The translations under genes and the position numbers were made by a program. Source: Methanobacteriota archaeon (GTDB taxonomy: Archaea; Thermoplasmatota; Thermoplasmata; Methanomassiliicoccales; UBA472). Taken from it: 64,000 bases of DNA. Position 1 is the stretch's first letter, and each line of letters starts with the position of its first letter. Below the pieces are notes generated by a model. That model had not been told where the DNA came from. It saw only the letters and a list, made by a program, of their open reading frames with translations, and searched no databases. Location: assembly GCA_012729095.1 (NCBI GenBank), contig JAAYDU010000034.1:178-64177 (forward strand), given 5' to 3'. Positions 1 to 64,000 of this stretch are shown here, piece by piece.

Positions 1-553
1 TGAGGTATACGGAAAAGGCGTAGGTGAATATTCCCAGGGTCTTGCGCAGCATCCTGCCAGCCAGTATGTACAGGGCGGCCATGACGCCGCCTAAGAGCGC
101 AAGAGCGTTGCCGAAGGATTCCCCGGTACCGAGCCCGGTCAGGGCGATGATCGCTACGCCTAAGAATCCGATGGACACGCCCAAGATCGTCTTTTTAGAG
201 GATTCCTTGAGCACGACCACCGAGGCGGCGCCGACGATCAGGGGATGGAAGTTCACCAGCAGGGTGCTGGATGCCACGGACGTGTAACGAAGAGAGGAGA
301 TGAAGGCGAAGAAGTGAACCGCCAGCACCACCCCGGTCAGCATGACCGAGCCCAGGGTCCGACGGTCCATGGGCATGGAACCCTTGCTCTCGTGGAAGGC
401 GAACGGAGCGAGGATGAGGGAGGCGAGCAGCATGCGGTAGCCGGCGATGACCAGCGGATCGGAATCGCTCCAGCGGACGAATATGGAGGCGAAGGAGACG
501 GCCAGTATGGCGACGATGAGCGCGGGGTACGCCAGTCGGTGCTGCTCGGGCAT
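1..553 (-). CDS. EamA/DMT-family membrane transporter (3' end lies beyond window start)
   Basis: Not in the ORF track because it is open at the window edge. My translation of the minus strand from ATG 553-551 gives MPEQHRLAYPALIVAILAVSFASIFVRWSDSDPLVIAGYRMLLASLILAPFAF...SLRYTSVASSTLLVNFHPLIV... with no stop down to position 1. Repeated hydrophobic helices and an EamA-like pattern. Confidence 0.6.
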   Translation of the reverse strand, partial: MPEQHRLAYPALIVAILAVSFASIFVRWSDSDPLVIAGYRMLLASLILAPFAFHESKGSMPMDRRTLGSVMLTGVVLAVHFFAFISSLRYTSVASSTLLVNFHPLIVGAASVVVLKESSKKTILGVSIGFLGVAIIALTGLGTGESFGNALALLGGVMAALYILAGRMLRKTLGIFTYAFSVYL

Positions 554-557
554 GGTA

Positions 558-1058
558 TCAGTGTATGATGACGGAACGTACGCCCTTGCAGGCGCGTATC
601 TGCGGCAGAAGCTCCGGGGGCACCGCCCCGGCGGTTATGATGAACAATCTCGGATCTGGCGACAGGTCGGGATCGCTGACCACCGTCTGGCGGACGGAGA
701 TGCCCTCGCGGGCGATGAGACCGGTGACCTCGGCGACGATGCCGGGGGTGGCGGCGTCCGTGGGAATTATCTCCAATGCCGTCCAGCCCATGACCGGCGC
801 CACGTCCGCGAGGAGAGCGGTGGGCATGAGGCGGGAATAAACAGCGCTCAGCTCCGGGGTCTGCTGAATGGTGTCCACAGCCGAACGCACTATGCGGCGG
901 TCCACGTTGGCCGCCCGTCCGATGGCCATGTCGGCGATCTCCACGTCCCCGCAGTACACCCGGCCCTCCTGGACCTTGAGCCCGTGGACCAGGAGCAGCT
1001 TGGCCACCTTGGCCTGGGACGGGTACTTGCCGAAATGCTTGGAGAGGGATTTCCACAT
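558..1058 (-). CDS. ACT-domain putative amino-acid-responsive regulator (COG2150-like)
   Basis: 166-aa ORF. The N-terminal half looks HTH-like (AKVAKLLLVHGLKV...ANVDRRIVRSAVDTI). The C-terminal half looks like an ACT fold (LEIIPTDAATPGIVAEVTGLIAREGISVRQ). Confidence 0.6.
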   Translation of the reverse strand: MWKSLSKHFGKYPSQAKVAKLLLVHGLKVQEGRVYCGDVEIADMAIGRAANVDRRIVRSAVDTIQQTPELSAVYSRLMPTALLADVAPVMGWTALEIIPTDAATPGIVAEVTGLIAREGISVRQTVVSDPDLSPDPRLFIITAGAVPPELLPQIRACKGVRSVIIH

Positions 1059-1217
1059 CGAGTGACGTAGATGTGTTCTAGGCTTATAATCGTTGACAGA
1101 ACCGCGTAATGATGCTCAAAATTGCTATTCGATGAAAACCAAAGTGCAATGTTCGTGGAGCGGACATCGTAATAATTGCAATATCAACGGTTAAATAAGA
1201 GAAATACAATGTAAATT

Positions 1218-1234
1218 TTGTGAATTATTCACAA
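1218..1234. promoter_or_regulatory. Perfect 8-1-8 palindrome TTGTGAAT-T-ATTCACAA just upstream of the ATPase start codon
   Basis: Read directly from the sequence. It ends 8 nt before ATG 1243. A TTAAATAA TATA-like box lies about 20 nt further upstream. Confidence 0.4.
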
Positions 1235-1242
1235 TAATTTGC

Positions 1243-2535
1243 ATGGGGGATAAAGATATGTTGCTAGAATTCGAAGTGGAGAACTTCCGTTCCTTCGCTG
1301 GACCGGTGACCTTCAGCATGATCGCATCCTCGGACAAGAGCCATGAGCGCCACCTCATCGATATGGAGGGATCCAAGGACAAGGTGATGCGTTCGGCATC
1401 CGTCTATGGGGCGAACGCATCCGGCAAATCCAATCTCGTCATGGCCATGGGAATGCTCCAGACCATGGTCCTGCGTTCTCACCTGGCGCAACTGGGCGAG
1501 ATGATACCTTTCTTCCCTTTCAAGTTCGGGAAGCCGGGGGAGGGCGTGTCCACCCGTTACCGAGTGGCCTTCCTGGCGGATGGCGTGGAATACGAATATG
1601 CGGTCAGGCATGATGCCGAGCGCGTGCTGGAGGAATCGCTGCACCACTATCCCCGGAATCGCAAGGCCATCATCTTCGAGAGGTCCCATGGCCAGGACCT
1701 GAGGGCGCCTCAGGACAATGGGTCGCTTAGGGCGATAGCCGATAAGACCCTCCCCAATGCCCTCCTCCTGTCCAAAGCGGTTCAGGACAATCATGCCATG
1801 GCGATCCCTGCCTTCAGATGGTTCCAGGAGCGGCTCATGGTGATCCTAAACATAAATTCCATGGTCGTGGAGGAGAGAGCACTGGCCCGTATGCAACAGG
1901 ATGAGCGCTTTCGTTCCTTCCTTCTCAAGGCCTTGAGCATGGCCGATATCGGCATAGTCGACGTTCGCGGCAAGATCGTCCAGATGGACCAGGATGAGCT
2001 GGGGAGGATGCCGCCGGAGATCCAGGAGCAGATGCGCGGAATGGTGAACGGCAAGATAGAGCAGTGGCGCAGGCTGGAGATCAAGACCGTCCATCAGGTC
2101 ATAGATGGGGACGGAGAACCGATCCAGGTGGAGATGGACTTCCATGGCGAGGAATCATTGGGGACCCAGAAGGTCTTCGCGGTGATGTCGTTGATCCTTG
2201 AGGCTATGGAGGCCGGACGGGTCCTGGTGATGGACGAGATGGACCTTCGTTTGCATCCCCTCATCGCCAGGTTCCTGGTGGAGATGATGAACGACCCTCA
2301 ACAGAACAGGGGGAACGCCCAGTTCCTGTTCACAACCCACAACACCAACCTGATCGACCTGGACCTGTTCAGGAGGGACCAGATATGGTTCGTGGAGAAG
2401 GATGATCGCGGGCGGACCCGCCTCTATTCGCTCTCCGATTTCAATGTGCGAAAGGACCTCAGGGTCCAGAAGGCCTACGAGATAGGGAGGTTCGGGGCGG
2501 TGCCATTCGTTCAAGGAGGGAAGGTCGTCGAATGA
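1243..2535 (+). CDS. ABC-type/AAA_21-like ATPase (AbiLi / RloA-like)
   Basis: 430 aa. Walker A GANASGKSN, ESLGTQK, Walker B LVMDEMD, TTHN. ATGA overlap with the next gene. Confidence 0.75.
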   Translation: MGDKDMLLEFEVENFRSFAGPVTFSMIASSDKSHERHLIDMEGSKDKVMRSASVYGANASGKSNLVMAMGMLQTMVLRSHLAQLGEMIPFFPFKFGKPGEGVSTRYRVAFLADGVEYEYAVRHDAERVLEESLHHYPRNRKAIIFERSHGQDLRAPQDNGSLRAIADKTLPNALLLSKAVQDNHAMAIPAFRWFQERLMVILNINSMVVEERALARMQQDERFRSFLLKALSMADIGIVDVRGKIVQMDQDELGRMPPEIQEQMRGMVNGKIEQWRRLEIKTVHQVIDGDGEPIQVEMDFHGEESLGTQKVFAVMSLILEAMEAGRVLVMDEMDLRLHPLIARFLVEMMNDPQQNRGNAQFLFTTHNTNLIDLDLFRRDQIWFVEKDDRGRTRLYSLSDFNVRKDLRVQKAYEIGRFGAVPFVQGGKVVE

Positions 2536-3167
2536 TGCGGCACCGGGGCCGACGGTCTCATCCGATGGAGTCCAAGCCCCGGTTGCTCATAGTTTGCGAG
2601 GGAAGACGGACCGAACCGAACTACTTCGATGGATTCCGGAAAGAGAATCGCAACGTTGTCATCAGCATATGCGAGTCGCCTGGAAAGACCCCTCTACAGA
2701 TAGTCCGCCATGCTTTACAGAAGGCCAGGGAATTGGACATCGGAAAGGTCGACGGGGATTCCGCGTGGTGCGTATTCGATGTGGACGAATGTGAGGACAA
2801 GGACATGCGAAGGGCCGTGGAGATCGCCGGAAACGAACTGGAGCTGGCCGTGTCCAATCCCTGCTTCGAGGTGTGGTTCCTCCTTCATCACACCTTTGCC
2901 GAGAAACGCATGGACACCTGCCGGGACGTCATCATCGAACTTCGCAAGTACGTTCCTGGATACGATAAGTCAGCGGAGCATTTCGATCATCTCAGACCCT
3001 TGTCCTCGACCGCCATCTTCAACGCGGAAAGATTGGAGAGGAGTCGTGTTGGAATGGGGTATTTGGCCCACATGAGGGGCGCCAACCCATGCACGAACGT
3101 GCACCATCTCGTGAAGATGATCCTAGGTGATCCGGACCACCCTTCAAAAAGCGAGAATGAGAGGTAA
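2532..3167 (+). CDS. RloB-like Toprim-fold protein (AbiLii-like)
   Basis: 211 aa. LLIVCEGRRTEPNYF and WCVFDVDE, i.e. the Glu and DxD typical of the RloB/Toprim fold. Translationally coupled to the ATPase. Confidence 0.7.
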   Translation: MMRHRGRRSHPMESKPRLLIVCEGRRTEPNYFDGFRKENRNVVISICESPGKTPLQIVRHALQKARELDIGKVDGDSAWCVFDVDECEDKDMRRAVEIAGNELELAVSNPCFEVWFLLHHTFAEKRMDTCRDVIIELRKYVPGYDKSAEHFDHLRPLSSTAIFNAERLERSRVGMGYLAHMRGANPCTNVHHLVKMILGDPDHPSKSENER

Positions 3168-3305
3168 GAAGCGAACGAACATCCCTTGACCGGGCTTTGC
3201 GACGCTTGCAGGCTGGAATATGTTCATAAAGCTTGCACATTATATTTGTCAGGAACGCAACTCTTATATGCGTGCTATAAATTGACACGGCAGGAAGGTG
3301 AAAAA

Positions 3306-4097
3306 GTGCTAGGCAAGAGCGTAAGGATGGAGCGGATAATGGACCGGGGCACCGGCAGGGCGGTGATCGTCCCCATGGACCACGGCATTACCAACGGCCC
3401 CATCGAAGGACTAGTTGACATGAGGTCGACCATAGACAAGGTGGCTCAGGGAGGGGCGACCGCCATCGTCCTGCACAAGGGCATAATCCCCTACAGCCAC
3501 CGGTCCTTTGGGCGCGACATCGGTCTGATCGTGCATCTCTCGGCCAGCACCAAGTTCAGCAAGCGCAATGACCAGAAGATACTGGTGACCACGGTCGAGG
3601 AGGCCCTCAAGATCGGCGCGGACGCGGTGTCCATTCACGTGAACATCGGCAACGAGTACGAGAACGAGATGCTGGAGGACTTCGGGGACATATCCCGCCG
3701 CTGCAACGAGTGGGGCATGCCCCTGCTGGTCATGATATACCCGCGGGGCAAGGACATGAAGGACGCCTATGACCCGGACGCGCTGAAGGTGTGCGCCCGC
3801 GTGGGGGCGGAGCTTGGAGCGGACATCATCAAGACCAGCTACACCGGGGACATAGACACCTTCCGGGAAGTGGTGCGCGGTGCCCAGGCACCTGTGGTCA
3901 TTGCCGGAGGTCCGAAGATGGACTCTGACGAGAAGCTGCTGCAGATGGTTCGGGACTCTATCGACGCCGGGGGAAAGGGCGTCTCCATCGGCCGCAACAT
4001 ATTCCAGCACAGGAACGTGATCGGGATCACCAAGGCCGTCAGCGGCATAGTGCTCGAGGACATGGAAGTCGAAGAGGCCATGCAACTCCTGAAGTGA
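3306..4097 (+). CDS. aroA': 2-amino-3,7-dideoxy-D-threo-hept-6-ulosonate (ADH) synthase, class I aldolase
   Basis: VIVPMDHGITNGPIEGL, HLSAST, ADAVSIHVN, IKTSYTG, SIGRNIFQH closely resemble the M. jannaschii MJ0400 family. Start placed at GTG 3306 (GGTGA + 4 nt); ATG 3327 is an alternative. Confidence 0.85.
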   Translation: MLGKSVRMERIMDRGTGRAVIVPMDHGITNGPIEGLVDMRSTIDKVAQGGATAIVLHKGIIPYSHRSFGRDIGLIVHLSASTKFSKRNDQKILVTTVEEALKIGADAVSIHVNIGNEYENEMLEDFGDISRRCNEWGMPLLVMIYPRGKDMKDAYDPDALKVCARVGAELGADIIKTSYTGDIDTFREVVRGAQAPVVIAGGPKMDSDEKLLQMVRDSIDAGGKGVSIGRNIFQHRNVIGITKAVSGIVLEDMEVEEAMQLLK

Positions 4098-4101
4098 TTG
4101 T

Positions 4102-5139
4102 ATGTCCGGAAAGGGCAAAATAGTCTGGGTGAGGGCCGATCACCTCACGTCATCCGCCGAGAGGAAGGGAATGGTCACCTCCGCGCTGGAAGCTGGTTAC
4201 GCCGACATAGTGCTTCGGGAAGAGGATTCCGCCCTGCAGAAGGTCGGTCGCTACTACCCGATAGTCCGAAAGGGAGAGGAGCTGTTCGCCGACGGCAAGC
4301 AGGTCGGGGTCGTTCTGACGATACGCGACCACAAGGACGCCGAAAAGGCGTCCCGCTTCAAAGGAAAGCAGGAGTTCGTTCTTGTCGAGTCCCACGACTG
4401 GAAGGTCATTCCTCTGGAGAACCTCATCGCCGAGTTCCAGGGGACCAGCACCAAGGTCATCGCATCCTGCTCCTCCGTGGAGGAAGCGAAGCTCTTCGCC
4501 ACCACGTTGGAGACCGGCGTGGACGGGCTGGCGATCACCATCAGCGACCCTTCGAAACTGGGACAGTTCTCCGCTCTGGCACGGTCGGACGTGGCCGCGG
4601 TGGAGCTGGTCGAGGCGACCGTCAAGGCGGTGAGGCCGGTGAGCGTCGGCGACCGGGTGTGCGTGGACACCTGCTCCATGCTCGGCATCGGCGAGGGGAT
4701 GCTGGTCGGCTCCCAGTCCGCCTGCCTGTTCCTTGTCCAGAGCGAGTCCATGGACTCGCATTACGTCTCGTCCAGGCCGTTCCGCGTCAACGCGGGTGCG
4801 GTGCACGCGTACGTGCTGGGTTCTGACGGAAGGACGAAGTACCTCTCCGAGGTGAAGGGGGGAACGGAACTTCTGGCCGTGGATTCCCAGGGGCGAACGA
4901 GGCCGGTGGTGGTCGGCCGGGCCAAGGTAGAGGTTCGCCCGCTGCTGCTTCTGGAGGCGGAGGCGGGCGGCGAGACGTACACGACAATACTGCAGAACGC
5001 GGAGACCATACGCCTTTGCACCGGGGACGGCTCCATATCCATCTCCGACCTGAAGGAGGGGGACAAGGTGCTGGTGCGCCTGGAGGAAGGGGGAAGGCAT
5101 TTCGGTCATGCGGTGAAGGAAAGCGTTGTGGAGAGATGA
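4102..5139 (+). CDS. aroB': 3-dehydroquinate synthase II (archaeal type)
   Basis: 345 aa. KIVWVRAD...WKVIPLENLIAE...VHAYV pattern of the DHQ synthase II family. Positioned next to ADH synthase. Confidence 0.85.
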   Translation: MSGKGKIVWVRADHLTSSAERKGMVTSALEAGYADIVLREEDSALQKVGRYYPIVRKGEELFADGKQVGVVLTIRDHKDAEKASRFKGKQEFVLVESHDWKVIPLENLIAEFQGTSTKVIASCSSVEEAKLFATTLETGVDGLAITISDPSKLGQFSALARSDVAAVELVEATVKAVRPVSVGDRVCVDTCSMLGIGEGMLVGSQSACLFLVQSESMDSHYVSSRPFRVNAGAVHAYVLGSDGRTKYLSEVKGGTELLAVDSQGRTRPVVVGRAKVEVRPLLLLEAEAGGETYTTILQNAETIRLCTGDGSISISDLKEGDKVLVRLEEGGRHFGHAVKESVVER

Positions 5140-6593
5140 CCAGGACCTGCGTGGCGATCTCGGAGGCCGACGAGGCTTCGGCATTGGCGGTGGCGAGGGA
5201 GGCGATAGCCCGTGGCGCCGAATGCCTGGAGTTCCGCTTCGATCTCATGCCCCTGCTGCCCGACGACCTCGGCAGCTTCCAGAAGCTGGAGGTCCGTCGC
5301 ATAGCCACCCTGCGGGAGAGGGCGCAGGGCGGGGAATGGGAGGGCACCATCGAGAAGAAGTGGGAGTTCCTCTGGAGGGCTGCCAAGGCCGGCTTCGACA
5401 TAGACCTGGAGCTCGGCCATCCCCTGGTGCAGAGGGCCCACCTCCTCAAGCCGTCCAAGGTCATAGTGTCCTATCACGATCTGAAGAAGACGCCGCAGGT
5501 GGCCAAGGTGATAGAGTCGCTGGTGGAATGCTCGGCCCGCTCGGACATGGCAAAGGCGGCCTTCACCGTGCGAACCATGCACGACCTGGCGCAGCTGGTG
5601 GAGGCGGCCCGCTGGTTCGCCCTCAGCCGGGAGAGGTTCACCCTCATCGGCATGGGGGAGATGGGCGCGGTCACGCGCGTGCTGGCCCACCGCCTCGGTT
5701 CCCTGCTCTCGTACGCCTCCGCCTCCAGGGGAAAGGAGACCGCCCCCGGTCAGCTGGACCTGGAGACGGCCAAGTGGCTGGGGAAGGACCCTGTGGTCAC
5801 CGGCATAATCGGTTACCCGCTGGAGCATTCGCTGTCCCCGGTAATGCAGAACGCTGCCTTCAGGAGCGCCGCGGTGCGGGGCATATACCTGAAGTGGGTG
5901 ACCATGACGGACGAGCTGGAGGACTTTATGGACGTGGCGGAGGACCTGGGGGTCAGGGGGTTCAACGTGACCATCCCGCACAAGGAGTCCATAGTACCGC
6001 TGCTGGACCGGGTGGACCCGGTGGCCGAGCGCATAGGCGCGGTGAACACCGTGGTCTGCGAGGATGGTTCCCTGGTGGGCAGGAACACGGACGTGATCGG
6101 CGTGGAGAGGACGTTCGAGCGGCACGGTGTGGACGTTAAGGGAAAGGCGGCCCTGGTCCTGGGGGCGGGGGGCGCCTCCCGGTCCGTGCTCTCCTTCCTG
6201 ACCGGCAAGGGTGCGGAAATAGACATAGTCAACCGCAGCATGGGCAAGGCCGAGTCGCTGGCCAGGACCTTCGGGGCGGGGGCGGTCACCACCAGGGTGG
6301 CTGAGGAGAAGCGCTACGATGTGATAGTGAACTGCACCCCCTTGGGAATGAAGGGGTTCCCGCAGGGGATGTCTATATCCCCGCACGTTCTGCACGAGGG
6401 GCAGTTCGTGATGGACACCGTGTACAACCCGGCGGTGACGCCGCTGCTGGCGGAGGCGTCCCAAAGGAACGCGCTGGCGGTGAACGGCAAGGACATGCTG
6501 ATATACCAGGCCCTGGCCTCCTTCGAGATGTGGACCGGAAAGGCCGTGGAGTACGAAGTGATGGAAAGGGCCTTCCGGGAGGCGCTGCCTTGA
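5136..6593 (+). CDS. aroDE: Fused type I 3-dehydroquinate dehydratase / shikimate dehydrogenase
   Basis: N-terminal half has IVSYHD and the MAKAAF Schiff-base Lys context. C-terminal half has GIIGYPLEHSLSPVMQNAAF, FNVTIPHK, NTDVIGV, GAGGASR. ATG 5136 overlaps the upstream stop (ATGA). The track's 5016 start is an out-of-frame read-through of aroB'. Confidence 0.85.
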   Translation: MTRTCVAISEADEASALAVAREAIARGAECLEFRFDLMPLLPDDLGSFQKLEVRRIATLRERAQGGEWEGTIEKKWEFLWRAAKAGFDIDLELGHPLVQRAHLLKPSKVIVSYHDLKKTPQVAKVIESLVECSARSDMAKAAFTVRTMHDLAQLVEAARWFALSRERFTLIGMGEMGAVTRVLAHRLGSLLSYASASRGKETAPGQLDLETAKWLGKDPVVTGIIGYPLEHSLSPVMQNAAFRSAAVRGIYLKWVTMTDELEDFMDVAEDLGVRGFNVTIPHKESIVPLLDRVDPVAERIGAVNTVVCEDGSLVGRNTDVIGVERTFERHGVDVKGKAALVLGAGGASRSVLSFLTGKGAEIDIVNRSMGKAESLARTFGAGAVTTRVAEEKRYDVIVNCTPLGMKGFPQGMSISPHVLHEGQFVMDTVYNPAVTPLLAEASQRNALAVNGKDMLIYQALASFEMWTGKAVEYEVMERAFREALP

Positions 6594-7435
6594 AGGGGAG
6601 GGGCGTGGCCGGTGGGGCCATCACCATCATCAACGCCATCGCCGCCGGGAAGGGCTGCGCGGTGGGCGTTGACCTCCGGACATGGGCGGAGGTGGAGCTG
6701 GTCCCCGGCGATGGCGTGGAGGTGGAGCTGGAAGGGCTTGCGGGGGAACCGACGCAACTGGTGGAGCAGTGCGTGCTATCTGTCCTGGAACGATTCTCGA
6801 TCGGAGGGGGGGCGAGGGTGCGCACCGGCTCACAGATCCCCGTGTCCAGGGGATTGAAGAGCAGCAGCGCGGCGGCCAACGCGGTCATACTGGCCACGTT
6901 GGACGCGCTGCAGGTGGAAATGCCCGCCCTGGACGTGCTGAGGATGAACGCCGAGGTCTCCATAGGAGCAGGCGTTTCCGTCACCGGGGCCATGGACGAC
7001 GCCGCGGCCTCGCTGCTCGGGGGAGCGGTGTTCACCGATAACAGCGCCGGAACGCTGCTGCGCCGCGAGCGCTTCGGCCTCTGCGACAAGGTCGTCATTT
7101 CCGTTCCGGACAGGATGATACGCAAGACCGGACTTCCCGGGGAGCGCATCGCCCTGTACCGCGGGCTGGCGGAGGAGGCGTTCCGCATGGCCTGGGACGG
7201 GGAGTATGCGAAGGCCATGACATTGAACTCCCTGGTATACGGGGCGGCCCTGGGCTTGGACCAGGAGATTTCGATCAAGGCCCTTCGCGCCGGAGCCATC
7301 GCCTCGGGCATATCCGGCACCGGGCCGGCGGTGGCCTCCCTGGTCCGCGCGGGGGAGGCGGCCCGGGTGGCCCAGGCCCTGGGAGGGAACGCGCTCGTCG
7401 TGAACGTGAACCAGGGGGCCGAAGGATGCGATTGA
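6590..7435 (+). CDS. aroK: Shikimate kinase, archaeal GHMP type
   Basis: GGAITIINAIAAGKGCAVGVDL, GLKSSSAAANA, TGAMDDAAASLLGG, SGTGPA match the MJ1440-type kinase. TTG 6590 overlaps the aroDE stop (TTGA), with GGGAGG 6 nt upstream. Confidence 0.8.
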   Translation: MKGRGVAGGAITIINAIAAGKGCAVGVDLRTWAEVELVPGDGVEVELEGLAGEPTQLVEQCVLSVLERFSIGGGARVRTGSQIPVSRGLKSSSAAANAVILATLDALQVEMPALDVLRMNAEVSIGAGVSVTGAMDDAAASLLGGAVFTDNSAGTLLRRERFGLCDKVVISVPDRMIRKTGLPGERIALYRGLAEEAFRMAWDGEYAKAMTLNSLVYGAALGLDQEISIKALRAGAIASGISGTGPAVASLVRAGEAARVAQALGGNALVVNVNQGAEGCD

Positions 7436-8691
7436 AGGTCAGACCGTCCGCCGCCGAGGGGGGCGTGATGTCCTCCCCGTCGAAAAGCTACACGCACAGG
7501 GCCATGACCCTGGCCTTGCTGGCCGACGGGGAGAGCGTGCTGCGCCGGCCGCTGCTGGGAGAGGATACCCTGGCCACCCTGGAAGCGGTCAAGGCCTTCG
7601 GGGGACGGGTGATGGAGGGAGATCCCTTGCGCGTGACCGGAGGTGCGCTCGAATGCCCCGATGACGTGATAGACACCAGGAACTCCGGGACCACCATCAG
7701 GCTGATGGCCGGGGTGGCGTCGCTGCTTCCCTGCGCCACCGTGCTCACCGGCGACGAGAGCGTCAGGCGACGGCCGATGCAGCCGCTGATCGACTCCCTG
7801 GCGATGATGGGGGTTCGCTGCGAGAGCACCCGCGGGAACGGCTTGGCCCCCCTGATCGTCAAGGGACCCAACCTCGGAAGCAGGACGGAGATCCGCGGCG
7901 ACGTGAGCTCGCAGTTCATCTCGTCCCTACTGATATCCTCGGCCCTGAAGGAGGTGGACACCGAGATCGCGCTCTCCACCCCCCTGCGGTCAAGACCGTA
8001 CGTGGACATAACCAGGCAGATGATGGAGCGCTTCGGTGCGTCCTGCCAGGTCACCGAGCATGGCTTCCTGGTGCAGGGCGGACAGAGGTATCGCCCCGTT
8101 GATTACGTCGTACCGGGCGATTTCTCCTCGGCGGCGTTCCCGTTGGCCGCCGGGGCCCTGACGGGAAAGGTCACCGTGCGGAACCTGGACCCGACGGACG
8201 TGCAGGGCGACCGCGCTTTCCTGGACATGCTCGTGTCCCTGGGAGCCAAGGTGGAATGGAAAGATAGCGAACTCACCTGCTCCCGTGCCGATCTGAGCGG
8301 TACGGACCTCGACCTGGGGGACGCCCCTGACCTGTTCCCGATAGCCGCTGTGATGTGCGCCTTCGCCAGGGGGGAGAGCCGCATATACAACGCGGCCCAC
8401 GTGCGTTTGAAGGAGAGCGACCGTATAGCCGCGACGGCCATGTTCCTGAAGGACATGGGCGCCGATATCGTGGAAACGGAGGACGGTTGCGTCATACGCG
8501 GGGGGCGGCCGCTGAAGGGAACGAACGTCAACGCTTTCAATGACCACCGCATACTGATGGCCGCGGCGGTGGCGGCGCTGGGGGCGGCCGGAGAGACCGT
8601 CATAAGCGATGGCGGGTGCCACCGCGTCTCGTACCCGGACTTCGTGAACGACATGAGGTCCCTGGGAACAATGATGGAGATGATACATTGA
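7426..8691 (+). CDS. aroA: 3-phosphoshikimate 1-carboxyvinyltransferase (EPSP synthase)
   Basis: 421 aa. PSKSYTHRA, NSGTTIRL, RRPMQPL, DHRILMAAAVAAL. Confidence 0.9.
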   Translation: MRLKVRPSAAEGGVMSSPSKSYTHRAMTLALLADGESVLRRPLLGEDTLATLEAVKAFGGRVMEGDPLRVTGGALECPDDVIDTRNSGTTIRLMAGVASLLPCATVLTGDESVRRRPMQPLIDSLAMMGVRCESTRGNGLAPLIVKGPNLGSRTEIRGDVSSQFISSLLISSALKEVDTEIALSTPLRSRPYVDITRQMMERFGASCQVTEHGFLVQGGQRYRPVDYVVPGDFSSAAFPLAAGALTGKVTVRNLDPTDVQGDRAFLDMLVSLGAKVEWKDSELTCSRADLSGTDLDLGDAPDLFPIAAVMCAFARGESRIYNAAHVRLKESDRIAATAMFLKDMGADIVETEDGCVIRGGRPLKGTNVNAFNDHRILMAAAVAALGAAGETVISDGGCHRVSYPDFVNDMRSLGTMMEMIH

Positions 8692-9761
8692 ACACCATCG
8701 GCAGCGAGCTTCGGCTCACACTGTTCGGAACCAGCCACGGGCCCTGCGTGGGCGCCGTGCTGGACGGGGCCCCTCCCGGGATGATTGTCGACGTGGCCAG
8801 CATACAGCATGAGGTGGATCTCCGCAAGCCGAGGGCGGGCATAGGCACGCCCAGGGCGGAGGAGGACGTCGTGGAGGTCATCTCCGGCATCGTGGATGGA
8901 AAGAGCACCGGCGGGCCGATCACCCTTCTGGTCATGAACCGGGACACTGACTCCAGGAAATACGACAGGTTCAAGAGCGTTCCCCGGCCGGGGCACGCCG
9001 ACCTCACCGCCCGCTCGAAGTACTCCGATTGCGTGGACCTGAGGGGCGGCGGGCAGTTCTCCGGCCGCATGACCGTGGGACTGGTGGCCGCCGGGGCCAT
9101 AGCCAAGATGCTGCTGGAGGAGCGCGGCATACGGGTGGCCGCCTTCGTGAGGCAGGTCGGCAAGGTTCGTGACAGGGAGGAGAGGGACGTCACATCCGGC
9201 GTGCTCTCGCGCTCCAACGAGCTGCGCGCGGCCACGGATGAGATGGCCGAGGCCATGCGCCAGGAGATAATCTCGGCCAGGGAGGACGGGGACAGCGTGG
9301 GAGGGGTGGTGGAATGCATAGCGGACGGGTTGCCCATAGGCATCGGGGAGCCCTTCTTCGACACTGTCGAGGGGGAGCTGGCAAAGATGTTGTTCGCCGT
9401 CCCCGGCGTTAAGGGCATAGAGTTCGGGGCGGGCTTCGCCTCCGCCGGGATGCGCGGCTCGCAGCACAACGATCCCTTCGTGCTCGTGGACGGAAAGGTG
9501 CGCACGGCGAAGAACGATGCCGGCGGAATATTGGGAGGAATAACGAACGGTATGCCCGTCGTCCTCAGGGTGGCCATAAAACCGACGGCGTCCATAGCCA
9601 GGGGGCAGCGTTCCTTGGACGTGAAAAGCGGCAGGCAGACCGATCTCAAGATAGAGGGGCGGCATGACCCGTGCATAGCCCCGCGCGCCGTCCCGGTGGT
9701 GGAAGCGGCCGCGGCACTGGTGTTGGCGGACCTGAGCATGAGAGGTGGTACGGTTGACTGA
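8688..9761 (+). CDS. aroC: Chorismate synthase
   Basis: (M)NTIGSELRLTLFGTSHGPCVG, PRPGHAD, GRHDPC. TTG 8688 overlaps the aroA stop (TTGA). The track's 8616 start adds a non-homologous extension. Confidence 0.9.
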   Translation: MNTIGSELRLTLFGTSHGPCVGAVLDGAPPGMIVDVASIQHEVDLRKPRAGIGTPRAEEDVVEVISGIVDGKSTGGPITLLVMNRDTDSRKYDRFKSVPRPGHADLTARSKYSDCVDLRGGGQFSGRMTVGLVAAGAIAKMLLEERGIRVAAFVRQVGKVRDREERDVTSGVLSRSNELRAATDEMAEAMRQEIISAREDGDSVGGVVECIADGLPIGIGEPFFDTVEGELAKMLFAVPGVKGIEFGAGFASAGMRGSQHNDPFVLVDGKVRTAKNDAGGILGGITNGMPVVLRVAIKPTASIARGQRSLDVKSGRQTDLKIEGRHDPCIAPRAVPVVEAAAALVLADLSMRGGTVD

Positions 9762-10830
9762 TTCGGTAGAGGGCATTCGCTGGAAGATCGAGGAGATCGA
9801 CAACGAGATCCTGGACCTGATAAAGAGGCGCATGAACATCGCGGTTGACATGGGCCACCACAAGGTGGACAAGGCCATGCCGGTGCGGGACCTGCGGGTC
9901 GAGGAACAGGTGCGGGACAGGTATCTGGCCAGGGCCAGGGAGATAGGCATAAGCGACGCGGCGGCCATCGAGCTGTCCTCGCTGCTGGTGCGCGAGTCCG
10001 TGGAAGCACAGGCGCGACTTCCCCGGCCCATGAAGCCCAGGAAGGTCCTGGTGGTCGGCGGGGGAGGGGCGATGGGTCAGTGGCTGTGCCGCTTCTTCGC
10101 CTCCCGGGGGCACTCGGTGAAGGTGTTCGACGACGTTCCCGGCGGGAGCTTCAAGAACGTGGATCTGGAGCCGGGCGTCAGGGAGGCGGACGTCATCGCC
10201 GTCTCGTCGCATATCTCGGCCACGTCGGACATGCTGCGCAGAATATTCGCCCTGCGGCCGAAGGGGCTGGTGTTCGACATCGCATCCGTTAAATCACCCA
10301 TCCTGGACGTGCTGAAGGAGGGCGCGGACCAGGGGCTGATGGTGTGCTCCATCCACCCCATGTTCGGGCCCAGCGCCTCGTTCATATTCGCCCGCAACCT
10401 CATCGTCTGCAATTGCGGCTCCGACCTGGCGGTGAACCGGTTCATGCCCCTGCTTAACGGCACCGGGGCCAACGTCATCGAGATGGCGGTGGAGGAGCAC
10501 GACCGGATAATATCGGTAGTGCTGGGCATGAGCCACGCGCTGAACCTGGCATTCTTTGGAGCGTTGAAGGAGAGCGGTTTCAGCCACGAGGAGCTGCGCC
10601 AGGTCGCCTCCACCACGTTCGAGAGGCAGATGAGCACCAGCGGGAGTGTCGCTGGAGAAAGCCCAAACCTTTACTACGAGATCCAGCATCTGAACCCGTA
10701 CAATCGGGAGATGGTGGAGAAGCTGATCGACGCCCTGCGCGAGGTCCAGCAGGCCGGTTCCGATGACGATCGGTCCCACATGATCGACCTGATGCTGGAA
10801 GGTCGCAAGTATTTCGAGGTGAAGCAATGA
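9745..10830 (+). CDS. tyrA: Bifunctional chorismate mutase (AroQ) / prephenate dehydrogenase
   Basis: N-terminal IRWKIEEIDNEILDLIKRRMNIA...VRDLRVEEQV, followed by the Rossmann motif KVLVVGGGGAMG and IHPMFGP. Confidence 0.8.
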   Translation: MVRLTDSVEGIRWKIEEIDNEILDLIKRRMNIAVDMGHHKVDKAMPVRDLRVEEQVRDRYLARAREIGISDAAAIELSSLLVRESVEAQARLPRPMKPRKVLVVGGGGAMGQWLCRFFASRGHSVKVFDDVPGGSFKNVDLEPGVREADVIAVSSHISATSDMLRRIFALRPKGLVFDIASVKSPILDVLKEGADQGLMVCSIHPMFGPSASFIFARNLIVCNCGSDLAVNRFMPLLNGTGANVIEMAVEEHDRIISVVLGMSHALNLAFFGALKESGFSHEELRQVASTTFERQMSTSGSVAGESPNLYYEIQHLNPYNREMVEKLIDALREVQQAGSDDDRSHMIDLMLEGRKYFEVKQ

Positions 10831-11888
10831 AGAAACTGCAGGTGGCGGTGCTAGGCGCCACGGGAATGATCGGACAGAGGTTCGTGCAACTGCTCGAGGG
10901 CCACCCCTATTTCGAGATAGGCGGCCTTTACGCCTCCGAGCGCTCGGAGGGAAAGACGCTGGGGGATGTGCTGTCGCTAAAGGGAGTGCGCTTCCAGGAG
11001 GAGACGCTGAACACCCGCATAGAGGTGCTGGAGCCCAAGGCGGTGGCCAACCGCTGCCGCCTGGCCTTCTCCGGCCTGCCTGCCGAGGTGGCCAAGGGCA
11101 CCGAGTCCGCCCTGGCCGGGGAGGGCGTGGCCGTGTTCTCCAACGCCGCCTCGCATCGCATGAGGGACGATGTTCCGCTGCTGATCCCGGAGGTCAACCC
11201 TGACCATATCGAGCTGGTGAGAACGCAGGCAACGTTCGCCAACGGCGGGTTCATCACTACCAACGCCAACTGCTCCACGACGGGACTGGCGGTGCCGCTG
11301 CAGGCGGTGTACAAGGAGTTCGGGTTGAAGGCCTGCTACGTGTCCACCTACCAGGCGCTTTCCGGCGCCGGTTACCCGGGCGTTCCGTCCATGGACATAC
11401 TGGGCAACGTCGTTCCCTTCATCAAGAACGAGGAGGAGAAGATGGAGCAGGAGATACACAAGATGCTCGGCACGTTGAAGGACGGCAGGGTCAGGTTCGC
11501 CGACTTCGACATGGTGGCAAGCTGCGCCCGGGTGCCGGTGGTCGACGGCCACCTGGAATCCGCCGTGCTCAAGCTCGGCAGGGAGGCCGATGCGGCCGCC
11601 GTGGTATCGTCCCTGGAATCCTTCAAGCCGGCGCCGCAGGAGCTCAAGCTGCCCACGGCGCCTGTTCGCCCCATAATCGTGCGCCGGGAGGACAATCGCC
11701 CGCAGCCGGCCGCCGACGCTTTGGCTGGCGAGCCGGAACGGGCCAGGGGAATGGCCGTTTCCGTTGGACGCGTTCGTGAGAGCAAAGGATATATCAAGTT
11801 CTGGTTGCTTTCCCATAACACCCTGAGGGGCGGGGCTGGCGGCTCGGTTCTCAACGCAGAGCTGGCCGTGGCCAAGAAGCTCCTCTGA
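10827..11888 (+). CDS. asd: Aspartate-semialdehyde dehydrogenase
   Basis: VAVLGATGMIGQ, NANCSTTG (active-site Cys), SHNTLRGGAG. ATGA overlap with tyrA. Confidence 0.9.
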   Translation: MKKLQVAVLGATGMIGQRFVQLLEGHPYFEIGGLYASERSEGKTLGDVLSLKGVRFQEETLNTRIEVLEPKAVANRCRLAFSGLPAEVAKGTESALAGEGVAVFSNAASHRMRDDVPLLIPEVNPDHIELVRTQATFANGGFITTNANCSTTGLAVPLQAVYKEFGLKACYVSTYQALSGAGYPGVPSMDILGNVVPFIKNEEEKMEQEIHKMLGTLKDGRVRFADFDMVASCARVPVVDGHLESAVLKLGREADAAAVVSSLESFKPAPQELKLPTAPVRPIIVRREDNRPQPAADALAGEPERARGMAVSVGRVRESKGYIKFWLLSHNTLRGGAGGSVLNAELAVAKKLL

Positions 11889-11899
11889 GGGGGTGCGGG

Positions 11900-13066
11900 A
11901 TGAAGCGGACGGTCGAGGAGATCAACCAGAAGATAAGGGACGGGGACGTGGTGGTCATGACCGCCGAGGAGGTAGCCTCCTACGTCCAGAGCGAGGGCGT
12001 TGAGCGCGCCGCCAAGGAGGTGGACGTGGTGACGACCGGAACCTTCGGGGCCATGTGCTCCTCCGGCGCCTTCCTGAACTTTGGGCATTCCGAGCCGCCC
12101 ATCCGCATGCAGAAGGTCACCCTGAACGATGTTCCGGCCTACACCGGCATCGCCGCCGTGGACGCCTACATAGGCGCCACGGAGCTGAAGCTGGACGATC
12201 ACAAGGAATACGGGGGCGCGCATGTCATCGAGGAGCTGGTGTCCGGGAAGGCGGTGCGCCTGAAGGCCTCCTCGGACGGCACGGACTGCTACCCGCGCAA
12301 GGAGATCGACACGTTCGTCTCCTTGCACAGCATGAACCAGGCCTATCTTTTCAACCCGAGGAACGCCTACCAGAACTACGCCGCCGGGACGAACTCCTCG
12401 GAACGCACCCTCTACACCTACATGGGCAAGCTGCTGCAGAACTACGGGAACATCACATATTCCAGCGCCGGGCAGCTGTCCCCTCTCCTGAAGGACCCCT
12501 CGCTGCGCACCATCGGCATCGGCACCAGGATATTCCTGGGCGGGGGAACCGGTTACGTGGCCTGGGAGGGCACCCAGTTCCGGACCAACGTGGAAACCAA
12601 GTTCGGGGCCCCCGTGGGAGGGGCCCGCAGCCTGGCCACCGTGGGGGACCTGAGGGGAATGTCCCCCGAGTTCGTAAGGGCGCTGAACCTGCCTGGCTAC
12701 GGCGTCTCGCTGGGCATGGGGGTCGGGGTTCCCATACCCGTGCTGGACGAGGACGTGATGAGGGCGGCGGCCCTGAGCGACGAGCAGCTGTTCGCCCCGC
12801 TCATCGATTACTCCGTGCAGTCGCGCAACCGCCGGCCCATCAAGCACCTCTCCTACGCCGAGCTGCGCTCCGGGCGGGTCGAGCTGTTCGGCAAGGAGGT
12901 GAGAACGTCGTCGCTCTCCAGCTACCTCAAGGCCAGGCAGATAGCCGAGACGCTTGCGGAGCGCATAGAGAACGGTGAGTTCCTGCTCACCGAACCGGTA
13001 GCCCAGCTGCCTTCCGACAGGAGCGTGGGGACGCTAGAGGTGCGCTCCCGGGAGGAGGCGGTCTGA
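11900..13066 (+). CDS. COG1900/DUF39 homocysteine biosynthesis (sulfur insertion) protein, no CBS domains
   Basis: 388 aa. VVTTGTFGAMCSSGAFLNF, GGAHVIEEL and GGGTGYV, as in MA1821/MJ0100-type proteins. Confidence 0.8.
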   Translation: MKRTVEEINQKIRDGDVVVMTAEEVASYVQSEGVERAAKEVDVVTTGTFGAMCSSGAFLNFGHSEPPIRMQKVTLNDVPAYTGIAAVDAYIGATELKLDDHKEYGGAHVIEELVSGKAVRLKASSDGTDCYPRKEIDTFVSLHSMNQAYLFNPRNAYQNYAAGTNSSERTLYTYMGKLLQNYGNITYSSAGQLSPLLKDPSLRTIGIGTRIFLGGGTGYVAWEGTQFRTNVETKFGAPVGGARSLATVGDLRGMSPEFVRALNLPGYGVSLGMGVGVPIPVLDEDVMRAAALSDEQLFAPLIDYSVQSRNRRPIKHLSYAELRSGRVELFGKEVRTSSLSSYLKARQIAETLAERIENGEFLLTEPVAQLPSDRSVGTLEVRSREEAV

Positions 13067-13470
13067 TGGCCAAGAAGAAGTACCTGCTGGGGTTCAGCCC
13101 GGACATCGTGAACGAAGCGATCGTCTATCGCCTGGTGAAGGACTACGACCTGAAGATCAACATACTCCGCGCGGAGGTGCGAGAGCTGGGCGGAAGGCTT
13201 CTCATGGAGGTCGAGGGAAAGGCGGCCAACATCAAGGAGGCGGCCGGCTACCTGAACGAGGCCAAGGTGGACGTTCAGGAACTGGCGACATACGTGGAGA
13301 AGAACGAGGAACGCTGCACCCATTGCGGGATGTGCATTTCCATATGCCCGGTGGAGGCGCTGATCATGGAGAGGCCCTCCTGGAAGGTCCGCTACGATTC
13401 GGAGAAGTGCATCGCCTGCGGCATGTGCATTGACGCCTGCCCGCCCGGGGCGATCAAGTTCAGGATATGA
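13066..13470 (+). CDS. NIL-domain + 2x[4Fe-4S] ferredoxin protein (MA1822-like)
   Basis: NIL-like N-terminus (IVYRLVKDYDLKINILRAEV), then CTHCGMCISICP and CIACGMCIDACP. Confidence 0.8.
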   Translation: MAKKKYLLGFSPDIVNEAIVYRLVKDYDLKINILRAEVRELGGRLLMEVEGKAANIKEAAGYLNEAKVDVQELATYVEKNEERCTHCGMCISICPVEALIMERPSWKVRYDSEKCIACGMCIDACPPGAIKFRI

Positions 13471-14192
13471 GAAGGCAGTTCCAGTATCGCGAGACCGCCA
13501 CCACCCTGGAGGCGGACGACATCTACCTCCGTTCGGCGGAAGAGGCCATGCTCGATGCGCGGGAGGCGGTCGAGGCCTATATCGCCAAGGACCCCTACTT
13601 CAGGACCACCTTCGAACCCTATCCCGCTGCACCGGGCATGCCCGAGGTGGTCAGGAACATGTGCGAGGCCTCGCGGAAGGCCGGGGTGGGACCCATGGCC
13701 GCCGTCGCCGGGGCCATATCCCAGCAGGCCGTGCGAGCGATGGTGGAGGCGGGCAGCAAGCACTGCCTCGTCGACAACGGGGGGGACATAGCCATGCGCA
13801 CCAACCGCACGATCACCGTCGGCCTCTACGCGGGGGAGCGCACCCCCAACTACCTGGCGATCGAGGTCCCGGCCACCAAGGGGCTGCTGGGGATATGCAC
13901 CTCGTCAGGCACCGTGGGGCCGTCCATATCCCTGGGGAGGGCCGACCTGGCCACTGTCATATCCGAGGACGTCGCCCTGGCGGACGCCTGCGCCACCAGG
14001 CTGGGGAACCTCATAACCGAGGATGACGTCACGCTCATGGACCGGTCCATACGCGAGGTGCTCTCCATAGAGGGGGTGAGGGGAGCCCTGGTCATGATAG
14101 ATGGAAAGCTTGGAATGGGGGGCAACGTGCCCAGGTTGGTGCGCTGCGACGTGCCCGAGGACCTGATCACCAAGGTGCGCTTCGAACGCTGA
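13467..14192 (+). CDS. UPF0280 / COG2122 ApbE-like protein (MA1715-like sulfide assimilation factor)
   Basis: GVGPMAAVAGAISQ, VDNGGDIA, GICTSSGTVGPSISLG. ATGA overlap with the ferredoxin gene. Confidence 0.75.
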   Translation: MRRQFQYRETATTLEADDIYLRSAEEAMLDAREAVEAYIAKDPYFRTTFEPYPAAPGMPEVVRNMCEASRKAGVGPMAAVAGAISQQAVRAMVEAGSKHCLVDNGGDIAMRTNRTITVGLYAGERTPNYLAIEVPATKGLLGICTSSGTVGPSISLGRADLATVISEDVALADACATRLGNLITEDDVTLMDRSIREVLSIEGVRGALVMIDGKLGMGGNVPRLVRCDVPEDLITKVRFER

Positions 14193-14309
14193 GCCGGGGG
14201 AAGATGACGGCTCCGGCAGTGTGTCCGATGTGGGCGCGCGTACGCGACCAGAGTGTCAGTAAATATAAGTAGCAATTGTCCATTGATGGGAAACGCCAAG
14301 GGTTATCAC

Positions 14310-15173
14310 ATGACACTCAGGCTGGCCATACCCAACAAAGGAAGGCTGAGCGAGAGGTCCGTAGAGATCCTCAAGCAAGCTGGACTGGAGATCGAGAACG
14401 GCGACGAGCGCAGGCTCTACGCCAACGTAAAACGCCAAGACCTGGCGGTCATGTTCCTCCGGGCCCAGGACATAGTCAAGTTCGTGCACAAGGGGGCGGT
14501 GGACGTCGGCATAACCGGGTACGACCTTGTGATGGAATCGGGCCTTGACGTCGTGGTCCCCTATCACCTCAACTTTGGCCGCTGCCGGTTGTCCGTGGCC
14601 ATACCGGACTCCATGGACGTGAAGGCGCCTGAGGACCTGCCGGACGGCCTGGTCGTGGCCACCTCCTTCCCGAACCTAACCAGGCAGTACTTCGAGAGGC
14701 TTGGAAAGAGCGTGGAGATAACCTCCATATCCGGGGCGGCCGAGATAGCACCTATACTGGGCGTGGCCGACATAATCGTGGACCTCGTGTCCAGCGGTTC
14801 CACCCTGAAGATGAACCACCTGAGGGAGCTTTCGGTCATAGCGGAATCGCAGGCGGTGGTCATAGCCAACCGCAAGGCGTACGAGGGATGCGAGCAGCAG
14901 GTCCAGGAGATAATCTCCGCGATGCTCAGCGTCACCGAGGCAGAGAACAAGAAGTACCTCATGGCCGATGTTCCCAAGGCGTCGTTGGACGATGTGATAA
15001 AGGCCTTCCCGGGCATAGCCGGCCCGACCATAATGAACATAATCGGCAGGGATGACGTGGTAGCGGTGCACGTGGTCATCGACAAGTCCGACGCGTTCGA
15101 CGCGATAAACAACCTCAAGCGCATGGGCGCTACGGGCATACTTCTAACGCCGATAGACCGCATGGTCCCCTGA
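14310..15173 (+). CDS. hisG: ATP phosphoribosyltransferase (long form)
   Basis: MTLRLAIPNKGRLSE, DVGITGYD, LVSSGSTLK. The C-terminal regulatory domain is present. Confidence 0.9.
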   Translation: MTLRLAIPNKGRLSERSVEILKQAGLEIENGDERRLYANVKRQDLAVMFLRAQDIVKFVHKGAVDVGITGYDLVMESGLDVVVPYHLNFGRCRLSVAIPDSMDVKAPEDLPDGLVVATSFPNLTRQYFERLGKSVEITSISGAAEIAPILGVADIIVDLVSSGSTLKMNHLRELSVIAESQAVVIANRKAYEGCEQQVQEIISAMLSVTEAENKKYLMADVPKASLDDVIKAFPGIAGPTIMNIIGRDDVVAVHVVIDKSDAFDAINNLKRMGATGILLTPIDRMVP

Positions 15174-15242
15174 GGTGATCCCACGGACAAGAACTGGATA
15201 CGCTCTACATGCCGGGACCTGCAGCTCTACTACAACCCCAAA

Positions 15243-16235
15243 GTGGGGGACAAGCTGAGAATGGACACCAGCACCAACGCCCTGGGTGGCAACCCCGCCG
15301 GGCTGAGGGCCCTGCAGGAATGCGCCAGCATCAACGTCGGGCAGTACCCCAGCACCTACGGCGACGGTTTGCGCGAGGAGCTGGCCAAGCTTTACGGTCT
15401 GAAGCGAGACAACTTCGTGGTGGGCAACGGTTCCGACGAGGCCCTGGACGTGATCATGAAAACGTTCATGGAGCCTGGGGAGACCGTCATAACCGCCCAC
15501 CCGGCCTATGTGCTGCACTCCTTCTTCGTTAAGATAAACGGCGGGCGAACGGCGACCGTGGACCTGGACGAGGATTTCCAGCTGGACGTGGACAGTATCC
15601 TGTCCGCCAAGGGCAAGCTGGTTCTGATATGCACGCCCAACAATCCCACCTCCAACACCTTCCGCCAGGAGGACGTGAGGGCGCTTGTCGAGGGGTCGAA
15701 CCGCCCGGTGGTGGTGGACGAGGCGTACGGGGAGTACACGGGCAGCTCCTTCCTGCCGCTGGTGGACAGGTACGACAACCTGATCGTCACCCGCACCTTC
15801 TCCAAGGCCTACGGACTGGCGGGCATGCGCGTCGGCTACCTGGCCGCGAGCGAGGGTATGGCCGAGGCAATGCAGAAGGTGAAGATACCGTACTCGCTTA
15901 ACCTTGTGGGGGAGCGAGTGGCCATCGCCGCCCTGAGGGACCGCGAGTTCCTGGAGAGGAGCGTTCGCGTGGTGAACGAGGAACGCCCGTACCTTATGAA
16001 GGGGCTCGAGGACCTCGGCTTCAAGGTGTTCCCCTCGGAGGCGAACTACATAATGTTCCGCCCCGACATGCCCTCCGACCTGCTGACGGCCAAGCTCTCC
16101 GACCGGGGAGTGCTGGTCAGGGACTTCGGCAAGGTTAGGATGCTGGAGAACTGCATGAGGACCACCATAGGCACCAGGGAGATGAACTCCGTCCTGCTGG
16201 AGAGGATGCGGGAGGTGCTGGGAGAATGCCTCTGA
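15243..16235 (+). CDS. hisC: Histidinol-phosphate aminotransferase (5' end probably further upstream, see findings)
   Basis: NGSDEALD, CTPNNPT, VVVDEAYGEY, TRTFSKAYGLAGMRVGY (PLP Lys), RTTIGTRE. First canonical start is GTG 15243, but the homologous N-terminus is encoded from about 15183. Confidence 0.85.
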   Translation: MGDKLRMDTSTNALGGNPAGLRALQECASINVGQYPSTYGDGLREELAKLYGLKRDNFVVGNGSDEALDVIMKTFMEPGETVITAHPAYVLHSFFVKINGGRTATVDLDEDFQLDVDSILSAKGKLVLICTPNNPTSNTFRQEDVRALVEGSNRPVVVDEAYGEYTGSSFLPLVDRYDNLIVTRTFSKAYGLAGMRVGYLAASEGMAEAMQKVKIPYSLNLVGERVAIAALRDREFLERSVRVVNEERPYLMKGLEDLGFKVFPSEANYIMFRPDMPSDLLTAKLSDRGVLVRDFGKVRMLENCMRTTIGTREMNSVLLERMREVLGECL

Positions 16236-16825
16236 AGGTTGCCCTGGCCGATTACGGTGTCGGCAACCTTCACAGCATACGGAAGGCCCTGGAGAACTGC
16301 GGCGCTTCCGTCGAGGTGGTGGAGGACATGTCCCTCCTGCAGGAGGCGGAGTGCATAGTGCTTCCGGGGGTCGGCGCCTTCGACAGGACCATGGAGCGCC
16401 TGCAGCCATTTAGGGAGGCGATAGTGCAGAGGCTCAACGAGGGAGTTCCCTGCCTGGGCATATGCATAGGCATGCAGATATTGTTCCAGGGCAGCGAGGA
16501 GGGACAAGGTCCGGGCCTCGGCTTCCTGCATGGGAACGTGGTCAGGCTGAAGGCGCCGCGCATACCGCACATGGGCTGGAACACGGTGGACACGGACGAC
16601 GTGATCATGAACGGGGTGCAGGACAATCACTTCTACTTCGCCCACTCCTTCCGCGCCAGCCCGGAGGACGGCTCGGACATCGGACATACCGATTATTACG
16701 GGATGATCCCGACATTGATGCGCAAGGCCAACACATACGGCACGCAGTTCCACCCCGAGAAGAGCTCCACGGCCGGCATGGCCTTTCTGAACAACTTCGT
16801 GCACTTCGCGGAGGACAGGAAATGA
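16226..16825 (+). CDS. hisH: Imidazole glycerol phosphate synthase, glutamine amidotransferase subunit
   Basis: ADYGVGNLHS, LPGVGAF, GICIGMQ, QFHPEKS. Confidence 0.9.
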   Translation: MPLKVALADYGVGNLHSIRKALENCGASVEVVEDMSLLQEAECIVLPGVGAFDRTMERLQPFREAIVQRLNEGVPCLGICIGMQILFQGSEEGQGPGLGFLHGNVVRLKAPRIPHMGWNTVDTDDVIMNGVQDNHFYFAHSFRASPEDGSDIGHTDYYGMIPTLMRKANTYGTQFHPEKSSTAGMAFLNNFVHFAEDRK

Positions 16826-17523
16826 GGATCATACCCGCGGTGGACATCCTGGACCACCGGGTGGTGCAGCTGGTGGGAGGCGTGCCCGGAACGGAACAGG
16901 TAACCCTGCCCGACCCCCTGACGGTCGCCCTGGACTGGGAATCGAAGGGAGCGGGACGACTGCACATCATCGACCTGGACTCGGCGCTGGGAAGGGGGCA
17001 CAACGCCCAGGCGATACGGCGGATCGTCGAGCGGGCCAAGGCGCCGGTGCAGGTGGGAGGGGGCATACGCTCCACCGAGGTGGCCGAGTACTACCTGGAC
17101 TGCGGGGCAGACCGGGCCATAGCCGGCACCAAGGGGCTCAAGGACCCCGATTGGCTGAGGTCCATGTCCCTGAAGTACCCCGGGCGAATGGTGCTGGCGC
17201 TGGACATGAAGGGCGGCAGGATACAGATGCACGGCTGGAAGGAGGACTCGCCCCTGGACCTGAGGGACGTATTCAGCTCGATCGCCGACCTGCCGCTGGC
17301 CGGCGTGCTGTTCACCAACGTGGACGTGGAGGGGCAGGCCAAGGGCATCGACGAGGGGGCGGTGCGGGACTTCGTCTCAAGGTGCCCGCATCTTACCATA
17401 GTCTCCGGGGGCGTCACTGACGAAAGGGACGTGGATGCCCTCGAACGCATGGGCGTGGAGGAGGCGGTGGTGGGATTATCGCTTTATACTGGAAAACTGA
17501 ATCATAACGCCATTCGGAGATGA
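16822..17523 (+). CDS. hisA: ProFAR isomerase
   Basis: MRIIPAVDILDHRVVQLVGG, HIIDLD, VQVGGGIR. ATGA overlap with hisH. The track's 16462 start is an out-of-frame extension. Confidence 0.9.
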   Translation: MRIIPAVDILDHRVVQLVGGVPGTEQVTLPDPLTVALDWESKGAGRLHIIDLDSALGRGHNAQAIRRIVERAKAPVQVGGGIRSTEVAEYYLDCGADRAIAGTKGLKDPDWLRSMSLKYPGRMVLALDMKGGRIQMHGWKEDSPLDLRDVFSSIADLPLAGVLFTNVDVEGQAKGIDEGAVRDFVSRCPHLTIVSGGVTDERDVDALERMGVEEAVVGLSLYTGKLNHNAIRR

Positions 17524-17527
17524 GTCC

Positions 17528-18079
17528 ATGGACCGAAAGACCGAGGTAGTTCGCAAGACCAGGGAGACCGAGGTCCGACTGAAGCTGGACCTAGACGGCG
17601 AGGGCGCGACCAGTGTGAAATGCGAGGAGCAGTTCCTTCGCCACATGGTGGAGACTATGGGACGCTACGCCGATTTCGATCTCACCCTCGAGGCGGAGGG
17701 GGACGACGTGCACCACCTGGTGGAGGACGTCGCGATAGTCCTGGGAAAGACCCTGAAGCAGTGCCTCGGGGAATACCCCATAGAGCGCACCGCCTTTTCC
17801 ATGATACCGATGGACGACGCCCTGGTGCAGGTGGCGGTGGACATAATCGAGAGGCCGTACGCGGACGTGGACTGCCCCGACCCCCTGTACGCCCACTTCC
17901 TGCGCAGTTTCGCCATGTCCTCCGGGATCACCCTGCACGTCATGGTCATGCGCGGATACGACCAGCATCACATCGTGGAGGCCTCGTTCAAGGCGCTGGG
18001 CAAGGCACTGAGATCGGCCGTGCGACCCAGGAAGGAGGAGCTGAGCACCAAGGACCGCCCGAAGGTGATGGAGCGATGA
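17528..18079 (+). CDS. hisB: Imidazoleglycerol-phosphate dehydratase
   Basis: [32 protein letters not shown]. Confidence 0.9.
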
Positions 18080-18831
18080 GCTTGACCAAGAGGATCATCC
18101 CCTGCCTGGACGTCAAGAACGGGGCGGTAGTGAAGGGCATCAAGTTCCTGGACCTCAAGGACGTGGGATACCCGCCCGAGATGGCCGAGGCCTACGAGAA
18201 GCAGGGAGCGGACGAGATAGTGTTCCTGGACATATCTGCCAGCGCGGAGGGCAGGCGGACCTTGCTGGACATAGTCGAGGAGACTGCCAAGCGGCTCTTC
18301 GTCCCCCTGACCGTGGGCGGGGGCATACGGGAGAAGGACGACATGAGAGCGGCGCTCAACGCCGGTGCGGACAAGGTGTCCATGAACACCGTGGCGGTGC
18401 TGCGTCCCGAAATGATCTCCGAATGCGCCAAGGACTTCGGCTCGCAATGCGTGGTGGTGGCCATTGACGCCAAGAGGCGGGGCGGCGGCTGGACGGTGTA
18501 CACGCACGGGGGGCGGCAGGACGCCCGTATGGACATGGTGGAGTGGGCGCGGAAGGTGGAGGACCTGGGGGCCGGGGAGATACTGCTCACCAGCATGGAC
18601 GCCGATGGCACCAAGGACGGTTACGACATCGAGATGACCAGGGCGGTGGCGGAAGCGGTCAACATACCGGTAATAGCCTCCGGAGGATGCGGTTCCCCCA
18701 AGCACATACTGGACGTGCTGAGGGGGACCAAGGCGGAGGCAGCCCTGGCCGCCTCCATATTCCACTACGGCCAGTGGACGGTGCGGGATGTGAAGAGCTA
18801 CCTGAGGGAGAACGGGGTTGAGGTCAGATGA
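18076..18831 (+). CDS. hisF: Imidazole glycerol phosphate synthase, cyclase subunit
   Basis: [33 protein letters not shown] overlap with hisB. Confidence 0.9.
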
Positions 18832-19430
18832 GCGCTCCCAAGTTCGGCGCTGACGGCCTCTTACCGGTCATAGTGCAGGACCACGAGACGAACGAGGTCC
18901 TTATGATGGCCTACGCCAACGAGCAGGCATACCAGGACATGCTGAGCACCGGCTTCACCCACTTCTACTCCCGATCCCGGAAGGCCCAGTGGAAGAAGGG
19001 GGAGACCTCCGGGCACGTGCAGGAGATCGTCTCCATGCAGCTGGACTGCGATAACGATACCCTGCTCGTACGGGTGAGACAGACAGGGGTGGCCTGCCAC
19101 CTGGGGCGCATGTCCTGCTTCGACGAGGTGGTGTACGGCGATACGGAGGGGACCATGGCCGTGCTGCCAGCATTGCTGAGGGTAATCAGGGACCGCAGGG
19201 ACAACCCGACGGATGACAGTTACACCTGCAAGCTGTTCGCCGATGAGAACAAGCGCCTGAAGAAGGTGGTGGAGGAGGCCGGGGAGGTGCTGCTGGCGGC
19301 CAAGGACCGCCGGGCGGAGGAGCAATCCTGGGAGGTGGCCGACCTGATCTACCACCTCATGGTGGCGGTGGAGGGCATGGAAGCGGGCTGGGAGGACGTG
19401 TACCGGAAGCTTGCGGAGAGGAGGAGATGA
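18828..19430 (+). CDS. hisI: Bifunctional phosphoribosyl-AMP cyclohydrolase / phosphoribosyl-ATP pyrophosphatase
   Basis: [30 protein letters not shown], then a HisE-like SYTCKLF...[11 protein letters not shown]. Confidence 0.9.
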
Positions 19431-20086
19431 GGGCCGAGCTGCACACCCACACCCTGCTCAGCGACGGCGAGCTGCTGCCGATCGAGCTGGCGCGCAGGGC
19501 ATTGATGAAAGGGACCAAGTACCTGGCCTTCACCGACCACGCTTCCCTGAGCAACCTGGAGAGGGTGATCGAGGAAGGACGCCGGGACGCTGAGCTGGCC
19601 GAGGAATGGGGCATGAAGGTGCTCACCGGCGTGGAGATAACCCACGTTCCCGTCAGGCGCCTGGACGAGGTTGTGGCGAAGGCCCGCAGGCTCGGCGCCG
19701 AGATCATAGTGGTGCACGGCGAGACGATAAGCGAGCCGGTGGAGAGGGGGACCAACATGGCGGCGGTCATGAACCCCGACGTGGACATACTCGCCCATCC
19801 TGGCTTCATCACCCTGGAGGAGGCCCAGGCGGCCCGTGACAACGGGGTGGTGCTGGAGATAACCTCCCGGGGATCGCATTGCAGGACCAACGGGCACGTG
19901 GTCAGGATGGCCCAGCAGGCCGGGGCGCTCACGGTCGTCAACACCGACGCCCACTCTCCCGGGGACCTCATAGACCTGGCCACGGCGACGCAGATCGCCC
20001 TGGGAGCCGGACTGTCCAGGGAGGAGACGGACCGGGCTTTGATAGAGACGCCCCAGTCCATCATCGGAAGGAGGTGGCACGCCTGA
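19427..20086 (+). CDS. PHP-domain phosphoesterase, probable histidinol-phosphate phosphatase
   Basis: AELHTHTLLSDG, FTDH, HGE, NTDAH metal-ligand pattern of the PHP fold. Embedded in the his cluster with an ATGA overlap. Confidence 0.65.
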   Translation: MRAELHTHTLLSDGELLPIELARRALMKGTKYLAFTDHASLSNLERVIEEGRRDAELAEEWGMKVLTGVEITHVPVRRLDEVVAKARRLGAEIIVVHGETISEPVERGTNMAAVMNPDVDILAHPGFITLEEAQAARDNGVVLEITSRGSHCRTNGHVVRMAQQAGALTVVNTDAHSPGDLIDLATATQIALGAGLSREETDRALIETPQSIIGRRWHA

Positions 20087-20088
20087 AG

Positions 20089-21438
20089 GTGCTCAAGTTC
20101 GGCGGGTCCTCCCTGAAGACCGGGGAGTGCATGCGCCAGGTGGCGGAGATCGTGGCCGCCGAGAAGGGGAAGAAGGCCGTGGTGCTGAGCGCGGTGACCG
20201 GGGTGACCGAGATGCTGGTGCGGTTCATTTCCCGCACCCGCAGCGAGGAGGACGTGGACGCCTTCATCAAGGACATCACGAAGGTTCACACCGACCTGGT
20301 CAGGGACGCCCTGCGCACGGAGAAGTGCCAGGCCAAGGCCATGGAGGAGCTGGTCGCCAAGCTGGTCAAGCTGGAACGCATGCTGTACGGCTCCTGCTAC
20401 ATAGAGGAGGTCAACCCGCGCATACGCGATTACGTGCAGTGCTTCGGCGAGAGGCTGTCGGTGATAATGCTGTCGGCCCTGCTGAACGAGATGAAGGTGG
20501 ATGCCAGACCGGTGGACGCGGACGATCTCGGCATCATAACCGACGGGGTGTACGGAACGGCCATGGTGAACATGGAGGCGACCCGCTCCAACATCCGTCC
20601 GAAACTGATGAAGATGCTTCAGGAGGATGCCACGCCGGTCATCACCGGCTTCTTCGGGCGCGCGCCGGAGGGCAGCGTGACCGTGTTCGGCAGGAACGGC
20701 AGCGACTACAGCGCCGCCGCCGTCGCCAACGCCATGGGGGCGTCGTCCCTGGAGATATGGAAGGACGTGGACGGCTTCATGAGCGTGGACCCTAAGATCG
20801 TGCCGTCGGCGAGGCCCATCCCCCGGCTCAGCTATGACGAGGCGGCCGAGCTCGCCTACTTCGGAGCGAAGGTCGTGCACCCCATGACCATGGAGCCGGC
20901 TCGCTCCGGCAACATAGAGATCAGGGTGAAGAACGTGTTCCGTCCCGAGGCGCCGGGCACGGCCATAGGCGGGACGGAGAACGTGGACAGGAGCATCAAG
21001 TCCATATCGTGCATGAAGAACCTCTCCCTGGTCAAGGTGTTCGGCGAGGGCACCGGCTATCGGCTGGGGGTACTGGCGGACGTCGCCTCCATGCTGAGGG
21101 AGGCGGAGATAAACATTTACAGCGTGGTGACCTCGCTCACCTGCATAGCTCTGCTGGTGGACAAGAAGGACGTGGCCAAGGCCCAGAAGGTGCTGGCGGA
21201 ATCGGGGGCGACCAGGGTCGAGACCCACACGGACTTCGCCCTGATGTGCATAGTCGGCGAGGGGCTGGGACATCACAAGGGGCTGGCGTCCAGGGTCTTC
21301 AAGGCCGTGGCCAAGGAGGGTGTGAACGTCGGGCTGATATCCGCCGGCGCCTCGCTCGTCGCCTACCATTTCACCATAGACGAGGAGGACCTGGAGAAGG
21401 CCACCAGGGCCGTGCACGAGGAACTGTTCGGGTGCTGA
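20089..21438 (+). CDS. lysC: Aspartate kinase with C-terminal ACT domains
   Basis: (K)VLKFGGSSL, VVLSAVTGVT, GRNGSDYSAAA, VHPMT, tandem ACT region. Start is GTG 20089 or CTG 20083 (CTGA overlap). The track's 19879 start is an out-of-frame extension. Confidence 0.85.
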   Translation: MLKFGGSSLKTGECMRQVAEIVAAEKGKKAVVLSAVTGVTEMLVRFISRTRSEEDVDAFIKDITKVHTDLVRDALRTEKCQAKAMEELVAKLVKLERMLYGSCYIEEVNPRIRDYVQCFGERLSVIMLSALLNEMKVDARPVDADDLGIITDGVYGTAMVNMEATRSNIRPKLMKMLQEDATPVITGFFGRAPEGSVTVFGRNGSDYSAAAVANAMGASSLEIWKDVDGFMSVDPKIVPSARPIPRLSYDEAAELAYFGAKVVHPMTMEPARSGNIEIRVKNVFRPEAPGTAIGGTENVDRSIKSISCMKNLSLVKVFGEGTGYRLGVLADVASMLREAEINIYSVVTSLTCIALLVDKKDVAKAQKVLAESGATRVETHTDFALMCIVGEGLGHHKGLASRVFKAVAKEGVNVGLISAGASLVAYHFTIDEEDLEKATRAVHEELFGC

Positions 21439-21439
21439 G

Positions 21440-22267
21440 ATGATCGTGGCGTTCCAGGGCGTGAAAGGCGCGTACAGCGAGGACGCGGTGTTCATGTGGA
21501 GCCCGCGGGCAAGTGCCCTGGAGTGCCCCGAGTTCCTGGACCTTTTCGACGCCGTGCGAACCGGAAGGGCCGACCTGGGCATGCTGCCGGTGGAGAACAG
21601 CATAGAGGGCAGCGTCACCGCCGCCAACGACCTGCTGTTCCGCAGCGAGCTGCACGTGGTGGGAGAGGTCATGGTGCACATACGGCACTGCCTGATCGGG
21701 CAGCCGGGCTCCCGGCTCGCCGACGTCAGAAGGGTGTACAGCCACCCCCAGGCCCTGGCGCAATGCCGGGACCTGCTCAACTCGCACCCGGAATGGCAGA
21801 AGGTGCCCGCGTTCGACACCGCCGGGTCGGTGCGCATGATACGGGAAAGGGGCCTGAAGGAGGAGGCCGCCCTGGCATCCCGCCGGGCGGCGGCCACCTA
21901 CGGCATGCAGGTGCTGCTGGAGGACGTTCAGAGCGTCAAGAACAACATAACCCGCTTCTTCGTGCTGTCCCGGGAACCCTCCGTGGATAGGGGTGACAAG
22001 ACGGCCCTGGCCTTCACCACCAAGAACAAGCCCGGAGCACTGTTCGAATGCCTGCGGGACTTCGCCTCGCACGAAGTGAACATCACCAAGCTGGAATCGC
22101 GCCCCTGGCAGGGTCGCACCTGGGAGTACGTGTTCTACCTGGACCTGGACGGCGATGCCCGGGAGGGGAAGGTCGCCGAGGCGCTGGAGGACCTCAGGAA
22201 GAGCGCTTCCTGCGTCCGCATATTCGGCTCCTTCGCCAAGGCGGCGCAGCCCTCAATCGGGCCTTAG
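21440..22267 (+). CDS. pheA: Prephenate dehydratase with ACT domain
   Basis: VAFQGVKGAYSE, LPVENSIEGSV, YSHPQAL, NITRF, ESRP. Confidence 0.85.
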   Translation: MIVAFQGVKGAYSEDAVFMWSPRASALECPEFLDLFDAVRTGRADLGMLPVENSIEGSVTAANDLLFRSELHVVGEVMVHIRHCLIGQPGSRLADVRRVYSHPQALAQCRDLLNSHPEWQKVPAFDTAGSVRMIRERGLKEEAALASRRAAATYGMQVLLEDVQSVKNNITRFFVLSREPSVDRGDKTALAFTTKNKPGALFECLRDFASHEVNITKLESRPWQGRTWEYVFYLDLDGDAREGKVAEALEDLRKSASCVRIFGSFAKAAQPSIGP

Positions 22268-22795
22268 GGCCTTGAGCGGCCTGTCCGCGGCGCTCCAGAA
22301 CTCCCCGTCCCAGTACAGCAGGGCCTGGTTCCTCTCGTAACCCTCCACTATGTCAGTGTGCTTTATCTCCCCTAGGTACCAGGTGTGGTCCCCCACCTCG
22401 AAGGACTGGGTCTTCAACACCTCGATGTTGATCAGGCACTCGGCGATGCGAGGGGCCTTGGTCCGCTTTCCCTTGACCGCAGTGAGACCGGTCAGCTCGA
22501 ACTTGTCCGTGTTGGAGCCGCTGCTCTCCCCGCATGCGATGACCTTTTCCAGAAGCTCCTTGCCGGGGATGTTGATGGTGAACTCGTCGTTCTCCTCCAG
22601 CAGCTTGTAGCTGTGGCGCGCCGTGGTGACCGCTATGCCAAGTATCGGCGGGCGCACCGAGAACACGTTGAACATGCCCACGGTGATAATGTTGTTCCTC
22701 TCCCCCTCATTGTCCGCCAGCCCCACCAGCACCACCGGCGCCGGGGGCAGGGACATCACAGACCCCATGTGGTCCAGATCCACCTTGTCGTCCAT
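22253..22795 (-). CDS. Flavin reductase-like (flavoredoxin-type) FMN-binding protein
   Basis: 180 aa. NIITVGMFNVFSVRPPILGIAV, RHSYKLLEENDEFTINI. Paralog of the next gene. Confidence 0.7.
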   Translation of the reverse strand: MDDKVDLDHMGSVMSLPPAPVVLVGLADNEGERNNIITVGMFNVFSVRPPILGIAVTTARHSYKLLEENDEFTINIPGKELLEKVIACGESSGSNTDKFELTGLTAVKGKRTKAPRIAECLINIEVLKTQSFEVGDHTWYLGEIKHTDIVEGYERNQALLYWDGEFWSAADRPLKALRPD

Positions 22796-22849
22796 GTTGA
22801 CCAGGATAACACCCGAAATACTACGGGAGCGGAAGGTTATTAAAGCTTT

Positions 22850-23374
22850 TCAGCGGCGCCTGATTATGTCCCCCAGCACCCGGAACTCCCCGGACCAGTA
22901 CATCAGGGACTTCTCCCGGTCGGCCTCCTTGGCCATCTCGGCGTGCACCACCTCGCCCAGATACCACACGTGGTCCCCGGCGTCCACCCTCTGGCGCTTG
23001 ACGCACTCCAGGTTCACCATGCACTCGTCTATGACCGGGGACCTGATCTTCTTGCCCTGCTTGGGCTCGAAGCCGCAGTCCTCGAACTTGTCGAACTCGC
23101 GCCCGGAGTGCTGCCCGCAGTAGAGAGCCTCCTCGACCAGGTCCTTGCTCGGTATGTTGATGGAGAAGTCTACGGCGTCCTCGAGCATCTCATAGGAGTG
23201 CCTGGCCGGGGACACGCCTATGCCCAGCACTGGTGGGTTGAAGGAGAACATGTGCACCAGTGCGATGGTGATGATGTTCCTGTTCCCCTTGCTGTCGCTT
23301 ACCGCCGCCAGTACGATAGGGAAGGCGGGGAAGCCCCTGCACGCCCATATCGGATTAACCTCGCTCTTCTCCAT
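22850..23374 (-). CDS. Flavin reductase-like (flavoredoxin-type) FMN-binding protein, tandem paralog
   Basis: NIITIALVHMFSFNPPVLGIGV, RHSYEMLEDAVDFSINI. Start set at ATG 23374 (MEKSEV...); the track's 23434 start reads through AT-rich promoter DNA. Confidence 0.7.
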   Translation of the reverse strand: MEKSEVNPIWACRGFPAFPIVLAAVSDSKGNRNIITIALVHMFSFNPPVLGIGVSPARHSYEMLEDAVDFSINIPSKDLVEEALYCGQHSGREFDKFEDCGFEPKQGKKIRSPVIDECMVNLECVKRQRVDAGDHVWYLGEVVHAEMAKEADREKSLMYWSGEFRVLGDIIRRR

Positions 23375-23530
23375 CGTGAAATCCCTTGTGGAGATTTTGG
23401 AGGACGATAAATAACGTTTGGTAGCATGGTTCACTTAAATGGAAGTTTATACCCTGTTAATACATCCAGATACATGCCGGAGGCGGCGGTCAATTTATAA
23501 TTACCCATTGGACTATCCGGCAGGAGCACC

Positions 23531-24316
23531 ATGAAGGCAAGGATAGGCATTATCGGCGGGACCGGGGTCTACGATCCCGAGATGTTCGAGCTCGAGGGCA
23601 CGGTGCGTCCGCACACCCCTTACGGGCCGGCCTCGGATGAGATACAGGTGGGAAAGCTGAAGGGCGTTCCAGTGGCCTTCCTGCCCCGGCACGGCCGCGG
23701 CCACGTGCTGCCGCCGCACATGATCAACTACCGTGCCAACGTATACGCCATGAAGCAGCTGGGCGTGGAGAGGATCATATCCCCCTGCGCCGTCGGATCC
23801 CTGCAGGAGGAGTTCAAACCCGGCGAGATCGTGCTGGTCGACCAGTTCGTGGACTTCACCAAATCCCGAAGGTACACCTTCTTCGACGGTCCGAAGACCG
23901 TTCACATCGGAGCGGCCGATCCGTTCTGCCCGGAGATGAACTCGCTTTTCGCCAAGGAGGCCGAGAAGGCCAAGGTACCTTTCCACAACGGCGGCACTTA
24001 CGTCTGCATCGAGGGACCCAGGTTCTCCACCAGGGCCGAGAGCAGGATGTACCGGGCGTTCGCGGACGTGATCGGAATGACGCTTGCCCCGGAATGCGCC
24101 CTGGCCCGGGAGATGGAGATGTGCTACACCAGCCTGGCCATGATCACAGATTATGACGTGTGGGCCGATCACCCGGTGGACACCGCCACGATACTGAGGA
24201 CAATGGCGGAGAACATGGACCGCATAAGGACCCTGCTAGGGAAGGTCGTCCCGAAGATACCGGAGGAGCGGAAGAAGTGCTCCTGCGGGAGCGTGCTGGC
24301 GGACGCCGGCGCCTAG
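23531..24316 (+). CDS. mtnP: S-methyl-5'-thioadenosine phosphorylase
   Basis: IGIIGGTG, FLPRHGRGH, NYRANVYAMKQLGV, GMT..PE. Confidence 0.85.
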   Translation: MKARIGIIGGTGVYDPEMFELEGTVRPHTPYGPASDEIQVGKLKGVPVAFLPRHGRGHVLPPHMINYRANVYAMKQLGVERIISPCAVGSLQEEFKPGEIVLVDQFVDFTKSRRYTFFDGPKTVHIGAADPFCPEMNSLFAKEAEKAKVPFHNGGTYVCIEGPRFSTRAESRMYRAFADVIGMTLAPECALAREMEMCYTSLAMITDYDVWADHPVDTATILRTMAENMDRIRTLLGKVVPKIPEERKKCSCGSVLADAGA

Positions 24317-24768
24317 AGGGCCGCCACGGCCTTCATTGCCTCCTCGGCATGCTCCTTGGAGCGCAGCGGGGAGTTGTAGACCATGCGTATCTTCCAGTCG
24401 CGGTCTATGACGTAGGTGGTCCGCGCGGGCGTTCCTCCGAGGCCGTAGGCACCGAAGGCCTTGCGCAGCTCCTCCTTCCCATCGCTCAGCAGGATGAAAG
24501 TAAGCTCGTGGTCAACCGCGAACTCCTTGTGCGTCCTGACGTCGTCCGAGGAGACGCCTATGACCTCGGCGCCGGCCGCCTGGAACCTTTCGTGCATCTG
24601 GCGGAACGCCACCGCCTCCAAGGTGCATACCTTGGTGAAGTCGGCCGGATAGAAATAGAGCACCAGGGCCTTCTTTCCCCTGATGTCCTTGGAGCTGACC
24701 ATCTTACCATCCTGGTCTGGCAGATCGAAATCGGGGGCGGTGTCGCCCTCCTGCAGCTTTCCTTTCAT
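24313..24768 (-). CDS. bcp: Peroxiredoxin, Bcp type
   Basis: APDFDLPDQDGK, LYFYPADFTKVCTLE (peroxidatic Cys), GVSSD. Confidence 0.85.
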   Translation of the reverse strand: MKGKLQEGDTAPDFDLPDQDGKMVSSKDIRGKKALVLYFYPADFTKVCTLEAVAFRQMHERFQAAGAEVIGVSSDDVRTHKEFAVDHELTFILLSDGKEELRKAFGAYGLGGTPARTTYVIDRDWKIRMVYNSPLRSKEHAEEAMKAVAAL

Positions 24769-24857
24769 GAACGGTGAGATGGGAGCACGGGCCTTATTAA
24801 GGATTCCAATAAGGGGATTGAAACATTTTTATTTTCAGTACGGGCATACTATTGGTC

Positions 24858-25088
24858 ATGACCTGCTACTTCCGCCATCTCGAGCATGTCTTCGAGAGGG
24901 CCGGACTTCAAATAGATATCGACAATCGCAAGCGGGTCGATATGATAGTACACGAAATGGTTGGCGTGGACTACAAGGACTGCTCGCAGACCTGGGCGGC
25001 GGTCAAGGAGCTTCTGAAGGACGAGGACGCCTTCGTCGAGAGGCTGCGGGCGGAATGCCTGGCCCACAACATCTACCTGGAGTACTGA
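24858..25088 (+). CDS. Small conserved hypothetical protein (about 76 aa)
   Basis: The ORF MTCYFRHLEHVFERAGLQIDIDNRKRVDMIVHEMVGVDYKDCSQTW... has coding-like composition. No family assigned. Confidence 0.4.
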   Translation: MTCYFRHLEHVFERAGLQIDIDNRKRVDMIVHEMVGVDYKDCSQTWAAVKELLKDEDAFVERLRAECLAHNIYLEY

Positions 25089-25089
25089 T

Positions 25090-25473
25090 TCACTCGCCTA
25101 TGTGCTTGCGGTAAGCGGATGCGTCCATCAGCTTGTCCAGCTCTCCGGGCTCGGACATCTTTATCCTGGCGATCCAGCCGTTGTCATAGGGGGACCTGTT
25201 GATCTGGGACGGGTCGTCGTCCAGAGGCCCGTTCACCGCCACTACCTCCCCGGAAACAGGGGCGTACACGTCGGCGGTGTTCTTCACGCTCTCCACGATG
25301 GCGAGCACGTCCCCCTTGCTCAACCTGTCTCCTTCCTTGGGCAGCTGGACGTAGACGAACTCGGTGAGCTCGCCCTGGGCATGGTCGGTGATCCCCACTG
25401 TGGCCATGTCGCCCTCGACCCTTGTCCACTCATGGTCCTTGGTGTAGCGGAGCTCCGCCGGTACCTCGCTCAT
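25090..25473 (-). CDS. gcvH: Glycine cleavage system H protein (lipoyl carrier)
   Basis: YTKDHEW, GITDHAQ, ESVK (lipoyl Lys), VNG. Confidence 0.9.
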   Translation of the reverse strand: MSEVPAELRYTKDHEWTRVEGDMATVGITDHAQGELTEFVYVQLPKEGDRLSKGDVLAIVESVKNTADVYAPVSGEVVAVNGPLDDDPSQINRSPYDNGWIARIKMSEPGELDKLMDASAYRKHIGE

Positions 25474-25564
25474 GATATCCTTCCGGGGAACGGATTACGA
25501 ATATTTATGGTTCGTGAATCGCGACCAACAAGGAATAAATATCCGGGGCTGGATGGAAAGGGGC

Positions 25565-27754
25565 ATGCGTATCACCGTGAGGGGAGTGGTGCAGGGGGTT
25601 GGCTTCCGCCCTACCGTTCACCGCCTGGCCAGGTCCATGGGCCTTCACGGATACGTCCAGAACAACGGCTCCAACGTGGTTATCGAGGTCGACGGTGACG
25701 CCGGGGAGTTCGTGCGCCGTCTGAAGTCCGCGTTGCCCCCGCTGGCCCGATTGGACCAGGTGGAGATAGCCCCGGGCCTTCCCGATGCCGACCTCCTAGC
25801 GATGGGTTTCAGCATCGTGCCCAGCCAGCAAGGCACCGGGGGCGTCGGCATTCCCAATGACACCGCTGTCTGCGATTCCTGCCTTAGGGAGATGTTCGAT
25901 CCCTTCAACAGGAGATATCTATATCCGTTCACCAACTGCACTGACTGCGGGGCCCGCTTCACCATCATAGAGGATCTGCCGTACGACCGGCAAAAGACAT
26001 CCATGCACCCTTTCCCGATGTGCCCGGAATGCCAGATGGAGTACGGGGACCCGGACGACCGGCGCTTCCATCACCAAACGGTGACCTGCCCGGTGTGCGG
26101 CCCCCGGTACTACCTTCTGGGCGGGGAGGGAGAGCGCGATTACGAGGACCCCATATCCAAGTTCGCCAGCGGCCTTCACGCTGGATACATCGGCGTGGCC
26201 AAGAGCTGGGGCGGCATGCATCTCTGCTGCACGCTCGACCGGCTCTCGCACATGCGCGAGTGGTATCGCCGGAGGGAGAAGCCGTTCGCCATAATGGTGC
26301 GGGACCTGAAGGCTCTGGAACGCTACGGGACACCGTCCGCCCATGACGTGGAACTTCTTGTGTCCAGCCACCGGCCCATCGTGCTGGTGCCCAAGGTAGA
26401 CAGCGAGGTGACGGAGCTCGTGGCCCCCGGCCTGGACACCATCGGTGCTTTCCTACCATACACGTCCATGCAGCACCTGCTGTTCCATCACCTGAAGGAC
26501 GACGCCCTGGTCATGACCTCGGCGAACGTTCCCGGGGAACCCATGGTGCTTCGGGAGACGGACGCCCTCGCCCTGGGAGCGGACATGTACCTGATGCACG
26601 ACCGGCGCATCGTCAATCGCTGCGACGATTCCGTGCTGCGCTCGTTCCATGACAGGACGTACTTCGTCCGCAAATCCCGGGGGCACATTCCCTCCCACAT
26701 CGATCTTCCATTGAAAGGGGTGGCGGTAGGCGTCGGCGCCCAGGAGGGGCTGGCCGGAGCGCTGTCGTTCGAAGGGCGGCTCTATGCCACGCAGTACATC
26801 GGGGATGCCACGTCCCCGGGGGTGCTGGAGTTCCTGGAGGAGAGCCTGAACTATCTTCGCCGCCTCCTGGGAGCGGACAGGCTGGACGCCATCGGCATGG
26901 ACATGCACCCCGGGCATTCGACCAGGCGACTGGCCAAGCGCTGGGCCGAGGAGAACGGCATAGAGCCGGTGGAGGTTCAGCACCATCACGCGCATGCCGC
27001 CGCCCTGCTCGTGGAGTCGAAGCTGGATGAGATGGTGGCCATAACCATAGACGGCACCGGTTACGGCGACGACGGGGCGGCCTGGGGCGGCGAGGTGCTG
27101 TTGGCCGACCTCAGGGACTATCGCCGGGTCGGCCACTTGAGGGAGGTGCCGCTGCTGGGAGGGGAGAAGGCGGTGTACGACGTGCGCAGGATCGCCTTCG
27201 CCCTGGCCGAGATGACCGGCGGCGGGCTGGACTATTTCAACGAGAGAGAGAGGGAGCTGTTCCGCAAGATGATGCCCCGTTCCGGCCCCAGCACCTCCTT
27301 CGGAAGGGTGCTGGACGCCGTCTCATGCTACCTGGACATATGCCAGAGCCGCAGCTACGACGGGGAGCCGGCCATGAAGCTGGAACGCTGGCTGAACGAG
27401 GCCAGGGACCTTTCCCTGGTGACCGCCGTGCGTCTCGGCAACGTGATCGACACCCCGGCCATGTTCCGGCAGATGATGGAGTCCAGGGGCAGCCGGGCCG
27501 ACCGGGCGGGGAGCATGGTGCACGCCATGGTGCGCGGCCTGGTCGATATCGCCGTGGAGAGGGCGGAGGACGAGGGGCTGGAACACGTGGGATTGACCGG
27601 GGGCGTGAGCTACAACCGCGCCATATCGGAATGGGCCAAGGAGATGGTGGAGGCCAGTGGCCTGAGGTTCGTGTGCCATGGCCTCACTCCCAACGGGGAC
27701 GGCTGCATATCCACCGGGCAGTGCGCGGTCTCCCTTTCCAGGACCGGGGGGTGA
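25565..27754 (+). CDS. hypF: [NiFe]-hydrogenase maturation carbamoyltransferase HypF
   Basis: Acylphosphatase-like VQGVGFRP, two Zn-finger pairs (CDSC...CTDCG, CPEC...CPVCG), a YrdC-like region and a Kae1-like C-terminus (HHHAH). Confidence 0.9.
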   Translation: MRITVRGVVQGVGFRPTVHRLARSMGLHGYVQNNGSNVVIEVDGDAGEFVRRLKSALPPLARLDQVEIAPGLPDADLLAMGFSIVPSQQGTGGVGIPNDTAVCDSCLREMFDPFNRRYLYPFTNCTDCGARFTIIEDLPYDRQKTSMHPFPMCPECQMEYGDPDDRRFHHQTVTCPVCGPRYYLLGGEGERDYEDPISKFASGLHAGYIGVAKSWGGMHLCCTLDRLSHMREWYRRREKPFAIMVRDLKALERYGTPSAHDVELLVSSHRPIVLVPKVDSEVTELVAPGLDTIGAFLPYTSMQHLLFHHLKDDALVMTSANVPGEPMVLRETDALALGADMYLMHDRRIVNRCDDSVLRSFHDRTYFVRKSRGHIPSHIDLPLKGVAVGVGAQEGLAGALSFEGRLYATQYIGDATSPGVLEFLEESLNYLRRLLGADRLDAIGMDMHPGHSTRRLAKRWAEENGIEPVEVQHHHAHAAALLVESKLDEMVAITIDGTGYGDDGAAWGGEVLLADLRDYRRVGHLREVPLLGGEKAVYDVRRIAFALAEMTGGGLDYFNERERELFRKMMPRSGPSTSFGRVLDAVSCYLDICQSRSYDGEPAMKLERWLNEARDLSLVTAVRLGNVIDTPAMFRQMMESRGSRADRAGSMVHAMVRGLVDIAVERAEDEGLEHVGLTGGVSYNRAISEWAKEMVEASGLRFVCHGLTPNGDGCISTGQCAVSLSRTGG

Positions 27755-27757
27755 AGG

Positions 27758-28291
27758 TCACCCGCGTTCCACGTAGGTCCTGACCATCATCCACGCCTCC
27801 TTCTTCCTCCCGAAGCCGATGGCGTTCGCGGAGGACGTGGAAGGAAGGTAGCTGAACGGCCTCCTGAGCACGGGGTCCATGTGCCTGTCCACCATCACTT
27901 CGTAGAGAGAGTGCGCCCTCCTGCCGTTGATGAAAACGTGGCCTATGGTGGGATGGTCGCGGAACAAACCTTCGAGATCGTTCGGAACGGCGTTCCTGAT
28001 GCTCCCGTCGCCACTTTTCCGGATGTCGCATTCTTGGACGACGTCCCACAGCGCCAGGCGATGCGCCTTCAGGAACTCCAGCCGGGCGGCGTAATCGGCG
28101 TCCGGCTCTGCGTCCCATATGCCGTGCGTCACCTTCCAGAAACCGTTCATCGGGTTCGCGTAATACTGCCGTTCTCGGTCGGATATCACGCTGGGAACTG
28201 TCCCCAGCAACAGAGCCCTGGGTGCCGTTCCGATGACCGGGGGCAGGCCTCTCCTGCGCTCCATCCCCTCGCCCCCTGCCTCGGCCGCCAT
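27758..28291 (-). CDS. DNA-deoxyinosine (hypoxanthine) glycosylase, UDG superfamily
   Basis: LLLGTVPSVIS...QYYANPMNGFW, NGRRA. Typical of the hypoxanthine-DNA glycosylase family. Confidence 0.65.
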   Translation of the reverse strand: MAAEAGGEGMERRRGLPPVIGTAPRALLLGTVPSVISDRERQYYANPMNGFWKVTHGIWDAEPDADYAARLEFLKAHRLALWDVVQECDIRKSGDGSIRNAVPNDLEGLFRDHPTIGHVFINGRRAHSLYEVMVDRHMDPVLRRPFSYLPSTSSANAIGFGRKKEAWMMVRTYVERG

Positions 28292-28331
28292 GTGATACCT
28301 GACCCCTCACTGCGAATATACCGTTTTCCGA

Positions 28332-28348
28332 TTGGACGATATGACCAA
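28332..28348. promoter_or_regulatory. Degenerate copy of the corrinoid-locus palindrome: TTGGAC-GATAT-GACCAA
   Basis: Read directly from the sequence. It ends 47 nt upstream of ATG 28396. 3 mismatches to TTGGAT-N5-ATCCAA. Confidence 0.3.
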
Positions 28349-28395
28349 CAGGTATTATATGGACAAGGGCATTCGGATGCGCCAAGGACTGTTAG

Positions 28396-29445
28396 ATGAG
28401 GAAGCTCATAATCCTGCTGGACGGCGCGGCCGACGAGCGCATACCGATATTCAACAACCGCACTCCCCTGGAGGCGGCCCATAAGGACTTCTTGGACGGA
28501 GTTGCCCGCGAGGGAAAGATGGGCACCACCGACGGTAAGGACTATACCCACACGTTCCTGCTGGAACTTCTCACCGGCAAGCCCTACGACGTCCCGCGGG
28601 GCGTCATCGAGGCCTACGGCCTGGAGCTGCCCATCGGCGAGGGTCGGGTGGCCTATCGCATGACCCCGGCCAAGGTGAACGACCACAACGTGGAGTGGTA
28701 CTACAACATCACCTGCGACGAGGAGATGTTCCTGCAGAGGGCCATAATCAAGAACCGGTCCAAGCTGGCCGGCATGGACCCCAAGATACTGGCCTATCAC
28801 GGGGGAAAGGGGGTGCTCACGGTCAGGGCCGATCATATACTGGACCTGCCCAAGCCGCCTGGACCGGCCAGGCTCAACGGCGAGGACCTGGGCATCTTCG
28901 AGGACTTCGCCCGCGGCGTGAGGGACAGCACCGGCGGTATCGCCCTACTTCCCTGGGGAGGCGGGCTGGGCAAGGTGGCCGTGGACGTTCGACGGGAGAT
29001 AACCAAGGTCCCGGACCTTGTGGTCATATCTAAAAGCCCTTCCGCCCTTGGAGTGGGGAAGTTCCTGGGAATGGAGACCGTTCGCGTTCAGGGGTTCAAG
29101 GAGGGCGCCAAGGTGGCCGCAAAGCGCCTTGACGGGGACGACGTGTTCCTGCACGTGGAGGAGACGGACGATGTCAGCCACAAGTGCAACCCCAAGAACA
29201 AGCTGAAGCTCATAGAGGAGATAGACAGGGAGCTGGCCCGTTACGAGGACCGCTTCAGGGCGTGCCAGGTGGCCTTGCTGATAGATCACGGCGCGTCATC
29301 GGTGACCGGGGAACACATGCGCATGAAGGTCCCCTACGCCGTGCGAGGCGGCAGGTGGAAGGATGGCGGGGCGGACGGCTTCCACGAGAACGGGGGGGAG
29401 AACGTCCCCCTGGGAACCCTGCTGGACACCATCCTTGAGGATTGA
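28396..29445 (+). CDS. Divergent ApgM-like alkaline-phosphatase-superfamily protein (cofactor-independent phosphoglycerate mutase family)
   Basis: LIILLDGAADE...TPLEAAHKDFLDGVAREG, HVEETDDVSH, LIDHGAS. Shorter (349 aa) and more divergent than typical ApgM. Confidence 0.55.
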   Translation: MRKLIILLDGAADERIPIFNNRTPLEAAHKDFLDGVAREGKMGTTDGKDYTHTFLLELLTGKPYDVPRGVIEAYGLELPIGEGRVAYRMTPAKVNDHNVEWYYNITCDEEMFLQRAIIKNRSKLAGMDPKILAYHGGKGVLTVRADHILDLPKPPGPARLNGEDLGIFEDFARGVRDSTGGIALLPWGGGLGKVAVDVRREITKVPDLVVISKSPSALGVGKFLGMETVRVQGFKEGAKVAAKRLDGDDVFLHVEETDDVSHKCNPKNKLKLIEEIDRELARYEDRFRACQVALLIDHGASSVTGEHMRMKVPYAVRGGRWKDGGADGFHENGGENVPLGTLLDTILED

Positions 29446-29500
29446 GCGCCCAATTCATTAGGGAAGCTGGCAATAGGTTAAATACGTTCCTCACGTTGAT

Positions 29501-29517
29501 TTGGATGATACAACCAA
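29501..29517. promoter_or_regulatory. Palindrome TTGGAT-GATAC-AACCAA upstream of cobT
   Basis: Read directly from the sequence. It ends 33 nt upstream of ATG 29551. A TTAAATAC TATA-like box lies about 20 nt upstream of it. Confidence 0.5.
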
Positions 29518-29550
29518 TAGGAAGTTGCGTCGAATCCAGAGGTCTGTGAT

Positions 29551-30654
29551 ATGCAAAGGGCCGACATCATATACGCGTTCGAGGAGCAGGAGGGAAGGAA
29601 GTTCATGAGGAGGGTGTGGGGCAAGCGCCCCACCTTCGCCGTGGTGATAGGGAACACGGAAACGGCCAAGATACCGGGCGTGTCCGCGGCGGGCGCCGTT
29701 CCGGAGATCACCGATTTCACTCCCGCGGCCGACGTGGAGCTCCTTCATTACGGACGGTGCAAGTGCATCGACGGCGTTCCGGTGACGCCCACTGGCGTTC
29801 CCACCCCGGGCATCATAACCATGAGCGCCCTGCAGCTGTTCCCGATGCCCACCTTCGCCATCAACTCCGGCGTGCGGGTGAGGCCGCACACCCCTTACTT
29901 CGAAATGGAGGGGGTTCCAGGCCAGGACATACGCACGGGCAGGGCTCTAGACGACCCCCGCAGGGTCTACGAGAACGGGGTGCTCCTGGGCAAGGAGCTG
30001 GCCAAGAGCAGCGAGTACCTGGTGGTCGGAGAGAGCATAGCCGGGGGAACGACGACCGCCCTCGCCGTCCTGATGGCCATGGGCTATGACGGGCAGGGCA
30101 AGGTCTCCAGCAGCATGATAGACAACCCCCACTCCCTGAAGGAGCGGATCGCGCTGGAGGGGATTTCTAACTCCCCCTTCAGCAGGGAGGAGATGAGGGC
30201 GGACCCCTTGAAGGCGGTACAGGCCGTTGGCGACCCCATGATGCCGGCCGCGGCTGGCGTGGTGGCCGGGGCGGCGGAGAACGTACCGGTGATCATGGCC
30301 GGGGGCACGCAGATGGCGGCGGTTATGGCCATAGTGGCCGGGCTGTCCCCGGGGTCGTTGCGCAACCTGGTACTGGGAACCACCAAGTGGATAGTCAACG
30401 ACCGTTCCTCCGACGTCCGCTCCATAGTCAGCCAGATAGGCAGCGTTCCCATATTGGCCGCCGACCTGGACTTCGGCCCTTCCGTGCACGAAGGACTGAA
30501 CGTCTTCGAGAGGGGACTGGTGAAGGAAGGCGTGGGCGCCGGCGGCGCCTCCATAGCCGCCTTCCTGGCCTCCCAGGGGTCCGTGGACGCGAAGCTGATG
30601 CTGGCGCAGGTGGAGGACAATTACGTACGGCTTATGAAGATCATGGGCAAGTGA
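29551..30654 (+). CDS. cobT: Archaeal-type nicotinate-nucleotide--dimethylbenzimidazole phosphoribosyltransferase (UPF0284/CobT)
   Basis: FAVVIGNTETAKIPGVSAAG, GESIAGGTTTA, MAGGTQM. Confidence 0.8.
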   Translation: MQRADIIYAFEEQEGRKFMRRVWGKRPTFAVVIGNTETAKIPGVSAAGAVPEITDFTPAADVELLHYGRCKCIDGVPVTPTGVPTPGIITMSALQLFPMPTFAINSGVRVRPHTPYFEMEGVPGQDIRTGRALDDPRRVYENGVLLGKELAKSSEYLVVGESIAGGTTTALAVLMAMGYDGQGKVSSSMIDNPHSLKERIALEGISNSPFSREEMRADPLKAVQAVGDPMMPAAAGVVAGAAENVPVIMAGGTQMAAVMAIVAGLSPGSLRNLVLGTTKWIVNDRSSDVRSIVSQIGSVPILAADLDFGPSVHEGLNVFERGLVKEGVGAGGASIAAFLASQGSVDAKLMLAQVEDNYVRLMKIMGK

Positions 30655-31267
30655 GCCGCTGGCCCAGCATCTTCTCCGCCTTGCGCAGGTCGCCCACGGT
30701 GTTGACGTTGATGGCCACGTCCGGCGTGTCGGCGATGTAATAGCCTCCAGGAAGGTATTCCCGGGTCAGCATCATGGCCCGGTCCACAACGCTCACCCCG
30801 CAGGGCATCAGCGGACGACCGTCCACGTTCTCGTAGAAGGTGACGTCCACCCCGAACTCCAAGGCCCTCTCCAGGGGTATCCCGACGGTCAGGGACCGAT
30901 CCTTCCTCCTCAGGTACTCCCTGACCACGTCCGAAACCGTCTCCGCGCGCAGCAAGGGCAGGTCGGCAGGGCAGATGAATACATGGTCCTCGGCCATGCC
31001 CTCCGCGGCCTGGATGAGGTCGTGGCAGTATTCTGTCCCGGACGTTTCGAGTAGAGCGACCCCCATCCGCCTCAGGTGCTCCCTGGTCATCGGCACGTTG
31101 TCGCTGACGGAAACGTAAACGGACGATATCTCATCGACCAGCATGATCTGCTCCAGGACGTGGTCTATCATCGGCCGCCCGTGCAGTAGCGCCATAGGCT
31201 TCTCCGTGCCGAGCTCCTTGATCCGGGTCCCCCGCCCTCCAGCGGTTATGAGCGCGGCAACGCTCAT
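30641..31267 (-). CDS. cobY: Adenosylcobinamide-phosphate guanylyltransferase (archaeal CobY)
   Basis: ALITAGGRGTR...KPM, nucleotidyltransferase fold. ATGA overlap with cobS. Confidence 0.75.
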   Translation of the reverse strand: MSVAALITAGGRGTRIKELGTEKPMALLHGRPMIDHVLEQIMLVDEISSVYVSVSDNVPMTREHLRRMGVALLETSGTEYCHDLIQAAEGMAEDHVFICPADLPLLRAETVSDVVREYLRRKDRSLTVGIPLERALEFGVDVTFYENVDGRPLMPCGVSVVDRAMMLTREYLPGGYYIADTPDVAINVNTVGDLRKAEKMLGQRLTCP

Positions 31268-32193
31268 AGAGCCACCAGCAACATCATCGCGATCAGCACT
31301 ACCGGCCGGGAGATCTCGTTCGTGGCGCCCATGACATCGCCGTTCACCGCCCCGAAGTTCTTCATGGCCGTTCTGCTCATGTAGAGACCGACCAGGGAAC
31401 TGACCAGGCCGCCTGCGATGGTGAACAGCAATATCCTGTCCACTTGCCAGACGAGGGTCGGCATGCAGACCATCAGAACCAGGCCGAAGGCCAGCAGCAC
31501 CGAGAGGACGAGAGAAACGACGGTCTGCCTCCCCTTCGTATTGGAGACGAACGCGTTTCCCAGCCCCTCGCGGGCCTTGCCGCCGTAGGCGCAGAATACC
31601 ATGGCGTTCTTGTTCATTATCTCGACGATCAGCGGAAAGAGAAGCATCTCGGCCTGGCCGGTGAGGGAGGCTAGCGCGGCGAAGCTGACAAGGGTGAACA
31701 CGAGCGCGTAACCCACGCCGCCCGCCCCGGTCTTGGAGTCCTTAACGGCCGCCAAGCGTCGTTCGGCATTGCCCCCGCAGACCATCCCGTCCCCGAAGTC
31801 GCTCAGCCCGTCCATGTGCAGGAACCGGTTCAGAAGATGGAGCAATGCCAGCACCAGGGCCGCCACTACCGCTGTGGGCAACAGGTCCTGACATAGGAAG
31901 TAGACGAGAGAGGCGAGGATGCCGTACAGTGCCCCCACGGGAACGATGAGGTAGAACCTGCGAGAAAGATCGTCCACGTCCTCCCCGTCCACCTTGGCGG
32001 GAATGATGGTGAAGAGGGTGAGGGCGGCCTTGATCGCGCCTAGGACAGACGTTCCTCTCCCTCCAGTATCTCCGAGTAGATGACGGACATGGTGGCTCCG
32101 ATCAGGGAGGCGACTATGTCGTCCATGAACGGGCCCAGCGTTGAGAGTATTCCTGGCTTCTTCTTGTCGTAGCGGATGTACTCGAAGACGCAC
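31264..32193 (-). CDS. cobS: Adenosylcobinamide-GDP ribazoletransferase (cobalamin synthase); true start uncertain, homologous part begins about 32052
   Basis: AIKAALTLFTIIP, FLHMDGLSDFGDG, multiple TM helices. The only canonical upstream start, GTG 32193, adds 49 Arg/His-rich residues read from the +1 frame of cbiZ-cobZ. Confidence 0.8.
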   Translation of the reverse strand: MRLRVHPLRQEEARNTLNAGPVHGRHSRLPDRSHHVRHLLGDTGGRGTSVLGAIKAALTLFTIIPAKVDGEDVDDLSRRFYLIVPVGALYGILASLVYFLCQDLLPTAVVAALVLALLHLLNRFLHMDGLSDFGDGMVCGGNAERRLAAVKDSKTGAGGVGYALVFTLVSFAALASLTGQAEMLLFPLIVEIMNKNAMVFCAYGGKAREGLGNAFVSNTKGRQTVVSLVLSVLLAFGLVLMVCMPTLVWQVDRILLFTIAGGLVSSLVGLYMSRTAMKNFGAVNGDVMGATNEISRPVVLIAMMLLVAL

Positions 32194-33185
32194 TTCGAAC
32201 CGCCTATGTACTCGGCCAGGGCGATGCCCAGCAGCTCGTCCGCCAGAAGGTGCACGGGGTCCTCCTGGTACTTCGCCTCGTTCAGACCGTACAGCTGCCC
32301 GTAACGCCCCCTTTCCTCAAGGGAGATGGCGGCGGTCAGCAGCGCGTTCACGTTTATGTCCTTGGCCAGCGTTTCCAGCCTCGACTCGAACCTCCCGCGC
32401 ACCTCGACCTCGTTCCAGGCGGGGTCCAGGGCGTTCATCTGCCTCACGCACTCCCACATGTCGTCGTAGGTTATGCCGCGAATGGCCAGATGCCTCAGGA
32501 AATGAACGGAGTCTCCGTTCGCCCCCTTCCACCTGGCGATCGATTCACCTAACGCCGAGCGCACGGCCACTGCCATGGCGATGCCGTGATCGGAGCTGCT
32601 TCCGGACCACAGGCACCTCTCACCGTCGGACGGGCACATCACGAGCACGGCGTCGCTTGTCGTACCCGTCCCGGGAATGTGATGGTCCCGCAGCGCCGCG
32701 ACCTTGGCCTCGGTGACCGTCATTATCGCGTTGGCAAGGGCGCAGTCGTCCAGAGGTTCGTCCGTGACGACCATGACATTGATGGTGCCGACCTGGCGAT
32801 GGGGCACCGAACCCTCGCGGGAAGATTCCCCGGCGTTTATGGCATTGGATATGCCGGCGCTGACGCAGGCGATGGCCTCGGAGCCGTTCTGCGCGACGTC
32901 CCTGGCGCAGAATGCCTTGTCCAGTTCCGCCGCGGTCATGAAGCACACGGTGTCCGCCGGCAGTTCCAGCCGGGGGAGCAGGGATCGCATGTGCGCGACC
33001 GGATCGCTGTGATCGTAGTGCAGTGGCACCTGAAGCATCAGCACCGAGTCGGCCTCCCCCAGCCCGCCGTTGAGTATCGTGGAGGCAATGGCGCGCATGC
33101 GGCGTGGAAGCCTGATCGCCACGTACCTGTACCCGTCCAATACGCCCTTGTCGATCCGCATCTCGCTCAGTTTCATCTCAAACAC
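32040..33185 (-). CDS. cbiZ: Fusion: adenosylcobinamide amidohydrolase CbiZ + PgpA-like CobZ (alpha-ribazole/AdoCbl-5'-phosphate phosphatase) domain
   Basis: N-terminal about 250 aa is CbiZ-like (STILNGGLG, GTINVMVVTD, AIMTVTEAK, GTGTTSD). The C-terminal about 120 aa carries PgpA-type motifs (DELLGIALAEYIGG, GPFMDDIVASLIGA). Confidence 0.7.
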   Translation of the reverse strand: MFEMKLSEMRIDKGVLDGYRYVAIRLPRRMRAIASTILNGGLGEADSVLMLQVPLHYDHSDPVAHMRSLLPRLELPADTVCFMTAAELDKAFCARDVAQNGSEAIACVSAGISNAINAGESSREGSVPHRQVGTINVMVVTDEPLDDCALANAIMTVTEAKVAALRDHHIPGTGTTSDAVLVMCPSDGERCLWSGSSSDHGIAMAVAVRSALGESIARWKGANGDSVHFLRHLAIRGITYDDMWECVRQMNALDPAWNEVEVRGRFESRLETLAKDINVNALLTAAISLEERGRYGQLYGLNEAKYQEDPVHLLADELLGIALAEYIGGSKCVFEYIRYDKKKPGILSTLGPFMDDIVASLIGATMSVIYSEILEGEERLS

Positions 33186-34173
33186 CTATCGATCCCAGCA
33201 GCAAGTTCTCCACGAACAGCTGCACCTCCACCCCTACCAGCAGGTACAGGGGCACTACCGCCGCGAACACGAAGAGATACGATGCTAAGGTCATGACCTT
33301 TATGGTGTCCCTAAGCACCTCGGGGTCCGACGGCAGCGGCCCGTCGCCCATCACGTACCATCCCACCTTCTCGAAGCGTATACCCAGCCCGCCGGCGAAG
33401 GCGGACATGTGCCAACCCTTGTTCGGCGACAGCGTCTGGTCGTGGTACCTCTTGGAAGCGGACCAGCCGGCCCTCCAGTCCTTGCCCATGACCATCAGGG
33501 CAAGAAGCACGAACGGAACTGCGGCCCTGGCCATGACGAAGTTCGTGCAGTCGTCGAGCTTGGCCGAGAACCATCCCACGTGGCGGTATTTATCATTGAG
33601 ATAACCGACCATGGCGTCCAGGGTGTTCGAGGCGCGGTAGGCCACGGCGGCCGGAAGTCCCAGCAGCCCGAAGTAGAAGAGCGGGGAGAATATGCTGTCC
33701 ACGGTGTTCTCCGCCGCGCTCTCCGCCGCGCAGGATATGACATGCCCCCGGTCCAGTTCGCTGACGTCCCTCGACACCATCATGGCCGCCTTGCGCCTTC
33801 CCATTTCCAGGTCACCGGCCAGAAGGGCCTTGCGTACCGGCTCGGTGTGCTTTCCCATGGCCGACATGGCGAACATGGTCTTCAGGATCACCCCTCCGAC
33901 GATGGCCCATGCGACAAGACCGAGCGCGTCCCGGACCAGGGCCATCAGGAGCAGCGACAGGAAAGAGAAGGAAAGCATGACCGCCAGGGCCATGACCGCC
34001 CCCAGGAGGCGCTCCCGGCGAGGGTGCCCCCGCGATATGCGCTTATCGAGAGACGATATCGCCCTGCCCATCCATACCACGGGATGCAGCGCGTTCGGCG
34101 GTTCGCCGAGGAAACGGTCGACCAGCAGGGCGACCGTGATGGTGAGGAACGCGTAAGGCACCAGTTCAAACAT
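33178..34173 (-). CDS. cbiB: Adenosylcobinamide-phosphate synthase
   Basis: LGEPPNALHPVVWMG, SRDVS, ENTVDS, SPNKGW. Confidence 0.9.
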   Translation of the reverse strand: MFELVPYAFLTITVALLVDRFLGEPPNALHPVVWMGRAISSLDKRISRGHPRRERLLGAVMALAVMLSFSFLSLLLMALVRDALGLVAWAIVGGVILKTMFAMSAMGKHTEPVRKALLAGDLEMGRRKAAMMVSRDVSELDRGHVISCAAESAAENTVDSIFSPLFYFGLLGLPAAVAYRASNTLDAMVGYLNDKYRHVGWFSAKLDDCTNFVMARAAVPFVLLALMVMGKDWRAGWSASKRYHDQTLSPNKGWHMSAFAGGLGIRFEKVGWYVMGDGPLPSDPEVLRDTIKVMTLASYLFVFAAVVPLYLLVGVEVQLFVENLLLGSIGV

Positions 34174-35320
34174 GCATCCTCGCCCCGAAGGCCGTGCTGC
34201 GGATCTCCCTCGCCGTCTCCTCCATAGCGGAGATCAGAAGATCGTTCTTCTCCGGCGTCTTCACGCTGAAGCGGACGAACTTTTCGAACGGCCGACCGAA
34301 GGTGGAGCAGTCCCTGACCAGCACCTTTCGGGGCAGCAGGTGTTCCACGATGTCCTTCGCCGTCAGCTTGGGGTCGTTCACACGGGTGAAGAAGAAGAAG
34401 CACTGGTCAGGCAGGGGGGAGAAGAGGCCGATATGGTCCACGGCCTTCTTTATGCGGTTGCGCTCGGAGGACATCATCTCCGCCGCGCGTCGCACGTGGT
34501 CCTGGTGATCGCTAACGAGCCTGGTCCCTACGTACTGCTCTATAGCGCCCATGTTCCAGGAGAGCCTGGCGCGGTCCATCATGCTCACTACCTCCTCGCT
34601 TCCCACCCCGTAGCCGACGCGCAGCCCGGGTATGGCGAAGGATTTGGTCAGAGAGGATATGATGAACAGGTTGGAATGGCCGCGCACCTCGGACATGCAG
34701 GACAGGGAGTCATGACCGTCCACCAGGTCCAATAGCGTCTCGTCCAGGAACACCAGCTTGCCGGCCGCCTCGCACTCGTCCACCAGCTCCATTATGCGCC
34801 TTTTCGGTTCCACCGTTCCGGTGGGATTGTTGGGATTGCAGATGTACAGCGCCCTGGCCAGCGGCAGCTTCTCGCGGATGGCGTTGAGGTCCAGGCGGAA
34901 CCCTTCCCCCTCTATCAGCGGCGCGTCCATTATGTTCGCCCCCTGCATGCGGCAGGCGTGCGAGTACTCGGAGAACGTAGGCCTGGGAATTATGACCCGG
35001 GCCTTGCGGGAGAGGAACACCTCTGGATACAGCCTGATAAGCTCGGCCGAACCGGCCCCGGCTATGACGTTCTGAGCCTGGACGTTGTGCAGCTTCGCCA
35101 CCGCCTCCCTGAACTCCGCGGCCGTGTCGTCCGGATAATGGACGAGCTGCTCCATCGCCTCGGTCACGAGCCGCGGCAGCTCGGCTGGAGGCCCGTACGG
35201 GTTTAGGTTGTGGCTGAAGTCCTCCACTCCGGGGAACTTCCAGCCCTGGCCTCCGTGCACGGGCCGCTTAATCGGCAACAATTCCTTTTTCACGAGGTCT
35301 TGTATCTTCATCGTCGCCAT
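34166..35320 (-). CDS. cobD: L-threonine-O-3-phosphate decarboxylase (class I/II aminotransferase fold)
   Basis: NLNPYGPP, YPD, CNPNNPTG, FLDETL, SLTKSFAIPGLRVGY. Located between cbiB and the importer genes. Confidence 0.8.
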   Translation of the reverse strand: MATMKIQDLVKKELLPIKRPVHGGQGWKFPGVEDFSHNLNPYGPPAELPRLVTEAMEQLVHYPDDTAAEFREAVAKLHNVQAQNVIAGAGSAELIRLYPEVFLSRKARVIIPRPTFSEYSHACRMQGANIMDAPLIEGEGFRLDLNAIREKLPLARALYICNPNNPTGTVEPKRRIMELVDECEAAGKLVFLDETLLDLVDGHDSLSCMSEVRGHSNLFIISSLTKSFAIPGLRVGYGVGSEEVVSMMDRARLSWNMGAIEQYVGTRLVSDHQDHVRRAAEMMSSERNRIKKAVDHIGLFSPLPDQCFFFFTRVNDPKLTAKDIVEHLLPRKVLVRDCSTFGRPFEKFVRFSVKTPEKNDLLISAMEETAREIRSTAFGARMHV

Positions 35321-36131
35321 TCTCCGGGTCCACCGGTCTCAACGGGATCACGTACAGTTCCCCGTTGTCCCGGAGCACCGTCACCTCCACTCCGTAGACA
35401 ACGCGGATGACATCCTCGTTGATCACCTCGGCCGGAGGTCCGTAGCTGATTATGCCGCCTTCGCTGATGACTATGATCAGATCGGCGTACTTGGCTATCA
35501 GGTTGATGTCGTGCGAGGCGGTTATGACCGTCACTCCCTGGCGGGAGAGGTCCTTCAGTGCCTGCATGACCTGAAGCTTGAACTTGAGGTCCAGATGGGC
35601 GCTGGGCTCGTCGGCCAGCAGTATCTTGGGCTGCTGGACGGCGCCTTTGGCCAAAAGCACCCGCGCCTTCTCGCCGCTGCTGAGCTCGGCGAGCTTCCTG
35701 TCCTTGAGGTGGGTGACGTGATACGCCTTCATGGCCTCGCGGACCAGCTGCTCGTCCTTCTCCCCCTCCCACCAGATGCCGGTGACGAACGGATATCGTC
35801 CAAGAGCCACGAACTCCTCCACTGAAAGGTGGAAGTCGTCCGGCACGTCCGCGGGGATGTTGGCGCATATCTTGGCCACCTCCATCATCTTGAGGCGGTC
35901 CAGGTCCTTGCCGTCTATGAAGATCGCCCCCTCCTGCGGCTTGAGCACCTTGTTTATGCAGCGCATGAAGGTGGTCTTGCCGCAGCCATTGGGACCCATT
36001 ATCCCTATGAGCTGCCCCTGGCGCGCGTCTATGGTGATGCCTTTCAGCGTCTTGGCGCAGAGGTTCTTTTTGGCGCCGTAGCTGAAGGATATGTTGTCCA
36101 CCTTCACCGTCAGCTCGTCGTCACATGACAT
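35268..36131 (-). CDS. ABC transporter ATPase, FepC/BtuD-like (corrinoid/metal-chelate importer)
   Basis: GPNGCGKTT, LSSGEKARV, LLADEPSAHLD, SHD. Confidence 0.85.
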   Translation of the reverse strand: MSCDDELTVKVDNISFSYGAKKNLCAKTLKGITIDARQGQLIGIMGPNGCGKTTFMRCINKVLKPQEGAIFIDGKDLDRLKMMEVAKICANIPADVPDDFHLSVEEFVALGRYPFVTGIWWEGEKDEQLVREAMKAYHVTHLKDRKLAELSSGEKARVLLAKGAVQQPKILLADEPSAHLDLKFKLQVMQALKDLSRQGVTVITASHDINLIAKYADLIIVISEGGIISYGPPAEVINEDVIRVVYGVEVTVLRDNGELYVIPLRPVDPENGDDEDTRPREKGIVAD

Positions 36132-37164
36132 ATTCCTTGCCCATCCTGATCATCAGGTAGCCGAAGAACGGCGCTCCGATGATCGATATTATGGCCCCGA
36201 TGGGGAGCTCCGAGGGAGCCACCACCGTCTTACATACAATGTCGGCCACCAATAGAATGTTTGCCCCTAGCACCATGGAGGCCGGCAGCAGCAGCCGGTG
36301 GTCGCCGCCTATGAGCATGCGCACCAGGTGGGGGACTATGAGACCGACGAAGCCTATAACGCCTGTGAAGGCCACGCACACGGCCGCCAGGGCGGAGACC
36401 AGCACGAACATGACTGTCTTGAACGACCTCACGTTCATCCCCAGCTGCCTAGCCTGCTCGTCACCGAGAAGTATCACATTGAACTCCTTGGCGAACAGCA
36501 GCATGACCAGGGAGAGCACCGCCACGACCAGCACGATGAGCTTTACAGAGCTCCAGTCCAGATAGGCGAAGGACCCGAACAGCCAGAAGAGCACCCCATG
36601 CAGCCGGTCGGCGTTGAAGTACATCAGGAGGGTGGTCCCGGCCTGCATGGCTATGCTGATTATCACCCCGCCCAGAACATAGCTTATCGGGCGCCCGCCC
36701 GCAGCCTCCGCCAGTGCCATGGTGAACATGAAGGCCCCGACCGCGCCTATGAAGGCGATTATGGGCAGGGAGTAGGTGGTCATGCCCAATATAGATACCC
36801 CGGCCAGTACCGCCAGCGTTGCGCCCAGACCGGCGCCTGACGATACCCCGGTGATGTACGGGTCGACAAGAGGGTTCCTGATCAGGGCCTGCATCACCGC
36901 CCCGGCGACCGAGAGACCGATGCCCACCGCTATCACGCCCAGGGCGCGGGGGATGCGCAGCTGCCAGAGCACCAGTTCTTTGTTGTCGGTGTGCTCCCCC
37001 CCGTTCTGTATGAGGTTCCAGAGACCGGACATGGCCTCGTGGAAGGATATGTCCATGACCCCAGTGGTCAGAGAGAGTATGAAAAGGATCACAATTCCGA
37101 TGGAGCCCATGCCTAGGATCAACGCTAGCTTCAGCTTGGCCCGGCTTGCCTTGGTCCCTTCCAT
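36121..37164 (-). CDS. FecCD/BtuC-family ABC permease
   Basis: 347 aa with about 9-10 TM helices. RIPRALGVIAVG, LLGDEQARQLG, GVIGFVGLIVPH. Confidence 0.85.
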   Translation of the reverse strand: MEGTKASRAKLKLALILGMGSIGIVILFILSLTTGVMDISFHEAMSGLWNLIQNGGEHTDNKELVLWQLRIPRALGVIAVGIGLSVAGAVMQALIRNPLVDPYITGVSSGAGLGATLAVLAGVSILGMTTYSLPIIAFIGAVGAFMFTMALAEAAGGRPISYVLGGVIISIAMQAGTTLLMYFNADRLHGVLFWLFGSFAYLDWSSVKLIVLVVAVLSLVMLLFAKEFNVILLGDEQARQLGMNVRSFKTVMFVLVSALAAVCVAFTGVIGFVGLIVPHLVRMLIGGDHRLLLPASMVLGANILLVADIVCKTVVAPSELPIGAIISIIGAPFFGYLMIRMGKEYVM

Positions 37165-37193
37165 CGATCATCACCCGTGTTGGACCGCCGGAG

Positions 37194-37210
37194 CCGGTGC
37201 GTTGCACCGG
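37194..37210 (-). promoter_or_regulatory. Intercistronic stem-loop CCGGTGC-GTT-GCACCGG (7-bp perfect stem)
   Basis: Read directly from the sequence, in the 122-nt spacer between the binding-protein and permease genes. Confidence 0.4.
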
Positions 37211-37227
37211 ACAGCGGTCTTTTGTTT

Positions 37228-37272
37228 CCCGTAACACAGGCCAGATATTTCAATTGCGCCTGGTGTCACGGG
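37228..37272 (-). promoter_or_regulatory. Second, longer imperfect intercistronic hairpin (CCCGTAACACAGG ... CCTGGTGTCACGGG)
   Basis: Read directly from the sequence. About 13 pairing positions with one G-U and one bulge, and a loop of about 18 nt. Confidence 0.35.
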
Positions 37273-37286
37273 GAAGGAGGACGCGT

Positions 37287-38381
37287 TCATTCGAACTTGA
37301 CCTGCATCACCGCCGCGACCTCGGTCGCCTCCGCGGAGGCCGGGTAGGCCACCGACGGCCCCTCGGCGGACAGCCAATCCACATAGTCGTTGGATATCAC
37401 GTGTGGCAGGCTGACGTTGAAGACGCCGGGATGCAGTATCAGCGCCATTATCTCCACGGCGTCCACCATGCGCGGGCCGGGGCGGCAGAACACGTTGTCG
37501 GCCTGCCCGGTCATGATGTACACCCGGCCGTTCTGAACGGCGGACAGCTCTGACCATATGGTGTCGTTCTCCAGGCTTGATATTATCTCCTCGCCAGGTG
37601 ACGACAGGTACATCATGGAGACGATGAGATAGTCGGGATCCGTCTCCAGCAGCGATTCCACCGATACCTCGGGCCACCCGGTCAGGTTCGAATAGACGTT
37701 GTCGCCCCTGGAATGCGCGATCACGTCCGCGGTGAAGGTGTCGTTGCCGCTGAGGTATATCGGGTCGAGCCACACCGCGAAGGTCATGGTCGGAGCGTCC
37801 TGGACATCGCCAATGGCCTCCTCTATGCCGGCCAGCCTCTGGTTCATCGATTCGATCAGGTCCTCGGCCTCCTCCTTGACCCAGCATATCTCGCCGATCA
37901 TGCCCATGGCCTCGTAGACCTCGTCGAAGGTGGCGCCCTTTTCGAGCACGATGACGTTCAAGCCACCGTTCTCCAGCTGGGACAGCATGTCCAGCTGGGC
38001 CTGCACGCCTTTGTCGAGAAGTATCAGGTCCCCGTCCGCGGAGATCACCGCCTCTACGCTGGGAGTGAAGTACCCGCCCACGGAGACCAGTGAACCGTCG
38101 GTCTTCCTGGCGTTAACGTCCTCCGGCCAGTCGCAGTAGTCGGTGACCGCGACCAGGCGGTCACCTATTCCCAGCGCGTAGACTATCTCCGTCAAGGACG
38201 GGGAGCAGGACACGATGCGCATAGGCGCCTCCTCCGTCACCACCGTCCTTCCGTTCGCGTCTATCACGGATGCAGCTCCCTCACCATCTCCCCCCGATGG
38301 GTCCGTTTCCAATACCATTATGGTCCCGACGACTACCAGCGCCACGACCAGCACGATTGCGATAACTGCCTTCTTATCCAT
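37287..38381 (-). CDS. Periplasmic-binding-protein type substrate-binding protein (BtuF/FepB-like), N-terminal membrane anchor
   Basis: MDKKAVIAIVLVVALVVVG anchor, RIVSCSPSLTEIVYALG, DYCDWP. Start set at ATG 38381; the track's 38441 start reads through the operator repeats. Confidence 0.8.
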   Translation of the reverse strand: MDKKAVIAIVLVVALVVVGTIMVLETDPSGGDGEGAASVIDANGRTVVTEEAPMRIVSCSPSLTEIVYALGIGDRLVAVTDYCDWPEDVNARKTDGSLVSVGGYFTPSVEAVISADGDLILLDKGVQAQLDMLSQLENGGLNVIVLEKGATFDEVYEAMGMIGEICWVKEEAEDLIESMNQRLAGIEEAIGDVQDAPTMTFAVWLDPIYLSGNDTFTADVIAHSRGDNVYSNLTGWPEVSVESLLETDPDYLIVSMMYLSSPGEEIISSLENDTIWSELSAVQNGRVYIMTGQADNVFCRPGPRMVDAVEIMALILHPGVFNVSLPHVISNDYVDWLSAEGPSVAYPASAEATEVAAVMQVKFE

Positions 38382-38405
38382 AGGACCGACTTCCCGGTTG
38401 TTTAG

Positions 38406-38422
38406 TTGGATAATACATCCAA
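38406..38422. promoter_or_regulatory. Perfect palindrome TTGGAT-AATAC-ATCCAA (site A)
   Basis: Read directly from the sequence. Begins 24 nt upstream of the importer start codon (38381, minus strand), in the divergent promoter region. Confidence 0.55.
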
Positions 38423-38428
38423 CTTTTA

Positions 38429-38445
38429 TTGGATATATCATCCAA
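38429..38445. promoter_or_regulatory. Perfect palindrome TTGGAT-ATATC-ATCCAA (site B)
   Basis: Read directly from the sequence. Its centre lies 23 bp from the centre of site A. Confidence 0.55.
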
Positions 38446-38530
38446 GTATTAAACCGTTAGCGGTCGTTTTTATATCAATGGCACGCACGTATGGTTGAGA
38501 GGACGGTGAGGAGGTGGCGGCATCAAGTTC

Positions 38531-39007
38531 ATGGACGAGCTGAGGAACGAGCCCATTCTGCTGGCCCACCACCCGCTGTGCGGCCGTTTCGATGATCATC
38601 TGCTGACCATAGGAGGCCGAAAGGTGTGCCGGGGCTGCATCACGGTGTACCCTACGTTCCTGGTGATGTTTTTTCTCGTGTTCATGGGTCGACCGTCGTT
38701 CGAGGCCGCCTTCTTCGCGTCGCTGCTCCTGTTCTCAGTTCAACTGATGCGCTTCGTCGCATCTGGACGATGGACGGCCATCTTGTTCAACGTGGTTCTG
38801 GGATCGAGCCTGGCCCTGGCACTGTACTCCGCCATGATATGTCCTCCCGAACTGAGGATCTACGTTTACCCGTTCATATTGACCGTGATCGTCGTCTTCG
38901 AGTACCTAAAGGGGAAGAGGATGCTGAAAAAATGCGAGGAGTGCCCGGACCGCGCCTCCTACCCGAAGTGCGCGAGGGGGCCCGTGAACCCATATGATGG
39001 AAAATAA
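38531..39007 (+). CDS. Cys-motif membrane protein, DUF2085-like
   Basis: HHPLCGRF...GGRKVCRGCITVYPTF followed by 3-4 TM helices, and a C-terminal CEECPD...PKC. Confidence 0.5.
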   Translation: MDELRNEPILLAHHPLCGRFDDHLLTIGGRKVCRGCITVYPTFLVMFFLVFMGRPSFEAAFFASLLLFSVQLMRFVASGRWTAILFNVVLGSSLALALYSAMICPPELRIYVYPFILTVIVVFEYLKGKRMLKKCEECPDRASYPKCARGPVNPYDGK

Positions 39008-39060
39008 TGGGCAATGAATAAATATTCATCACGCGAATGTCAGTTAAAAGGTGGAGCATC

Positions 39061-39366
39061 ATGTCAAAGGAATTCACTGGCAGCTGGATCATAGTGATCA
39101 TCTTGATCTTGATATGCTGGCCTGCGGCTTTGATCTACTTCATAATGAAGTACGAGGAAAGGTCGCAGTACGGAACGGGCTATTATGGAAATCAAGGCCA
39201 GCCATATCAGCAGCCTTATCAACAGTCCTATCAGCAGCCGCCTCAGCAGTACCAGCAGCCCCCGCAACAGTACCAGCAGCCCGACCAGAGCAACACCTGC
39301 AAGAAGTGCGGGGCCAGTTACGAGCCTGGCGCCCAGTTCTGTCCGAAGTGCGGCGATCGCCTCTGA
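39061..39366 (+). CDS. Small membrane-anchored protein with a Q/P/Y-rich low-complexity linker and C-terminal zinc ribbon
   Basis: TM helix WIIVIILILICWPAALIYFIM, then GYYGNQGQPYQQPYQQSYQQPPQQYQQPPQQYQQP, then CKKCG...CPKCG. AAGGTGGAG lies 4 nt upstream of ATG 39061. Confidence 0.55.
   Translation: MSKEFTGSWIIVIILILICWPAALIYFIMKYEERSQYGTGYYGNQGQPYQQPYQQSYQQPPQQYQQPPQQYQQPDQSNTCKKCGASYEPGAQFCPKCGDRL
39238..39279 (+). repeat. Tandem 21-nt in-frame coding repeat (2 x PPQQYQQ)
   Basis: ccgcctcagcagtaccagcag / cccccgcaacagtaccagcag, read directly from the sequence. Confidence 0.7.
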
Positions 39367-39380
39367 GGCTACCGGCCCAT

Positions 39381-40226
39381 TCATACGAGCCTTGAGACCT
39401 TCTCCAGGTCCCAGGCCCCCTCCCATTTTTCCAGCAACCTGTCCAGCTCCAGCATCCAACGCTGTCGCATATCCCCGGACCCTGTAGCGCCGGCAGGCCG
39501 CCTCGTCATGTCCAGGGAGTCCTCGGCGGGGGCGCTGAACCGCACCAGCGGCAGGACCCCCAGGCAGGGCATGTCCATGCGGGACTCCAGCTCCTCGATC
39601 CCCTTCCCCAGTATGGAGGCGTCGCCGCGGAACCTGTTGATGACGAAGCCTTTGAGGAGGTCCCTCTCCTCCTCGTCCATCAGAAGGTACGTGCCGTAGA
39701 TGCCGGCGAACACCCCTCCCTTCTCTATGTCCCCGACGAGCAGCACCGGGGAGCGCGTGGCCTTGGCCAGCCACATGTTGCTGACGTCCTTCTCCTTCAG
39801 GTTCATCTCCACCGGCGAGCCCATGCCCTCGATGAGCAGCATCTCCCGTCCCAGGGCGTTATCGCGGAACGCCTCCAGCACCTCCTCCCTCAGCGTTCCA
39901 ATGACCCGCGGCGTGCTCTCTCCCGGACCGAGGTCCCTCCACGGCCTTCCGCGGAGCACTACCTGGCATTGCCCGTTGCCCTTCGGCTTGATCAGTATGG
40001 GGTTCATGTCCGAAGATGGTTCGAGACCGCAAGCCCATGCCTGGTATGCCTGGGACATCGCCATTTCCTTCCCGTCGCTGGTGACGAAGGAGTTCAGGGA
40101 CACGTTCTGTGCCTTGAAAGGGGCCACGTCCACACCTTGTCGGCGGAAGTGCCGGCACAGGGCGGCGGTTAGCGTGGTCTTGCCCGCGCCCGAAGTGACG
40201 CCCTGGACCATCAGCCTACGGGCCAT
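39381..40226 (-). CDS. CobQ-like ATPase-domain-only paralog (no glutamine amidotransferase domain)
   Basis: MVQGVTSGAGKTTLTAALCRHFRRQGVDVAPFKAQNVSLNS...NPILIKPKG...IEGMGSPVEMNL parallels the N-terminal half of the adjacent CobQ. Ends after about 281 aa. Start ATG 40226 overlaps the cobQ stop by 11 nt. Confidence 0.65.
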   Translation of the reverse strand: MARRLMVQGVTSGAGKTTLTAALCRHFRRQGVDVAPFKAQNVSLNSFVTSDGKEMAMSQAYQAWACGLEPSSDMNPILIKPKGNGQCQVVLRGRPWRDLGPGESTPRVIGTLREEVLEAFRDNALGREMLLIEGMGSPVEMNLKEKDVSNMWLAKATRSPVLLVGDIEKGGVFAGIYGTYLLMDEEERDLLKGFVINRFRGDASILGKGIEELESRMDMPCLGVLPLVRFSAPAEDSLDMTRRPAGATGSGDMRQRWMLELDRLLEKWEGAWDLEKVSRLV

Positions 40227-42069
40227 CCGGGTCCCCCCTGAGCAGCGCGTCCAGGTCGAGATGCTCCTCCACCAAAGCGGCCAGCCGGTCCAATGATGAA
40301 TCGATCTTCGCCTCATGGTCCATGCCGGCCGATTCGGCCTCATGGCGGTGTTCCACCATCGAGAGGAAGAGGCGGCGGAATGCGGGCAGGTCGAAGGCCC
40401 CGTGAAGATAGGTCCCCATGACATTCCCCTCCCTGTTCCATGAGCCCTCCGCCCTCCCGTCCGGGTCGAGCATGAAGAGCGGTTCCTCGGAACCCTCGGT
40501 GCGGCCCATGTGTATCTCGTACCCCCTCACCTCCCCCCCTCCGATGGCGAGGGAGCCGCTGACCTGCACGGTCCTCTTGTCGTATGAATCGAAATGAGTG
40601 ACTGCGTCGATTAGCCCCAGGCCGTCCATCTCCTTGGGGCCTTCCCCCTCCAGTCCGTGAACGTCGGAGATCCTGCGGCCGAGCATCTGGTAGCCGCCGC
40701 ATATTCCCAGGACGGGGACCTTACCCGCTTTGGCCAGTATTGCAGAGGCCACGCCGCTCTCCCTCAGCCAAAGCAGGTCCTGCACGGAGTTCTTCGTTCC
40801 GGGCAGTATGATGGCGTCCGCCGTTTCCAGTTCCTCCGGCGCATTCGCGTAGATCACGCTCACGCCCTCCTCCAGGGACAGGGCGTCGAAGTCTGTGAAG
40901 TTGGATATCATAGGAAGGCGTATCACTGCCACGATCGTGCTCCCGGCGCCTCCGGGACGCTGGTCGAGGTCCATGGAATCCTCCACGGGAAGATAGAGGG
41001 AGGGGACGTGTGGCAGCACCGCCAGCACCGGCACGCCGGTAGTTGCCTTCACCAGTTCCAGGGATTCCCCGAGGGAGCCGCCCCCGGGGCACATGTTGTT
41101 GATGAGCACGCCCTTGAAGAGCTTGCGCTCCTCCTCGTCCAGGAGCATCAACGTGCCGATGGCGTAGGCGAACGCCCCGCCCCAATCGATGTTCACGGCC
41201 AGCAGGCAATCGGCCTTGGCCAGCTTGGCCACGTACATGTTGGCGACGTCCCTTCCCCGGAGGTTGATCTCGGCGGGCGAACCGGCCCCCTCGATGACCA
41301 CCACGTCGTTCATGCGCATGAGGCGGTCCAAATTGCGGGCGATGATGGCTGGCGCCTCGTTGGGAACGAAGTCGGAGTAGTACTCCTGCACGGTAAGGTC
41401 CTTGTAAGGGCGCCCCTCCACGATGACCTGGGACGTCACCCCGCCCTTGGGCTTCAGAAGTATGGGGTTCAGATCCCCTCTCGGGCGAGTTCCCGCCGCT
41501 CGCGCCTGCAGGTCCTGTATTCGAGCGATCTCCTCGCCGTCCGCGGTCACCATGGAATTGAGCGACATGTTCTGCGATTTGAAGGGGGCGACCCTGAGGC
41601 CGCGCTCGCGGAACGCCCGGCAGAGGGCCGCCACCAGAAGCGATTTGCCGGCCCCGGACGTTGCGCCGAGCACCATGATCGCCTTGGCCCTCTTGCGGTG
41701 CCTGGCCTCCAGGTCACGCTTCAAGCGCGACCGGGTCTGGCGGTCCAGACCTCGGGGGCCGACCTCTGGCATAATGACCATCAATGACGATGCCACGTCC
41801 CCGCGGTGCATCCACATGCACTTCTGGCAGGACCACACCTTCCCGCCGGTGCGACCGGAGGTGACGAACTCTCCCAGTGCCGTGTCCTCACATGGATACA
41901 GCGGGCAGTAGCAGAACGTGCAGTCCTGATCCGGGTGATGGCAGGGGAAGTACGGGCATTCATGGTTGCCGCCGATGATGCCCCGGGCCATCTGAGAGCG
42001 CAGGACCTCAGCGTACTTGGAGTAGTTCTCCTCCGAGTCGTCCGGGACCTGTTCCGTTGGATTAATCAT
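40216..42069 (-). CDS. cobQ: Cobyric acid synthase with N-terminal cysteine-rich small domain
   Basis: [30 protein letters not shown], then [30 protein letters not shown], and the GATase part [10 protein letters not shown]...HG. An alternative start is ATG 41991. Confidence 0.85.
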
Positions 42070-42073
42070 CCAA
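42057..42073. promoter_or_regulatory. Perfect palindrome TTGGAT-TAATC-ATCCAA overlapping the cobQ start codon
   Basis: Read directly from the sequence. It spans ATG 42069-42067 (minus strand). An ATATTAT TATA-like element lies about 27 nt upstream on the minus strand. Confidence 0.5.
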
Positions 42074-42160
42074 TTGGGTCAAACCCCTGAGCCCATAATA
42101 TCCTTTTGCCCGGCCCTGCAACATTTTAATCGAAGGATTGCTTACTGCCATTCGAGAAAG

Positions 42161-44767
42161 ATGGCGAACACCTTAGATTCCTTCCATACCAAGAGCGCGC
42201 TGCAGCTCAGCGACGGTTCCCTGAACTACTTCTCCCTGAAGAAGCTGAAAGAGGATGTGGACCGCTTCCCGTTCTCCATAAAGGTGCTGCTGGAGTCCTT
42301 GCTGCGCCAGGAGGATGGATCGCTGGTGACCAAGGAGGACGTCCAGAAGATGCTGGCCTGGACCCCTGCCGGCAACGACGATGTGGACGTTCCGTTCATC
42401 CCGGCCCGGGTGGTGTTGCAGGACTTCACCGGCGTGCCGTGCGTGGTGGACCTGGCAGCGATGCGCGATGCCATGCGGGAGCTGGGAGGGGACCCCTCTC
42501 GCATCGACCCCCTGGTGCCCGTGGACCTTATCATAGACCATTCCGTGCAGACCGACTTCCACGGAACTTGCTACGCCCAGGAGCTCAACGAGAGGATGGA
42601 GATGGAGCGCAACCTTGAACGGTACTCGCTCCTGAAGTGGGCGCAGGGATCGTTCAACAACCTCCGGGTGGTGCCCCCGGGCAACGGCATCATACACCAG
42701 GTCAACCTGGAATGCCTGGCCACCGTGGTCGCCACCCGTGACGGGGTGGCCTTCCCCGATTCCGTGTTCGGAACGGACTCGCACACCACCCAGATAAACG
42801 GGCTGGGAGTGCTCGGCTGGGGCGTCGGCGGCATAGAGGCGGAGGCGGTCATGCTCGGCCAGCCCTACTACATGCCGTTGCCGCAGGTGGTGGGGTTCAA
42901 GATGACCGGAGAACTGAAAGCCGGGGTGACCGCGACGGACATGGTCCTGACGGCCGTCCAGATGCTTCGCAAGAAGGGCGTCGTCGGCAAGTTCGTGGAG
43001 TTCTACGGGCCGGGTATGAAGAACCTTTCTTTGCCGGACAGGGCGACGCTGGCCAACATGGCCCCGGAGTACGGGGCCACCATGGGCTACTTCCCGGTGG
43101 ACGAGGTGACCGTGTCCTATCTCAGGCTTACCGGGCGCGAGGGACTTTGCGAGCTTGTGGAGAGGTACGCCAGGGACCAGGGGCTGTTCTACGAGGACCA
43201 GACGCCCGATTACAGCGATCACCTGGAGCTTGACCTGGGGGACGTGCGGCCCTCCCTGGCCGGGCCGAAGCGACCGCAGGACCGCATCGAGCTTTCGCAG
43301 ATGAGGTCCGAGTTCGGGCACATGATGGATAGGCAGGGCGGGAAGAGGTCCGGCAGGCTGATGAGGGACGGGGACGTGCTCATAGCCTCCATAACCTCCT
43401 GCACCAACACCTCCAACCCGTCGGTCATGATGGCCGCCGGGCTGCTGGCCAAGAAGGCGGTGGAGAGGGGGCTGCGACCAAACCCGAACGTGAAGACGTC
43501 CTTGGCCCCGGGAAGCCGGGCCGTCACCACCTACCTGGAGAAGGCCGGCCTGCTCCCATACCTGGAAGCCCTTGGATTCCACGTGGTGGGTTATGGATGT
43601 CTCACCTGCATAGGCAACAGCGGGCCGGCGCGCGAGGAGCTTGCCGAGGACATAATCAAGAACGACCTGACGGTGGCAGCGGTGCTCTCGGGGAACCGCA
43701 ACTTCGAGGGGCGCATATCGCCGCACGTCAAGGCGAACTACCTGGCATCCCCCCCGTTGGTCGTGGCGTACGCCATAGCCGGATCGGTTGACATCGACCT
43801 TGAGAGCGAGCCGCTTGGAACCGACCCCAACGGCGAACCCGTGCATCTGAGGGACCTATGGCCGTCGGCCAGTGAGCTGAGCGCGGCTATGGAAAACGTC
43901 ACTCCGGAGGTGTACCGCAATGCCTATTCCACCGTCTTCCAGGGAAGCGACCTCTGGGACAAGGTCCCGGCGCCCAAGGGAGAGACGTTCGCGTGGGACC
44001 CCTGCTCCACGTACATACGCAAGGCGCCCTTCTTCGACGGCATGTGCAGGGACGTTCCGGAGCCGCGCAGCATCAGCGGCGCCCGCGTCCTGGCCGTTCT
44101 CGGGGACAGCATCACCACCGACCACATCTCCCCAGCCGGATCGTTCCCGGCCGACAGCGTGGCTGGCCAGTACCTCATGTCCCTGGGCGTGGGGGAGAAG
44201 GATTTCAACTCCTATGGCTCCCGCCGGGGCAATCATGAGGTCATGATGCGCGGGACCTTCGCCAACATACGCCTGAAGAACGCCATGGCAGGGGGCAGGG
44301 AGGGCGGGTTCACCGCGCTGCAGCCCGATGGCGCCGTGATGGACATTTTCTCGGCCTCCCGGGAGTATGCCGAGAGAGGCGTTCCGCTGATCGTGCTGGC
44401 AGGCAAGGAGTACGGCACCGGAAGTTCCCGCGACTGGGCGGCCAAGGGGCCGCAGCTGCTCGGGGTCAGGGCGGTGATGGCCGAATCCTTCGAGCGCATA
44501 CACCGCAGCAACCTGGTGGGCATGGGAGTGCTACCCCTTCAGTTCGAGCCGGGACAGAGCGCCGCCTCCCTGGGACTGGACGGCAGCGAGGAGTACGACG
44601 TGGAACTGCTGGAGATGAGGCCTCGCACCCCGGCGAAGGTGACCGTCCGCAAGAACGGGAGGACGACCACGTTCGAGGCCCTGACCCGACTGGACACGCC
44701 GGTGGAAGTGGACTACTACCGCAATGGCGGGATATTGCAGGCAGTGCTGAGGAAGCTAACGGCGTAA
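42161..44767 (+). CDS. acnA: Aconitate hydratase A
   Basis: 868 aa. [53 protein letters not shown]. Confidence 0.9.
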
Positions 44768-44802
44768 TCTCATTATAATCATCAGGGCGTTGCCGCCATG
44801 TC

Positions 44803-45783
44803 ATGAATGGTGGTGAGACCGTCATAGTGGTCAGGGACCTTACCAAGGTCTATCCGGCAGCGGCCAGGCTGTTCGGCGACGGCGGGAGGGAGAAGCTGGC
44901 CGTGGACCACGTGTCCTTCGATGTGCGTCGCGGGGAGATATTCGGATTGCTGGGCCCCAACGGTGCCGGGAAAACGACCACCATCAAGATGCTGACCACC
45001 CTGCTGATACCGACCTCGGGCAGCGCTTCCGTGCTCGGCCTGGACGCGGTCAGGGACCCTGTCAAGCTCCGGCCGCGCATCAACCTGGTCTCCGGCGGGG
45101 AGAGGGGGCTGTACTTCCGCCTGACCGGAAGGCAGAACCTGGAGTTCTTCTCCGACATGTACCGCGTGCCGCGGGAAAGCAAGAAGGCCAAGATCCAGTA
45201 CCTGCTGGACCTGGTGGGCCTGACCGAAGCGGCCGATGTGAGGGTGGAGGAGTACTCCCGGGGCATGAAACAGCGACTGCATTTGGCCAGGGGATTGGTG
45301 AACGACCCCGAGGTGCTCTTCCTTGACGAGCCCACCCTTGGGCTCGATCCGGAGATATCCAGGGAGACCCGGGCCCTGATAAGGCGGCTCTCCGAGGAGG
45401 GCATGACCATCATGCTCACCACCCACTACATGTTCGAGGCCGACGAGCTCTGCGACCGATTGGCCATCATCTCGGAGGGCGTGATAAAGGCCATGGGCTC
45501 GCCGTACTCGATGAAGGAGTCGGTGAGGAACGACTCCATCATAGAGATAGAGGCAAGGGAGCTGGGCGAGGCGCAGCGCAAGGAGCTGTCGGACCTTCCC
45601 GGGGTGTCCGCGGTATCGATACAGTTCCTGGAGGCGCGGCAGCTTGCCCGGATCGTCGTCGATGACGCTCCGGCGCTCATCCCCACCGTGGCCGCACTGC
45701 TGGAGAACCGCAAGGTGATCAGCATCAGGGTGGACCAGCCGACCTTGGAGGACGCCTACATAAAGCTGGTGAACGGAAAATGA
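44803..45783 (+). CDS. ABC-2-type exporter ATPase (DrrA-like)
   Basis: GPNGAGKTT, YSRGMKQRL, LFLDEPTLGLD, THY. Confidence 0.85.
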   Translation: MNGGETVIVVRDLTKVYPAAARLFGDGGREKLAVDHVSFDVRRGEIFGLLGPNGAGKTTTIKMLTTLLIPTSGSASVLGLDAVRDPVKLRPRINLVSGGERGLYFRLTGRQNLEFFSDMYRVPRESKKAKIQYLLDLVGLTEAADVRVEEYSRGMKQRLHLARGLVNDPEVLFLDEPTLGLDPEISRETRALIRRLSEEGMTIMLTTHYMFEADELCDRLAIISEGVIKAMGSPYSMKESVRNDSIIEIEARELGEAQRKELSDLPGVSAVSIQFLEARQLARIVVDDAPALIPTVAALLENRKVISIRVDQPTLEDAYIKLVNGK

Positions 45784-46565
45784 TCGACCTGCGGGCCATG
45801 AAGGCCTCCTTCAAGCAGCAGTCCATACATTTCTTCGTAGACCCGCAATGGGTGATACCGAGCATAATCGCCCCATTCATATTCACCACCGTGACCCTGT
45901 TCCTCTTCCGCCATGCCGGCGGAGACCTCCTGCTGTACGCCGTGCTGGGAGGCGGCGTCCTGGGAATGTGGGGGAACACCATTCACAGCAGCAGCTGGTC
46001 CATCGGCTACGACAGGATGAACGGCACGCTGGAGGCGATCATGGTGACCCCCGCGCCCCTCTCGTCGGTGGTGTTCGGCCGCTGCCTTTGGAACTCCTTC
46101 CTCGGCCTGCTGAACGCCCTGGCGGTGTTCATTGTGGCGGAGTTCGCCTTCGGCATAGACGTGACCGTGCAGGACCCCCTGGGATTCGTGGTGGCCATGA
46201 TGGCGACGCTGCTGTCCCTGTCCGTGCTGGGAATGGTCTTTGGGGCGTTCTACGTGGTCACGCGGGCCTCCTCCGCCTTCTTTCAGATACTGGAGTTCCC
46301 GATATACGTGCTCTCGGGGGCGGTGTTCCCCCTGATGAACCTTCCGGATTGGTCCCGGCCCTTCTCATACGTGATCCCGGCCACCTGGGGGGCCGAGGCC
46401 CTGAAGATATCCACCGTGGCGGGTCACGACTCGATGGGACTGGGATACTACGGCGCACTGGGGCTCACGGGATTGACCACCGTGGCCTTTCTGCTGATCT
46501 CCCTGTGGCTGTTCACCTACCTGGAGGGAAGGGCCAAGGTCAATGGGACCCTGGTGAGGTACTGA
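45780..46565 (+). CDS. ABC-2 family permease
   Basis: 261 aa with 6 predicted TM helices. ATGA overlap with the ATPase gene. Confidence 0.75.
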   Translation: MIDLRAMKASFKQQSIHFFVDPQWVIPSIIAPFIFTTVTLFLFRHAGGDLLLYAVLGGGVLGMWGNTIHSSSWSIGYDRMNGTLEAIMVTPAPLSSVVFGRCLWNSFLGLLNALAVFIVAEFAFGIDVTVQDPLGFVVAMMATLLSLSVLGMVFGAFYVVTRASSAFFQILEFPIYVLSGAVFPLMNLPDWSRPFSYVIPATWGAEALKISTVAGHDSMGLGYYGALGLTGLTTVAFLLISLWLFTYLEGRAKVNGTLVRY

Positions 46566-46566
46566 C

Positions 46567-47361
46567 ATGCTGGAAGACATCACGGGAGTGAAGGCCTCGG
46601 CCCTGGTGGCCATGCGTTCCCAGTTCGCGGTGGTAGGCCCGGTCCTGTGGCTGGTGCAGATACTCTCCACGGCGCTCTTCCAGATGTGGTTCTTCGTGCT
46701 GGTCAGCGATTTCGCGGGCGATCCCGGGGCTACCCCGGCGTACGTGGCCCTGGGCAACGCCGTGTCCGCCCTCACCTATTCAGCCGTGTACGGGGTCACC
46801 ATGTCGGCCGGGGCCGAGAAGCACATCGGGACCATGGCCACCATCATGGGCACGCCGACGCGCATGTTCTACGTGTTCCTGGGGAAGGGCGCGTATCAAT
46901 CGATAATAGGGATGTTCACTGTCACCGTCTCCCTCGGCTTCGCGTCCCTGTTCTTCGGGGTGGACCTTTCCGGGGCGAACCTCGTCGCCCTGGCGGCGGT
47001 GCTGCTGGCCACCTGTTTCGCCATGGTCGGTTTCGGAATGGTCATCGGCAGCGTGGGGGTCTACCTGCGCTCGTCCATGATACTGGGGTCCATAGTGCTG
47101 TACCTGGGATTGCTGCTTTGCGGCGTGAACTTCCCGATATCCTACCTTCCGTGGTGGCTGCAGCCCGCGTCATACGTGTTCCCGCTCACATTCGGGGTGC
47201 AGGCCGTGCGCGATGTGGCGGCCGGGGCTGGCCTGGCGGAGGTGGCGCCCCTGCTGGCGATCATGCTGTCCATAGGGGCGGCCTTTTTCCTTATGGCCTA
47301 CGCGCTTTTCAACTATTTCGAGAGACTCGCCTTGAAGCGCGGCTCGCTGGACATGTTCTGA
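46567..47361 (+). CDS. ABC-2 family permease (second subunit)
   Basis: 264 aa, multi-TM. Starts 1 nt after the previous stop. Confidence 0.75.
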   Translation: MLEDITGVKASALVAMRSQFAVVGPVLWLVQILSTALFQMWFFVLVSDFAGDPGATPAYVALGNAVSALTYSAVYGVTMSAGAEKHIGTMATIMGTPTRMFYVFLGKGAYQSIIGMFTVTVSLGFASLFFGVDLSGANLVALAAVLLATCFAMVGFGMVIGSVGVYLRSSMILGSIVLYLGLLLCGVNFPISYLPWWLQPASYVFPLTFGVQAVRDVAAGAGLAEVAPLLAIMLSIGAAFFLMAYALFNYFERLALKRGSLDMF

Positions 47362-47748
47362 TCATATCAGCCCTAGCACCAGAAGGGCCAGGCTGGCGAC
47401 GGTGTACGGAAGCAGGGCCGGGCCCGTTCTCCGTTGCAGCACGAGCTGCACCCCCTGGCGCAAAGCGGTCTTGGTCAGCAGGGAATAGGACACGCGCGCC
47501 ATGAGAAAGGTTCCCAGAATGGCCATGGCCAGGGAGAGGTCTTCACCCCCGGTGAAGTGCAGGTACCAGAACAGGATGGTGCCGCATATGGAGAGCGCGA
47601 TGCACGCCCAGGCCCATATCGGCCGGCCCTGCTCCCGGCCTGCATCGGCGAGCAGGCGCGCCCAGCGATGGGGTAGCGCCCGCACTGACAGCAGGAGGAA
47701 GGCGGAGAGGGCGCCGAGGAACACGCTGAGCATGGACAATGGCTCCAT
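47362..47748 (-). CDS. Hypothetical small membrane protein
   Basis: 128 aa with about 4 hydrophobic helices. No family recognised. Confidence 0.4.
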   Translation of the reverse strand: MEPLSMLSVFLGALSAFLLLSVRALPHRWARLLADAGREQGRPIWAWACIALSICGTILFWYLHFTGGEDLSLAMAILGTFLMARVSYSLLTKTALRQGVQLVLQRRTGPALLPYTVASLALLVLGLI

Positions 47749-47772
47749 GCCCGTCCATATCCGGACCGGTTA

Positions 47773-48219
47773 TTATAGGTCTCGCACCGGGTCTTCCTTG
47801 CGCACCGTTCTGACATCGCTGACCGGTATCCAGTCGTCCAGGGTGTGGAAGTCGCGGCGGGTGAATCGGAATAGGGGGACCTCCTGGAAGCCATCGACCG
47901 TGACCAGCACCAGATACCTCTTGCCGGCCATTCTCAGGAACTGCCTCTCCGACAGCCAAAGGTCGCGGCGGTGCCTCTCCAGCAAGGCCTCGCTCTCCTC
48001 GTGGGTGAGCTTGGGGGAATCGAACACCTCGGTCACCCTCCCCCGGCCGTAAATGATCTGCTGGCCGTCGTTCTCGGTGAAGTAGAGCATGTCGCCTACC
48101 TTGACCTTGCCGTACGGCGAGCGGCGGCCGTTGTACGCCCGGCCGACCATGGTCTTCTTTCCCAGGCGCATCGCCTCCAAGGCACCCGCGGGCTTGTCCA
48201 GGTAGACAATGTGGTCCAT
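47773..48219 (-). CDS. ASCH/PUA-like domain protein (tentative)
   Basis: GKKTMVGRAYNGRR...KVKVGDMLYF resembles the ASCH N-terminal beta-barrel pattern. Confidence 0.45.
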   Translation of the reverse strand: MDHIVYLDKPAGALEAMRLGKKTMVGRAYNGRRSPYGKVKVGDMLYFTENDGQQIIYGRGRVTEVFDSPKLTHEESEALLERHRRDLWLSERQFLRMAGKRYLVLVTVDGFQEVPLFRFTRRDFHTLDDWIPVSDVRTVRKEDPVRDL

Positions 48220-48268
48220 CTAGCACCGGCATGTCATTGGAAGGATAAAATGAATCTCCCTGGTGCGT

Positions 48269-49765
48269 TCAACGCTTTATGTTTATCGTGGTGATCACGC
48301 GGGCGTCCTTGCCCTTTCCGATGAACGCCAGGTAGCAGATGGCCTCGTTGCGGGAACCCCCCTTGCCAATGATGATGCTGGGTATCGATATCCTACCGTC
48401 GGCGTTGATGCGACGGGGCTTACCCTCCCCCATCTGGAACTCCAGAAAACCAGTGGTCCTGCCCATGGCCAGTACCTCCTGCTTGGTGCACCCGAGCTCG
48501 TAGCACAGGGCCATGTTGACCTGGTGTATCGCACCATCTTGATCGGTGACCACGATCGGGATGGGATAGCTGTCCATGCTCCCCGCTGCCGGCCCCGCAG
48601 GGTCCAGGACCTCGTTCTTCAGCGCGTCTATGTTCCTCCAAGATTCCGCATCCTGGACCGTGGCGCCCTTCGGGAGCACTATGACGACGATGCTGTCCAC
48701 CTCGTCCCCCATCATGACCGGTACCAGCCGGGTCTCCACGGCGAGAGGGCCGAACTTGCCGTTCAGATACCCCTCGATGATGGACTGCTGAGCGAAATGG
48801 AACACCTCGTTGAACAGTTTCCCGGCGCCGTTGGGCAGGTCGGGGAACAGTTCGAACACGGACCTTCCCTCGTACGAGGTGCCCGGCCCCATGTCCTTCA
48901 GGTACTTGACGAAGGTATGGTTGCCGATGGTGACCCTGAGCTCACGGTCTATCATGAACACCATTTCAGGCATGGCATCCAGCATTGTCCGCAGATTGTT
49001 CTCTGCCCGCAACAGGGCGAACTCCACCATGCGCCGATGGACGATCTCCTCCGGCAGCTCGCGGTTCATATCGATCAGCATGGACCGCTCGCGCCTCTCC
49101 TTCTCCCGGATGTCCAGCTCCTCCTTGATGTTGTCAAGGTGCTCGAAAAGGTCACGGTATGACTCCTCGAGGGGCTTGGCACGGCGGGGTATATGGTAGA
49201 AGTTGCGGCACAGTACGCCATCCATTATGATGTTGGGATAGGAGGCCAGGGACCGGAGCAGGAAGCCTGGGGAGAGGGAGGTCATGTCGTAAAGGCAGAC
49301 CATGGTCACCCCCAGCTCATCGCGCTCATCATCGAGTTCCAACCAGGCGCCCTCCCCCGGAGAGTGCGTGTTCAGTTCCTCGGGTATGTTGATTATCAGC
49401 CGGGTGCCGGCGTACCCCATGCCCTTGGCCTTCTGGACGAAGCTTTGCATCAGCTCCTTGAAGTTGGAGCGGGAACAGTTCCCTTGGATCGTCTTCTCGA
49501 GAGGTATCGCCTCTATGGAAGGATGGGAGTCCAGGTCGAGGCCCCTCGCCCTCAGCTTCTCCCTCAGCAGTGACGGCGGGGATCGGAACAGCAGCTTGCA
49601 CATCTCCTCCTGCCTTATGCTGTCCTTAAGAAGGTCGGCGAGAGGGTCGAACACGTCATCCAGACGGTGATAGAACAGGGCGGCCTTCTCCCCCGGAGGC
49701 ATGGCCAGGGCTGGCTTGGACGATGCCGGGGAAGCTGCCTCGCAGAGACCGTTCGAGCCTATCAC
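48269..49765 (-). CDS. MEDS domain + two PAS domains sensor protein without recognisable output domain
   Basis: N-terminal ALFYHRLDDVFDPLADLLKDSIRQEEMC...CLYD (MEDS-like), then a coiled-coil linker, then two PAS-like segments (LRTMLDAMPEMVFMIDRE..., PIPIVVTDQDGAIHQVNMA...). An alternative start is ATG 49702. Confidence 0.6.
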   Translation of the reverse strand: MIGSNGLCEAASPASSKPALAMPPGEKAALFYHRLDDVFDPLADLLKDSIRQEEMCKLLFRSPPSLLREKLRARGLDLDSHPSIEAIPLEKTIQGNCSRSNFKELMQSFVQKAKGMGYAGTRLIINIPEELNTHSPGEGAWLELDDERDELGVTMVCLYDMTSLSPGFLLRSLASYPNIIMDGVLCRNFYHIPRRAKPLEESYRDLFEHLDNIKEELDIREKERRERSMLIDMNRELPEEIVHRRMVEFALLRAENNLRTMLDAMPEMVFMIDRELRVTIGNHTFVKYLKDMGPGTSYEGRSVFELFPDLPNGAGKLFNEVFHFAQQSIIEGYLNGKFGPLAVETRLVPVMMGDEVDSIVVIVLPKGATVQDAESWRNIDALKNEVLDPAGPAAGSMDSYPIPIVVTDQDGAIHQVNMALCYELGCTKQEVLAMGRTTGFLEFQMGEGKPRRINADGRISIPSIIIGKGGSRNEAICYLAFIGKGKDARVITTINIKR

Positions 49766-49848
49766 GTTTTGCTGTGATGCGTTGCTATTGTTAATAATTT
49801 CTTCAGGTTATCGCAAATTCTAACTGTTGGTACGCGTTGGTAGGGAAC

Positions 49849-50337
49849 ATGTGCCTGGTCCCTGACCACGAGATCGCATCGAGATTGAAGGACGGCTCGC
49901 TGGTGATAACCGATTTTATACCCGAGGGGCTGACGCCCAACGGCTACGACCTGAGGGTGGCCGAGGCCCGCCTGGAGGAGGGGGAGAGCGTGACCTCCGG
50001 AACGTTCATCGTTCCCCCGGGGAGACTGTTCTTCGTTTCCACCGTCGAGCGCGTCGAACTTCCGGACGACCTCGCCGCGCAGTTGTGGACCAGGACGTCC
50101 TGGCTGCGCAAGGGATTGCTAATGGGGCTGGGAAAGATAGACGCTGGCTTCCACGGCACCCTTACCTTCAGCGGGTTCAACGCCTCCTCCGTTCCCGTGG
50201 AACTGCCGGTAGGCAGCCGCATGGTGCAGATGGTGCTGGAGACCATGCATTCCCCGGTCGAACGCTCCTACGCCAAGCGCAGCGGCAACTATCAGGGTCA
50301 GAAAGGAATAACCTTACGTCCAGCCGACAAGGAGTAG
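49849..50337 (+). CDS. dcd: dCTP deaminase/dUTPase-family protein (short archaeal form)
   Basis: GYDLRV, RTSWLRKGL, GKIDAGFHG. Start placed at ATG 49849. Confidence 0.7.
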   Translation: MCLVPDHEIASRLKDGSLVITDFIPEGLTPNGYDLRVAEARLEEGESVTSGTFIVPPGRLFFVSTVERVELPDDLAAQLWTRTSWLRKGLLMGLGKIDAGFHGTLTFSGFNASSVPVELPVGSRMVQMVLETMHSPVERSYAKRSGNYQGQKGITLRPADKE

Positions 50338-51324
50338 GTCGGCTGAGAAGACGGACGCTGAGGGCGAGTAGGTCTTGAGCTCCTCGCTGCGAAGCACCTC
50401 TATCCTCACGCCCATCCCGCAGGCCATCCTCTCCAGGTCCTCGAGCACCCCCGGGAAATCGCTGCGTTCGCAGATGTGATAGAGGTGCATAACGCCCCCC
50501 AGCTTCAACCGGGTGAGGGCGTCGGCAAAGAAGTCGATGGCCGAGTGTGGCAGGTTCATTATCACCCGGTCGGCGCAGGGGAGATCGAACACCCATTGCC
50601 TGGCGTCCCCCTCCAACGGGACCACGCCATGCACCTTGTTGAGCTCCACGTTCTCCCGCATGAGCTGCACCGCCCCCGGGTTGAGGTCGATAGCGTATAC
50701 CGCGCGGGGACGGGACAGCTTGGCGATCATTACGGCGAAGGGGCCCACGCCGGAGAACATGTCCACGACCGTCTCGCCCTCCTTCACCAACGACGCTATC
50801 CTCCGCCTCTCGCTGGACAGGCGGGGATTGAAATACGCTTTTCGGGGATCGACCTTGAAACGCAGACCGTACTCGGTGTGGACCGTCCCGCTCACGTCCT
50901 CCCCGGCTATCACCTCCAGGTCCAGCGTTCTGAACTCACCCATCACCCCGTGGTCCAGGAAAGCCGAGCGCAGGCGGGGGAAGGCGGCCAGCAACGCCTC
51001 TCCGACCTCGTTGGCGTGCGGCAGGAGCTCGTCGGGCAATCTTATGATAGCTATGTCGCCCAGGGTATCGAAGGCCGTCGGCAGCAGCGGCCTCAGTTCA
51101 TCGGGCACCCTGGCCAGGGCCTTGTAGTCGCGTTCCTCGCGCTCCCGCTCCCTGAGGTCCCGCTCCTCGACCGCCAGGCCTTCCGGGGCGGAAAGCACCG
51201 GCAGGAACAGGAAGTCCTGGTCCCTGTCCAAGTAGAGTGACTGGTCCAGGAGGCCGTCCTCTAAAAGCTTTTTACGGATGTACTCTCCTTCCCCCTTTCG
51301 GACCCTGACGCAAAGGGAACGCAC
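50314..51324 (-). CDS. trm5: tRNA (guanine37-N1)-methyltransferase Trm5 family
   Basis: FDTLGDIAII, YFNPRLSSER, VVDMFSGVGPFA, IMNLP. GTG start. Confidence 0.8.
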   Translation of the reverse strand: MRSLCVRVRKGEGEYIRKKLLEDGLLDQSLYLDRDQDFLFLPVLSAPEGLAVEERDLREREREERDYKALARVPDELRPLLPTAFDTLGDIAIIRLPDELLPHANEVGEALLAAFPRLRSAFLDHGVMGEFRTLDLEVIAGEDVSGTVHTEYGLRFKVDPRKAYFNPRLSSERRRIASLVKEGETVVDMFSGVGPFAVMIAKLSRPRAVYAIDLNPGAVQLMRENVELNKVHGVVPLEGDARQWVFDLPCADRVIMNLPHSAIDFFADALTRLKLGGVMHLYHICERSDFPGVLEDLERMACGMGVRIEVLRSEELKTYSPSASVFSADLLLVGWT

Positions 51325-51333
51325 GGTGTTGCC

Positions 51334-52134
51334 ATGGGAGAATTGATATTTGTTGGTTTAGGGCTGGGAGGAGTGGAAGATATGAGCGCCCGGGCCCTCG
51401 CCGCCCTGAAGGAATGCGACCAGGTGTTCGGGGAGTTCTACACCTCCAGGCTCATCGACTCCACGCCGGAGGACCTGGAGAAGGCCATAGGAAAGGAAAT
51501 AGTCCGGCTCTGCCGGAAGGAGGTGGAGGAGGACGAGACGGTCATTGATGCGGCCAAGAAGGGGAGGGTGGCCTTCGTTACCGCTGGTGACACAATGGCC
51601 GCGACCACCCACGTGGACCTCAAGATACGGGCGATGGAGGACGGGATACCGACGCGGATCTTCTACGGCGTTTCCATATTCACGGCCTGTTCTTCCGCCC
51701 TGGGACTTCAACCTTACAAGTTCGGGAGGACGGTGACGATACCTTTCCCGGAGCCGGGGTTCACCCCGCTGTCTCCTTACGAGAACATCTACGATAACTG
51801 GTCTCGCGGACTGCACACCCTGGTACTTTTGGACATACGCGAGGATGAGAACCGCTACATGACCGCCAACCAGGCCGTGCAATGGCTGCTCGACGCCGAG
51901 AGGGCCAAGGGGCTGGGGATGATCTCACCGACGACCGTCATATGCGCCGCGGCCCGTGTCGGCTCCCCAACGGAAAAGGTGGCCGCCGGATACCCGTCTA
52001 AGATGCTGGACGAGGACATGGGACCGCCGCTGCACTCCGTCGTCGTCCCGGGAAAGCTGCACTTCATAGAGGCCTACGCCCTGGTCAGGTTCGCCGGGGC
52101 GCCGGAGGAGATAGCCGACGATCAGAACCTGTAA
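51334..52134 (+). CDS. dph5: Diphthine synthase
   Basis: LIFVGLGLG, EFYTS, VAFVTAGDTMAATTH, LHTLVLLD, PLHSVVVPG. Confidence 0.9.
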   Translation: MGELIFVGLGLGGVEDMSARALAALKECDQVFGEFYTSRLIDSTPEDLEKAIGKEIVRLCRKEVEEDETVIDAAKKGRVAFVTAGDTMAATTHVDLKIRAMEDGIPTRIFYGVSIFTACSSALGLQPYKFGRTVTIPFPEPGFTPLSPYENIYDNWSRGLHTLVLLDIREDENRYMTANQAVQWLLDAERAKGLGMISPTTVICAAARVGSPTEKVAAGYPSKMLDEDMGPPLHSVVVPGKLHFIEAYALVRFAGAPEEIADDQNL

Positions 52135-53030
52135 CCTAGGAAAAGGGACACCTTCACCCTGCGACCCAGGGAGGGGTCCGTTCGCGAGGCGAGGAGCAGC
52201 TTCCTGACCTTCAAGCGCCCTGATACCTCCCTCATGCATTCCTCCAGGCCTACACGGTCCTCCTGCCCCTGGCTGACCAGCATCAGGGCGGCGTCCGGCT
52301 GGAACTCGGCGGAGGGGAACCAGGGCGAGGTCAGGGCATCCTCCACCGCCAACCGCTCCTTCTCCAAGCCCATGCCGTAGCCTATGCCGGCCCGAAGCTC
52401 CCTCTTCCCCAGGTTCTCCTTCAGCAAGGGTATCGATTCCGAGGTGAGGCAATGGCACAGGTCGGTCGGCAGGGAAAGCATGATCTGGTCCATCACCCCG
52501 AAGGCCTTTCCCAGAGGAAGGTTTGGAGCGAGCTTGATCAACGGGTCGTTGGCGTACACCGCCACCATGTGGGAAGCCTCCTTCAGCCGGGCCAGCCCCT
52601 CCTTGGCCATGGCTCGGCGGTTGGAACCTTCCACGGAGAAGGGAAGGCAGACGCTGGTGAAGGTCATGGTGGAGTAATGCGCGATCTCCGTTATCAGCGG
52701 GGCGACGTAGCTGCCGGTCTCCCCACCCAGCCCGCTGAACAGGAACAGTGCCTGCGGCCTTCCCACGGCCTCGGCAAGCCTTTTCTTCCAGGGCAGGTCG
52801 GAGACGTGAAGGGCGGTGGAGGAGCTTGTGCGGGCCACGTTCACCTCGCTTTTACGCAGCAGCACCTGCCGGTACCCGGTTATACCGTGGTCCCCCTCCT
52901 GGCAGACGGTGAGCTTTTCCCCTGGCATCAGCGCGGCCATGCGCCTGCCCGCTCCCCCTACCCCCACCACCAGTATCTCTGGTCTGGGAAGGGATGATGT
53001 TCCGGGCAGCTCCACCAACTCTGGTCGCAC
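52122..53030 (-). CDS. Divergent FtsZ/tubulin-superfamily protein with degenerate GTPase motifs
   Basis: ILVVGVGGAGRRM (T1-like), LFSGLGGETGSYVAPL (T4 signature-like), LPFSVEG..R, VYANDPL, GYGMG...ALTSPW. No NxDxxD T7 loop recognisable. GTG start, with uncertain 5' end. Confidence 0.55.
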   Translation of the reverse strand: MRPELVELPGTSSLPRPEILVVGVGGAGRRMAALMPGEKLTVCQEGDHGITGYRQVLLRKSEVNVARTSSSTALHVSDLPWKKRLAEAVGRPQALFLFSGLGGETGSYVAPLITEIAHYSTMTFTSVCLPFSVEGSNRRAMAKEGLARLKEASHMVAVYANDPLIKLAPNLPLGKAFGVMDQIMLSLPTDLCHCLTSESIPLLKENLGKRELRAGIGYGMGLEKERLAVEDALTSPWFPSAEFQPDAALMLVSQGQEDRVGLEECMREVSGRLKVRKLLLASRTDPSLGRRVKVSLFLGYRF

Positions 53031-53058
53031 GGGCCTATAAACACCTTACTCGGATATG

Positions 53059-53075
53059 GCATTTTCACCGCGCCC
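53059..53075 (+). promoter_or_regulatory. Motif GCATTTTCACCGCGCCC, starting 58 nt upstream of the herA ATG
   Basis: Read directly from the sequence. 16/17 identical to 56408-56424. Followed 7 nt later by TTTCTATA. Confidence 0.5.
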
Positions 53076-53116
53076 GCAGAAATTTCTATACACCCTGGAA
53101 GGCATGGCCGGCCGAC

Positions 53117-54643
53117 ATGACGGACATTGGCAGGATTTTCGGCAACCGGGTCATGGAGCTGCGCTTTCGCACTAGCGAGGCGGAGGACCTCCAGGTCGGG
53201 GAGATGCTGGTTGTCGAGGAGGGCGGCGTCAAGTTCCTGGTGCGGACCATGGACGTGCTTTTCGGCGCCGATTCGGACGATGACGATTACCTGGAATGGC
53301 AGGCCGGGGTGGCCATGAGGGACGATTTCGACTACGAGCGCGTCAAGGGCGACCTTTACAAGGTGGGAGTTTGCACCCCCCTGGGCTGTCTTAGGGATGA
53401 CAGCTACCGCAAGGCGAAATCGATTCCCCGGCACTTCTCCCGGGTGCGCCGGGCGGACCAGGGGGATTACGACTTCCTGAGGCCGATGATGGGCGATGTG
53501 GAGGTCGGGCGCCTGCGCTCCGGGGACCGCGTGCTCGATTTCCGGGTGGGCATCGATTCGCGGGGATTCCCGCACCATGTGGGGATATTCGCCACCACTG
53601 GCATGGGCAAGAGCAACCTGATGAAATCATTGGCGCTGTCCTGCATGGAGTCCCGGCGCTGCGGATTCCTCATCCTCGATCCGCACGGGGAGTACTTCGA
53701 CGGCGGAGAAAGGGGTAAGAAAGGACTGTCGCACTCCAAGCTGGCCCCTGAGGCCTTGGACGTTTACTCCTCGCGCAGGCTGGATGGGCCGCACAGTTCC
53801 ATTCACGTATCCAGCGCGGAGATAGAGATCCCTGACCTGGCGAACCTCTACGAGTTCTCCGGGGCGCAGCTGGAATGCCTGCAGGCATCGCAGTGGAAGT
53901 ACGGGGAGAGATGGCTGGATGAGCTTCGCGACAAGAGCGTGGCCAACATCGTCAGCGACCTGAACGGGCGGTTCCACGAGGGCAGCGTCAACGTGATCAA
54001 GCGCCGTCTGGATTCCATATTCCAGTTCGATCTCGTCACCACGGACCGCGATCTGAGCATGACCAGGGCGGTGATCTCGGCGCTCCAGGACGGCAAGACC
54101 GTTCTGGTGGACACCTCCAACATGTTCGAGGCCGAGGAGCTGCTGGTCTCGACCGTTCTCACCCGCGCGATATTCGAGCGCAACAAGGCCCTGTACTCCG
54201 ACAAGACGAGGTTCGAAAAGGCACCTCCGGTGCTGATCGCCATGGAGGAGGCGCAGCGCGTCCTCTCGCAATCCAAGGGCACCGTCTTCGCCCAGATCGC
54301 CCGGGAGGGCCGCAAGTTCAAGGTGGGGTTCTGCGCCGTCTCGCAGCAACCCAAGCTGATCAACGAGGAGATCATATCCCAGTTCAACACCCTCTTCATC
54401 CTGGGGCTGGCGGACAAGCGGGACCGGGACATACTCAGGAACTCCGCGAAGCAGGACATATCCATGCTGGACAACGAGATCCAGATGCTTATGCCAGGCG
54501 AGGCCCTGATCGCGTCCCCGTTCACGCCGTTCGCGATACCGTGCAAGGTGCATCTTTACGAGGATTATGTTGAGGAGTCCAACGTCAGAACGGGGGAAAG
54601 GAAAAATACCGTGAACAGGGATGTGGGGCAGACGTTCTTCTGA
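53117..54643 (+). CDS. herA: HerA-type hexameric DNA helicase/translocase (DUF87 ATPase)
   Basis: HAS-barrel-like N-terminus, Walker A TTGMGKSN, Walker B VLIAMEEAQ, QQPKLI. Start ATG 53117. Confidence 0.8.
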   Translation: MTDIGRIFGNRVMELRFRTSEAEDLQVGEMLVVEEGGVKFLVRTMDVLFGADSDDDDYLEWQAGVAMRDDFDYERVKGDLYKVGVCTPLGCLRDDSYRKAKSIPRHFSRVRRADQGDYDFLRPMMGDVEVGRLRSGDRVLDFRVGIDSRGFPHHVGIFATTGMGKSNLMKSLALSCMESRRCGFLILDPHGEYFDGGERGKKGLSHSKLAPEALDVYSSRRLDGPHSSIHVSSAEIEIPDLANLYEFSGAQLECLQASQWKYGERWLDELRDKSVANIVSDLNGRFHEGSVNVIKRRLDSIFQFDLVTTDRDLSMTRAVISALQDGKTVLVDTSNMFEAEELLVSTVLTRAIFERNKALYSDKTRFEKAPPVLIAMEEAQRVLSQSKGTVFAQIAREGRKFKVGFCAVSQQPKLINEEIISQFNTLFILGLADKRDRDILRNSAKQDISMLDNEIQMLMPGEALIASPFTPFAIPCKVHLYEDYVEESNVRTGERKNTVNRDVGQTFF

Positions 54644-54652
54644 GGCGCAGTG

Positions 54653-56407
54653 ATGGAAGCGGAAACCACGTTCCTTCTAGAGATGGCCATCATCATGGTC
54701 ACCGCCGGGGTGATTTCCGTTATCTTCTCCAAACTGCGCCTGCCGGTGGTCATCGGCTACCTGGCCGCGGGGATCATACTCGGCCCGAACCTGTTCGAGC
54801 CCTCGTTCATCACCGACATGGGCATAATCGATGCCCTGGCCAACGCCGGTATCGTCCTTCTGATGTTCACCCTGGGATTGGAGTTCAACCTGCGCCGCCT
54901 CCGCAAGGTCGGTCTCTTCGCCGCCCTGGCCGGGAGCGTGGAGATCGTGCTCATGATAACCCTCGGTTATGGGCTGGGCATCGCCCTGGGATGGACCACC
55001 CTCCAATCCGTGTTCCTGGGGGCGGTGATGAGCATCAGCTCCACCGCGGTGATCATCAGGGTGCTCGCCGACTCGGGAATGATGAAGAAGGAGTTCGCCG
55101 AGGCCATAGTCGGAATATTGATAATAGAGGACATCGCCGCGGTCATCATCCTGACGCTGTCGTCGCCTCTGGCCGCCGGCGACGGGGTCACCATAACCAG
55201 CATAGTCATGCAGATCGCCTACATCGGGGCCTTCATGCTCATACTGCTGGTGATGGGGCTGGCGGTCCTACCGAGGCTGATGGACCGCATGTACCCCACC
55301 GCCTCCCCCGAGACGCTGCTCATAGTATCCCTGGGCATGTGCTTCGGCATGGCCATGGTCGCCCAGTTCTTCGGGCTGTCGGTGGCCATCGGGGCGTTCC
55401 TGGTGGGAATTATAATCTCCCAGTCCATGGCCCAGGAGAAGGTGGTGGAGCGCATAACCCCCATCAAGGAGATGTTCATGGCCCTGTTCTTCATCTCCAT
55501 AGGGCTGCTGATCGACCCTTGGCTGATCATGGACAACATACTGGTGGCCGTGGCCATCGCGGTGGTGTTCATCATCGGCAAGATGTTCAGCGTCACCTTG
55601 GGCAACTTCCTCAGCAACAAGGACGCCCGCACCTCGGCCATGGCCGGACTGGGCATGGTGGCCATGGGAGAGTTCTCCTTCGTCATAGCCAAGACCGCCT
55701 ACGACCTGGGGGCGGTGGACCAGCTATTCTATTCCTCGGTCATAGGGGCGGCCCTGATCACCATGATATACCTACCCGCCTCGTTCAAAAGGGCCCCGCA
55801 GACCGTCACTTCCGTTGGGAACGCCCTTCCGGCCTCTGTGCGCGAGTCGCTGCGCCGGGTGGACCATCTGCGCAAGGACATGGGCACCTGGATGAACGCC
55901 CACGCTGACCGGCGCAGGGAGGTCCAGAGACAGATATTCTGGATATTCATCGACATGATGATCATATTCCTCCTGCAGGTGATGGCCGTCACCTTCTACG
56001 ACATCGTCGGGCTGTTCGGAGTGGACCCTGACGGGATCGGAGCGGTATGGTACGTGGTCGCCATAGTAGCATTCATCGGCCTCATGCTGCCGCCTTTGCT
56101 GAACATCATGAACCGGGTGAGGGTGATCGGCCTTATGCTGATACGCGGGGTGATGGAGGGAGGGCACTTCGAGACGGGGGCGGAGGGAAGGCTGTTCAAG
56201 GTGTTCGTGGACCTCATCGTCTCCATCATAGGCGTCGTTCTGTTCTTCCTCTTCATTCCCATAGCGCCTCACGTTGAGGGATTCCCGGTGCTGCTGGTGT
56301 TCGGCGCCGCGGTGGGTCTGTTGATAGCCTACCTACTGTGGGACGCCAACAAGAGCGCCTACGACCGCATGTGTCACATACTCACCGACCGCCTGCGCGA
56401 GGAGTGA
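54653..56407 (+). CDS. CPA2-family cation:proton antiporter with an extra C-terminal membrane domain
   Basis: LPVVIGYLAAGIILGP, LLMFTLGLEF, IIEDIAAVIIL. About 13+ TM helices. GTG 54650 is an alternative start. Confidence 0.8.
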   Translation: MEAETTFLLEMAIIMVTAGVISVIFSKLRLPVVIGYLAAGIILGPNLFEPSFITDMGIIDALANAGIVLLMFTLGLEFNLRRLRKVGLFAALAGSVEIVLMITLGYGLGIALGWTTLQSVFLGAVMSISSTAVIIRVLADSGMMKKEFAEAIVGILIIEDIAAVIILTLSSPLAAGDGVTITSIVMQIAYIGAFMLILLVMGLAVLPRLMDRMYPTASPETLLIVSLGMCFGMAMVAQFFGLSVAIGAFLVGIIISQSMAQEKVVERITPIKEMFMALFFISIGLLIDPWLIMDNILVAVAIAVVFIIGKMFSVTLGNFLSNKDARTSAMAGLGMVAMGEFSFVIAKTAYDLGAVDQLFYSSVIGAALITMIYLPASFKRAPQTVTSVGNALPASVRESLRRVDHLRKDMGTWMNAHADRRREVQRQIFWIFIDMMIIFLLQVMAVTFYDIVGLFGVDPDGIGAVWYVVAIVAFIGLMLPPLLNIMNRVRVIGLMLIRGVMEGGHFETGAEGRLFKVFVDLIVSIIGVVLFFLFIPIAPHVEGFPVLLVFGAAVGLLIAYLLWDANKSAYDRMCHILTDRLREE

Positions 56408-56424
56408 GCATTTTCACCGCCCCC
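56408..56424 (+). promoter_or_regulatory. Motif GCATTTTCACCGCCCCC, starting 58 nt upstream of the mre11 ATG
   Basis: Read directly from the sequence. Begins right after the antiporter stop codon. Followed 9 nt later by TTTTTTAA (56434-56441), which could serve as both oligo-T terminator and TATA box. Confidence 0.5.
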
Positions 56425-56465
56425 ATCGAATGCTTTTTTAAGCCCAGCCCTCTAATCCCTGCCGG

Positions 56466-57578
56466 ATGAGGATTGCGCACATAGCCGACACCCACATCGG
56501 CTTCTCCGCTTACCGTCGCTCGGACCCCGATACGGGTATGAACCAGCGGGAGGTGGACGTTTACCGAGCGTTCGAGCGTCTTGTGGACTCCCTCATATCC
56601 GAAAGACCTGACGCGGTGCTGCACTCGGGGGACCTCTTCGATTCCGTGCGCCCCTCGAATCGCGCGCTGTCGGTGGTGCTCGAGCAGCTGCTGCGCCTTT
56701 CCGAGGAGAGAATACCGGTGGTGATGATAGCTGGCAACCACTCCACGCCCCGGCTGCGGGAGACGGGGAGCGTGTTCCGGCTTTTCGAGCACATAAAGGG
56801 CGTGCACGCCTTCTACACGCCTGGGAAGCACTGCCTGGAGCTGGGGGACCTGACTGTTGCCGCGTTCCCCCACCAGGACAAGGGGTCTATGGTCGAGGCC
56901 CTGCAGGGATGGAGGCGCGGCCGTTCTCGTTTCGAAGTGGGCATGCTGCACGCGGGCATACAGGGGCTGACCCGGTACAGCATGGGCGAGGCCAACGAGC
57001 TTAACCTGCCCTCCTCCCTGCTGAACCTGGACGCGGACTACATAGCCCTTGGGCACTTCCATGGAAAGGAGCAGATCACCGAGAACGCCTGGTACAGCGG
57101 CTCCTTGGAAAGGCTTTCTTTCGCCGAGGCCGGCCAGGAGAAGGGATATATGCTGGTGGACCTGGACAAGGGCCGCAAGGACTTCGTTAGCCTCCCCGCA
57201 AGACCGATGCGTTCCCTAGGTCCCTTCAAGGCAAAGGGGAAGGACGCCGGAGACCTGCAGGATGAGCTGGTCGCCGCCTTGAGCTCTGCGCAACTGGAAG
57301 GGAGCATAGTGCGCCTGGTGGTGGAGGACGTTCCCGCCGCCCTGTACCGCAGCCTGGACCTTAACGCCATGCGGGCCCTGGCGGAAAAGGCGGTGCATCT
57401 GGAGCTGAAGTTCGAGATCGTGCAGGGCACCGATTCCGTGCAGTGGCGCTCCACCGCCTTCGGTTCCCTGGACCAGGAGTTCGGATCGTACCTGTCGCGG
57501 GTGCCGGTGGAAGGCGTTGACAAGGAGGAGCTGCGCCGGCGGGGGCTGGACTATCTCAAGAGGGGGGAGCGGGAATGA
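56466..57578 (+). CDS. mre11: Mre11 double-strand-break repair nuclease (calcineurin-like phosphoesterase)
   Basis: IAHIADTHIG, HSGDLFD, IAGNHS, LGHFH. Confidence 0.85.
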   Translation: MRIAHIADTHIGFSAYRRSDPDTGMNQREVDVYRAFERLVDSLISERPDAVLHSGDLFDSVRPSNRALSVVLEQLLRLSEERIPVVMIAGNHSTPRLRETGSVFRLFEHIKGVHAFYTPGKHCLELGDLTVAAFPHQDKGSMVEALQGWRRGRSRFEVGMLHAGIQGLTRYSMGEANELNLPSSLLNLDADYIALGHFHGKEQITENAWYSGSLERLSFAEAGQEKGYMLVDLDKGRKDFVSLPARPMRSLGPFKAKGKDAGDLQDELVAALSSAQLEGSIVRLVVEDVPAALYRSLDLNAMRALAEKAVHLELKFEIVQGTDSVQWRSTAFGSLDQEFGSYLSRVPVEGVDKEELRRRGLDYLKRGERE

Positions 57579-59995
57579 GGCTGCGCTACATGGAGATGCG
57601 CAACTACCGGAAGTTCCGCGACTCCCGCATCGAGTTCCCCGATGGCGTGGTCGCCATAGTGGGCCAGAACGGGACCGGCAAGACCACCATACTGGAGGCG
57701 GTGACCTGGGCCTTGTTCGGCAACTCGTCCTCGGTGGTGAGGGACAACAAGGAGGGGGTGGTCAGCTTCGGCGCTTCACCGGGAGATGAATGCTCGGTCG
57801 TGCTGGAGTTCGACCTTGGCGAGGACTCCTATCGCCTGGCCCGCAGCATGAAGGTGAAGAGCCTGAAGACTGATGCCTCGCTGGAGGTGAACGGAAAACT
57901 GCTAGCGTCCGGGGACACGGATGTCACCAAGGCCGTGGCCGCAAAGCTGGGCATGGACCACCAGGCCTTCTTCGTGTCCGTTTTCACCAAGCAGAAGGAC
58001 CTGAACGCCCTTGCCAACCTGAGGCCGGCCGACCGCAAGACCCTGGTGCTGCGCATGCTGCGCGTGGACCTCCTGGACGATGTGATCAAGAGCATAGACC
58101 GGGACGCCAAGGACGCCAAGAGGGAGGCCGAGGGAACCTCCGCCCTGCTCCGGAATGCCGAGGGAAAGGACCGGTTGAGCTCGCTGAGGGAAGAGGAGCG
58201 CGCCGCTGCGGAAAGGTCCAAGAGCATCGCCGAGGGAAGCGCGAGGCTGCTGGCGGAAAGGGACGCTGCCAAGGAAAGGGCCCGGGCCAGCAGGGAGCTT
58301 TGGGGATCGGAGGAAGAGCGTTACCGGAAGGACGTGGCCCTGGAGAGAAGGCAGGCCACCGCCCGGGCCGGGTTGCAGGCCATGCACGGGTCCCTGGAAA
58401 AGCTGGAGGCAGAGGTTCGGGAACTGCGCCTCATAGGCGATTCATTGCCCGATCTGGAGAGTAAGGACGCGGAGTACAGGGAAGCCAAGATCGCCGCGGA
58501 AAGGCATTCCACCCTGCGGGAGGCGTTCCTGGGACGGCGGAGGAAGGAGGAGGAGCTGGCAGCCAGGCGCGCCGACCTTGTTTCCCTGCTGGAGGAGGCG
58601 GAGCAGGCGGTCAAGGACATGGCCGGGCTGCCCGACCTGGAGGCCAGCCTGGCCACGGTAGAGGAGAACCTTAACGGCACCAGGGACCTGCTGTCCTCCA
58701 TAACCGCCCAGGCCCGGGTGGCCGAGGCGGAGGCGACCAGGCTTCGTTCCGAGATCGTTTCCTCGAAGGAAAGGTCGGAGGAGATCGGCAAGCTGGGAGA
58801 GGACAGCAACTGCCCCACCTGCCTGAGGCGGATGGGGGCGCAGTACACCGACCTCCTTCGACGTTACCAGGAGGAGCAGGCAGCTTTGGAGGGGGCCGCT
58901 GCGAAGCAGGACCTCATTGCAAAAGAACTTGCAGAGCAGCGTTCCCGCGCCGACCGGCGCCGCGAGGCGCTTGAATCGCGCCGCTCCAAACTGCTGTCCC
59001 AGGCCCGGCTAAAGGCCTCTCTGGAGGAGAGGGAGCGCAAGGCAAGGCATTCCCTGTCCCGTACGCAGGCGGCGGTGGACGGGCTGCTGAAGGAGCTGGA
59101 GGGGGCGGGACCGGCGGAGTACGACGCCAAGGCGCATGATGCAGTGAAACGAAGGGTGGCCGAGCTTGAGCCGTCCCACCTGGCCCTGAACCGGGCCGTG
59201 ACCAAGATGGAGAGGCTCCCCCTGGCCTTGAAGGAGAGGGAGGAAACGGCCGCGGCCGTGGCCCGGGAGGCGGAGGAGCTGCGCGGCGTCTCCCGGGAAA
59301 GGAGGGAGTTGGCCTTCGACATCGGGACGCTGCAGGCGGTAAAAGCGGCCCACGAGGTAGCCAGGATGGACGAGGAGCGGCTGACCCAGGAGATAATCAG
59401 GGCGGAGGGGGAGCAGGCCCGCCTGCGCTCGGAGGTCCGGACGCTGCGGGAAAGGATCGCGGAGCTGGAGGGCCTGCGGACCAGGCACTGCGCGCTGATG
59501 GTCGAGCTGGAGACGCTCAACCGCCTGAGCCAGGTGATGAGAGGGTTCAAGGAGAACGTCATCTCCCGCATCACACCCACCCTGTCGGACATATCCTCGG
59601 ACCTGCTGTCCCAGTTGACCGAGGGCAAGTACGGCGGCATGCGGCTGGACGAGAACTACCAGATGTGGCTGTACGATCAGGGGGAGGAGTTCCGATTGGA
59701 GCGCTTCTCCGGCGGGGAGGTGGACCTTGCAAACCTTTGCCTGAGGTTGGCGATATCGCGGATGATCATGGAGCGCTCCGGCAATCAGATGAACTTCTTG
59801 GTGCTCGACGAGATATTCGGCTCGCAGGACCAGTCGCGCAAGCGCAGCATACTGGAGACGCTGGGGCAATTGCAGAAGCAGTTCCGGCAGATACTGCTGA
59901 TAACGCACATCGATGACGTGAAGGACAACGTCAGCGCCGTAATGCGGGTGCGGGAGAACGAGAACGGCTCCAGCACGGTGGTGCTGGAGGATTAG
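57575..59995 (+). CDS. rad50: Rad50 SMC-like ATPase
   Basis: Walker A GQNGTGKTT, long coiled coils, zinc hook CPTC (58811-58822), signature FSGGE, Walker B LVLDE. ATGA overlap with mre11. Confidence 0.85.
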   Translation: MRLRYMEMRNYRKFRDSRIEFPDGVVAIVGQNGTGKTTILEAVTWALFGNSSSVVRDNKEGVVSFGASPGDECSVVLEFDLGEDSYRLARSMKVKSLKTDASLEVNGKLLASGDTDVTKAVAAKLGMDHQAFFVSVFTKQKDLNALANLRPADRKTLVLRMLRVDLLDDVIKSIDRDAKDAKREAEGTSALLRNAEGKDRLSSLREEERAAAERSKSIAEGSARLLAERDAAKERARASRELWGSEEERYRKDVALERRQATARAGLQAMHGSLEKLEAEVRELRLIGDSLPDLESKDAEYREAKIAAERHSTLREAFLGRRRKEEELAARRADLVSLLEEAEQAVKDMAGLPDLEASLATVEENLNGTRDLLSSITAQARVAEAEATRLRSEIVSSKERSEEIGKLGEDSNCPTCLRRMGAQYTDLLRRYQEEQAALEGAAAKQDLIAKELAEQRSRADRRREALESRRSKLLSQARLKASLEERERKARHSLSRTQAAVDGLLKELEGAGPAEYDAKAHDAVKRRVAELEPSHLALNRAVTKMERLPLALKEREETAAAVAREAEELRGVSRERRELAFDIGTLQAVKAAHEVARMDEERLTQEIIRAEGEQARLRSEVRTLRERIAELEGLRTRHCALMVELETLNRLSQVMRGFKENVISRITPTLSDISSDLLSQLTEGKYGGMRLDENYQMWLYDQGEEFRLERFSGGEVDLANLCLRLAISRMIMERSGNQMNFLVLDEIFGSQDQSRKRSILETLGQLQKQFRQILLITHIDDVKDNVSAVMRVRENENGSSTVVLED

Positions 59996-59998
59996 GTT

Positions 59999-60280
59999 TC
60001 ACTTTTGGTCGACGACCTGGATGAGATGCCAGCCGAACTGGGTCTTCACAGGTCCGACCACCTCGCCCTTGGCGTGATCGAACGCGGCGTCCTCGAACTC
60101 CTTGACCATCATTCCCTTTCCGAACCAGCCCAGGTCCCCGCCCTTCCGGCCGGAAGGGCACATGGAGTGCTGCTTGGCCAGATCGCCGAAGCTGGTTCCG
60201 TTCTTGATCATCTGCAGTAGTTCCTTGGCCTTGTCCTCTTTTGCCACCAGGATGTGCGCCGCCCTAACCTCTTTGACCAT
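59999..60280 (-). CDS. Parvulin-type peptidyl-prolyl cis-trans isomerase
   Basis: AAHILV, GGDLGWFGKGMMVKEFE, TQFGWHLI. Confidence 0.85.
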   Translation of the reverse strand: MVKEVRAAHILVAKEDKAKELLQMIKNGTSFGDLAKQHSMCPSGRKGGDLGWFGKGMMVKEFEDAAFDHAKGEVVGPVKTQFGWHLIQVVDQK

Positions 60281-60360
60281 GGACCCGGCATGGAAGGGGC
60301 GATATAAACTTGTTCTCCCGACATGCGCTGGCGGTCAGGCGCCCATTGATGCTTGTGTCG

Positions 60361-60366
60361 AAAAAA
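60361..60366 (-). terminator. Oligo-T (T6 on minus strand) 17 nt downstream of the arsR-arsM stop
   Basis: The plus strand reads aaaaaa. Archaeal terminators are typically oligo-T tracts. Weak call. Confidence 0.3.
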
Positions 60367-60383
60367 GCGGACCGGATGGTCTT

Positions 60384-61427
60384 TCAACGGACCTCTGGCT
60401 TCGTTGCCACGACCTTTAGGCTCTCCACCGGCAGCCCCCTATGCTGCTCCTTGCTGATATGCCTGTCCTCATTGATGCGATCGACCGTGAAACCGGCGGC
60501 GGCGATATGCTCCAGGTACTCCTCCTTCAGTACCGCCCCGGCTACGCATCCTGAGACAAGGTCCTTGTCCAGCCTCTGTTCCTCGGTCAGCTCCTCCAGC
60601 AGCACCATGTCGGAGATGTACATCCGGCCTCCCGGCCTGAGCACCCTGAACGCTTCCTTGAAGGCCTGGGACTTGTCCGGCACCAGGTTGATGACGCAGT
60701 TGCTCATGACCACGTCGACCGAGCCGTCCTCCACCGGCAGGTCCTCGATGTCGCCAAGCCTGAACTCCACGTTCTGGAACCCGTGGTCCCTGGCGACCTT
60801 ACCGGCCCTGGAGACCATCTCCTTGGTGAAGTCCACCCCGATCACCCGGCCGTTCGTACCGACCCTCTTGGCGGCCAGGAAGGAGTCCATTCCGGCGCCG
60901 CTGCCCAGATCGAGCACTGTCTCGCCCTCCTTTATGCGGCCCAGGGCCCCGGGGTTGCCGCAGCCCAGGCCCAGGTTCGATGAGGGAACAAGGTCCATCT
61001 CCTCGTCCGAGTAACCCACCGACGCGGATATCTGCAGGGGGCTCTGCTCGCTGCTGCAGCAGCTGGACCCGCAGGGGCCGCCGTTCAGGGCGATGGAGCC
61101 GTACTTCTTCCTTACCGCTTCCTTTATCTCGTCGTCCGTAAGGGTCCGGGCGTCGCAACATTGATCATGCTCTTCCACTCCCATGCCCACGAGGCGCTCG
61201 CGCATCCCCTCGCTGGCGATGCTGTATATCATGTTCCTGCCCCGCTTCTCGAACCTCACCACCCCTGCCTCGTGAAGCACCTTGAGATGCCTTGATATCG
61301 TGGTCTGGTCCTTTTTCGTGGATCGGAACTCGCAGGCGCAGTGGTCCTTCTTTAAAAGGCATCCTACGATGGTCAGCCTGGTCTCATCGCCCAGGGCCTT
61401 GAACAGCTTGACGTTCTCGGAGAGCAT
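60384..61427 (-). CDS. arsM: Fusion of ArsR/SmtB-type HTH domain and arsenite S-adenosylmethionine methyltransferase
   Basis: N-terminal [38 protein letters not shown]-terminal [23 protein letters not shown], plus Cys clusters (CGSSCC, GLGCGNP). Start ATG 61427. Confidence 0.75.
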
Positions 61428-61543
61428 TGATTCATGTACATATGAACATATATACATATTTTAGGGGCTTTCCGATCGCGTACCGACCTTGACCTGGGAG
61501 GAAGCGATAGCCTGCCAACCCGCGTCAACGTCCTTGCGGCCAG

Positions 61544-62542
61544 CTACTTGAACACCGCTTCCAGGTCCACGTTGTCCCGCACCGCCCTTTCCACCAGCCC
61601 CACCTTCTCAGCGTCCTCCGGCTCTATGCGGGCGATCAGCCCCTCCACCATCTCCGAGGTGGCTAGGGTGTCGTATCTGGTGACCAGTATGGGTATTCCC
61701 CTCTCATAGGCCTTGGATACCACCTGATTGGCCGGGTACAGTCCCCCGGTGAGTATGAGGCACGAGGTGTCCGTGGACAAGGCCGCCAGTTGAACGTCCG
61801 AGCGGTCCCCGCCGGTGATTATGGCCTTGCGCTGGTGCCGGCGCATGTACTTCAGGGCGGTCTCCACGGTCATTGCGCCTATGAACACGCCCTCCACCAC
61901 CCGGTCCAGGTTGCCCTGCCCGACGACGACGTCGGCGGAGAGCGCCTCCACCACCTCCTTGACGGTGAAGTACGTCATCTCCGGTATATGCGGTATGCAC
62001 CCTAGCACCCTTATGCCCTTGCTCTCCAGGAAGTTCGCCACGGAGAGGTCGTCGGTCTGGTTCAGTATGACCCCCTTCACCGTGATCTTGTAGCTGGAGC
62101 TCAGCTTGTGCAGCATCGCTATCTTGTCCAGGGCCGCCGCCTCCGGCGTTGATATCAGCACCAGGTCGGAACCGGTGGCCTCGGCGATGGCCAGGCCGGA
62201 GACGTCGTTGAGGTAGCCGGTGGTGACCTCTCGGGTCCCCTCTATAAGCATCATCTCGCACTGGCAGGATGCCTTGGTGTAGGCGGTCTTGATGTCCTCC
62301 ATGCGCAAGGTCCGGAACACGTCGTAGTTGAAGGGGCACAGCACCTCCTCCGGCTGCTCCAGCTTCAGCACTTGCCGCATCAGGTAGGCGTCCTGGTCGA
62401 TCACCCTGTCGCCCGTGCGCATGAGTCGTTCCTTGAAGGGCTTGAAAAAACCCGCCTGACCCTTGAAGTTCTTGGCCAGCCCAAGGGTAACCATGGACTT
62501 GCCGGACTTCTCCACCACCGAACCTAGATACAGAGACCTCAT
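61544..62542 (-). CDS. Stand-alone Pta-N-terminal-like protein (BioD/AAA_26-like + DRTGG domains)
   Basis: SGKSMVTLGLA, LIEGT, ITGGDRSD (DRTGG motif), ILVTRYDT. 4-nt overlap with the upstream ACD gene. Confidence 0.65.
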   Translation of the reverse strand: MRSLYLGSVVEKSGKSMVTLGLAKNFKGQAGFFKPFKERLMRTGDRVIDQDAYLMRQVLKLEQPEEVLCPFNYDVFRTLRMEDIKTAYTKASCQCEMMLIEGTREVTTGYLNDVSGLAIAEATGSDLVLISTPEAAALDKIAMLHKLSSSYKITVKGVILNQTDDLSVANFLESKGIRVLGCIPHIPEMTYFTVKEVVEALSADVVVGQGNLDRVVEGVFIGAMTVETALKYMRRHQRKAIITGGDRSDVQLAALSTDTSCLILTGGLYPANQVVSKAYERGIPILVTRYDTLATSEMVEGLIARIEPEDAEKVGLVERAVRDNVDLEAVFK

Positions 62543-64000
62543 TGCTTCTCCCCCTTGATAGTGACCAAGGCGTCGACCGCCGTAACTCCTTTGCCCTCGT
62601 CCCCCACCATGACCGGGTTCATTTCCAGCTCCTCGAGCTCGGGGAACTCCATTGACATCTGGGATATCTTCAGTATTATCTCGGCCAGGGCGGTTATGTC
62701 CCCGGGGCGCCGGCCGCGGGCCCCGGTGAGCATCGGATAGGCCCTTATCGACCTGATCATGCGCTCAACGTCGTCCCGGTCCAGTGGCGCTATCCCCTGT
62801 GTGACGTCCTTCATTATCTCCACGAAAATGCCACCAAGTCCAAAGGTTATGACCGGCCCGAACTGATCGTCGCGCACCATCCCCACAATGACCTCGCGGC
62901 CCTTGACCATGCTCTGGATGGACACCCCGGTGATGAGCGCCTTGGGCATCTTCTCCCGGACCTTGCTGAGCATGACCTGGTAGGAGCGCTCCAGCTCCTG
63001 CGGGTCGTCTATGTTCAGAACCACCCCGCCCACGTCGGTCTTGTGGGCGATGTCCGGGGACTCCACCTTCATTACCACCGGGTACCCGATACTTGCGGCA
63101 AGCTCCAGAGCGGCCGGCAGGTCCTTGGCCGTGCCCTCCCTGGGCGTGGATATGCCGTAGGCCTTCAGGATGCTCTTCCCCTCGCTCTCGCTGAGCTGCA
63201 GTCGCCCTTGCGACCGGACGGAGGAGATGACCTCGCGCACCGCCTCGTGATCGGCCTCTGTCGGCTCCACGGCGCGAGATCCCTTCCGTACCAGGCTTCG
63301 GCGGTGCTCCGCCATGGCCGCCAGGACCTTGATCCCCCTTTCCGGGGAGGGGTAGTTGGGTATGCCCGCCGCCTTGAGCATGTCGATGGGAGCCGCCATC
63401 TCCTTCCCACCGACGAAAGAGGTGACGATGGGCTTGGGAGATGAACCGGCGAAGGTCGCGAGAGTACCGGCCACGGACGAGATGTCAACCAGGTCGGTCG
63501 GTGCCAGAAGGGCGAGCACGCAGGCGACGTTCGGATCGTCCATCACGGTGCGTATGGCGTGGTCATAGCGTTCAGCGTCCGCGTCGCCGACCACGTCTAT
63601 GGGATTGTAAAGGCTGGCCGCCGGAGGCAGCTTTTCCTTGAGCCTCTCTATGGTCGAGGGTTCGAAAGACGCCAATGTCAAACCGTAATCTGAGCAGGCG
63701 TCGGCGGCCATGACGCCGAGCCCTCCGGCATTGGTGATTATGGCCACCCCCTCCCCGTCCGGCAAAGGCATGGTCGAGAAGGCCTGCAGCAGGTCGAACA
63801 TGTCCTCGATGTCGCCTACCCGAACAACGCCAGCCTGGCGCATGGCGGCATCGTACACCTTGTCGCTGCCGGACATGGCCCCGGTGTGCGACGAGGCCGC
63901 CTTGGCCCCGCTGCTGGTGCGCCCCGCCTTCAGCGCGATGACCGGCTTCACCTTGGTGGTCAGCTCGGCCTGTCTCAGGAACTCCCTCCCCCGGTCCGTT
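62539..64000 (-). CDS. ADP-forming acetyl-CoA synthetase / NDP-forming acyl-CoA synthetase, fused alpha-beta (5' end beyond the window)
   Basis: KPVIALKAGRT..SHTGA, ITNAGGLGV, ATP-grasp part YPVVMKV...HKTDVGGV. The reading frame stays open to position 64000. Confidence 0.8.
   Translation of the reverse strand, partial: TDRGREFLRQAELTTKVKPVIALKAGRTSSGAKAASSHTGAMSGSDKVYDAAMRQAGVVRVGDIEDMFDLLQAFSTMPLPDGEGVAIITNAGGLGVMAADACSDYGLTLASFEPSTIERLKEKLPPAASLYNPIDVVGDADAERYDHAIRTVMDDPNVACVLALLAPTDLVDISSVAGTLATFAGSSPKPIVTSFVGGKEMAAPIDMLKAAGIPNYPSPERGIKVLAAMAEHRRSLVRKGSRAVEPTEADHEAVREVISSVRSQGRLQLSESEGKSILKAYGISTPREGTAKDLPAALELAASIGYPVVMKVESPDIAHKTDVGGVVLNIDDPQELERSYQVMLSKVREKMPKALITGVSIQSMVKGREVIVGMVRDDQFGPVITFGLGGIFVEIMKDVTQGIAPLDRDDVERMIRSIRAYPMLTGARGRRPGDITALAEIILKISQMSMEFPELEELEMNPVMVGDEGKGVTAVDALVTIKGEKQ

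Follow-up and report, generated by a model that had tools for sequence, protein, structure and literature searches.

In bacteria, btuFCD and cbtAB are targets of the B12 riboswitch, an element that to our knowledge is absent from archaea. Rodionov, Vitreschak, Mironov and Gelfand (2003, J Biol Chem 278:41148) reportedly predicted that a hypothetical B12 regulator of some archaea recognises a 'CBL-box'; as far as we know, no protein has been assigned to it, and there were no Methanomassiliicoccales, Asgard or Bathyarchaeia genomes in that year. With this prediction as the one caveat, the view of an earlier note on the present DNA, that archaeal B12 control is uncharacterised, holds. For other vitamins, archaea employ protein regulators in the riboswitch's place, such as ThiR for thiamine. 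The riboflavin regulator RbkR likewise replaces a riboswitch (PMC5397151). In Pyrococcus furiosus, TrmBL1 binds the Thermococcales glycolytic motif (TGM), TATCAC-N5-GTGATA, and its binding directly downstream of the BRE/TATA was shown experimentally to repress transcription by blocking RNA polymerase recruitment (PMC4706686).

The stretch analysed here, a window of 64 kb, is part of a contig from a Methanomassiliicoccales metagenome-assembled genome (MAG). It contains five copies of a 17-bp palindrome, TTGGAT-N5-ATCCAA, all within promoter regions of cobamide genes. Three are perfect, namely the proximal and distal copies upstream of btuF (38406–38422, TTGGATAATACATCCAA; 38429–38445, TTGGATATATCATCCAA) and the copy at cobQ (42057–42073, TTGGATTAATCATCCAA); the copy at cobT (29501–29517, TTGGATGATACAACCAA) has one mismatch, and a weaker variant precedes an ApgM-like gene (28332–28348, TTGGACGATATGACCAA, three mismatches). 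These are the four near-perfect copies and the weak fifth one that the earlier note had described, and its reading of them as the protein-bound operator of a cobamide regulon is supported by the comparisons below. We consider the palindrome to be, with good probability, the operator through which a dimeric transcription factor governs the cobamide regulon of this methanogenic archaeon. Its recurrence on the core promoters of B12 genes in many archaea makes it very probably the operator by which these organisms switch off the genes of B12 uptake, salvage and late synthesis.

The motif is short, and a 15-base pattern often matches by chance in metagenomes. However, dinucleotide shuffles of the window gave 0.08 expected matches with at most one mismatch against the four observed, a number reached in 0 of 100 shuffles. 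The further window matches at up to three mismatches number three, every one of them with three mismatches: two are intragenic (26144 and 54008; about 94% of the window is coding), and the third, at 16930, is intergenic in the histidine-biosynthesis region. The 19 related Methanomassiliicoccales loci that were compared (252.5 kb) hold 40 sites against 0.4 expected, a roughly 100-fold enrichment, and these sites always precede the orthologous btuF, cobQ and cobT genes; 32 bacterial btuF loci (507.7 kb) yielded one match, by chance. The sites persist down to 30–40% BtuF identity and over a GC range of 41–65%. Phylogenetic footprinting, which had been suggested as a check, gave a clean picture, with the btuF, cobQ, cobT and weak ApgM-like sites kept in relatives. 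The idea that the sites are coincidental, or the remnant of a repeat or mobile element, is refuted by the shuffle counts, by the orthologous placement across an order and beyond and by the divergence of the flanks, and its probability is negligible.

The spacing between the two half-sites is 11 bp, centre to centre, which places them on the same face of the helix. The spacer had been described as ending in C. That description depends on the strand read; what underlies it is that the first and fifth spacer positions favour G/C (62%) and the centre is A/T-rich (92–96%). With TATA boxes and transcription starts read from the sequence alone, the sites usually begin 0–23 nt downstream of a TATA-like box and lie across the expected start, consistent with the overlap of TATA/start regions proposed earlier.

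The btuF ATG was confirmed at 38381 on the minus strand, and from this verified start the tandem sites begin 24 nt and 47 nt upstream, their centres separated by 23 bp, exactly as previously given. A predicted TATA-like box, TTTAATAC on the minus strand (38446–38453), is abutted by the distal site; the proximal site begins 23 nt after the box and therefore covers the expected transcription start. When 12 btuF promoters are aligned, no column is invariant outside the end of the TATA box, the two sites and the ATG: both half-sites of the proximal operator are invariant in 12 of 12, as are the final three bases of the box, which reads TTTATAC, ATATAC or similar in relatives. Tandem sites 22–23 bp apart, about two helical turns, would together with the half-site spacing fit cooperative binding of dimers.

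The promoter heads the putatively regulated operon btuF-btuC (FecCD)-btuD-cobD-cbiB-cbiZ/cobZ (CbiS)-cobS-cobY (30641–38381, minus strand), the gene order of which is identical in L001–L017, L177 and L180–L183. Its importer genes encode Peripla_BP_2, FecCD and ABC ATPase proteins, and the downstream products are the CobD aminotransferase, CbiB, a CbiZ+CobZ protein (CbiS), CobS and CobY. Two genes for small membrane or Zn-ribbon proteins diverge from btuF (38531–39366, plus strand); their own TATA-like box (about 38469–38476) has the operators upstream of it, and their membership of the regulon is uncertain.

The cobQ site begins 21 nt after a TATA-like box at 42095–42102 and contains the ATG of the gene (42069–42067, minus strand), in keeping with the earlier statement that it spans the start codon. 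It is kept in 8 relatives; in L005 the half-sites are kept and the spacer is altered. The cobQ unit (39381–42069, minus strand) has two genes, one for CobQ with an N-terminal zf-like domain (40216–42069), followed by a half-size CobQ paralogue that has the ATPase domain only (39381–40238). The cobT gene, encoding an archaeal TIGR00303-type NaMN:base phosphoribosyltransferase (29551–30654, plus strand), has its site 16 nt after a TATA-like TTAAATA (29478–29484); the site ends 33 nt before the ATG at 29551, the distance reported before, and is kept in L001, L002, L006, L009–L011, L017, L154 and L182. At btuF, cobQ and cobT, a protein bound between TATA box and start codon would keep RNA polymerase from being recruited once TBP and TFB are in place. 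A corrinoid is the presumed effector; with the cofactor in ample supply, the cell would shut off the import of corrinoids, the salvage of cobinamide, the assembly of the nucleotide loop and the synthesis of cobyric acid.

The palindromes could also act at the RNA level, forming hairpins in the 5' UTR or terminators to which a protein or a metabolite binds. Every site can fold into a 6–8 bp hairpin, and a simple terminator scan marks 38404–38424. On the other hand, the distal btuF site directly adjoins the TATA box and should therefore precede the transcription start, the sites occur in both orientations with respect to their genes and also at divergent promoters, and no gene end coincides with any site. 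Base identity is preserved beyond pairing in 56 distinct sites, several deviations (TTGGTT..ATCCAA, ..GTCCAA, ..ATCCAT) break the pairing, and nowhere in the window does an Rfam family reach its gathering score, which bears out the reported lack of a cobalamin riboswitch. An RNA element is therefore very improbable.

A minority of sites lie upstream of the promoter rather than across the start. The weak site ends 4 nt upstream of a TATA-like TATTATAT (28353–28360) of the ApgM-like gene, in the divergent region that this gene shares with a hypoxanthine-DNA glycosylase gene; its variant TTGGACGATAYGACCAA (TTGGAG in L006) is kept in 6 relatives while the flanks diverge. The gene, for an ApgM-like metalloenzyme of no known role in cobamide metabolism (28396–29445, plus strand), invariably adjoins cobT in the loci compared and is a probable regulon member. 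Sites just upstream of the best TATA-like box were also found at sirC (L167) and in L160, a single match in Thermoproteota that may be due to chance. Since upstream binding can activate transcription in archaea (PMC4706686), such sites may serve activation, or occlude the BRE/TATA instead of blocking the start, and it is unclear whether the ApgM-like site would act by repression or activation. That the factor is mainly an activator under B12 limitation is, however, quite unlikely, because the sites of the promoters conserved best, those of btuF, cobQ, cobT, the L121 cluster and L105/L108, lie between TATA and start codon, a position that represses in tested archaeal systems (PMC4706686).

An unbiased pattern scan of metagenome contigs, in which the 15-base pattern has many chance matches, provided further contexts in unrelated contigs. 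A Methanomethylophilaceae btu cluster (L121) carries the site at four promoters, and further btu paralogues are among the added targets. The site also occurs at an internal cobD promoter, at a cobZ-cobS-cobY unit divergent from an ECF-S and DUF71 unit, before sirC-hemA-hemL-hemC-cobA-hemD, before genes for DUF4430 and secreted proteins, and before the cobalt transporter genes cbtB-cbtA in L105 and L108. In Asgard MAGs (Jordarchaeia and 'Ca. Bald...'), a symmetric variant, TAGGAT-N5-ATCCTA, with the second base altered in both half-sites, occupies the same promoters, btuF and cobT; such a change is expected if a symmetric dimer and its operator have evolved together. In several archaeal phyla, B12, tetrapyrrole and cobalt-transport genes would appear to be under the same operator or its variant. 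The cbtB-cbtA sites, and the fact that FecCD/Peripla_BP_2-type importers also take iron chelates, could instead indicate a regulator of cobalt, another metal or a precursor, with a metal-homeostasis regulon that includes the cob genes incidentally. We regard this as unlikely: the targets are mostly corrinoid-specific (cbiZ, cbiB, cobS, cobY, cobT, cobQ, DUF71 and DUF4430 proteins), cbtAB and btuFCD in bacteria are both under the B12 riboswitch, and in an informal comparison the motif is unlike the consensus sites of DtxR and NikR.

As the earlier note had observed, no regulator is encoded in the locus. In five independent loci, one of them named Bathyarchaeia, a gene of about 200 codons for a winged-helix (wHTH) plus DUF4443 protein lies inside an operon that the site heads (L078, L090), or else immediately follows the site or diverges from it (L105, L108, L140), and in three of these contigs the site also accompanies genes for B12 or cobalt transport. 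The protein, with an N-terminal winged helix (PH0730-like_N) and a C-terminal DUF4443, matches PH0730 (PDB 2P8T), of unknown function; the only Pfam TrmB match, in one of four proteins, is weak and below the cut-off. This uncharacterised family is the likely regulator of the site, with DUF4443 as the putative ligand sensor, and in the present genome its member would be encoded elsewhere. Neither the window nor some 300 kb of Methanomassiliicoccales loci contain a DUF4443 gene, and another factor could therefore read the operator in this order. A TrmB-, MarR- or Lrp-type protein, or a cryptic factor, is a possible if less favoured reader: the 6-N5-6 geometry matches the TrmBL1 site (PMC4706686), and archaeal factors without canonical domains exist (AmzR). 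Against it stand the five independent contigs and the finding that no further DNA-binding gene recurs near the sites. No protein with a B12-binding domain and no MerR protein was seen near any site.

To conclude, the proposed operator resembles the TGM in being a 6-N5-6 palindrome placed mostly directly downstream of the BRE/TATA, with a minority upstream of the promoter, and in the coordination of transporters and pathway enzymes by one factor, but it differs in sequence, lineage and pathway (cobamide rather than sugar), and its candidate protein is PH0730-like/DUF4443 rather than TrmB. With RbkR and ThiR, which are often autoregulated, it shares a wHTH protein (here a candidate) as regulator, palindromic operators at vitamin synthesis and transporter promoters, and discovery by comparative genomics; their DNA-binding domain is fused to a pathway enzyme domain, whereas DUF4443 has no known enzymatic relative and would control B12. 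CarH/LitR (MerR family) and the cob/pdu regulator PocR are likewise protein regulators tied to cobalamin. However, CarH employs AdoCbl to sense light and has direct repeats as its binding sites, PocR responds to propanediol, and neither controls B12 supply by feedback. In its idea the predicted CBL-box is also alike, as DNA conserved before the cobalamin genes of archaea that would stand in for the riboswitch and be read by a hypothetical regulator. The cobalamin riboswitch itself (Rfam RF00174) follows the same physiological logic and has nearly equal targets (btuFCD-type importers, cob/cbi and cbtAB), but it is a 5' UTR RNA that binds the cofactor directly, whereas here a DNA palindrome lies at the core promoter; if our reading is correct, this element is the archaeal counterpart of the bacterial B12 riboswitch.

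Searching the window for the 17-bp palindrome TTGGAT-N5-ATCCAA returned three perfect copies, two before btuF (38406 and 38429) and one at cobQ (42057), together with a one-mismatch copy before cobT (29501). A weak fifth site, before the ApgM-like gene (28332), was found with a looser pattern. At up to one mismatch, 0.08 matches are expected against the four present, and none of 100 dinucleotide shuffles reached four. The other matches at up to three mismatches number three, all at three mismatches: two are intragenic (26144 and 54008) and one lies in an intergenic stretch of the histidine-biosynthesis region (16930), in a window whose coding share is about 94%. The coordinates and distances of the earlier note were right, with the btuF ATG at 38381 (minus), the cobT ATG at 29551 and the cobQ ATG at 42069 within the site.

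Pfam and NCBIfam upheld the earlier gene calls. The minus-strand operon encodes the btuF-like binding protein, a FecCD permease, an ABC ATPase, the CobD aminotransferase, CbiB, CbiZ+CobZ (CbiS), CobS and CobY, and archaeal CobT (TIGR00303), whose gene is preceded by that of the ApgM-like metalloenzyme, is convergent to it. CobQ (40216-42069, minus) carries an N-terminal cysteine-rich zf-like domain (PF04071) and is followed by a half-size paralogue of 285 aa (39381-40238, minus) consisting of the ATPase half only, without the glutamine amidotransferase domain. The TP_methylase at 51334 is diphthine synthase rather than a corrin enzyme. With the gene calls upheld and this gene set aside, every cobamide transcription unit of the window bears the site. 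The remaining window genes are devoted to amino-acid biosynthesis, HypF and housekeeping; no dedicated regulator is among them, in agreement with what had been noted for the locus. The reported lack of a cobalamin riboswitch also stands, as RF00174 and every other Rfam family scored below the gathering threshold across the 64 kb window. In a slightly lower-GC stretch, an AAA_21 ATPase and RloB-like protein pair (1243-3167, plus) looks like a defence or abortive-infection module.

The window belongs to a Methanomassiliicoccales MAG, and the site is conserved in its relatives. Among the 56 genome loci around BtuF relatives that we compared, the motif lies directly before btuF in every Methanomassiliicoccales locus that includes upstream DNA. 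In close relatives it forms a tandem pair, 22-23 bp apart, and in distant relatives (30-40% protein identity, GC 41-65%) a pair 35 bp apart or one site; the cobQ and cobT orthologues of relatives are also preceded by it. The Methanomassiliicoccales loci (252.5 kb) hold 40 sites with at most one mismatch against 0.4 expected, and 507.7 kb of bacterial loci hold one. The proposed phylogenetic footprint was borne out by 12 aligned btuF promoters, in which the last TATA-like bases, both sites and the ATG are invariant, and nothing else is. A chance origin of the sites is rejected by this alignment and by counts far above the shuffle expectation. The symmetrised matrix of 56 distinct sites reads a/r-TTGGAT-g-w-w-w-c-ATCCAA-y/t, and its A/T-rich spacer lies outside the pattern by which the sites were selected.

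The ApgM-like gene (28396-29445, plus) adjoins cobT in all Methanomassiliicoccales loci reaching past cobT. It is served by a conserved variant operator of its own, the weak fifth site being kept as TTGGACGATAYGACCAA in six relatives (TTGGAG in L006, one of the related loci, which carry L-numbers here). Its product reaches no NCBIfam cut-off, whether for phosphoglycerate mutase, 'proposed homoserine kinase' or any other family. Given that the window CobD has no kinase domain, one might speculate that the ApgM-like enzyme serves as the L-threonine kinase still missing in archaea, or performs another unassigned cobamide step. Two small genes divergent from btuF (38531-39007 and 39037-39366, both plus) are conserved in close relatives only; the product of one has four TM segments, Cys motifs at either end and no family match, and that of the other is Q/P-rich and membrane-anchored, with a zinc ribbon at its C-terminus. 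In L078 an ECF S-component with a zinc ribbon stands in the corresponding position. In all close relatives an aconitase gene (42163-44767, plus, in the window) is divergent from cobQ; its TATA-like box follows the cobQ operator at a distance of about 50 nt.

The position of the sites within promoters points to an element that acts as DNA. The distal btuF site directly adjoins a TATA-like box (TTTATAC or TTTAATAC), and 23 nt past this box the proximal one begins; the single site of distant btuF promoters begins 19-23 nt past TTAATATA. The cobT site begins 14-16 nt past TTAAATA. The cobQ site begins 21 nt past GATATTAT and encloses the ATG, which suggests that the cobQ mRNA is leaderless or near-leaderless. 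Beginning within about 23 nt past the TATA-like boxes, the sites are predicted to cover the expected transcription start. By sequence inspection, with boxes and starts predicted, this position just downstream of BRE/TATA is found at btuF, cobQ and cobT, in L121 and in L105/L108, and the three sites of the ApgM-like gene, of sirC (L167) and of L160 come just before the best TATA-like box. The palindromes could instead be read as RNA hairpins or intrinsic terminators, and the window does contain a terminator-like match, explained by the palindrome itself. Transcription should not include the distal btuF site, which abuts the TATA-like box, and the sites serve both orientations and divergent promoters. 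What is conserved is base identity rather than pairing, which several site deviations break. We reject the RNA reading, since the sites stand at 5' ends and in divergent regions and no gene end occurs at any of them.

The putative DNA operator recurs beyond the window. A scan of metagenome contigs with the exact pattern TTGGATGATNNATCCAA gave matches in at least 120 of them. Among the matches listed, most are due to chance, lying in bacterial or eukaryote-like contigs or within genes, and all the archaeal ones lie at B12-related genes. The matches in L084 and L134, beside a bacterial response regulator, were judged unrelated. In L121 (Methanomethylophilaceae), one btu cluster beside cobN has four separate site-bearing promoters; in L109, sites occur at the promoters of an ABC ATPase and a binding protein; and in L130, a Methanomethylophilaceae MAG, a site heads a btu operon whose first gene encodes an O-methyltransferase+MarR fusion. 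L078 has the site in the divergent region between cobZ-cobS-cobY and a unit of ECF S-component and DUF71 (B12-salvage type), and L167 (Methanomassiliicoccus) has it 59 nt before sirC-hemA-hemL-hemC-cobA-hemD. Further archaeal targets are cobT (L154), zf-cobQ (L170) and genes of secreted proteins (L076, L067 and L140). Two more loci, reached through CbiZ homologues, carry sites at an internal cobD promoter (L179) and at btuF and cobT (L182, a 2.45-Mb Methanomassiliicoccus contig). CbiZ homologues outside Methanomassiliicoccales were sought for Thermoplasma- or Pyrococcus-type loci, and those with DNA were bacterial.

Site-controlled btu clusters also encode varied extracellular proteins (L179 4097-7024, L076 305-2215, L067 1415-2191, L140 3692-4666, L090 1929-2372 and L121 3508-5975). 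They include a PQQ-like beta-propeller fused to a FecCD permease, beta-propeller+PKD proteins, a DUF4430 protein and repeat proteins without family, and may be archaeal surface corrinoid-capture proteins.

A symmetric variant of the operator occurs outside the order. Candidatus Jordarchaeia MAGs (L032 and L052), an uncultured archaeon (L029) and a 'Candidatus Bald...' MAG (L177) have a cob operon as in the window, with TAGGAT-N5-ATCCTA at btuF and cobT; the second base of each half-site is thus altered, and the sites keep the same arrangement close to the TATA box. These sites lie at 1713 and 10530 in L177, 1058 in L029, 9781 in L032 and 9921 in L052. The gene order of this operon in the Asgard-labelled MAGs equals that of Methanomassiliicoccales, and the L177 CbiZ is 44% identical, which together suggest that operon and operator were transferred jointly. 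L018 contains degenerate site copies, and L160 (Thermoproteota) has one perfect site before a btuF-like gene that may be due to chance.

Five contigs re-examined from among the 'chance' matches provide a candidate for the regulator. Their sites lie at genes whose products, about 200 aa long, are homologous to one another. In L090 (Bathyarchaeia), the site is followed by genes for ECF-S, a DUF4430 protein and the DUF4443 protein, in that order; in L078, the DUF4443 gene is the last of the site-headed ECF-S and DUF71 operon; and in L140, it is divergent from a secreted-protein gene, with the site in between. L105 and L108 each have a single site, with TATA-like boxes on either side, in the region that separates the DUF4443 gene, 37 nt downstream, from the divergent cobalt-transporter genes cbtB-cbtA. 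In all five, the candidate regulator gene lies beside the operator or within an operon headed by it. The four full-length proteins all exceed the Pfam gathering score for DUF4443 and have an N-terminal winged helix (PH0730-like_N or CggR_N); the fifth copy (L108) is a 57-residue fragment identified by tblastn only and was left out of this scoring. One of the four matched TrmB below the cut-off (E=0.0011). The L090 protein matches PDB 2P8T, a 'hypothetical protein PH0730' (E=7.7e-12), and in the literature searched the PH0730-like/DUF4443 family appears only where wHTH families are listed (PMC6316755). Two unrelated contigs, L090 (927-1325, minus) and L140 (2616-3020, minus), have a 'putative phage metallopeptidase' (SprT-like) gene adjoining the operator and DUF4443 unit.

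The DUF4443 protein is the best candidate regulator, because its gene adjoins the site, is apparently autoregulated and is co-transcribed with B12 transport genes. As a DUF4443 gene was found neither in the window nor in the fetched Methanomassiliicoccales loci, its role in the window organism is one that we infer. Tentatively, and with slightly more doubt than belief, we propose that the site is the operator of an unrecognised pan-archaeal family of corrinoid-sensing wHTH+DUF4443 proteins (2P8T), common to Thermoplasmatota (Methanomassiliicoccales), Asgard archaea, Bathyarchaeia and AT-rich cbtAB-carrying archaea. In archaea this family would stand in for the B12 riboswitch, and DUF4443 would be a new cobamide- (or cobalt-) binding sensor domain.

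Other proteins were considered for this role. The sole DNA-binding domain in the window belongs to an ArsR-type HTH and SAM-dependent methyltransferase fusion (60384-61457, minus), with no motif copy nearby. In a MEDS+PAS sensor (48269-49765, minus), neither a DNA-binding nor a kinase domain could be recognised; the operator and btuF of L122 have a homologue immediately upstream (436-2073), and no such synteny is seen elsewhere. The O-methyltransferase+MarR gene (L130 7456-8886, minus) heads a site-controlled btuF-btuC operon. Its product was dismissed as a general regulator on the grounds that this family, which the other loci lack, is essentially clostridial. Leaving aside two close copies, the nearest relatives, at about 50% identity, come from gut Clostridia, which suggests horizontal transfer. 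At its end, the Jordarchaeia cob operon is followed by two small genes, of 86 and 81 aa, which overlap the stop codon of its last gene (L032 18361-18863 and L052 18505-19007). The 86-aa protein, translationally coupled to the operon, has by eye a ribbon-helix-helix-like N-terminus, with no Pfam support and no homologue elsewhere, and is a weak lead. No transcription factor was found near the further cob operons (L180-L186 and L177-L179).

With the DUF4443 protein as the candidate, a mechanism can be outlined. As the half-site centres are 11 bp apart, each palindrome would bind one dimer, and tandem sites, about two helical turns apart, could be bound cooperatively. Protein lying across the transcription start would block polymerase recruitment. 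The DNA-binding form is assumed to be the ligand-bound one, the ligand being a corrinoid or perhaps cobalt. The outcome would be feedback repression of import, salvage, nucleotide-loop assembly and cobyric-acid synthesis and, in other species, also of early tetrapyrrole and cobalt-uptake genes. The parts of this scheme that we observed are the cis element and its distribution; binding and repression are proposed.

Archaea account for much of the cobamide production and consumption in the world, and Methanomassiliicoccales are gut and rumen methanogens that rely wholly on corrinoid proteins for their methyl-reducing metabolism. Methane-emission phenotypes have been linked to the btu and cob genes of this order (PMC10804542). 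The sharply defined operator offers a genomic marker for the B12 regulons of uncultured archaea. It also puts forward new genes as candidates for B12 functions, namely those of the ApgM-like enzyme, of ECF-S components and of secreted proteins (DUF4430 and beta-propeller), as well as a concrete candidate for the regulator whose structure is solved. Should the DUF4443 link prove true, an archaeal domain of unknown function would gain a role, and archaeal genetics a new ligand-sensor module.

Archaea are not known to have B12 riboswitches, and the operator described here would have the same role as the bacterial one; RbkR and ThiR are likewise protein replacements for vitamin riboswitches. The nearest prior idea is the 'CBL-box', an archaeal in-silico signal reportedly described by Rodionov et al. 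in 2003. A conserved DNA signal before archaeal cobalamin synthesis and transport genes, a feature of the CBL-box type, is indeed present. In the searchable literature, covering CBL-box, archaeal B12 regulators, DUF4443 and MEDS, neither the motif nor a function of DUF4443 is described. How archaea regulate their B12 supply, a question since that in-silico hint, is now directly testable. In its way of working the proposed operator would resemble other archaeal repressor operators, including the Thermococcales glycolytic motif (TGM) bound by Pyrococcus furiosus TrmBL1, with which it shares the palindrome geometry of 6-bp half-sites and a 5-bp gap. However, the TGM reads TATCAC-N5-GTGATA rather than TTGGAT-N5-ATCCAA, and its regulator is a TrmB-family protein, whereas the candidate here combines PH0730-like_N/CggR_N with DUF4443. 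Since both sequence and protein differ, the operator does not belong to the TGM family.

Follow-up and report, generated by a model that had tools for sequence, protein, structure and literature searches.

The herA and mre11-rad50 genes of this archaeon are preceded by two nearly identical 17-mers, GCATTTTCACCGCGCCC and GCATTTTCACCGCCCCC, which probably belong to a cis-regulatory element located upstream of the promoter, a proposed activating site with a candidate bound factor that would serve a regulon of repair and damage-tolerance genes in the order Methanomassiliicoccales. If true, this would explain how the cluster could take in an unrelated transporter gene without uncoupling mre11-rad50 from herA. 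A precise conserved element, a list of target promoters and a candidate factor make the question directly testable, and the order counts human-associated methanogens in culture among its members.

The locus encodes, in this order, a HerA helicase, a CPA2 antiporter, Mre11 and Rad50, in agreement with the first-pass annotation of the window (the whole 64,000-nt stretch of DNA analysed), which had placed an antiporter gene between herA and mre11 (Table 1). The FtsZ-like gene with which herA was said to share a divergent region was confirmed on the minus strand by Pfam and NCBIfam, and it is a possible co-regulated neighbour. The antiporter gene is probably co-transcribed with herA, and mre11 and rad50 form one operon, since rad50 overlaps the mre11 stop codon by 4 nt. 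A profile search did not find nurA (PF09376), which had been suggested as a possible member, in this genome, which is 99.4% complete, and the four-gene herA-mre11-rad50-nurA cluster of thermophilic archaea is not found here.

Table 1. Genes, promoter parts and element copies of the herA-mre11-rad50 locus (window positions).
Feature	Position	Strand	Basis or details
herA (HerA/DUF87 helicase)	53117..54643	+	Pfam, NCBIfam, gene call
CPA2 Na+/H+ exchanger	54653..56407 (start 54650/54653)	+	Pfam, NCBIfam, gene call
mre11 (Metallophos)	56466..57578	+	Pfam, NCBIfam
rad50	57575..59995	+	Pfam, NCBIfam
Divergent gene, partial FtsZ/tubulin domain	52122..52970 (or 53030)	-	Pfam, NCBIfam; start from gene call
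herA-proximal element copy, GCATTTTCACCGCGCCC	53059..53075	+	core CATTTTCA 53060-53067, C-tract CCC 53073-53075
mre11-proximal element copy, GCATTTTCACCGCCCCC	56408..56424	+	core CATTTTCA 56409-56416, C-tract 56420-56424
herA TATA-like box TTTCTATA	53083..53090	+	BRE-like GCAGAAA before; 34 nt to ATG
mre11-rad50 TATA-like box TTTTTTAA (TTTATTTAAG in relatives)	56434..56441	+	TCGAATGC before; 32 nt to ATG
CTAATCCC box between mre11 TATA box and ATG	56452..56459	+	kept in most genus genomes
Putative TATA-like box TTTATAGG of divergent FtsZ-like gene	53033..53040	-	18 nt from core

The two 17-mers are identical at 16 of 17 positions, as first described, and each begins 58 nt before the ATG of its gene, at 53117 for herA and 56466 for mre11; a codon-usage gene caller chose the same two ATGs. 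The TATA-like boxes lie 7 and 9 nt past the 17-mers, which also agrees with the earlier reading. Both genes have what is expected of an archaeal core promoter, i.e., an A/T-rich octamer some 25-35 nt ahead of the start codon and, in front of the octamer, a purine-rich BRE. The boxes of both genes are kept across the genus, in a layout that, with the expected transcription starts, would be near-leaderless. The CTAATCCC box of mre11 could represent an initiator or promoter-proximal region. The regions past the motif had been called unrelated, but they share a BRE-like purine-rich GAA, a TATA box and an ATG in common register.

The exact 13-mer GCATTTTCACCGC has two copies in the 1.68-Mb genome, those at herA and mre11, compared with 0.05 per genome and 0.002 per window expected from base composition, and the next-best match to the 17-mer in the genome has two mismatches and looks coding. 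Within the window, there are four matches to the 17-mer with at most two mismatches, a count reached by 8 of 100 shuffles.

On sequence grounds, the conserved unit is an 8-nt core, CAYTTTCR, plus a loose C-tract (CCC or ACCCC, often 4-5 nt past the core), rather than the full 17 nt. Its wider form is [C/T]A-N-TTTC-[A/G], which is non-palindromic. At the 12 core sites studied in this genome the core always points towards the gene and lies upstream of a TATA-like box, with 15-21 nt (median 17.5) between the end of the core and the octamer, which corresponds to roughly -55 to -48 relative to the expected transcription start. A position weight matrix added little information beyond the core, except a weak C at +13, and was not used for adding members to the regulon.

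In the whole genome, CAYTTTCR occurs at 16 forward positions located 40-200 nt before a called gene. This count in upstream windows is no higher than that of control words, and therefore the case rests on the identity of the downstream genes and on conservation. Nine of the 15 genes behind a core encode repair or replication functions: lhr, xpd, rpa (an RPA-like ssDNA-binding protein gene with two core copies), rfcL (RFC large subunit), herA, mre11, nre, radA and iRadA, the last heading an iRadA-PPB2-PolB2 operon. Among the 23 genes that follow the control words CTYTTTCR or CAYTTTCY there is no repair gene (Fisher p = 3e-5; 2e-4 without the two seed genes). The functional bias is thus strong; a motif common in the genome and free of such bias was what the first-pass annotation had named as grounds for refutation. 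Two further core-bearing genes, which encode an exonuclease-like protein of RNase_H_2 fold and a GyrI-like protein, are plausible repair members. Genes were called with a crude in-house caller, the Pfam check covered the named genes, and the unannotated gene 1556, 192 nt behind a core on contig C19 and with stop codons in the coordinates used, was counted as non-repair. Core replisome genes do not carry the element, and no core was found within 160 nt upstream of mcm, pcna, polD-L, lig, fen1 and both orc1 genes (0/7).

Across 16 sister species, the core is kept before the repair genes while the flanks drift. Taking into account that sister species are non-independent samples, CAYTTTCR was found before mre11 in 16/16 genomes, two of which lack the antiporter gene, and CATTTTCA before herA in 12/15, with CGTTTTCA in two more; thus, the lack of conservation at herA and mre11 orthologues that would have spoken against the element is not seen. 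In the same non-independent genus set, the core was present at xpd (15/15), iRadA (16/16), radA (17/17), lhr (11/13) and the gyrI-like gene (12/14), at each of the two rpa sites (17/17, the sequence between them being unalignable) and, less strictly, at rfcL (5/16 exact, with TATTTTCA in seven more). One genome without the antiporter gene (G010), where the gap between herA and mre11 is 84 nt, still has GCATTTTCA before mre11, and the mre11 promoter is, as these layouts indicate, independent of the antiporter. Outside the genus, [CT]A-N-TTTC-[AG] precedes the TATA box of radA at 37 of 41 loci (genomes) in seven families of Methanomassiliicoccales, and herA of other genera is preceded by CACTTTCA, CATTTTCG or TACTTTCG, with the TATA box 18-19 nt further on. 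In one of these families (f7), radA carries two or three tandem copies of the core with a period of 9-10 nt, the pattern expected for a protein-binding site.

At xpd, the first rpa site and radA, the core lies inside an inverted repeat with co-varying arms, a feature not expected from a simple protein-binding site. With the core in the loop of such a repeat at some promoters, hairpin or cruciform extrusion could, on the tentative reading of an ancestral damage circuit given below, render the switch responsive to supercoiling or single-stranded DNA.

We propose that a sequence-specific DNA-binding protein most likely binds the element, one per core and several where cores are in tandem, and that, from its position upstream of BRE and TATA, it would aid the recruitment of TFB and TBP. 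The element would therefore be an upstream activating site through which the promoters of the regulon are switched together, probably on DNA damage. The regulon would comprise herA (with the co-directional antiporter gene), mre11-rad50, radA, rpa, xpd, lhr, nre, rfcL, iRadA-PPB2-PolB2 and the GyrI-like gene, and the internal promoter would keep mre11-rad50 co-regulated with herA despite the antiporter gene inserted between them. Four metatranscriptome runs (X1-X4) yielded only short, low-depth contigs, which give neither transcription starts nor expression levels; positions 56110-56383 were uncovered in all four and mre11-rad50 was covered in X1 and X2, in fragmentary contigs whose ends do not coincide.

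An opposite sign of control, i.e., a LexA-like repressor that blocks the repair promoters until DNA damage leads to its removal from the operator, would agree with the SOS-like content of the regulon (a recombinase, a ssDNA-binding protein, a translesion polymerase operon and a GyrI-like gene) and with the tandem cores of one family, and the gap of only 15-21 nt between core and TATA box means that a large footprint could reach the BRE. However, archaeal repressor sites usually overlap the BRE/TATA or the start site, and the core is consistently upstream of both; moreover, the site is non-palindromic, and the matching Sulfolobales element is reported to be required for activation (PMC5817253; PMC6061795). 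We consider a repressor unlikely and infer that the protein activates. It is more improbable still that the element is a structural signal, be it a cruciform or a hairpin of DNA or RNA that serves to terminate or insulate, instead of a sequence recognized by a protein. At three sites an inverted repeat has the core in its loop or next to the loop, and there the mean folding energy of 34-nt windows is below that of shuffled sequences (xpd, -13.8 vs -7.6; rpa site 1, -11.2 vs -5.4; radA, -8.3 vs -2.1); the xpd helix has 85.8% of its cells paired and three pairs changed on both sides, a covariation score reached by 0 of 500 shuffles, and the copies at xpd, rpa site 1 and mre11 come immediately after the stop codon of the gene upstream. 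Yet herA, iRadA and rpa site 2 show no hairpin, lhr shows none on average, the hairpins of xpd and radA are in different register, and the radA copy lies between divergent genes and thus outside any 3' UTR. The features kept at every site are the loop sequence and its spacing to the TATA box rather than a stem, and the tandem direct repeats of family f7 do not agree with a hairpin.

The near identity of the herA and mre11 copies, with BRE, TATA and ATG in common register, might also be the relic of a local promoter duplication or gene conversion without any shared regulator. The 3' half of the 17-mer differs between species at mre11, being unconserved in sister species, and thus part of the 16/17 identity may be coincidence or conversion. 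But a local event does not account for the same core at the same spacing before nine or more repair genes that lie unlinked on other contigs, nor for the conservation of unlinked copies across seven families, and we regard this origin as very remote compared with a shared activating site.

The leading candidate for the factor binding such an activating site is, by analogy, the second Orc1/Cdc6 paralog, encoded away from the origin (C70:3693-4847). In the genomes of the order that were searched, an Orc1/Cdc6 match was found in 61/61 and two matches in 60/61. The best PDB match of the C70-type copy is 1fnn of Pyrobaculum, and Thermoproteales are reported to retain only the Orc1-2 cluster (PMC3914693). 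Its assignment to the Orc1-2 cluster is putative, A. pernix ORC2 (1w5s) giving 77 bits with this paralog vs 82 bits with the Orc1-1-type copy. Autoregulation of the orc1/cdc6 genes was rejected, since no core was found within 160-200 nt upstream of either gene. A WYL-domain regulator (PafBC type) was also considered as the factor, and none was found; similarly, no regulator with DNA-binding function is encoded by the genes that diverge from radA, lhr and the exonuclease-like gene.

When compared with other regulatory systems, the element recalls the bacterial SOS/LexA response in that one short cis-element joins a recombinase, a ssDNA-binding protein, a translesion polymerase and excision-repair genes. 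The GyrI-like member is a further likeness, sbmC/gyrI of E. coli being an SOS gene. However, the SOS box is a palindromic operator for a repressor dimer that overlaps the promoter, whereas the core is asymmetric and located upstream of the core promoter and its TATA box. Archaeal activator sites such as those of Ptr2 of Methanocaldococcus lie likewise on one side, upstream of BRE/TATA, as fits the recruitment of TBP and TFB; unlike the element, they are palindromic or paired sites of Lrp type, with unrelated target genes. The ORB recognized by Orc1-1 shares with the element a TTTC/GAAA word beside a C/G tract and, if the candidate is right, a winged-helix Orc1/Cdc6 protein as reader. The ORB-like sequence adjacent to orc1-1 in this genome (TTCCAAAGGAAAT..GGGGTGGGGG) has a dyad, and its G-tract flanks the GAAA word on the opposite side, whereas the element has no dyad and is located in promoters rather than at an origin; the identity of the element with ORB was rejected on account of this different arrangement.

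The closest likeness is to the damage element of Sulfolobales. In S. acidocaldarius this is A(N)TTTC, a non-palindromic sequence upstream of the BRE at -44 to -39 that is reported to be essential for UV induction and occurs as ATTTTC at upsX and ACTTTC at upsE and upsA, and also at herA (PMC5817253). The hexamer A-N-T-T-T-C is identical at all 12 sites here, in the genus orthologue sets and at 37/41 radA loci: ATTTTC, as at upsX, is found at herA, mre11, rpa and iRadA; ACTTTC, as at upsE and upsA, at xpd, radA, nre and gyrI; and AGTTTC, in keeping with the S. islandicus consensus, at radA in other families of the order. Both elements are non-palindromic, have a single orientation upstream of BRE/TATA and precede herA, and the PolB2 (Dpo2) operon, reported to be damage-induced in Sulfolobales (PMC11791011), bears the element here.

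There are also differences. The Sulfolobales element is directly upstream of the BRE, whereas the core described here is set back from the TATA box by some 10-12 nt more, which is roughly one turn of the helix; it is also flanked by conserved bases (C/T on the 5' side, A/G on the 3' side) and often followed by a C-tract. Its regulon consists of recombination and excision repair genes (radA, mre11-rad50, rpa, xpd, lhr) and, unlike that of Sulfolobales, includes no pili or DNA-import genes. Sulfolobus orc1-2 is itself damage-induced, whereas the orc1 genes here have no core upstream, and the lineage belongs to Thermoplasmatota, Sulfolobales to Thermoproteota. Our literature search for a euryarchaeal or methanogen repair motif returned nothing relevant, and no archaeal damage regulon with a defined cis-element outside Sulfolobales is described in the literature searched.

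In S. islandicus, Orc1-2 is reported to bind the damage element and to activate, and the generality of this type of control in archaea is posed as a question in the same work (PMC6061795). The element described here resembles a damage element so far known only from Sulfolobus, and by analogy binding of an Orc1-2-type protein and induction by damage may occur in Methanomassiliicoccales. More tentatively, and with clearly less confidence than we have in the regulon itself, A(N)TTTC and a non-initiator Orc1/Cdc6 regulator could be an ancestral archaeal damage circuit, older than the split between Thermoproteota and Thermoplasmatota, that in Methanomassiliicoccales would drive an SOS-like regulon of radA, mre11-rad50, herA, rpa, xpd, lhr and a PolB2 mutasome.

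The two 17-nt repeats that the first-pass annotation had placed upstream of herA and mre11 were located where it had put them and are identical at 16 of 17 bases. As it had also claimed, each begins 58 nt before its ATG and is followed by a TATA-like box, 7 nt later for herA (TTTCTATA, 34 nt from the ATG) and 9 nt later for mre11 (TTTTTTAA, 32 nt from the ATG). The exact 13-mer GCATTTTCACCGC is found in only two places in the 1.68-Mb source genome (72 contigs; G+C content of 59.7%), both of them the 17-mers; 0.05 copies per genome are expected from base composition, and nothing else in the genome matches the 17-mer with fewer than two mismatches. This two-copy observation is real, and chance is ruled out. 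The divergent FtsZ-like gene that was said to share the herA region is indeed there, although its domain scores (54 bits in Pfam and 64 bits to TIGR00065) compare with a cut-off of 295 for the latter family. A minus-strand TATA-like box that would serve this gene lies 18 nt from the herA core (CAYTTTCR, 8 nt within the 17-mer), and thus the gene may be co-regulated through the herA copy. Just 3' of rad50, an ArsR-type HTH and SAM-dependent methyltransferase fusion is encoded on the opposite strand.

Coordinates of the genes and sites discussed (window positions, or contig number and position in the source genome)
Feature	Location	Strand	Annotation source
Divergent gene, partial FtsZ/tubulin GTPase domain	52122-52970/53030	-	Pfam, NCBIfam
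TATA-like box of FtsZ-like gene	53033-53040	-	
17-mer upstream of herA	53059-53075		
TATA-like box of herA	53083-53090		
HerA	53117-54643		Pfam, NCBIfam
CPA2 Na+/H+ (K+ efflux-type) antiporter	54650-56407	+	Pfam, NCBIfam
17-mer upstream of mre11	56408-56424		
TATA-like box of mre11	56434-56441		
Mre11	56466-57578		Pfam, NCBIfam
Rad50	57575-59995		Pfam, NCBIfam
ArsR-type HTH/methyltransferase fusion	60384-61457	-	
xpd	C17:47654-49516		
rpa	C17:59568-60887		
radA	C16:37516-38457		
Divergent pair	C57:30796-31560 / C57:31656-32387	- / +	
MCM gene	C8:23586-26705	-	
Second Orc1/Cdc6 gene	C70:3693-4847		

Genes were called in the source genome with our own simple codon-usage procedure (1559 genes, 86% coding), which reproduced the herA and mre11 starts, and forward-oriented, non-coding CAYTTTCR words 40-200 nt before a called gene were counted. 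The 16 sites found stand ahead of 15 genes, nine of which are, according to Pfam, clear repair or replication genes: herA, mre11, and those encoding the RFC large subunit (rfcL), an RPA-like ssDNA-binding protein (rpa, with two sites), XPD helicase, Nre, Lhr helicase, RadA, and a 245-aa Rad51-family protein (iRadA) whose gene is followed by one for a family-B DNA polymerase. An RNase_H_2 fold exonuclease-like protein and a GyrI-like protein are plausible members, and the other four genes encode an aldo-keto reductase, a radical-SAM enzyme, an M29 peptidase, and one unannotated product. By comparison, the control words CTYTTTCR and CAYTTTCY preceded repair genes in 0/23 cases (Fisher p = 3e-5; 2e-4 without the two seed genes), so the search of the genome revealed the functional bias expected of a regulon. 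Since the core is no more frequent in upstream windows than the control words, the evidence is the identity of the genes behind it and not its frequency. The distance from the end of the core to the TATA-like octamer is 15-21 nt (median 17.5) in all 12 sites of this genome, and a CCC lies about 13-17 nt past the core start in 7/12.

The pattern [A/C/T]A-N-TTTC-[A/G] was absent within 160 nt upstream of mcm, pcna, the polD large subunit, ligase, fen1, and both orc1/cdc6 genes (0/7), and thus the set has the appearance of a regulon for repair and damage tolerance, not of one for replication. The first-pass annotation had also named radA and nurA among the genes to be tested for association; the first carries the core, but no NurA (PF09376) turned up in the genome, which is 99.4% complete and has HerA, Mre11, and Rad50. 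HerA may dispense with the nuclease that normally partners it, or use a divergent one.

Some other loci of these genomes deserve a mention. The divergent pair on contig C57, with CATTTTCG in the common intergenic region, encodes an RNase_H_2 fold PolB-exonuclease-like protein and an SbcD-related phosphoesterase akin to PdeM, a ligase-associated damage-response endonuclease. On the minus strand of contig C12 (locus L004), some 650 nt short of the contig end, GCATTTTCACCGTTTCGGTGAAATGGC forms a near-perfect palindrome made of the core word, just 5' of a 613-aa ORF without assigned function. The 1039-aa MCM matches Pfam in separated pieces, and the match of RadA in family f5 of the order (loci L303-L305), whose frame has about 498 aa, begins only at residue 85; both findings suggest inteins or other insertions.

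The regions upstream of herA and mre11 were aligned with loci from 16 sister species and further loci of other families. Such phylogenetic footprinting, already proposed in the first-pass annotation, showed that GATATGG-CATTTTCA-CCG and AGAAATTTCTATAC are retained upstream of herA in most sister species, the element being CATTTTCA in 12 of 15 genomes, CGTTTTCA in two, and degenerate in one. CAYTTTCR precedes mre11 in 16/16, with two more conserved boxes behind it, the TATA box TTTATTTAAG and then CTAATCCC, and the 3' half of the mre11 17-mer is variable except for a G and the terminal CCC. This pattern indicates that the functional unit is the 8-nt core plus a loose C-tract; these stood from the proposed 17-nt motif, but not its full length, and the 16/17 identity in part overstates the unit. 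In the genus, the core is also conserved at rpa (17/17 at each of the two sites, the sequence between them being unalignable), radA (17/17; it lies 65 nt before the true ATG, itself 84 nt upstream of our gene call), iRadA (16/16), xpd (15/15), the gyrI-like gene (12/14), and lhr (11/13). For rfcL, the core is exact in 5/16, replaced by TATTTTCA in 7 more, and degenerate in 4.

The gene separating herA from mre11 was confirmed as a CPA2 antiporter; it starts 6-9 nt past the herA stop and ends in a stop codon that directly abuts the mre11 17-mer. The herA-mre11 gap is about 1.83 kb in 13 of the 15 genus genomes with both genes on one contig, which fits the same antiporter insertion. The sister species G009 and G010 are devoid of the antiporter (gaps of 131 and 84 nt, respectively) and keep CACTTTCG and GCATTTTCA, respectively, upstream of mre11; thus, the mre11 promoter and its element are independent of the antiporter.

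In other genera of the order Methanomassiliicoccales, the herA element appears as CACTTTCA, CATTTTCG, TACTTTCG, or AACTTTCG, in unrelated flanks and 18-19 nt before a TATA box. Among the Methanomassiliicoccales-type herA loci outside the genus, nine have an exact element, two have AACTTTCG, and seven have none; it was found in 0/9 loci of Poseidoniia and other Thermoplasmatota. Upstream of radA, the exact pattern precedes the TATA box in 37 of 41 loci from seven families, and it is degenerate in four. The small-genome family f7 of the order (loci L286, L287, L291, L293-L295) carries there two to three tandem copies of yAyTTTCGg with a 9-10 nt period, e.g., TACTTTCGgTACTTTCGg, with an ACCyCCC tract between them and the TATA box. 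Such direct repeats, spaced by roughly one turn of the helix, indicate a site bound by a protein. The repair-gene bias and the conservation across species uphold the original reading of a DNA-repair regulon element.

At xpd, rpa site 1, and radA, an inverted repeat has the core in or beside its loop, and its arms vary from species to species yet stay complementary (e.g., GGTTCAC-TTTCG-GTGAACC, GCTCAC-TTTCG-GTGAGC, and GTGAGCC-ATTTTCAATC-GGCTCAC). In the xpd alignment, 85.8% of the helix cells are paired and three pairs change on both sides, with a covariation score reached by 0/500 shuffles, and slid controls pair at most 52%. The folding energy of 34-nt windows is well below that of shuffled sequences at these three sites, a difference that herA, iRadA, rpa site 2, and lhr do not show. 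Such hairpins might be terminators, but their register is not the same at xpd and radA, and the radA copy is flanked by divergent genes, so termination would explain at most some of the repeats. A structural role of the hairpins is thus a minor rival to protein recognition; in the boldest reading, their extrusion could make the switch respond to supercoiling or single-stranded DNA.

As for a protein recognizing the core, Orc1/Cdc6 is encoded twice in the source genome. The copy of Orc1-1 type (366 bits to 2qby_A) adjoins an ORB-like, A/T-rich region; the other, on contig C70, is divergent, and its best solved-structure match is the Pyrobaculum Cdc6 (1fnn). Raymann et al. (2014; PMC3914693) describe Orc1-1 and Orc1-2 as ancient paralogs, of which Thermoproteales retained Orc1-2 alone, so the C70 copy is plausibly an Orc1-2-cluster paralog. 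A search of 61 genomes of the order gave an Orc1/Cdc6 match in every one and two matches in 60, and in complete genomes the Orc1-1-type copy is at about coordinate 1. No core was found upstream of either orc1 gene in the source genome. In archaea, polB2 neighbourhoods are enriched in orc1/cdc6 homologues, as stated in PMC11791011, whereas in the source genome the two are not neighbours. By analogy only, the C70 copy is a candidate binding factor of the core.

From the observed sequence, position, conservation, and gene association of the element, we infer protein binding, a direction of control, and a trigger. A sequence-specific protein would occupy the core at about -55 to -48, and perhaps the C-tract too, and help TBP/TFB assembly at promoters with nearly leaderless transcripts. 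This would couple herA, together with the downstream antiporter, to the separately promoted mre11-rad50 and to other repair genes.

Le et al. (2017; PMC5817253) describe in S. acidocaldarius a non-palindromic hexamer, A(N)TTTC, located at -44 to -39, upstream of the BRE, and essential for UV-inducible promoters, with the variants ATTTTC at upsX and ACTTTC at upsE and upsA, and present also at herA. In S. islandicus, Orc1-2 binds this element (consensus AATAGTTTCRGWDTACTCWS) and activates (Sun et al., 2018; PMC6061795). In the non-subscription literature searched, only Sulfolobales work was found, and none for Methanomassiliicoccales or other Euryarchaeota. Judged by its sequence, our element is a variant of the archaeal DNA-damage promoter element, in a lineage without a described one, and it touches the question, raised in PMC6061795, of whether Orc1-2-cluster proteins act likewise outside Sulfolobales. 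Both elements share the hexamer variants, the asymmetry, and the side of the core promoter, but in Methanomassiliicoccales some 10-12 nt more separate the core from the TATA box, the core comes with additional conserved bases on its flanks and with a C-tract, and the repair genes that it precedes form another, more classical set.
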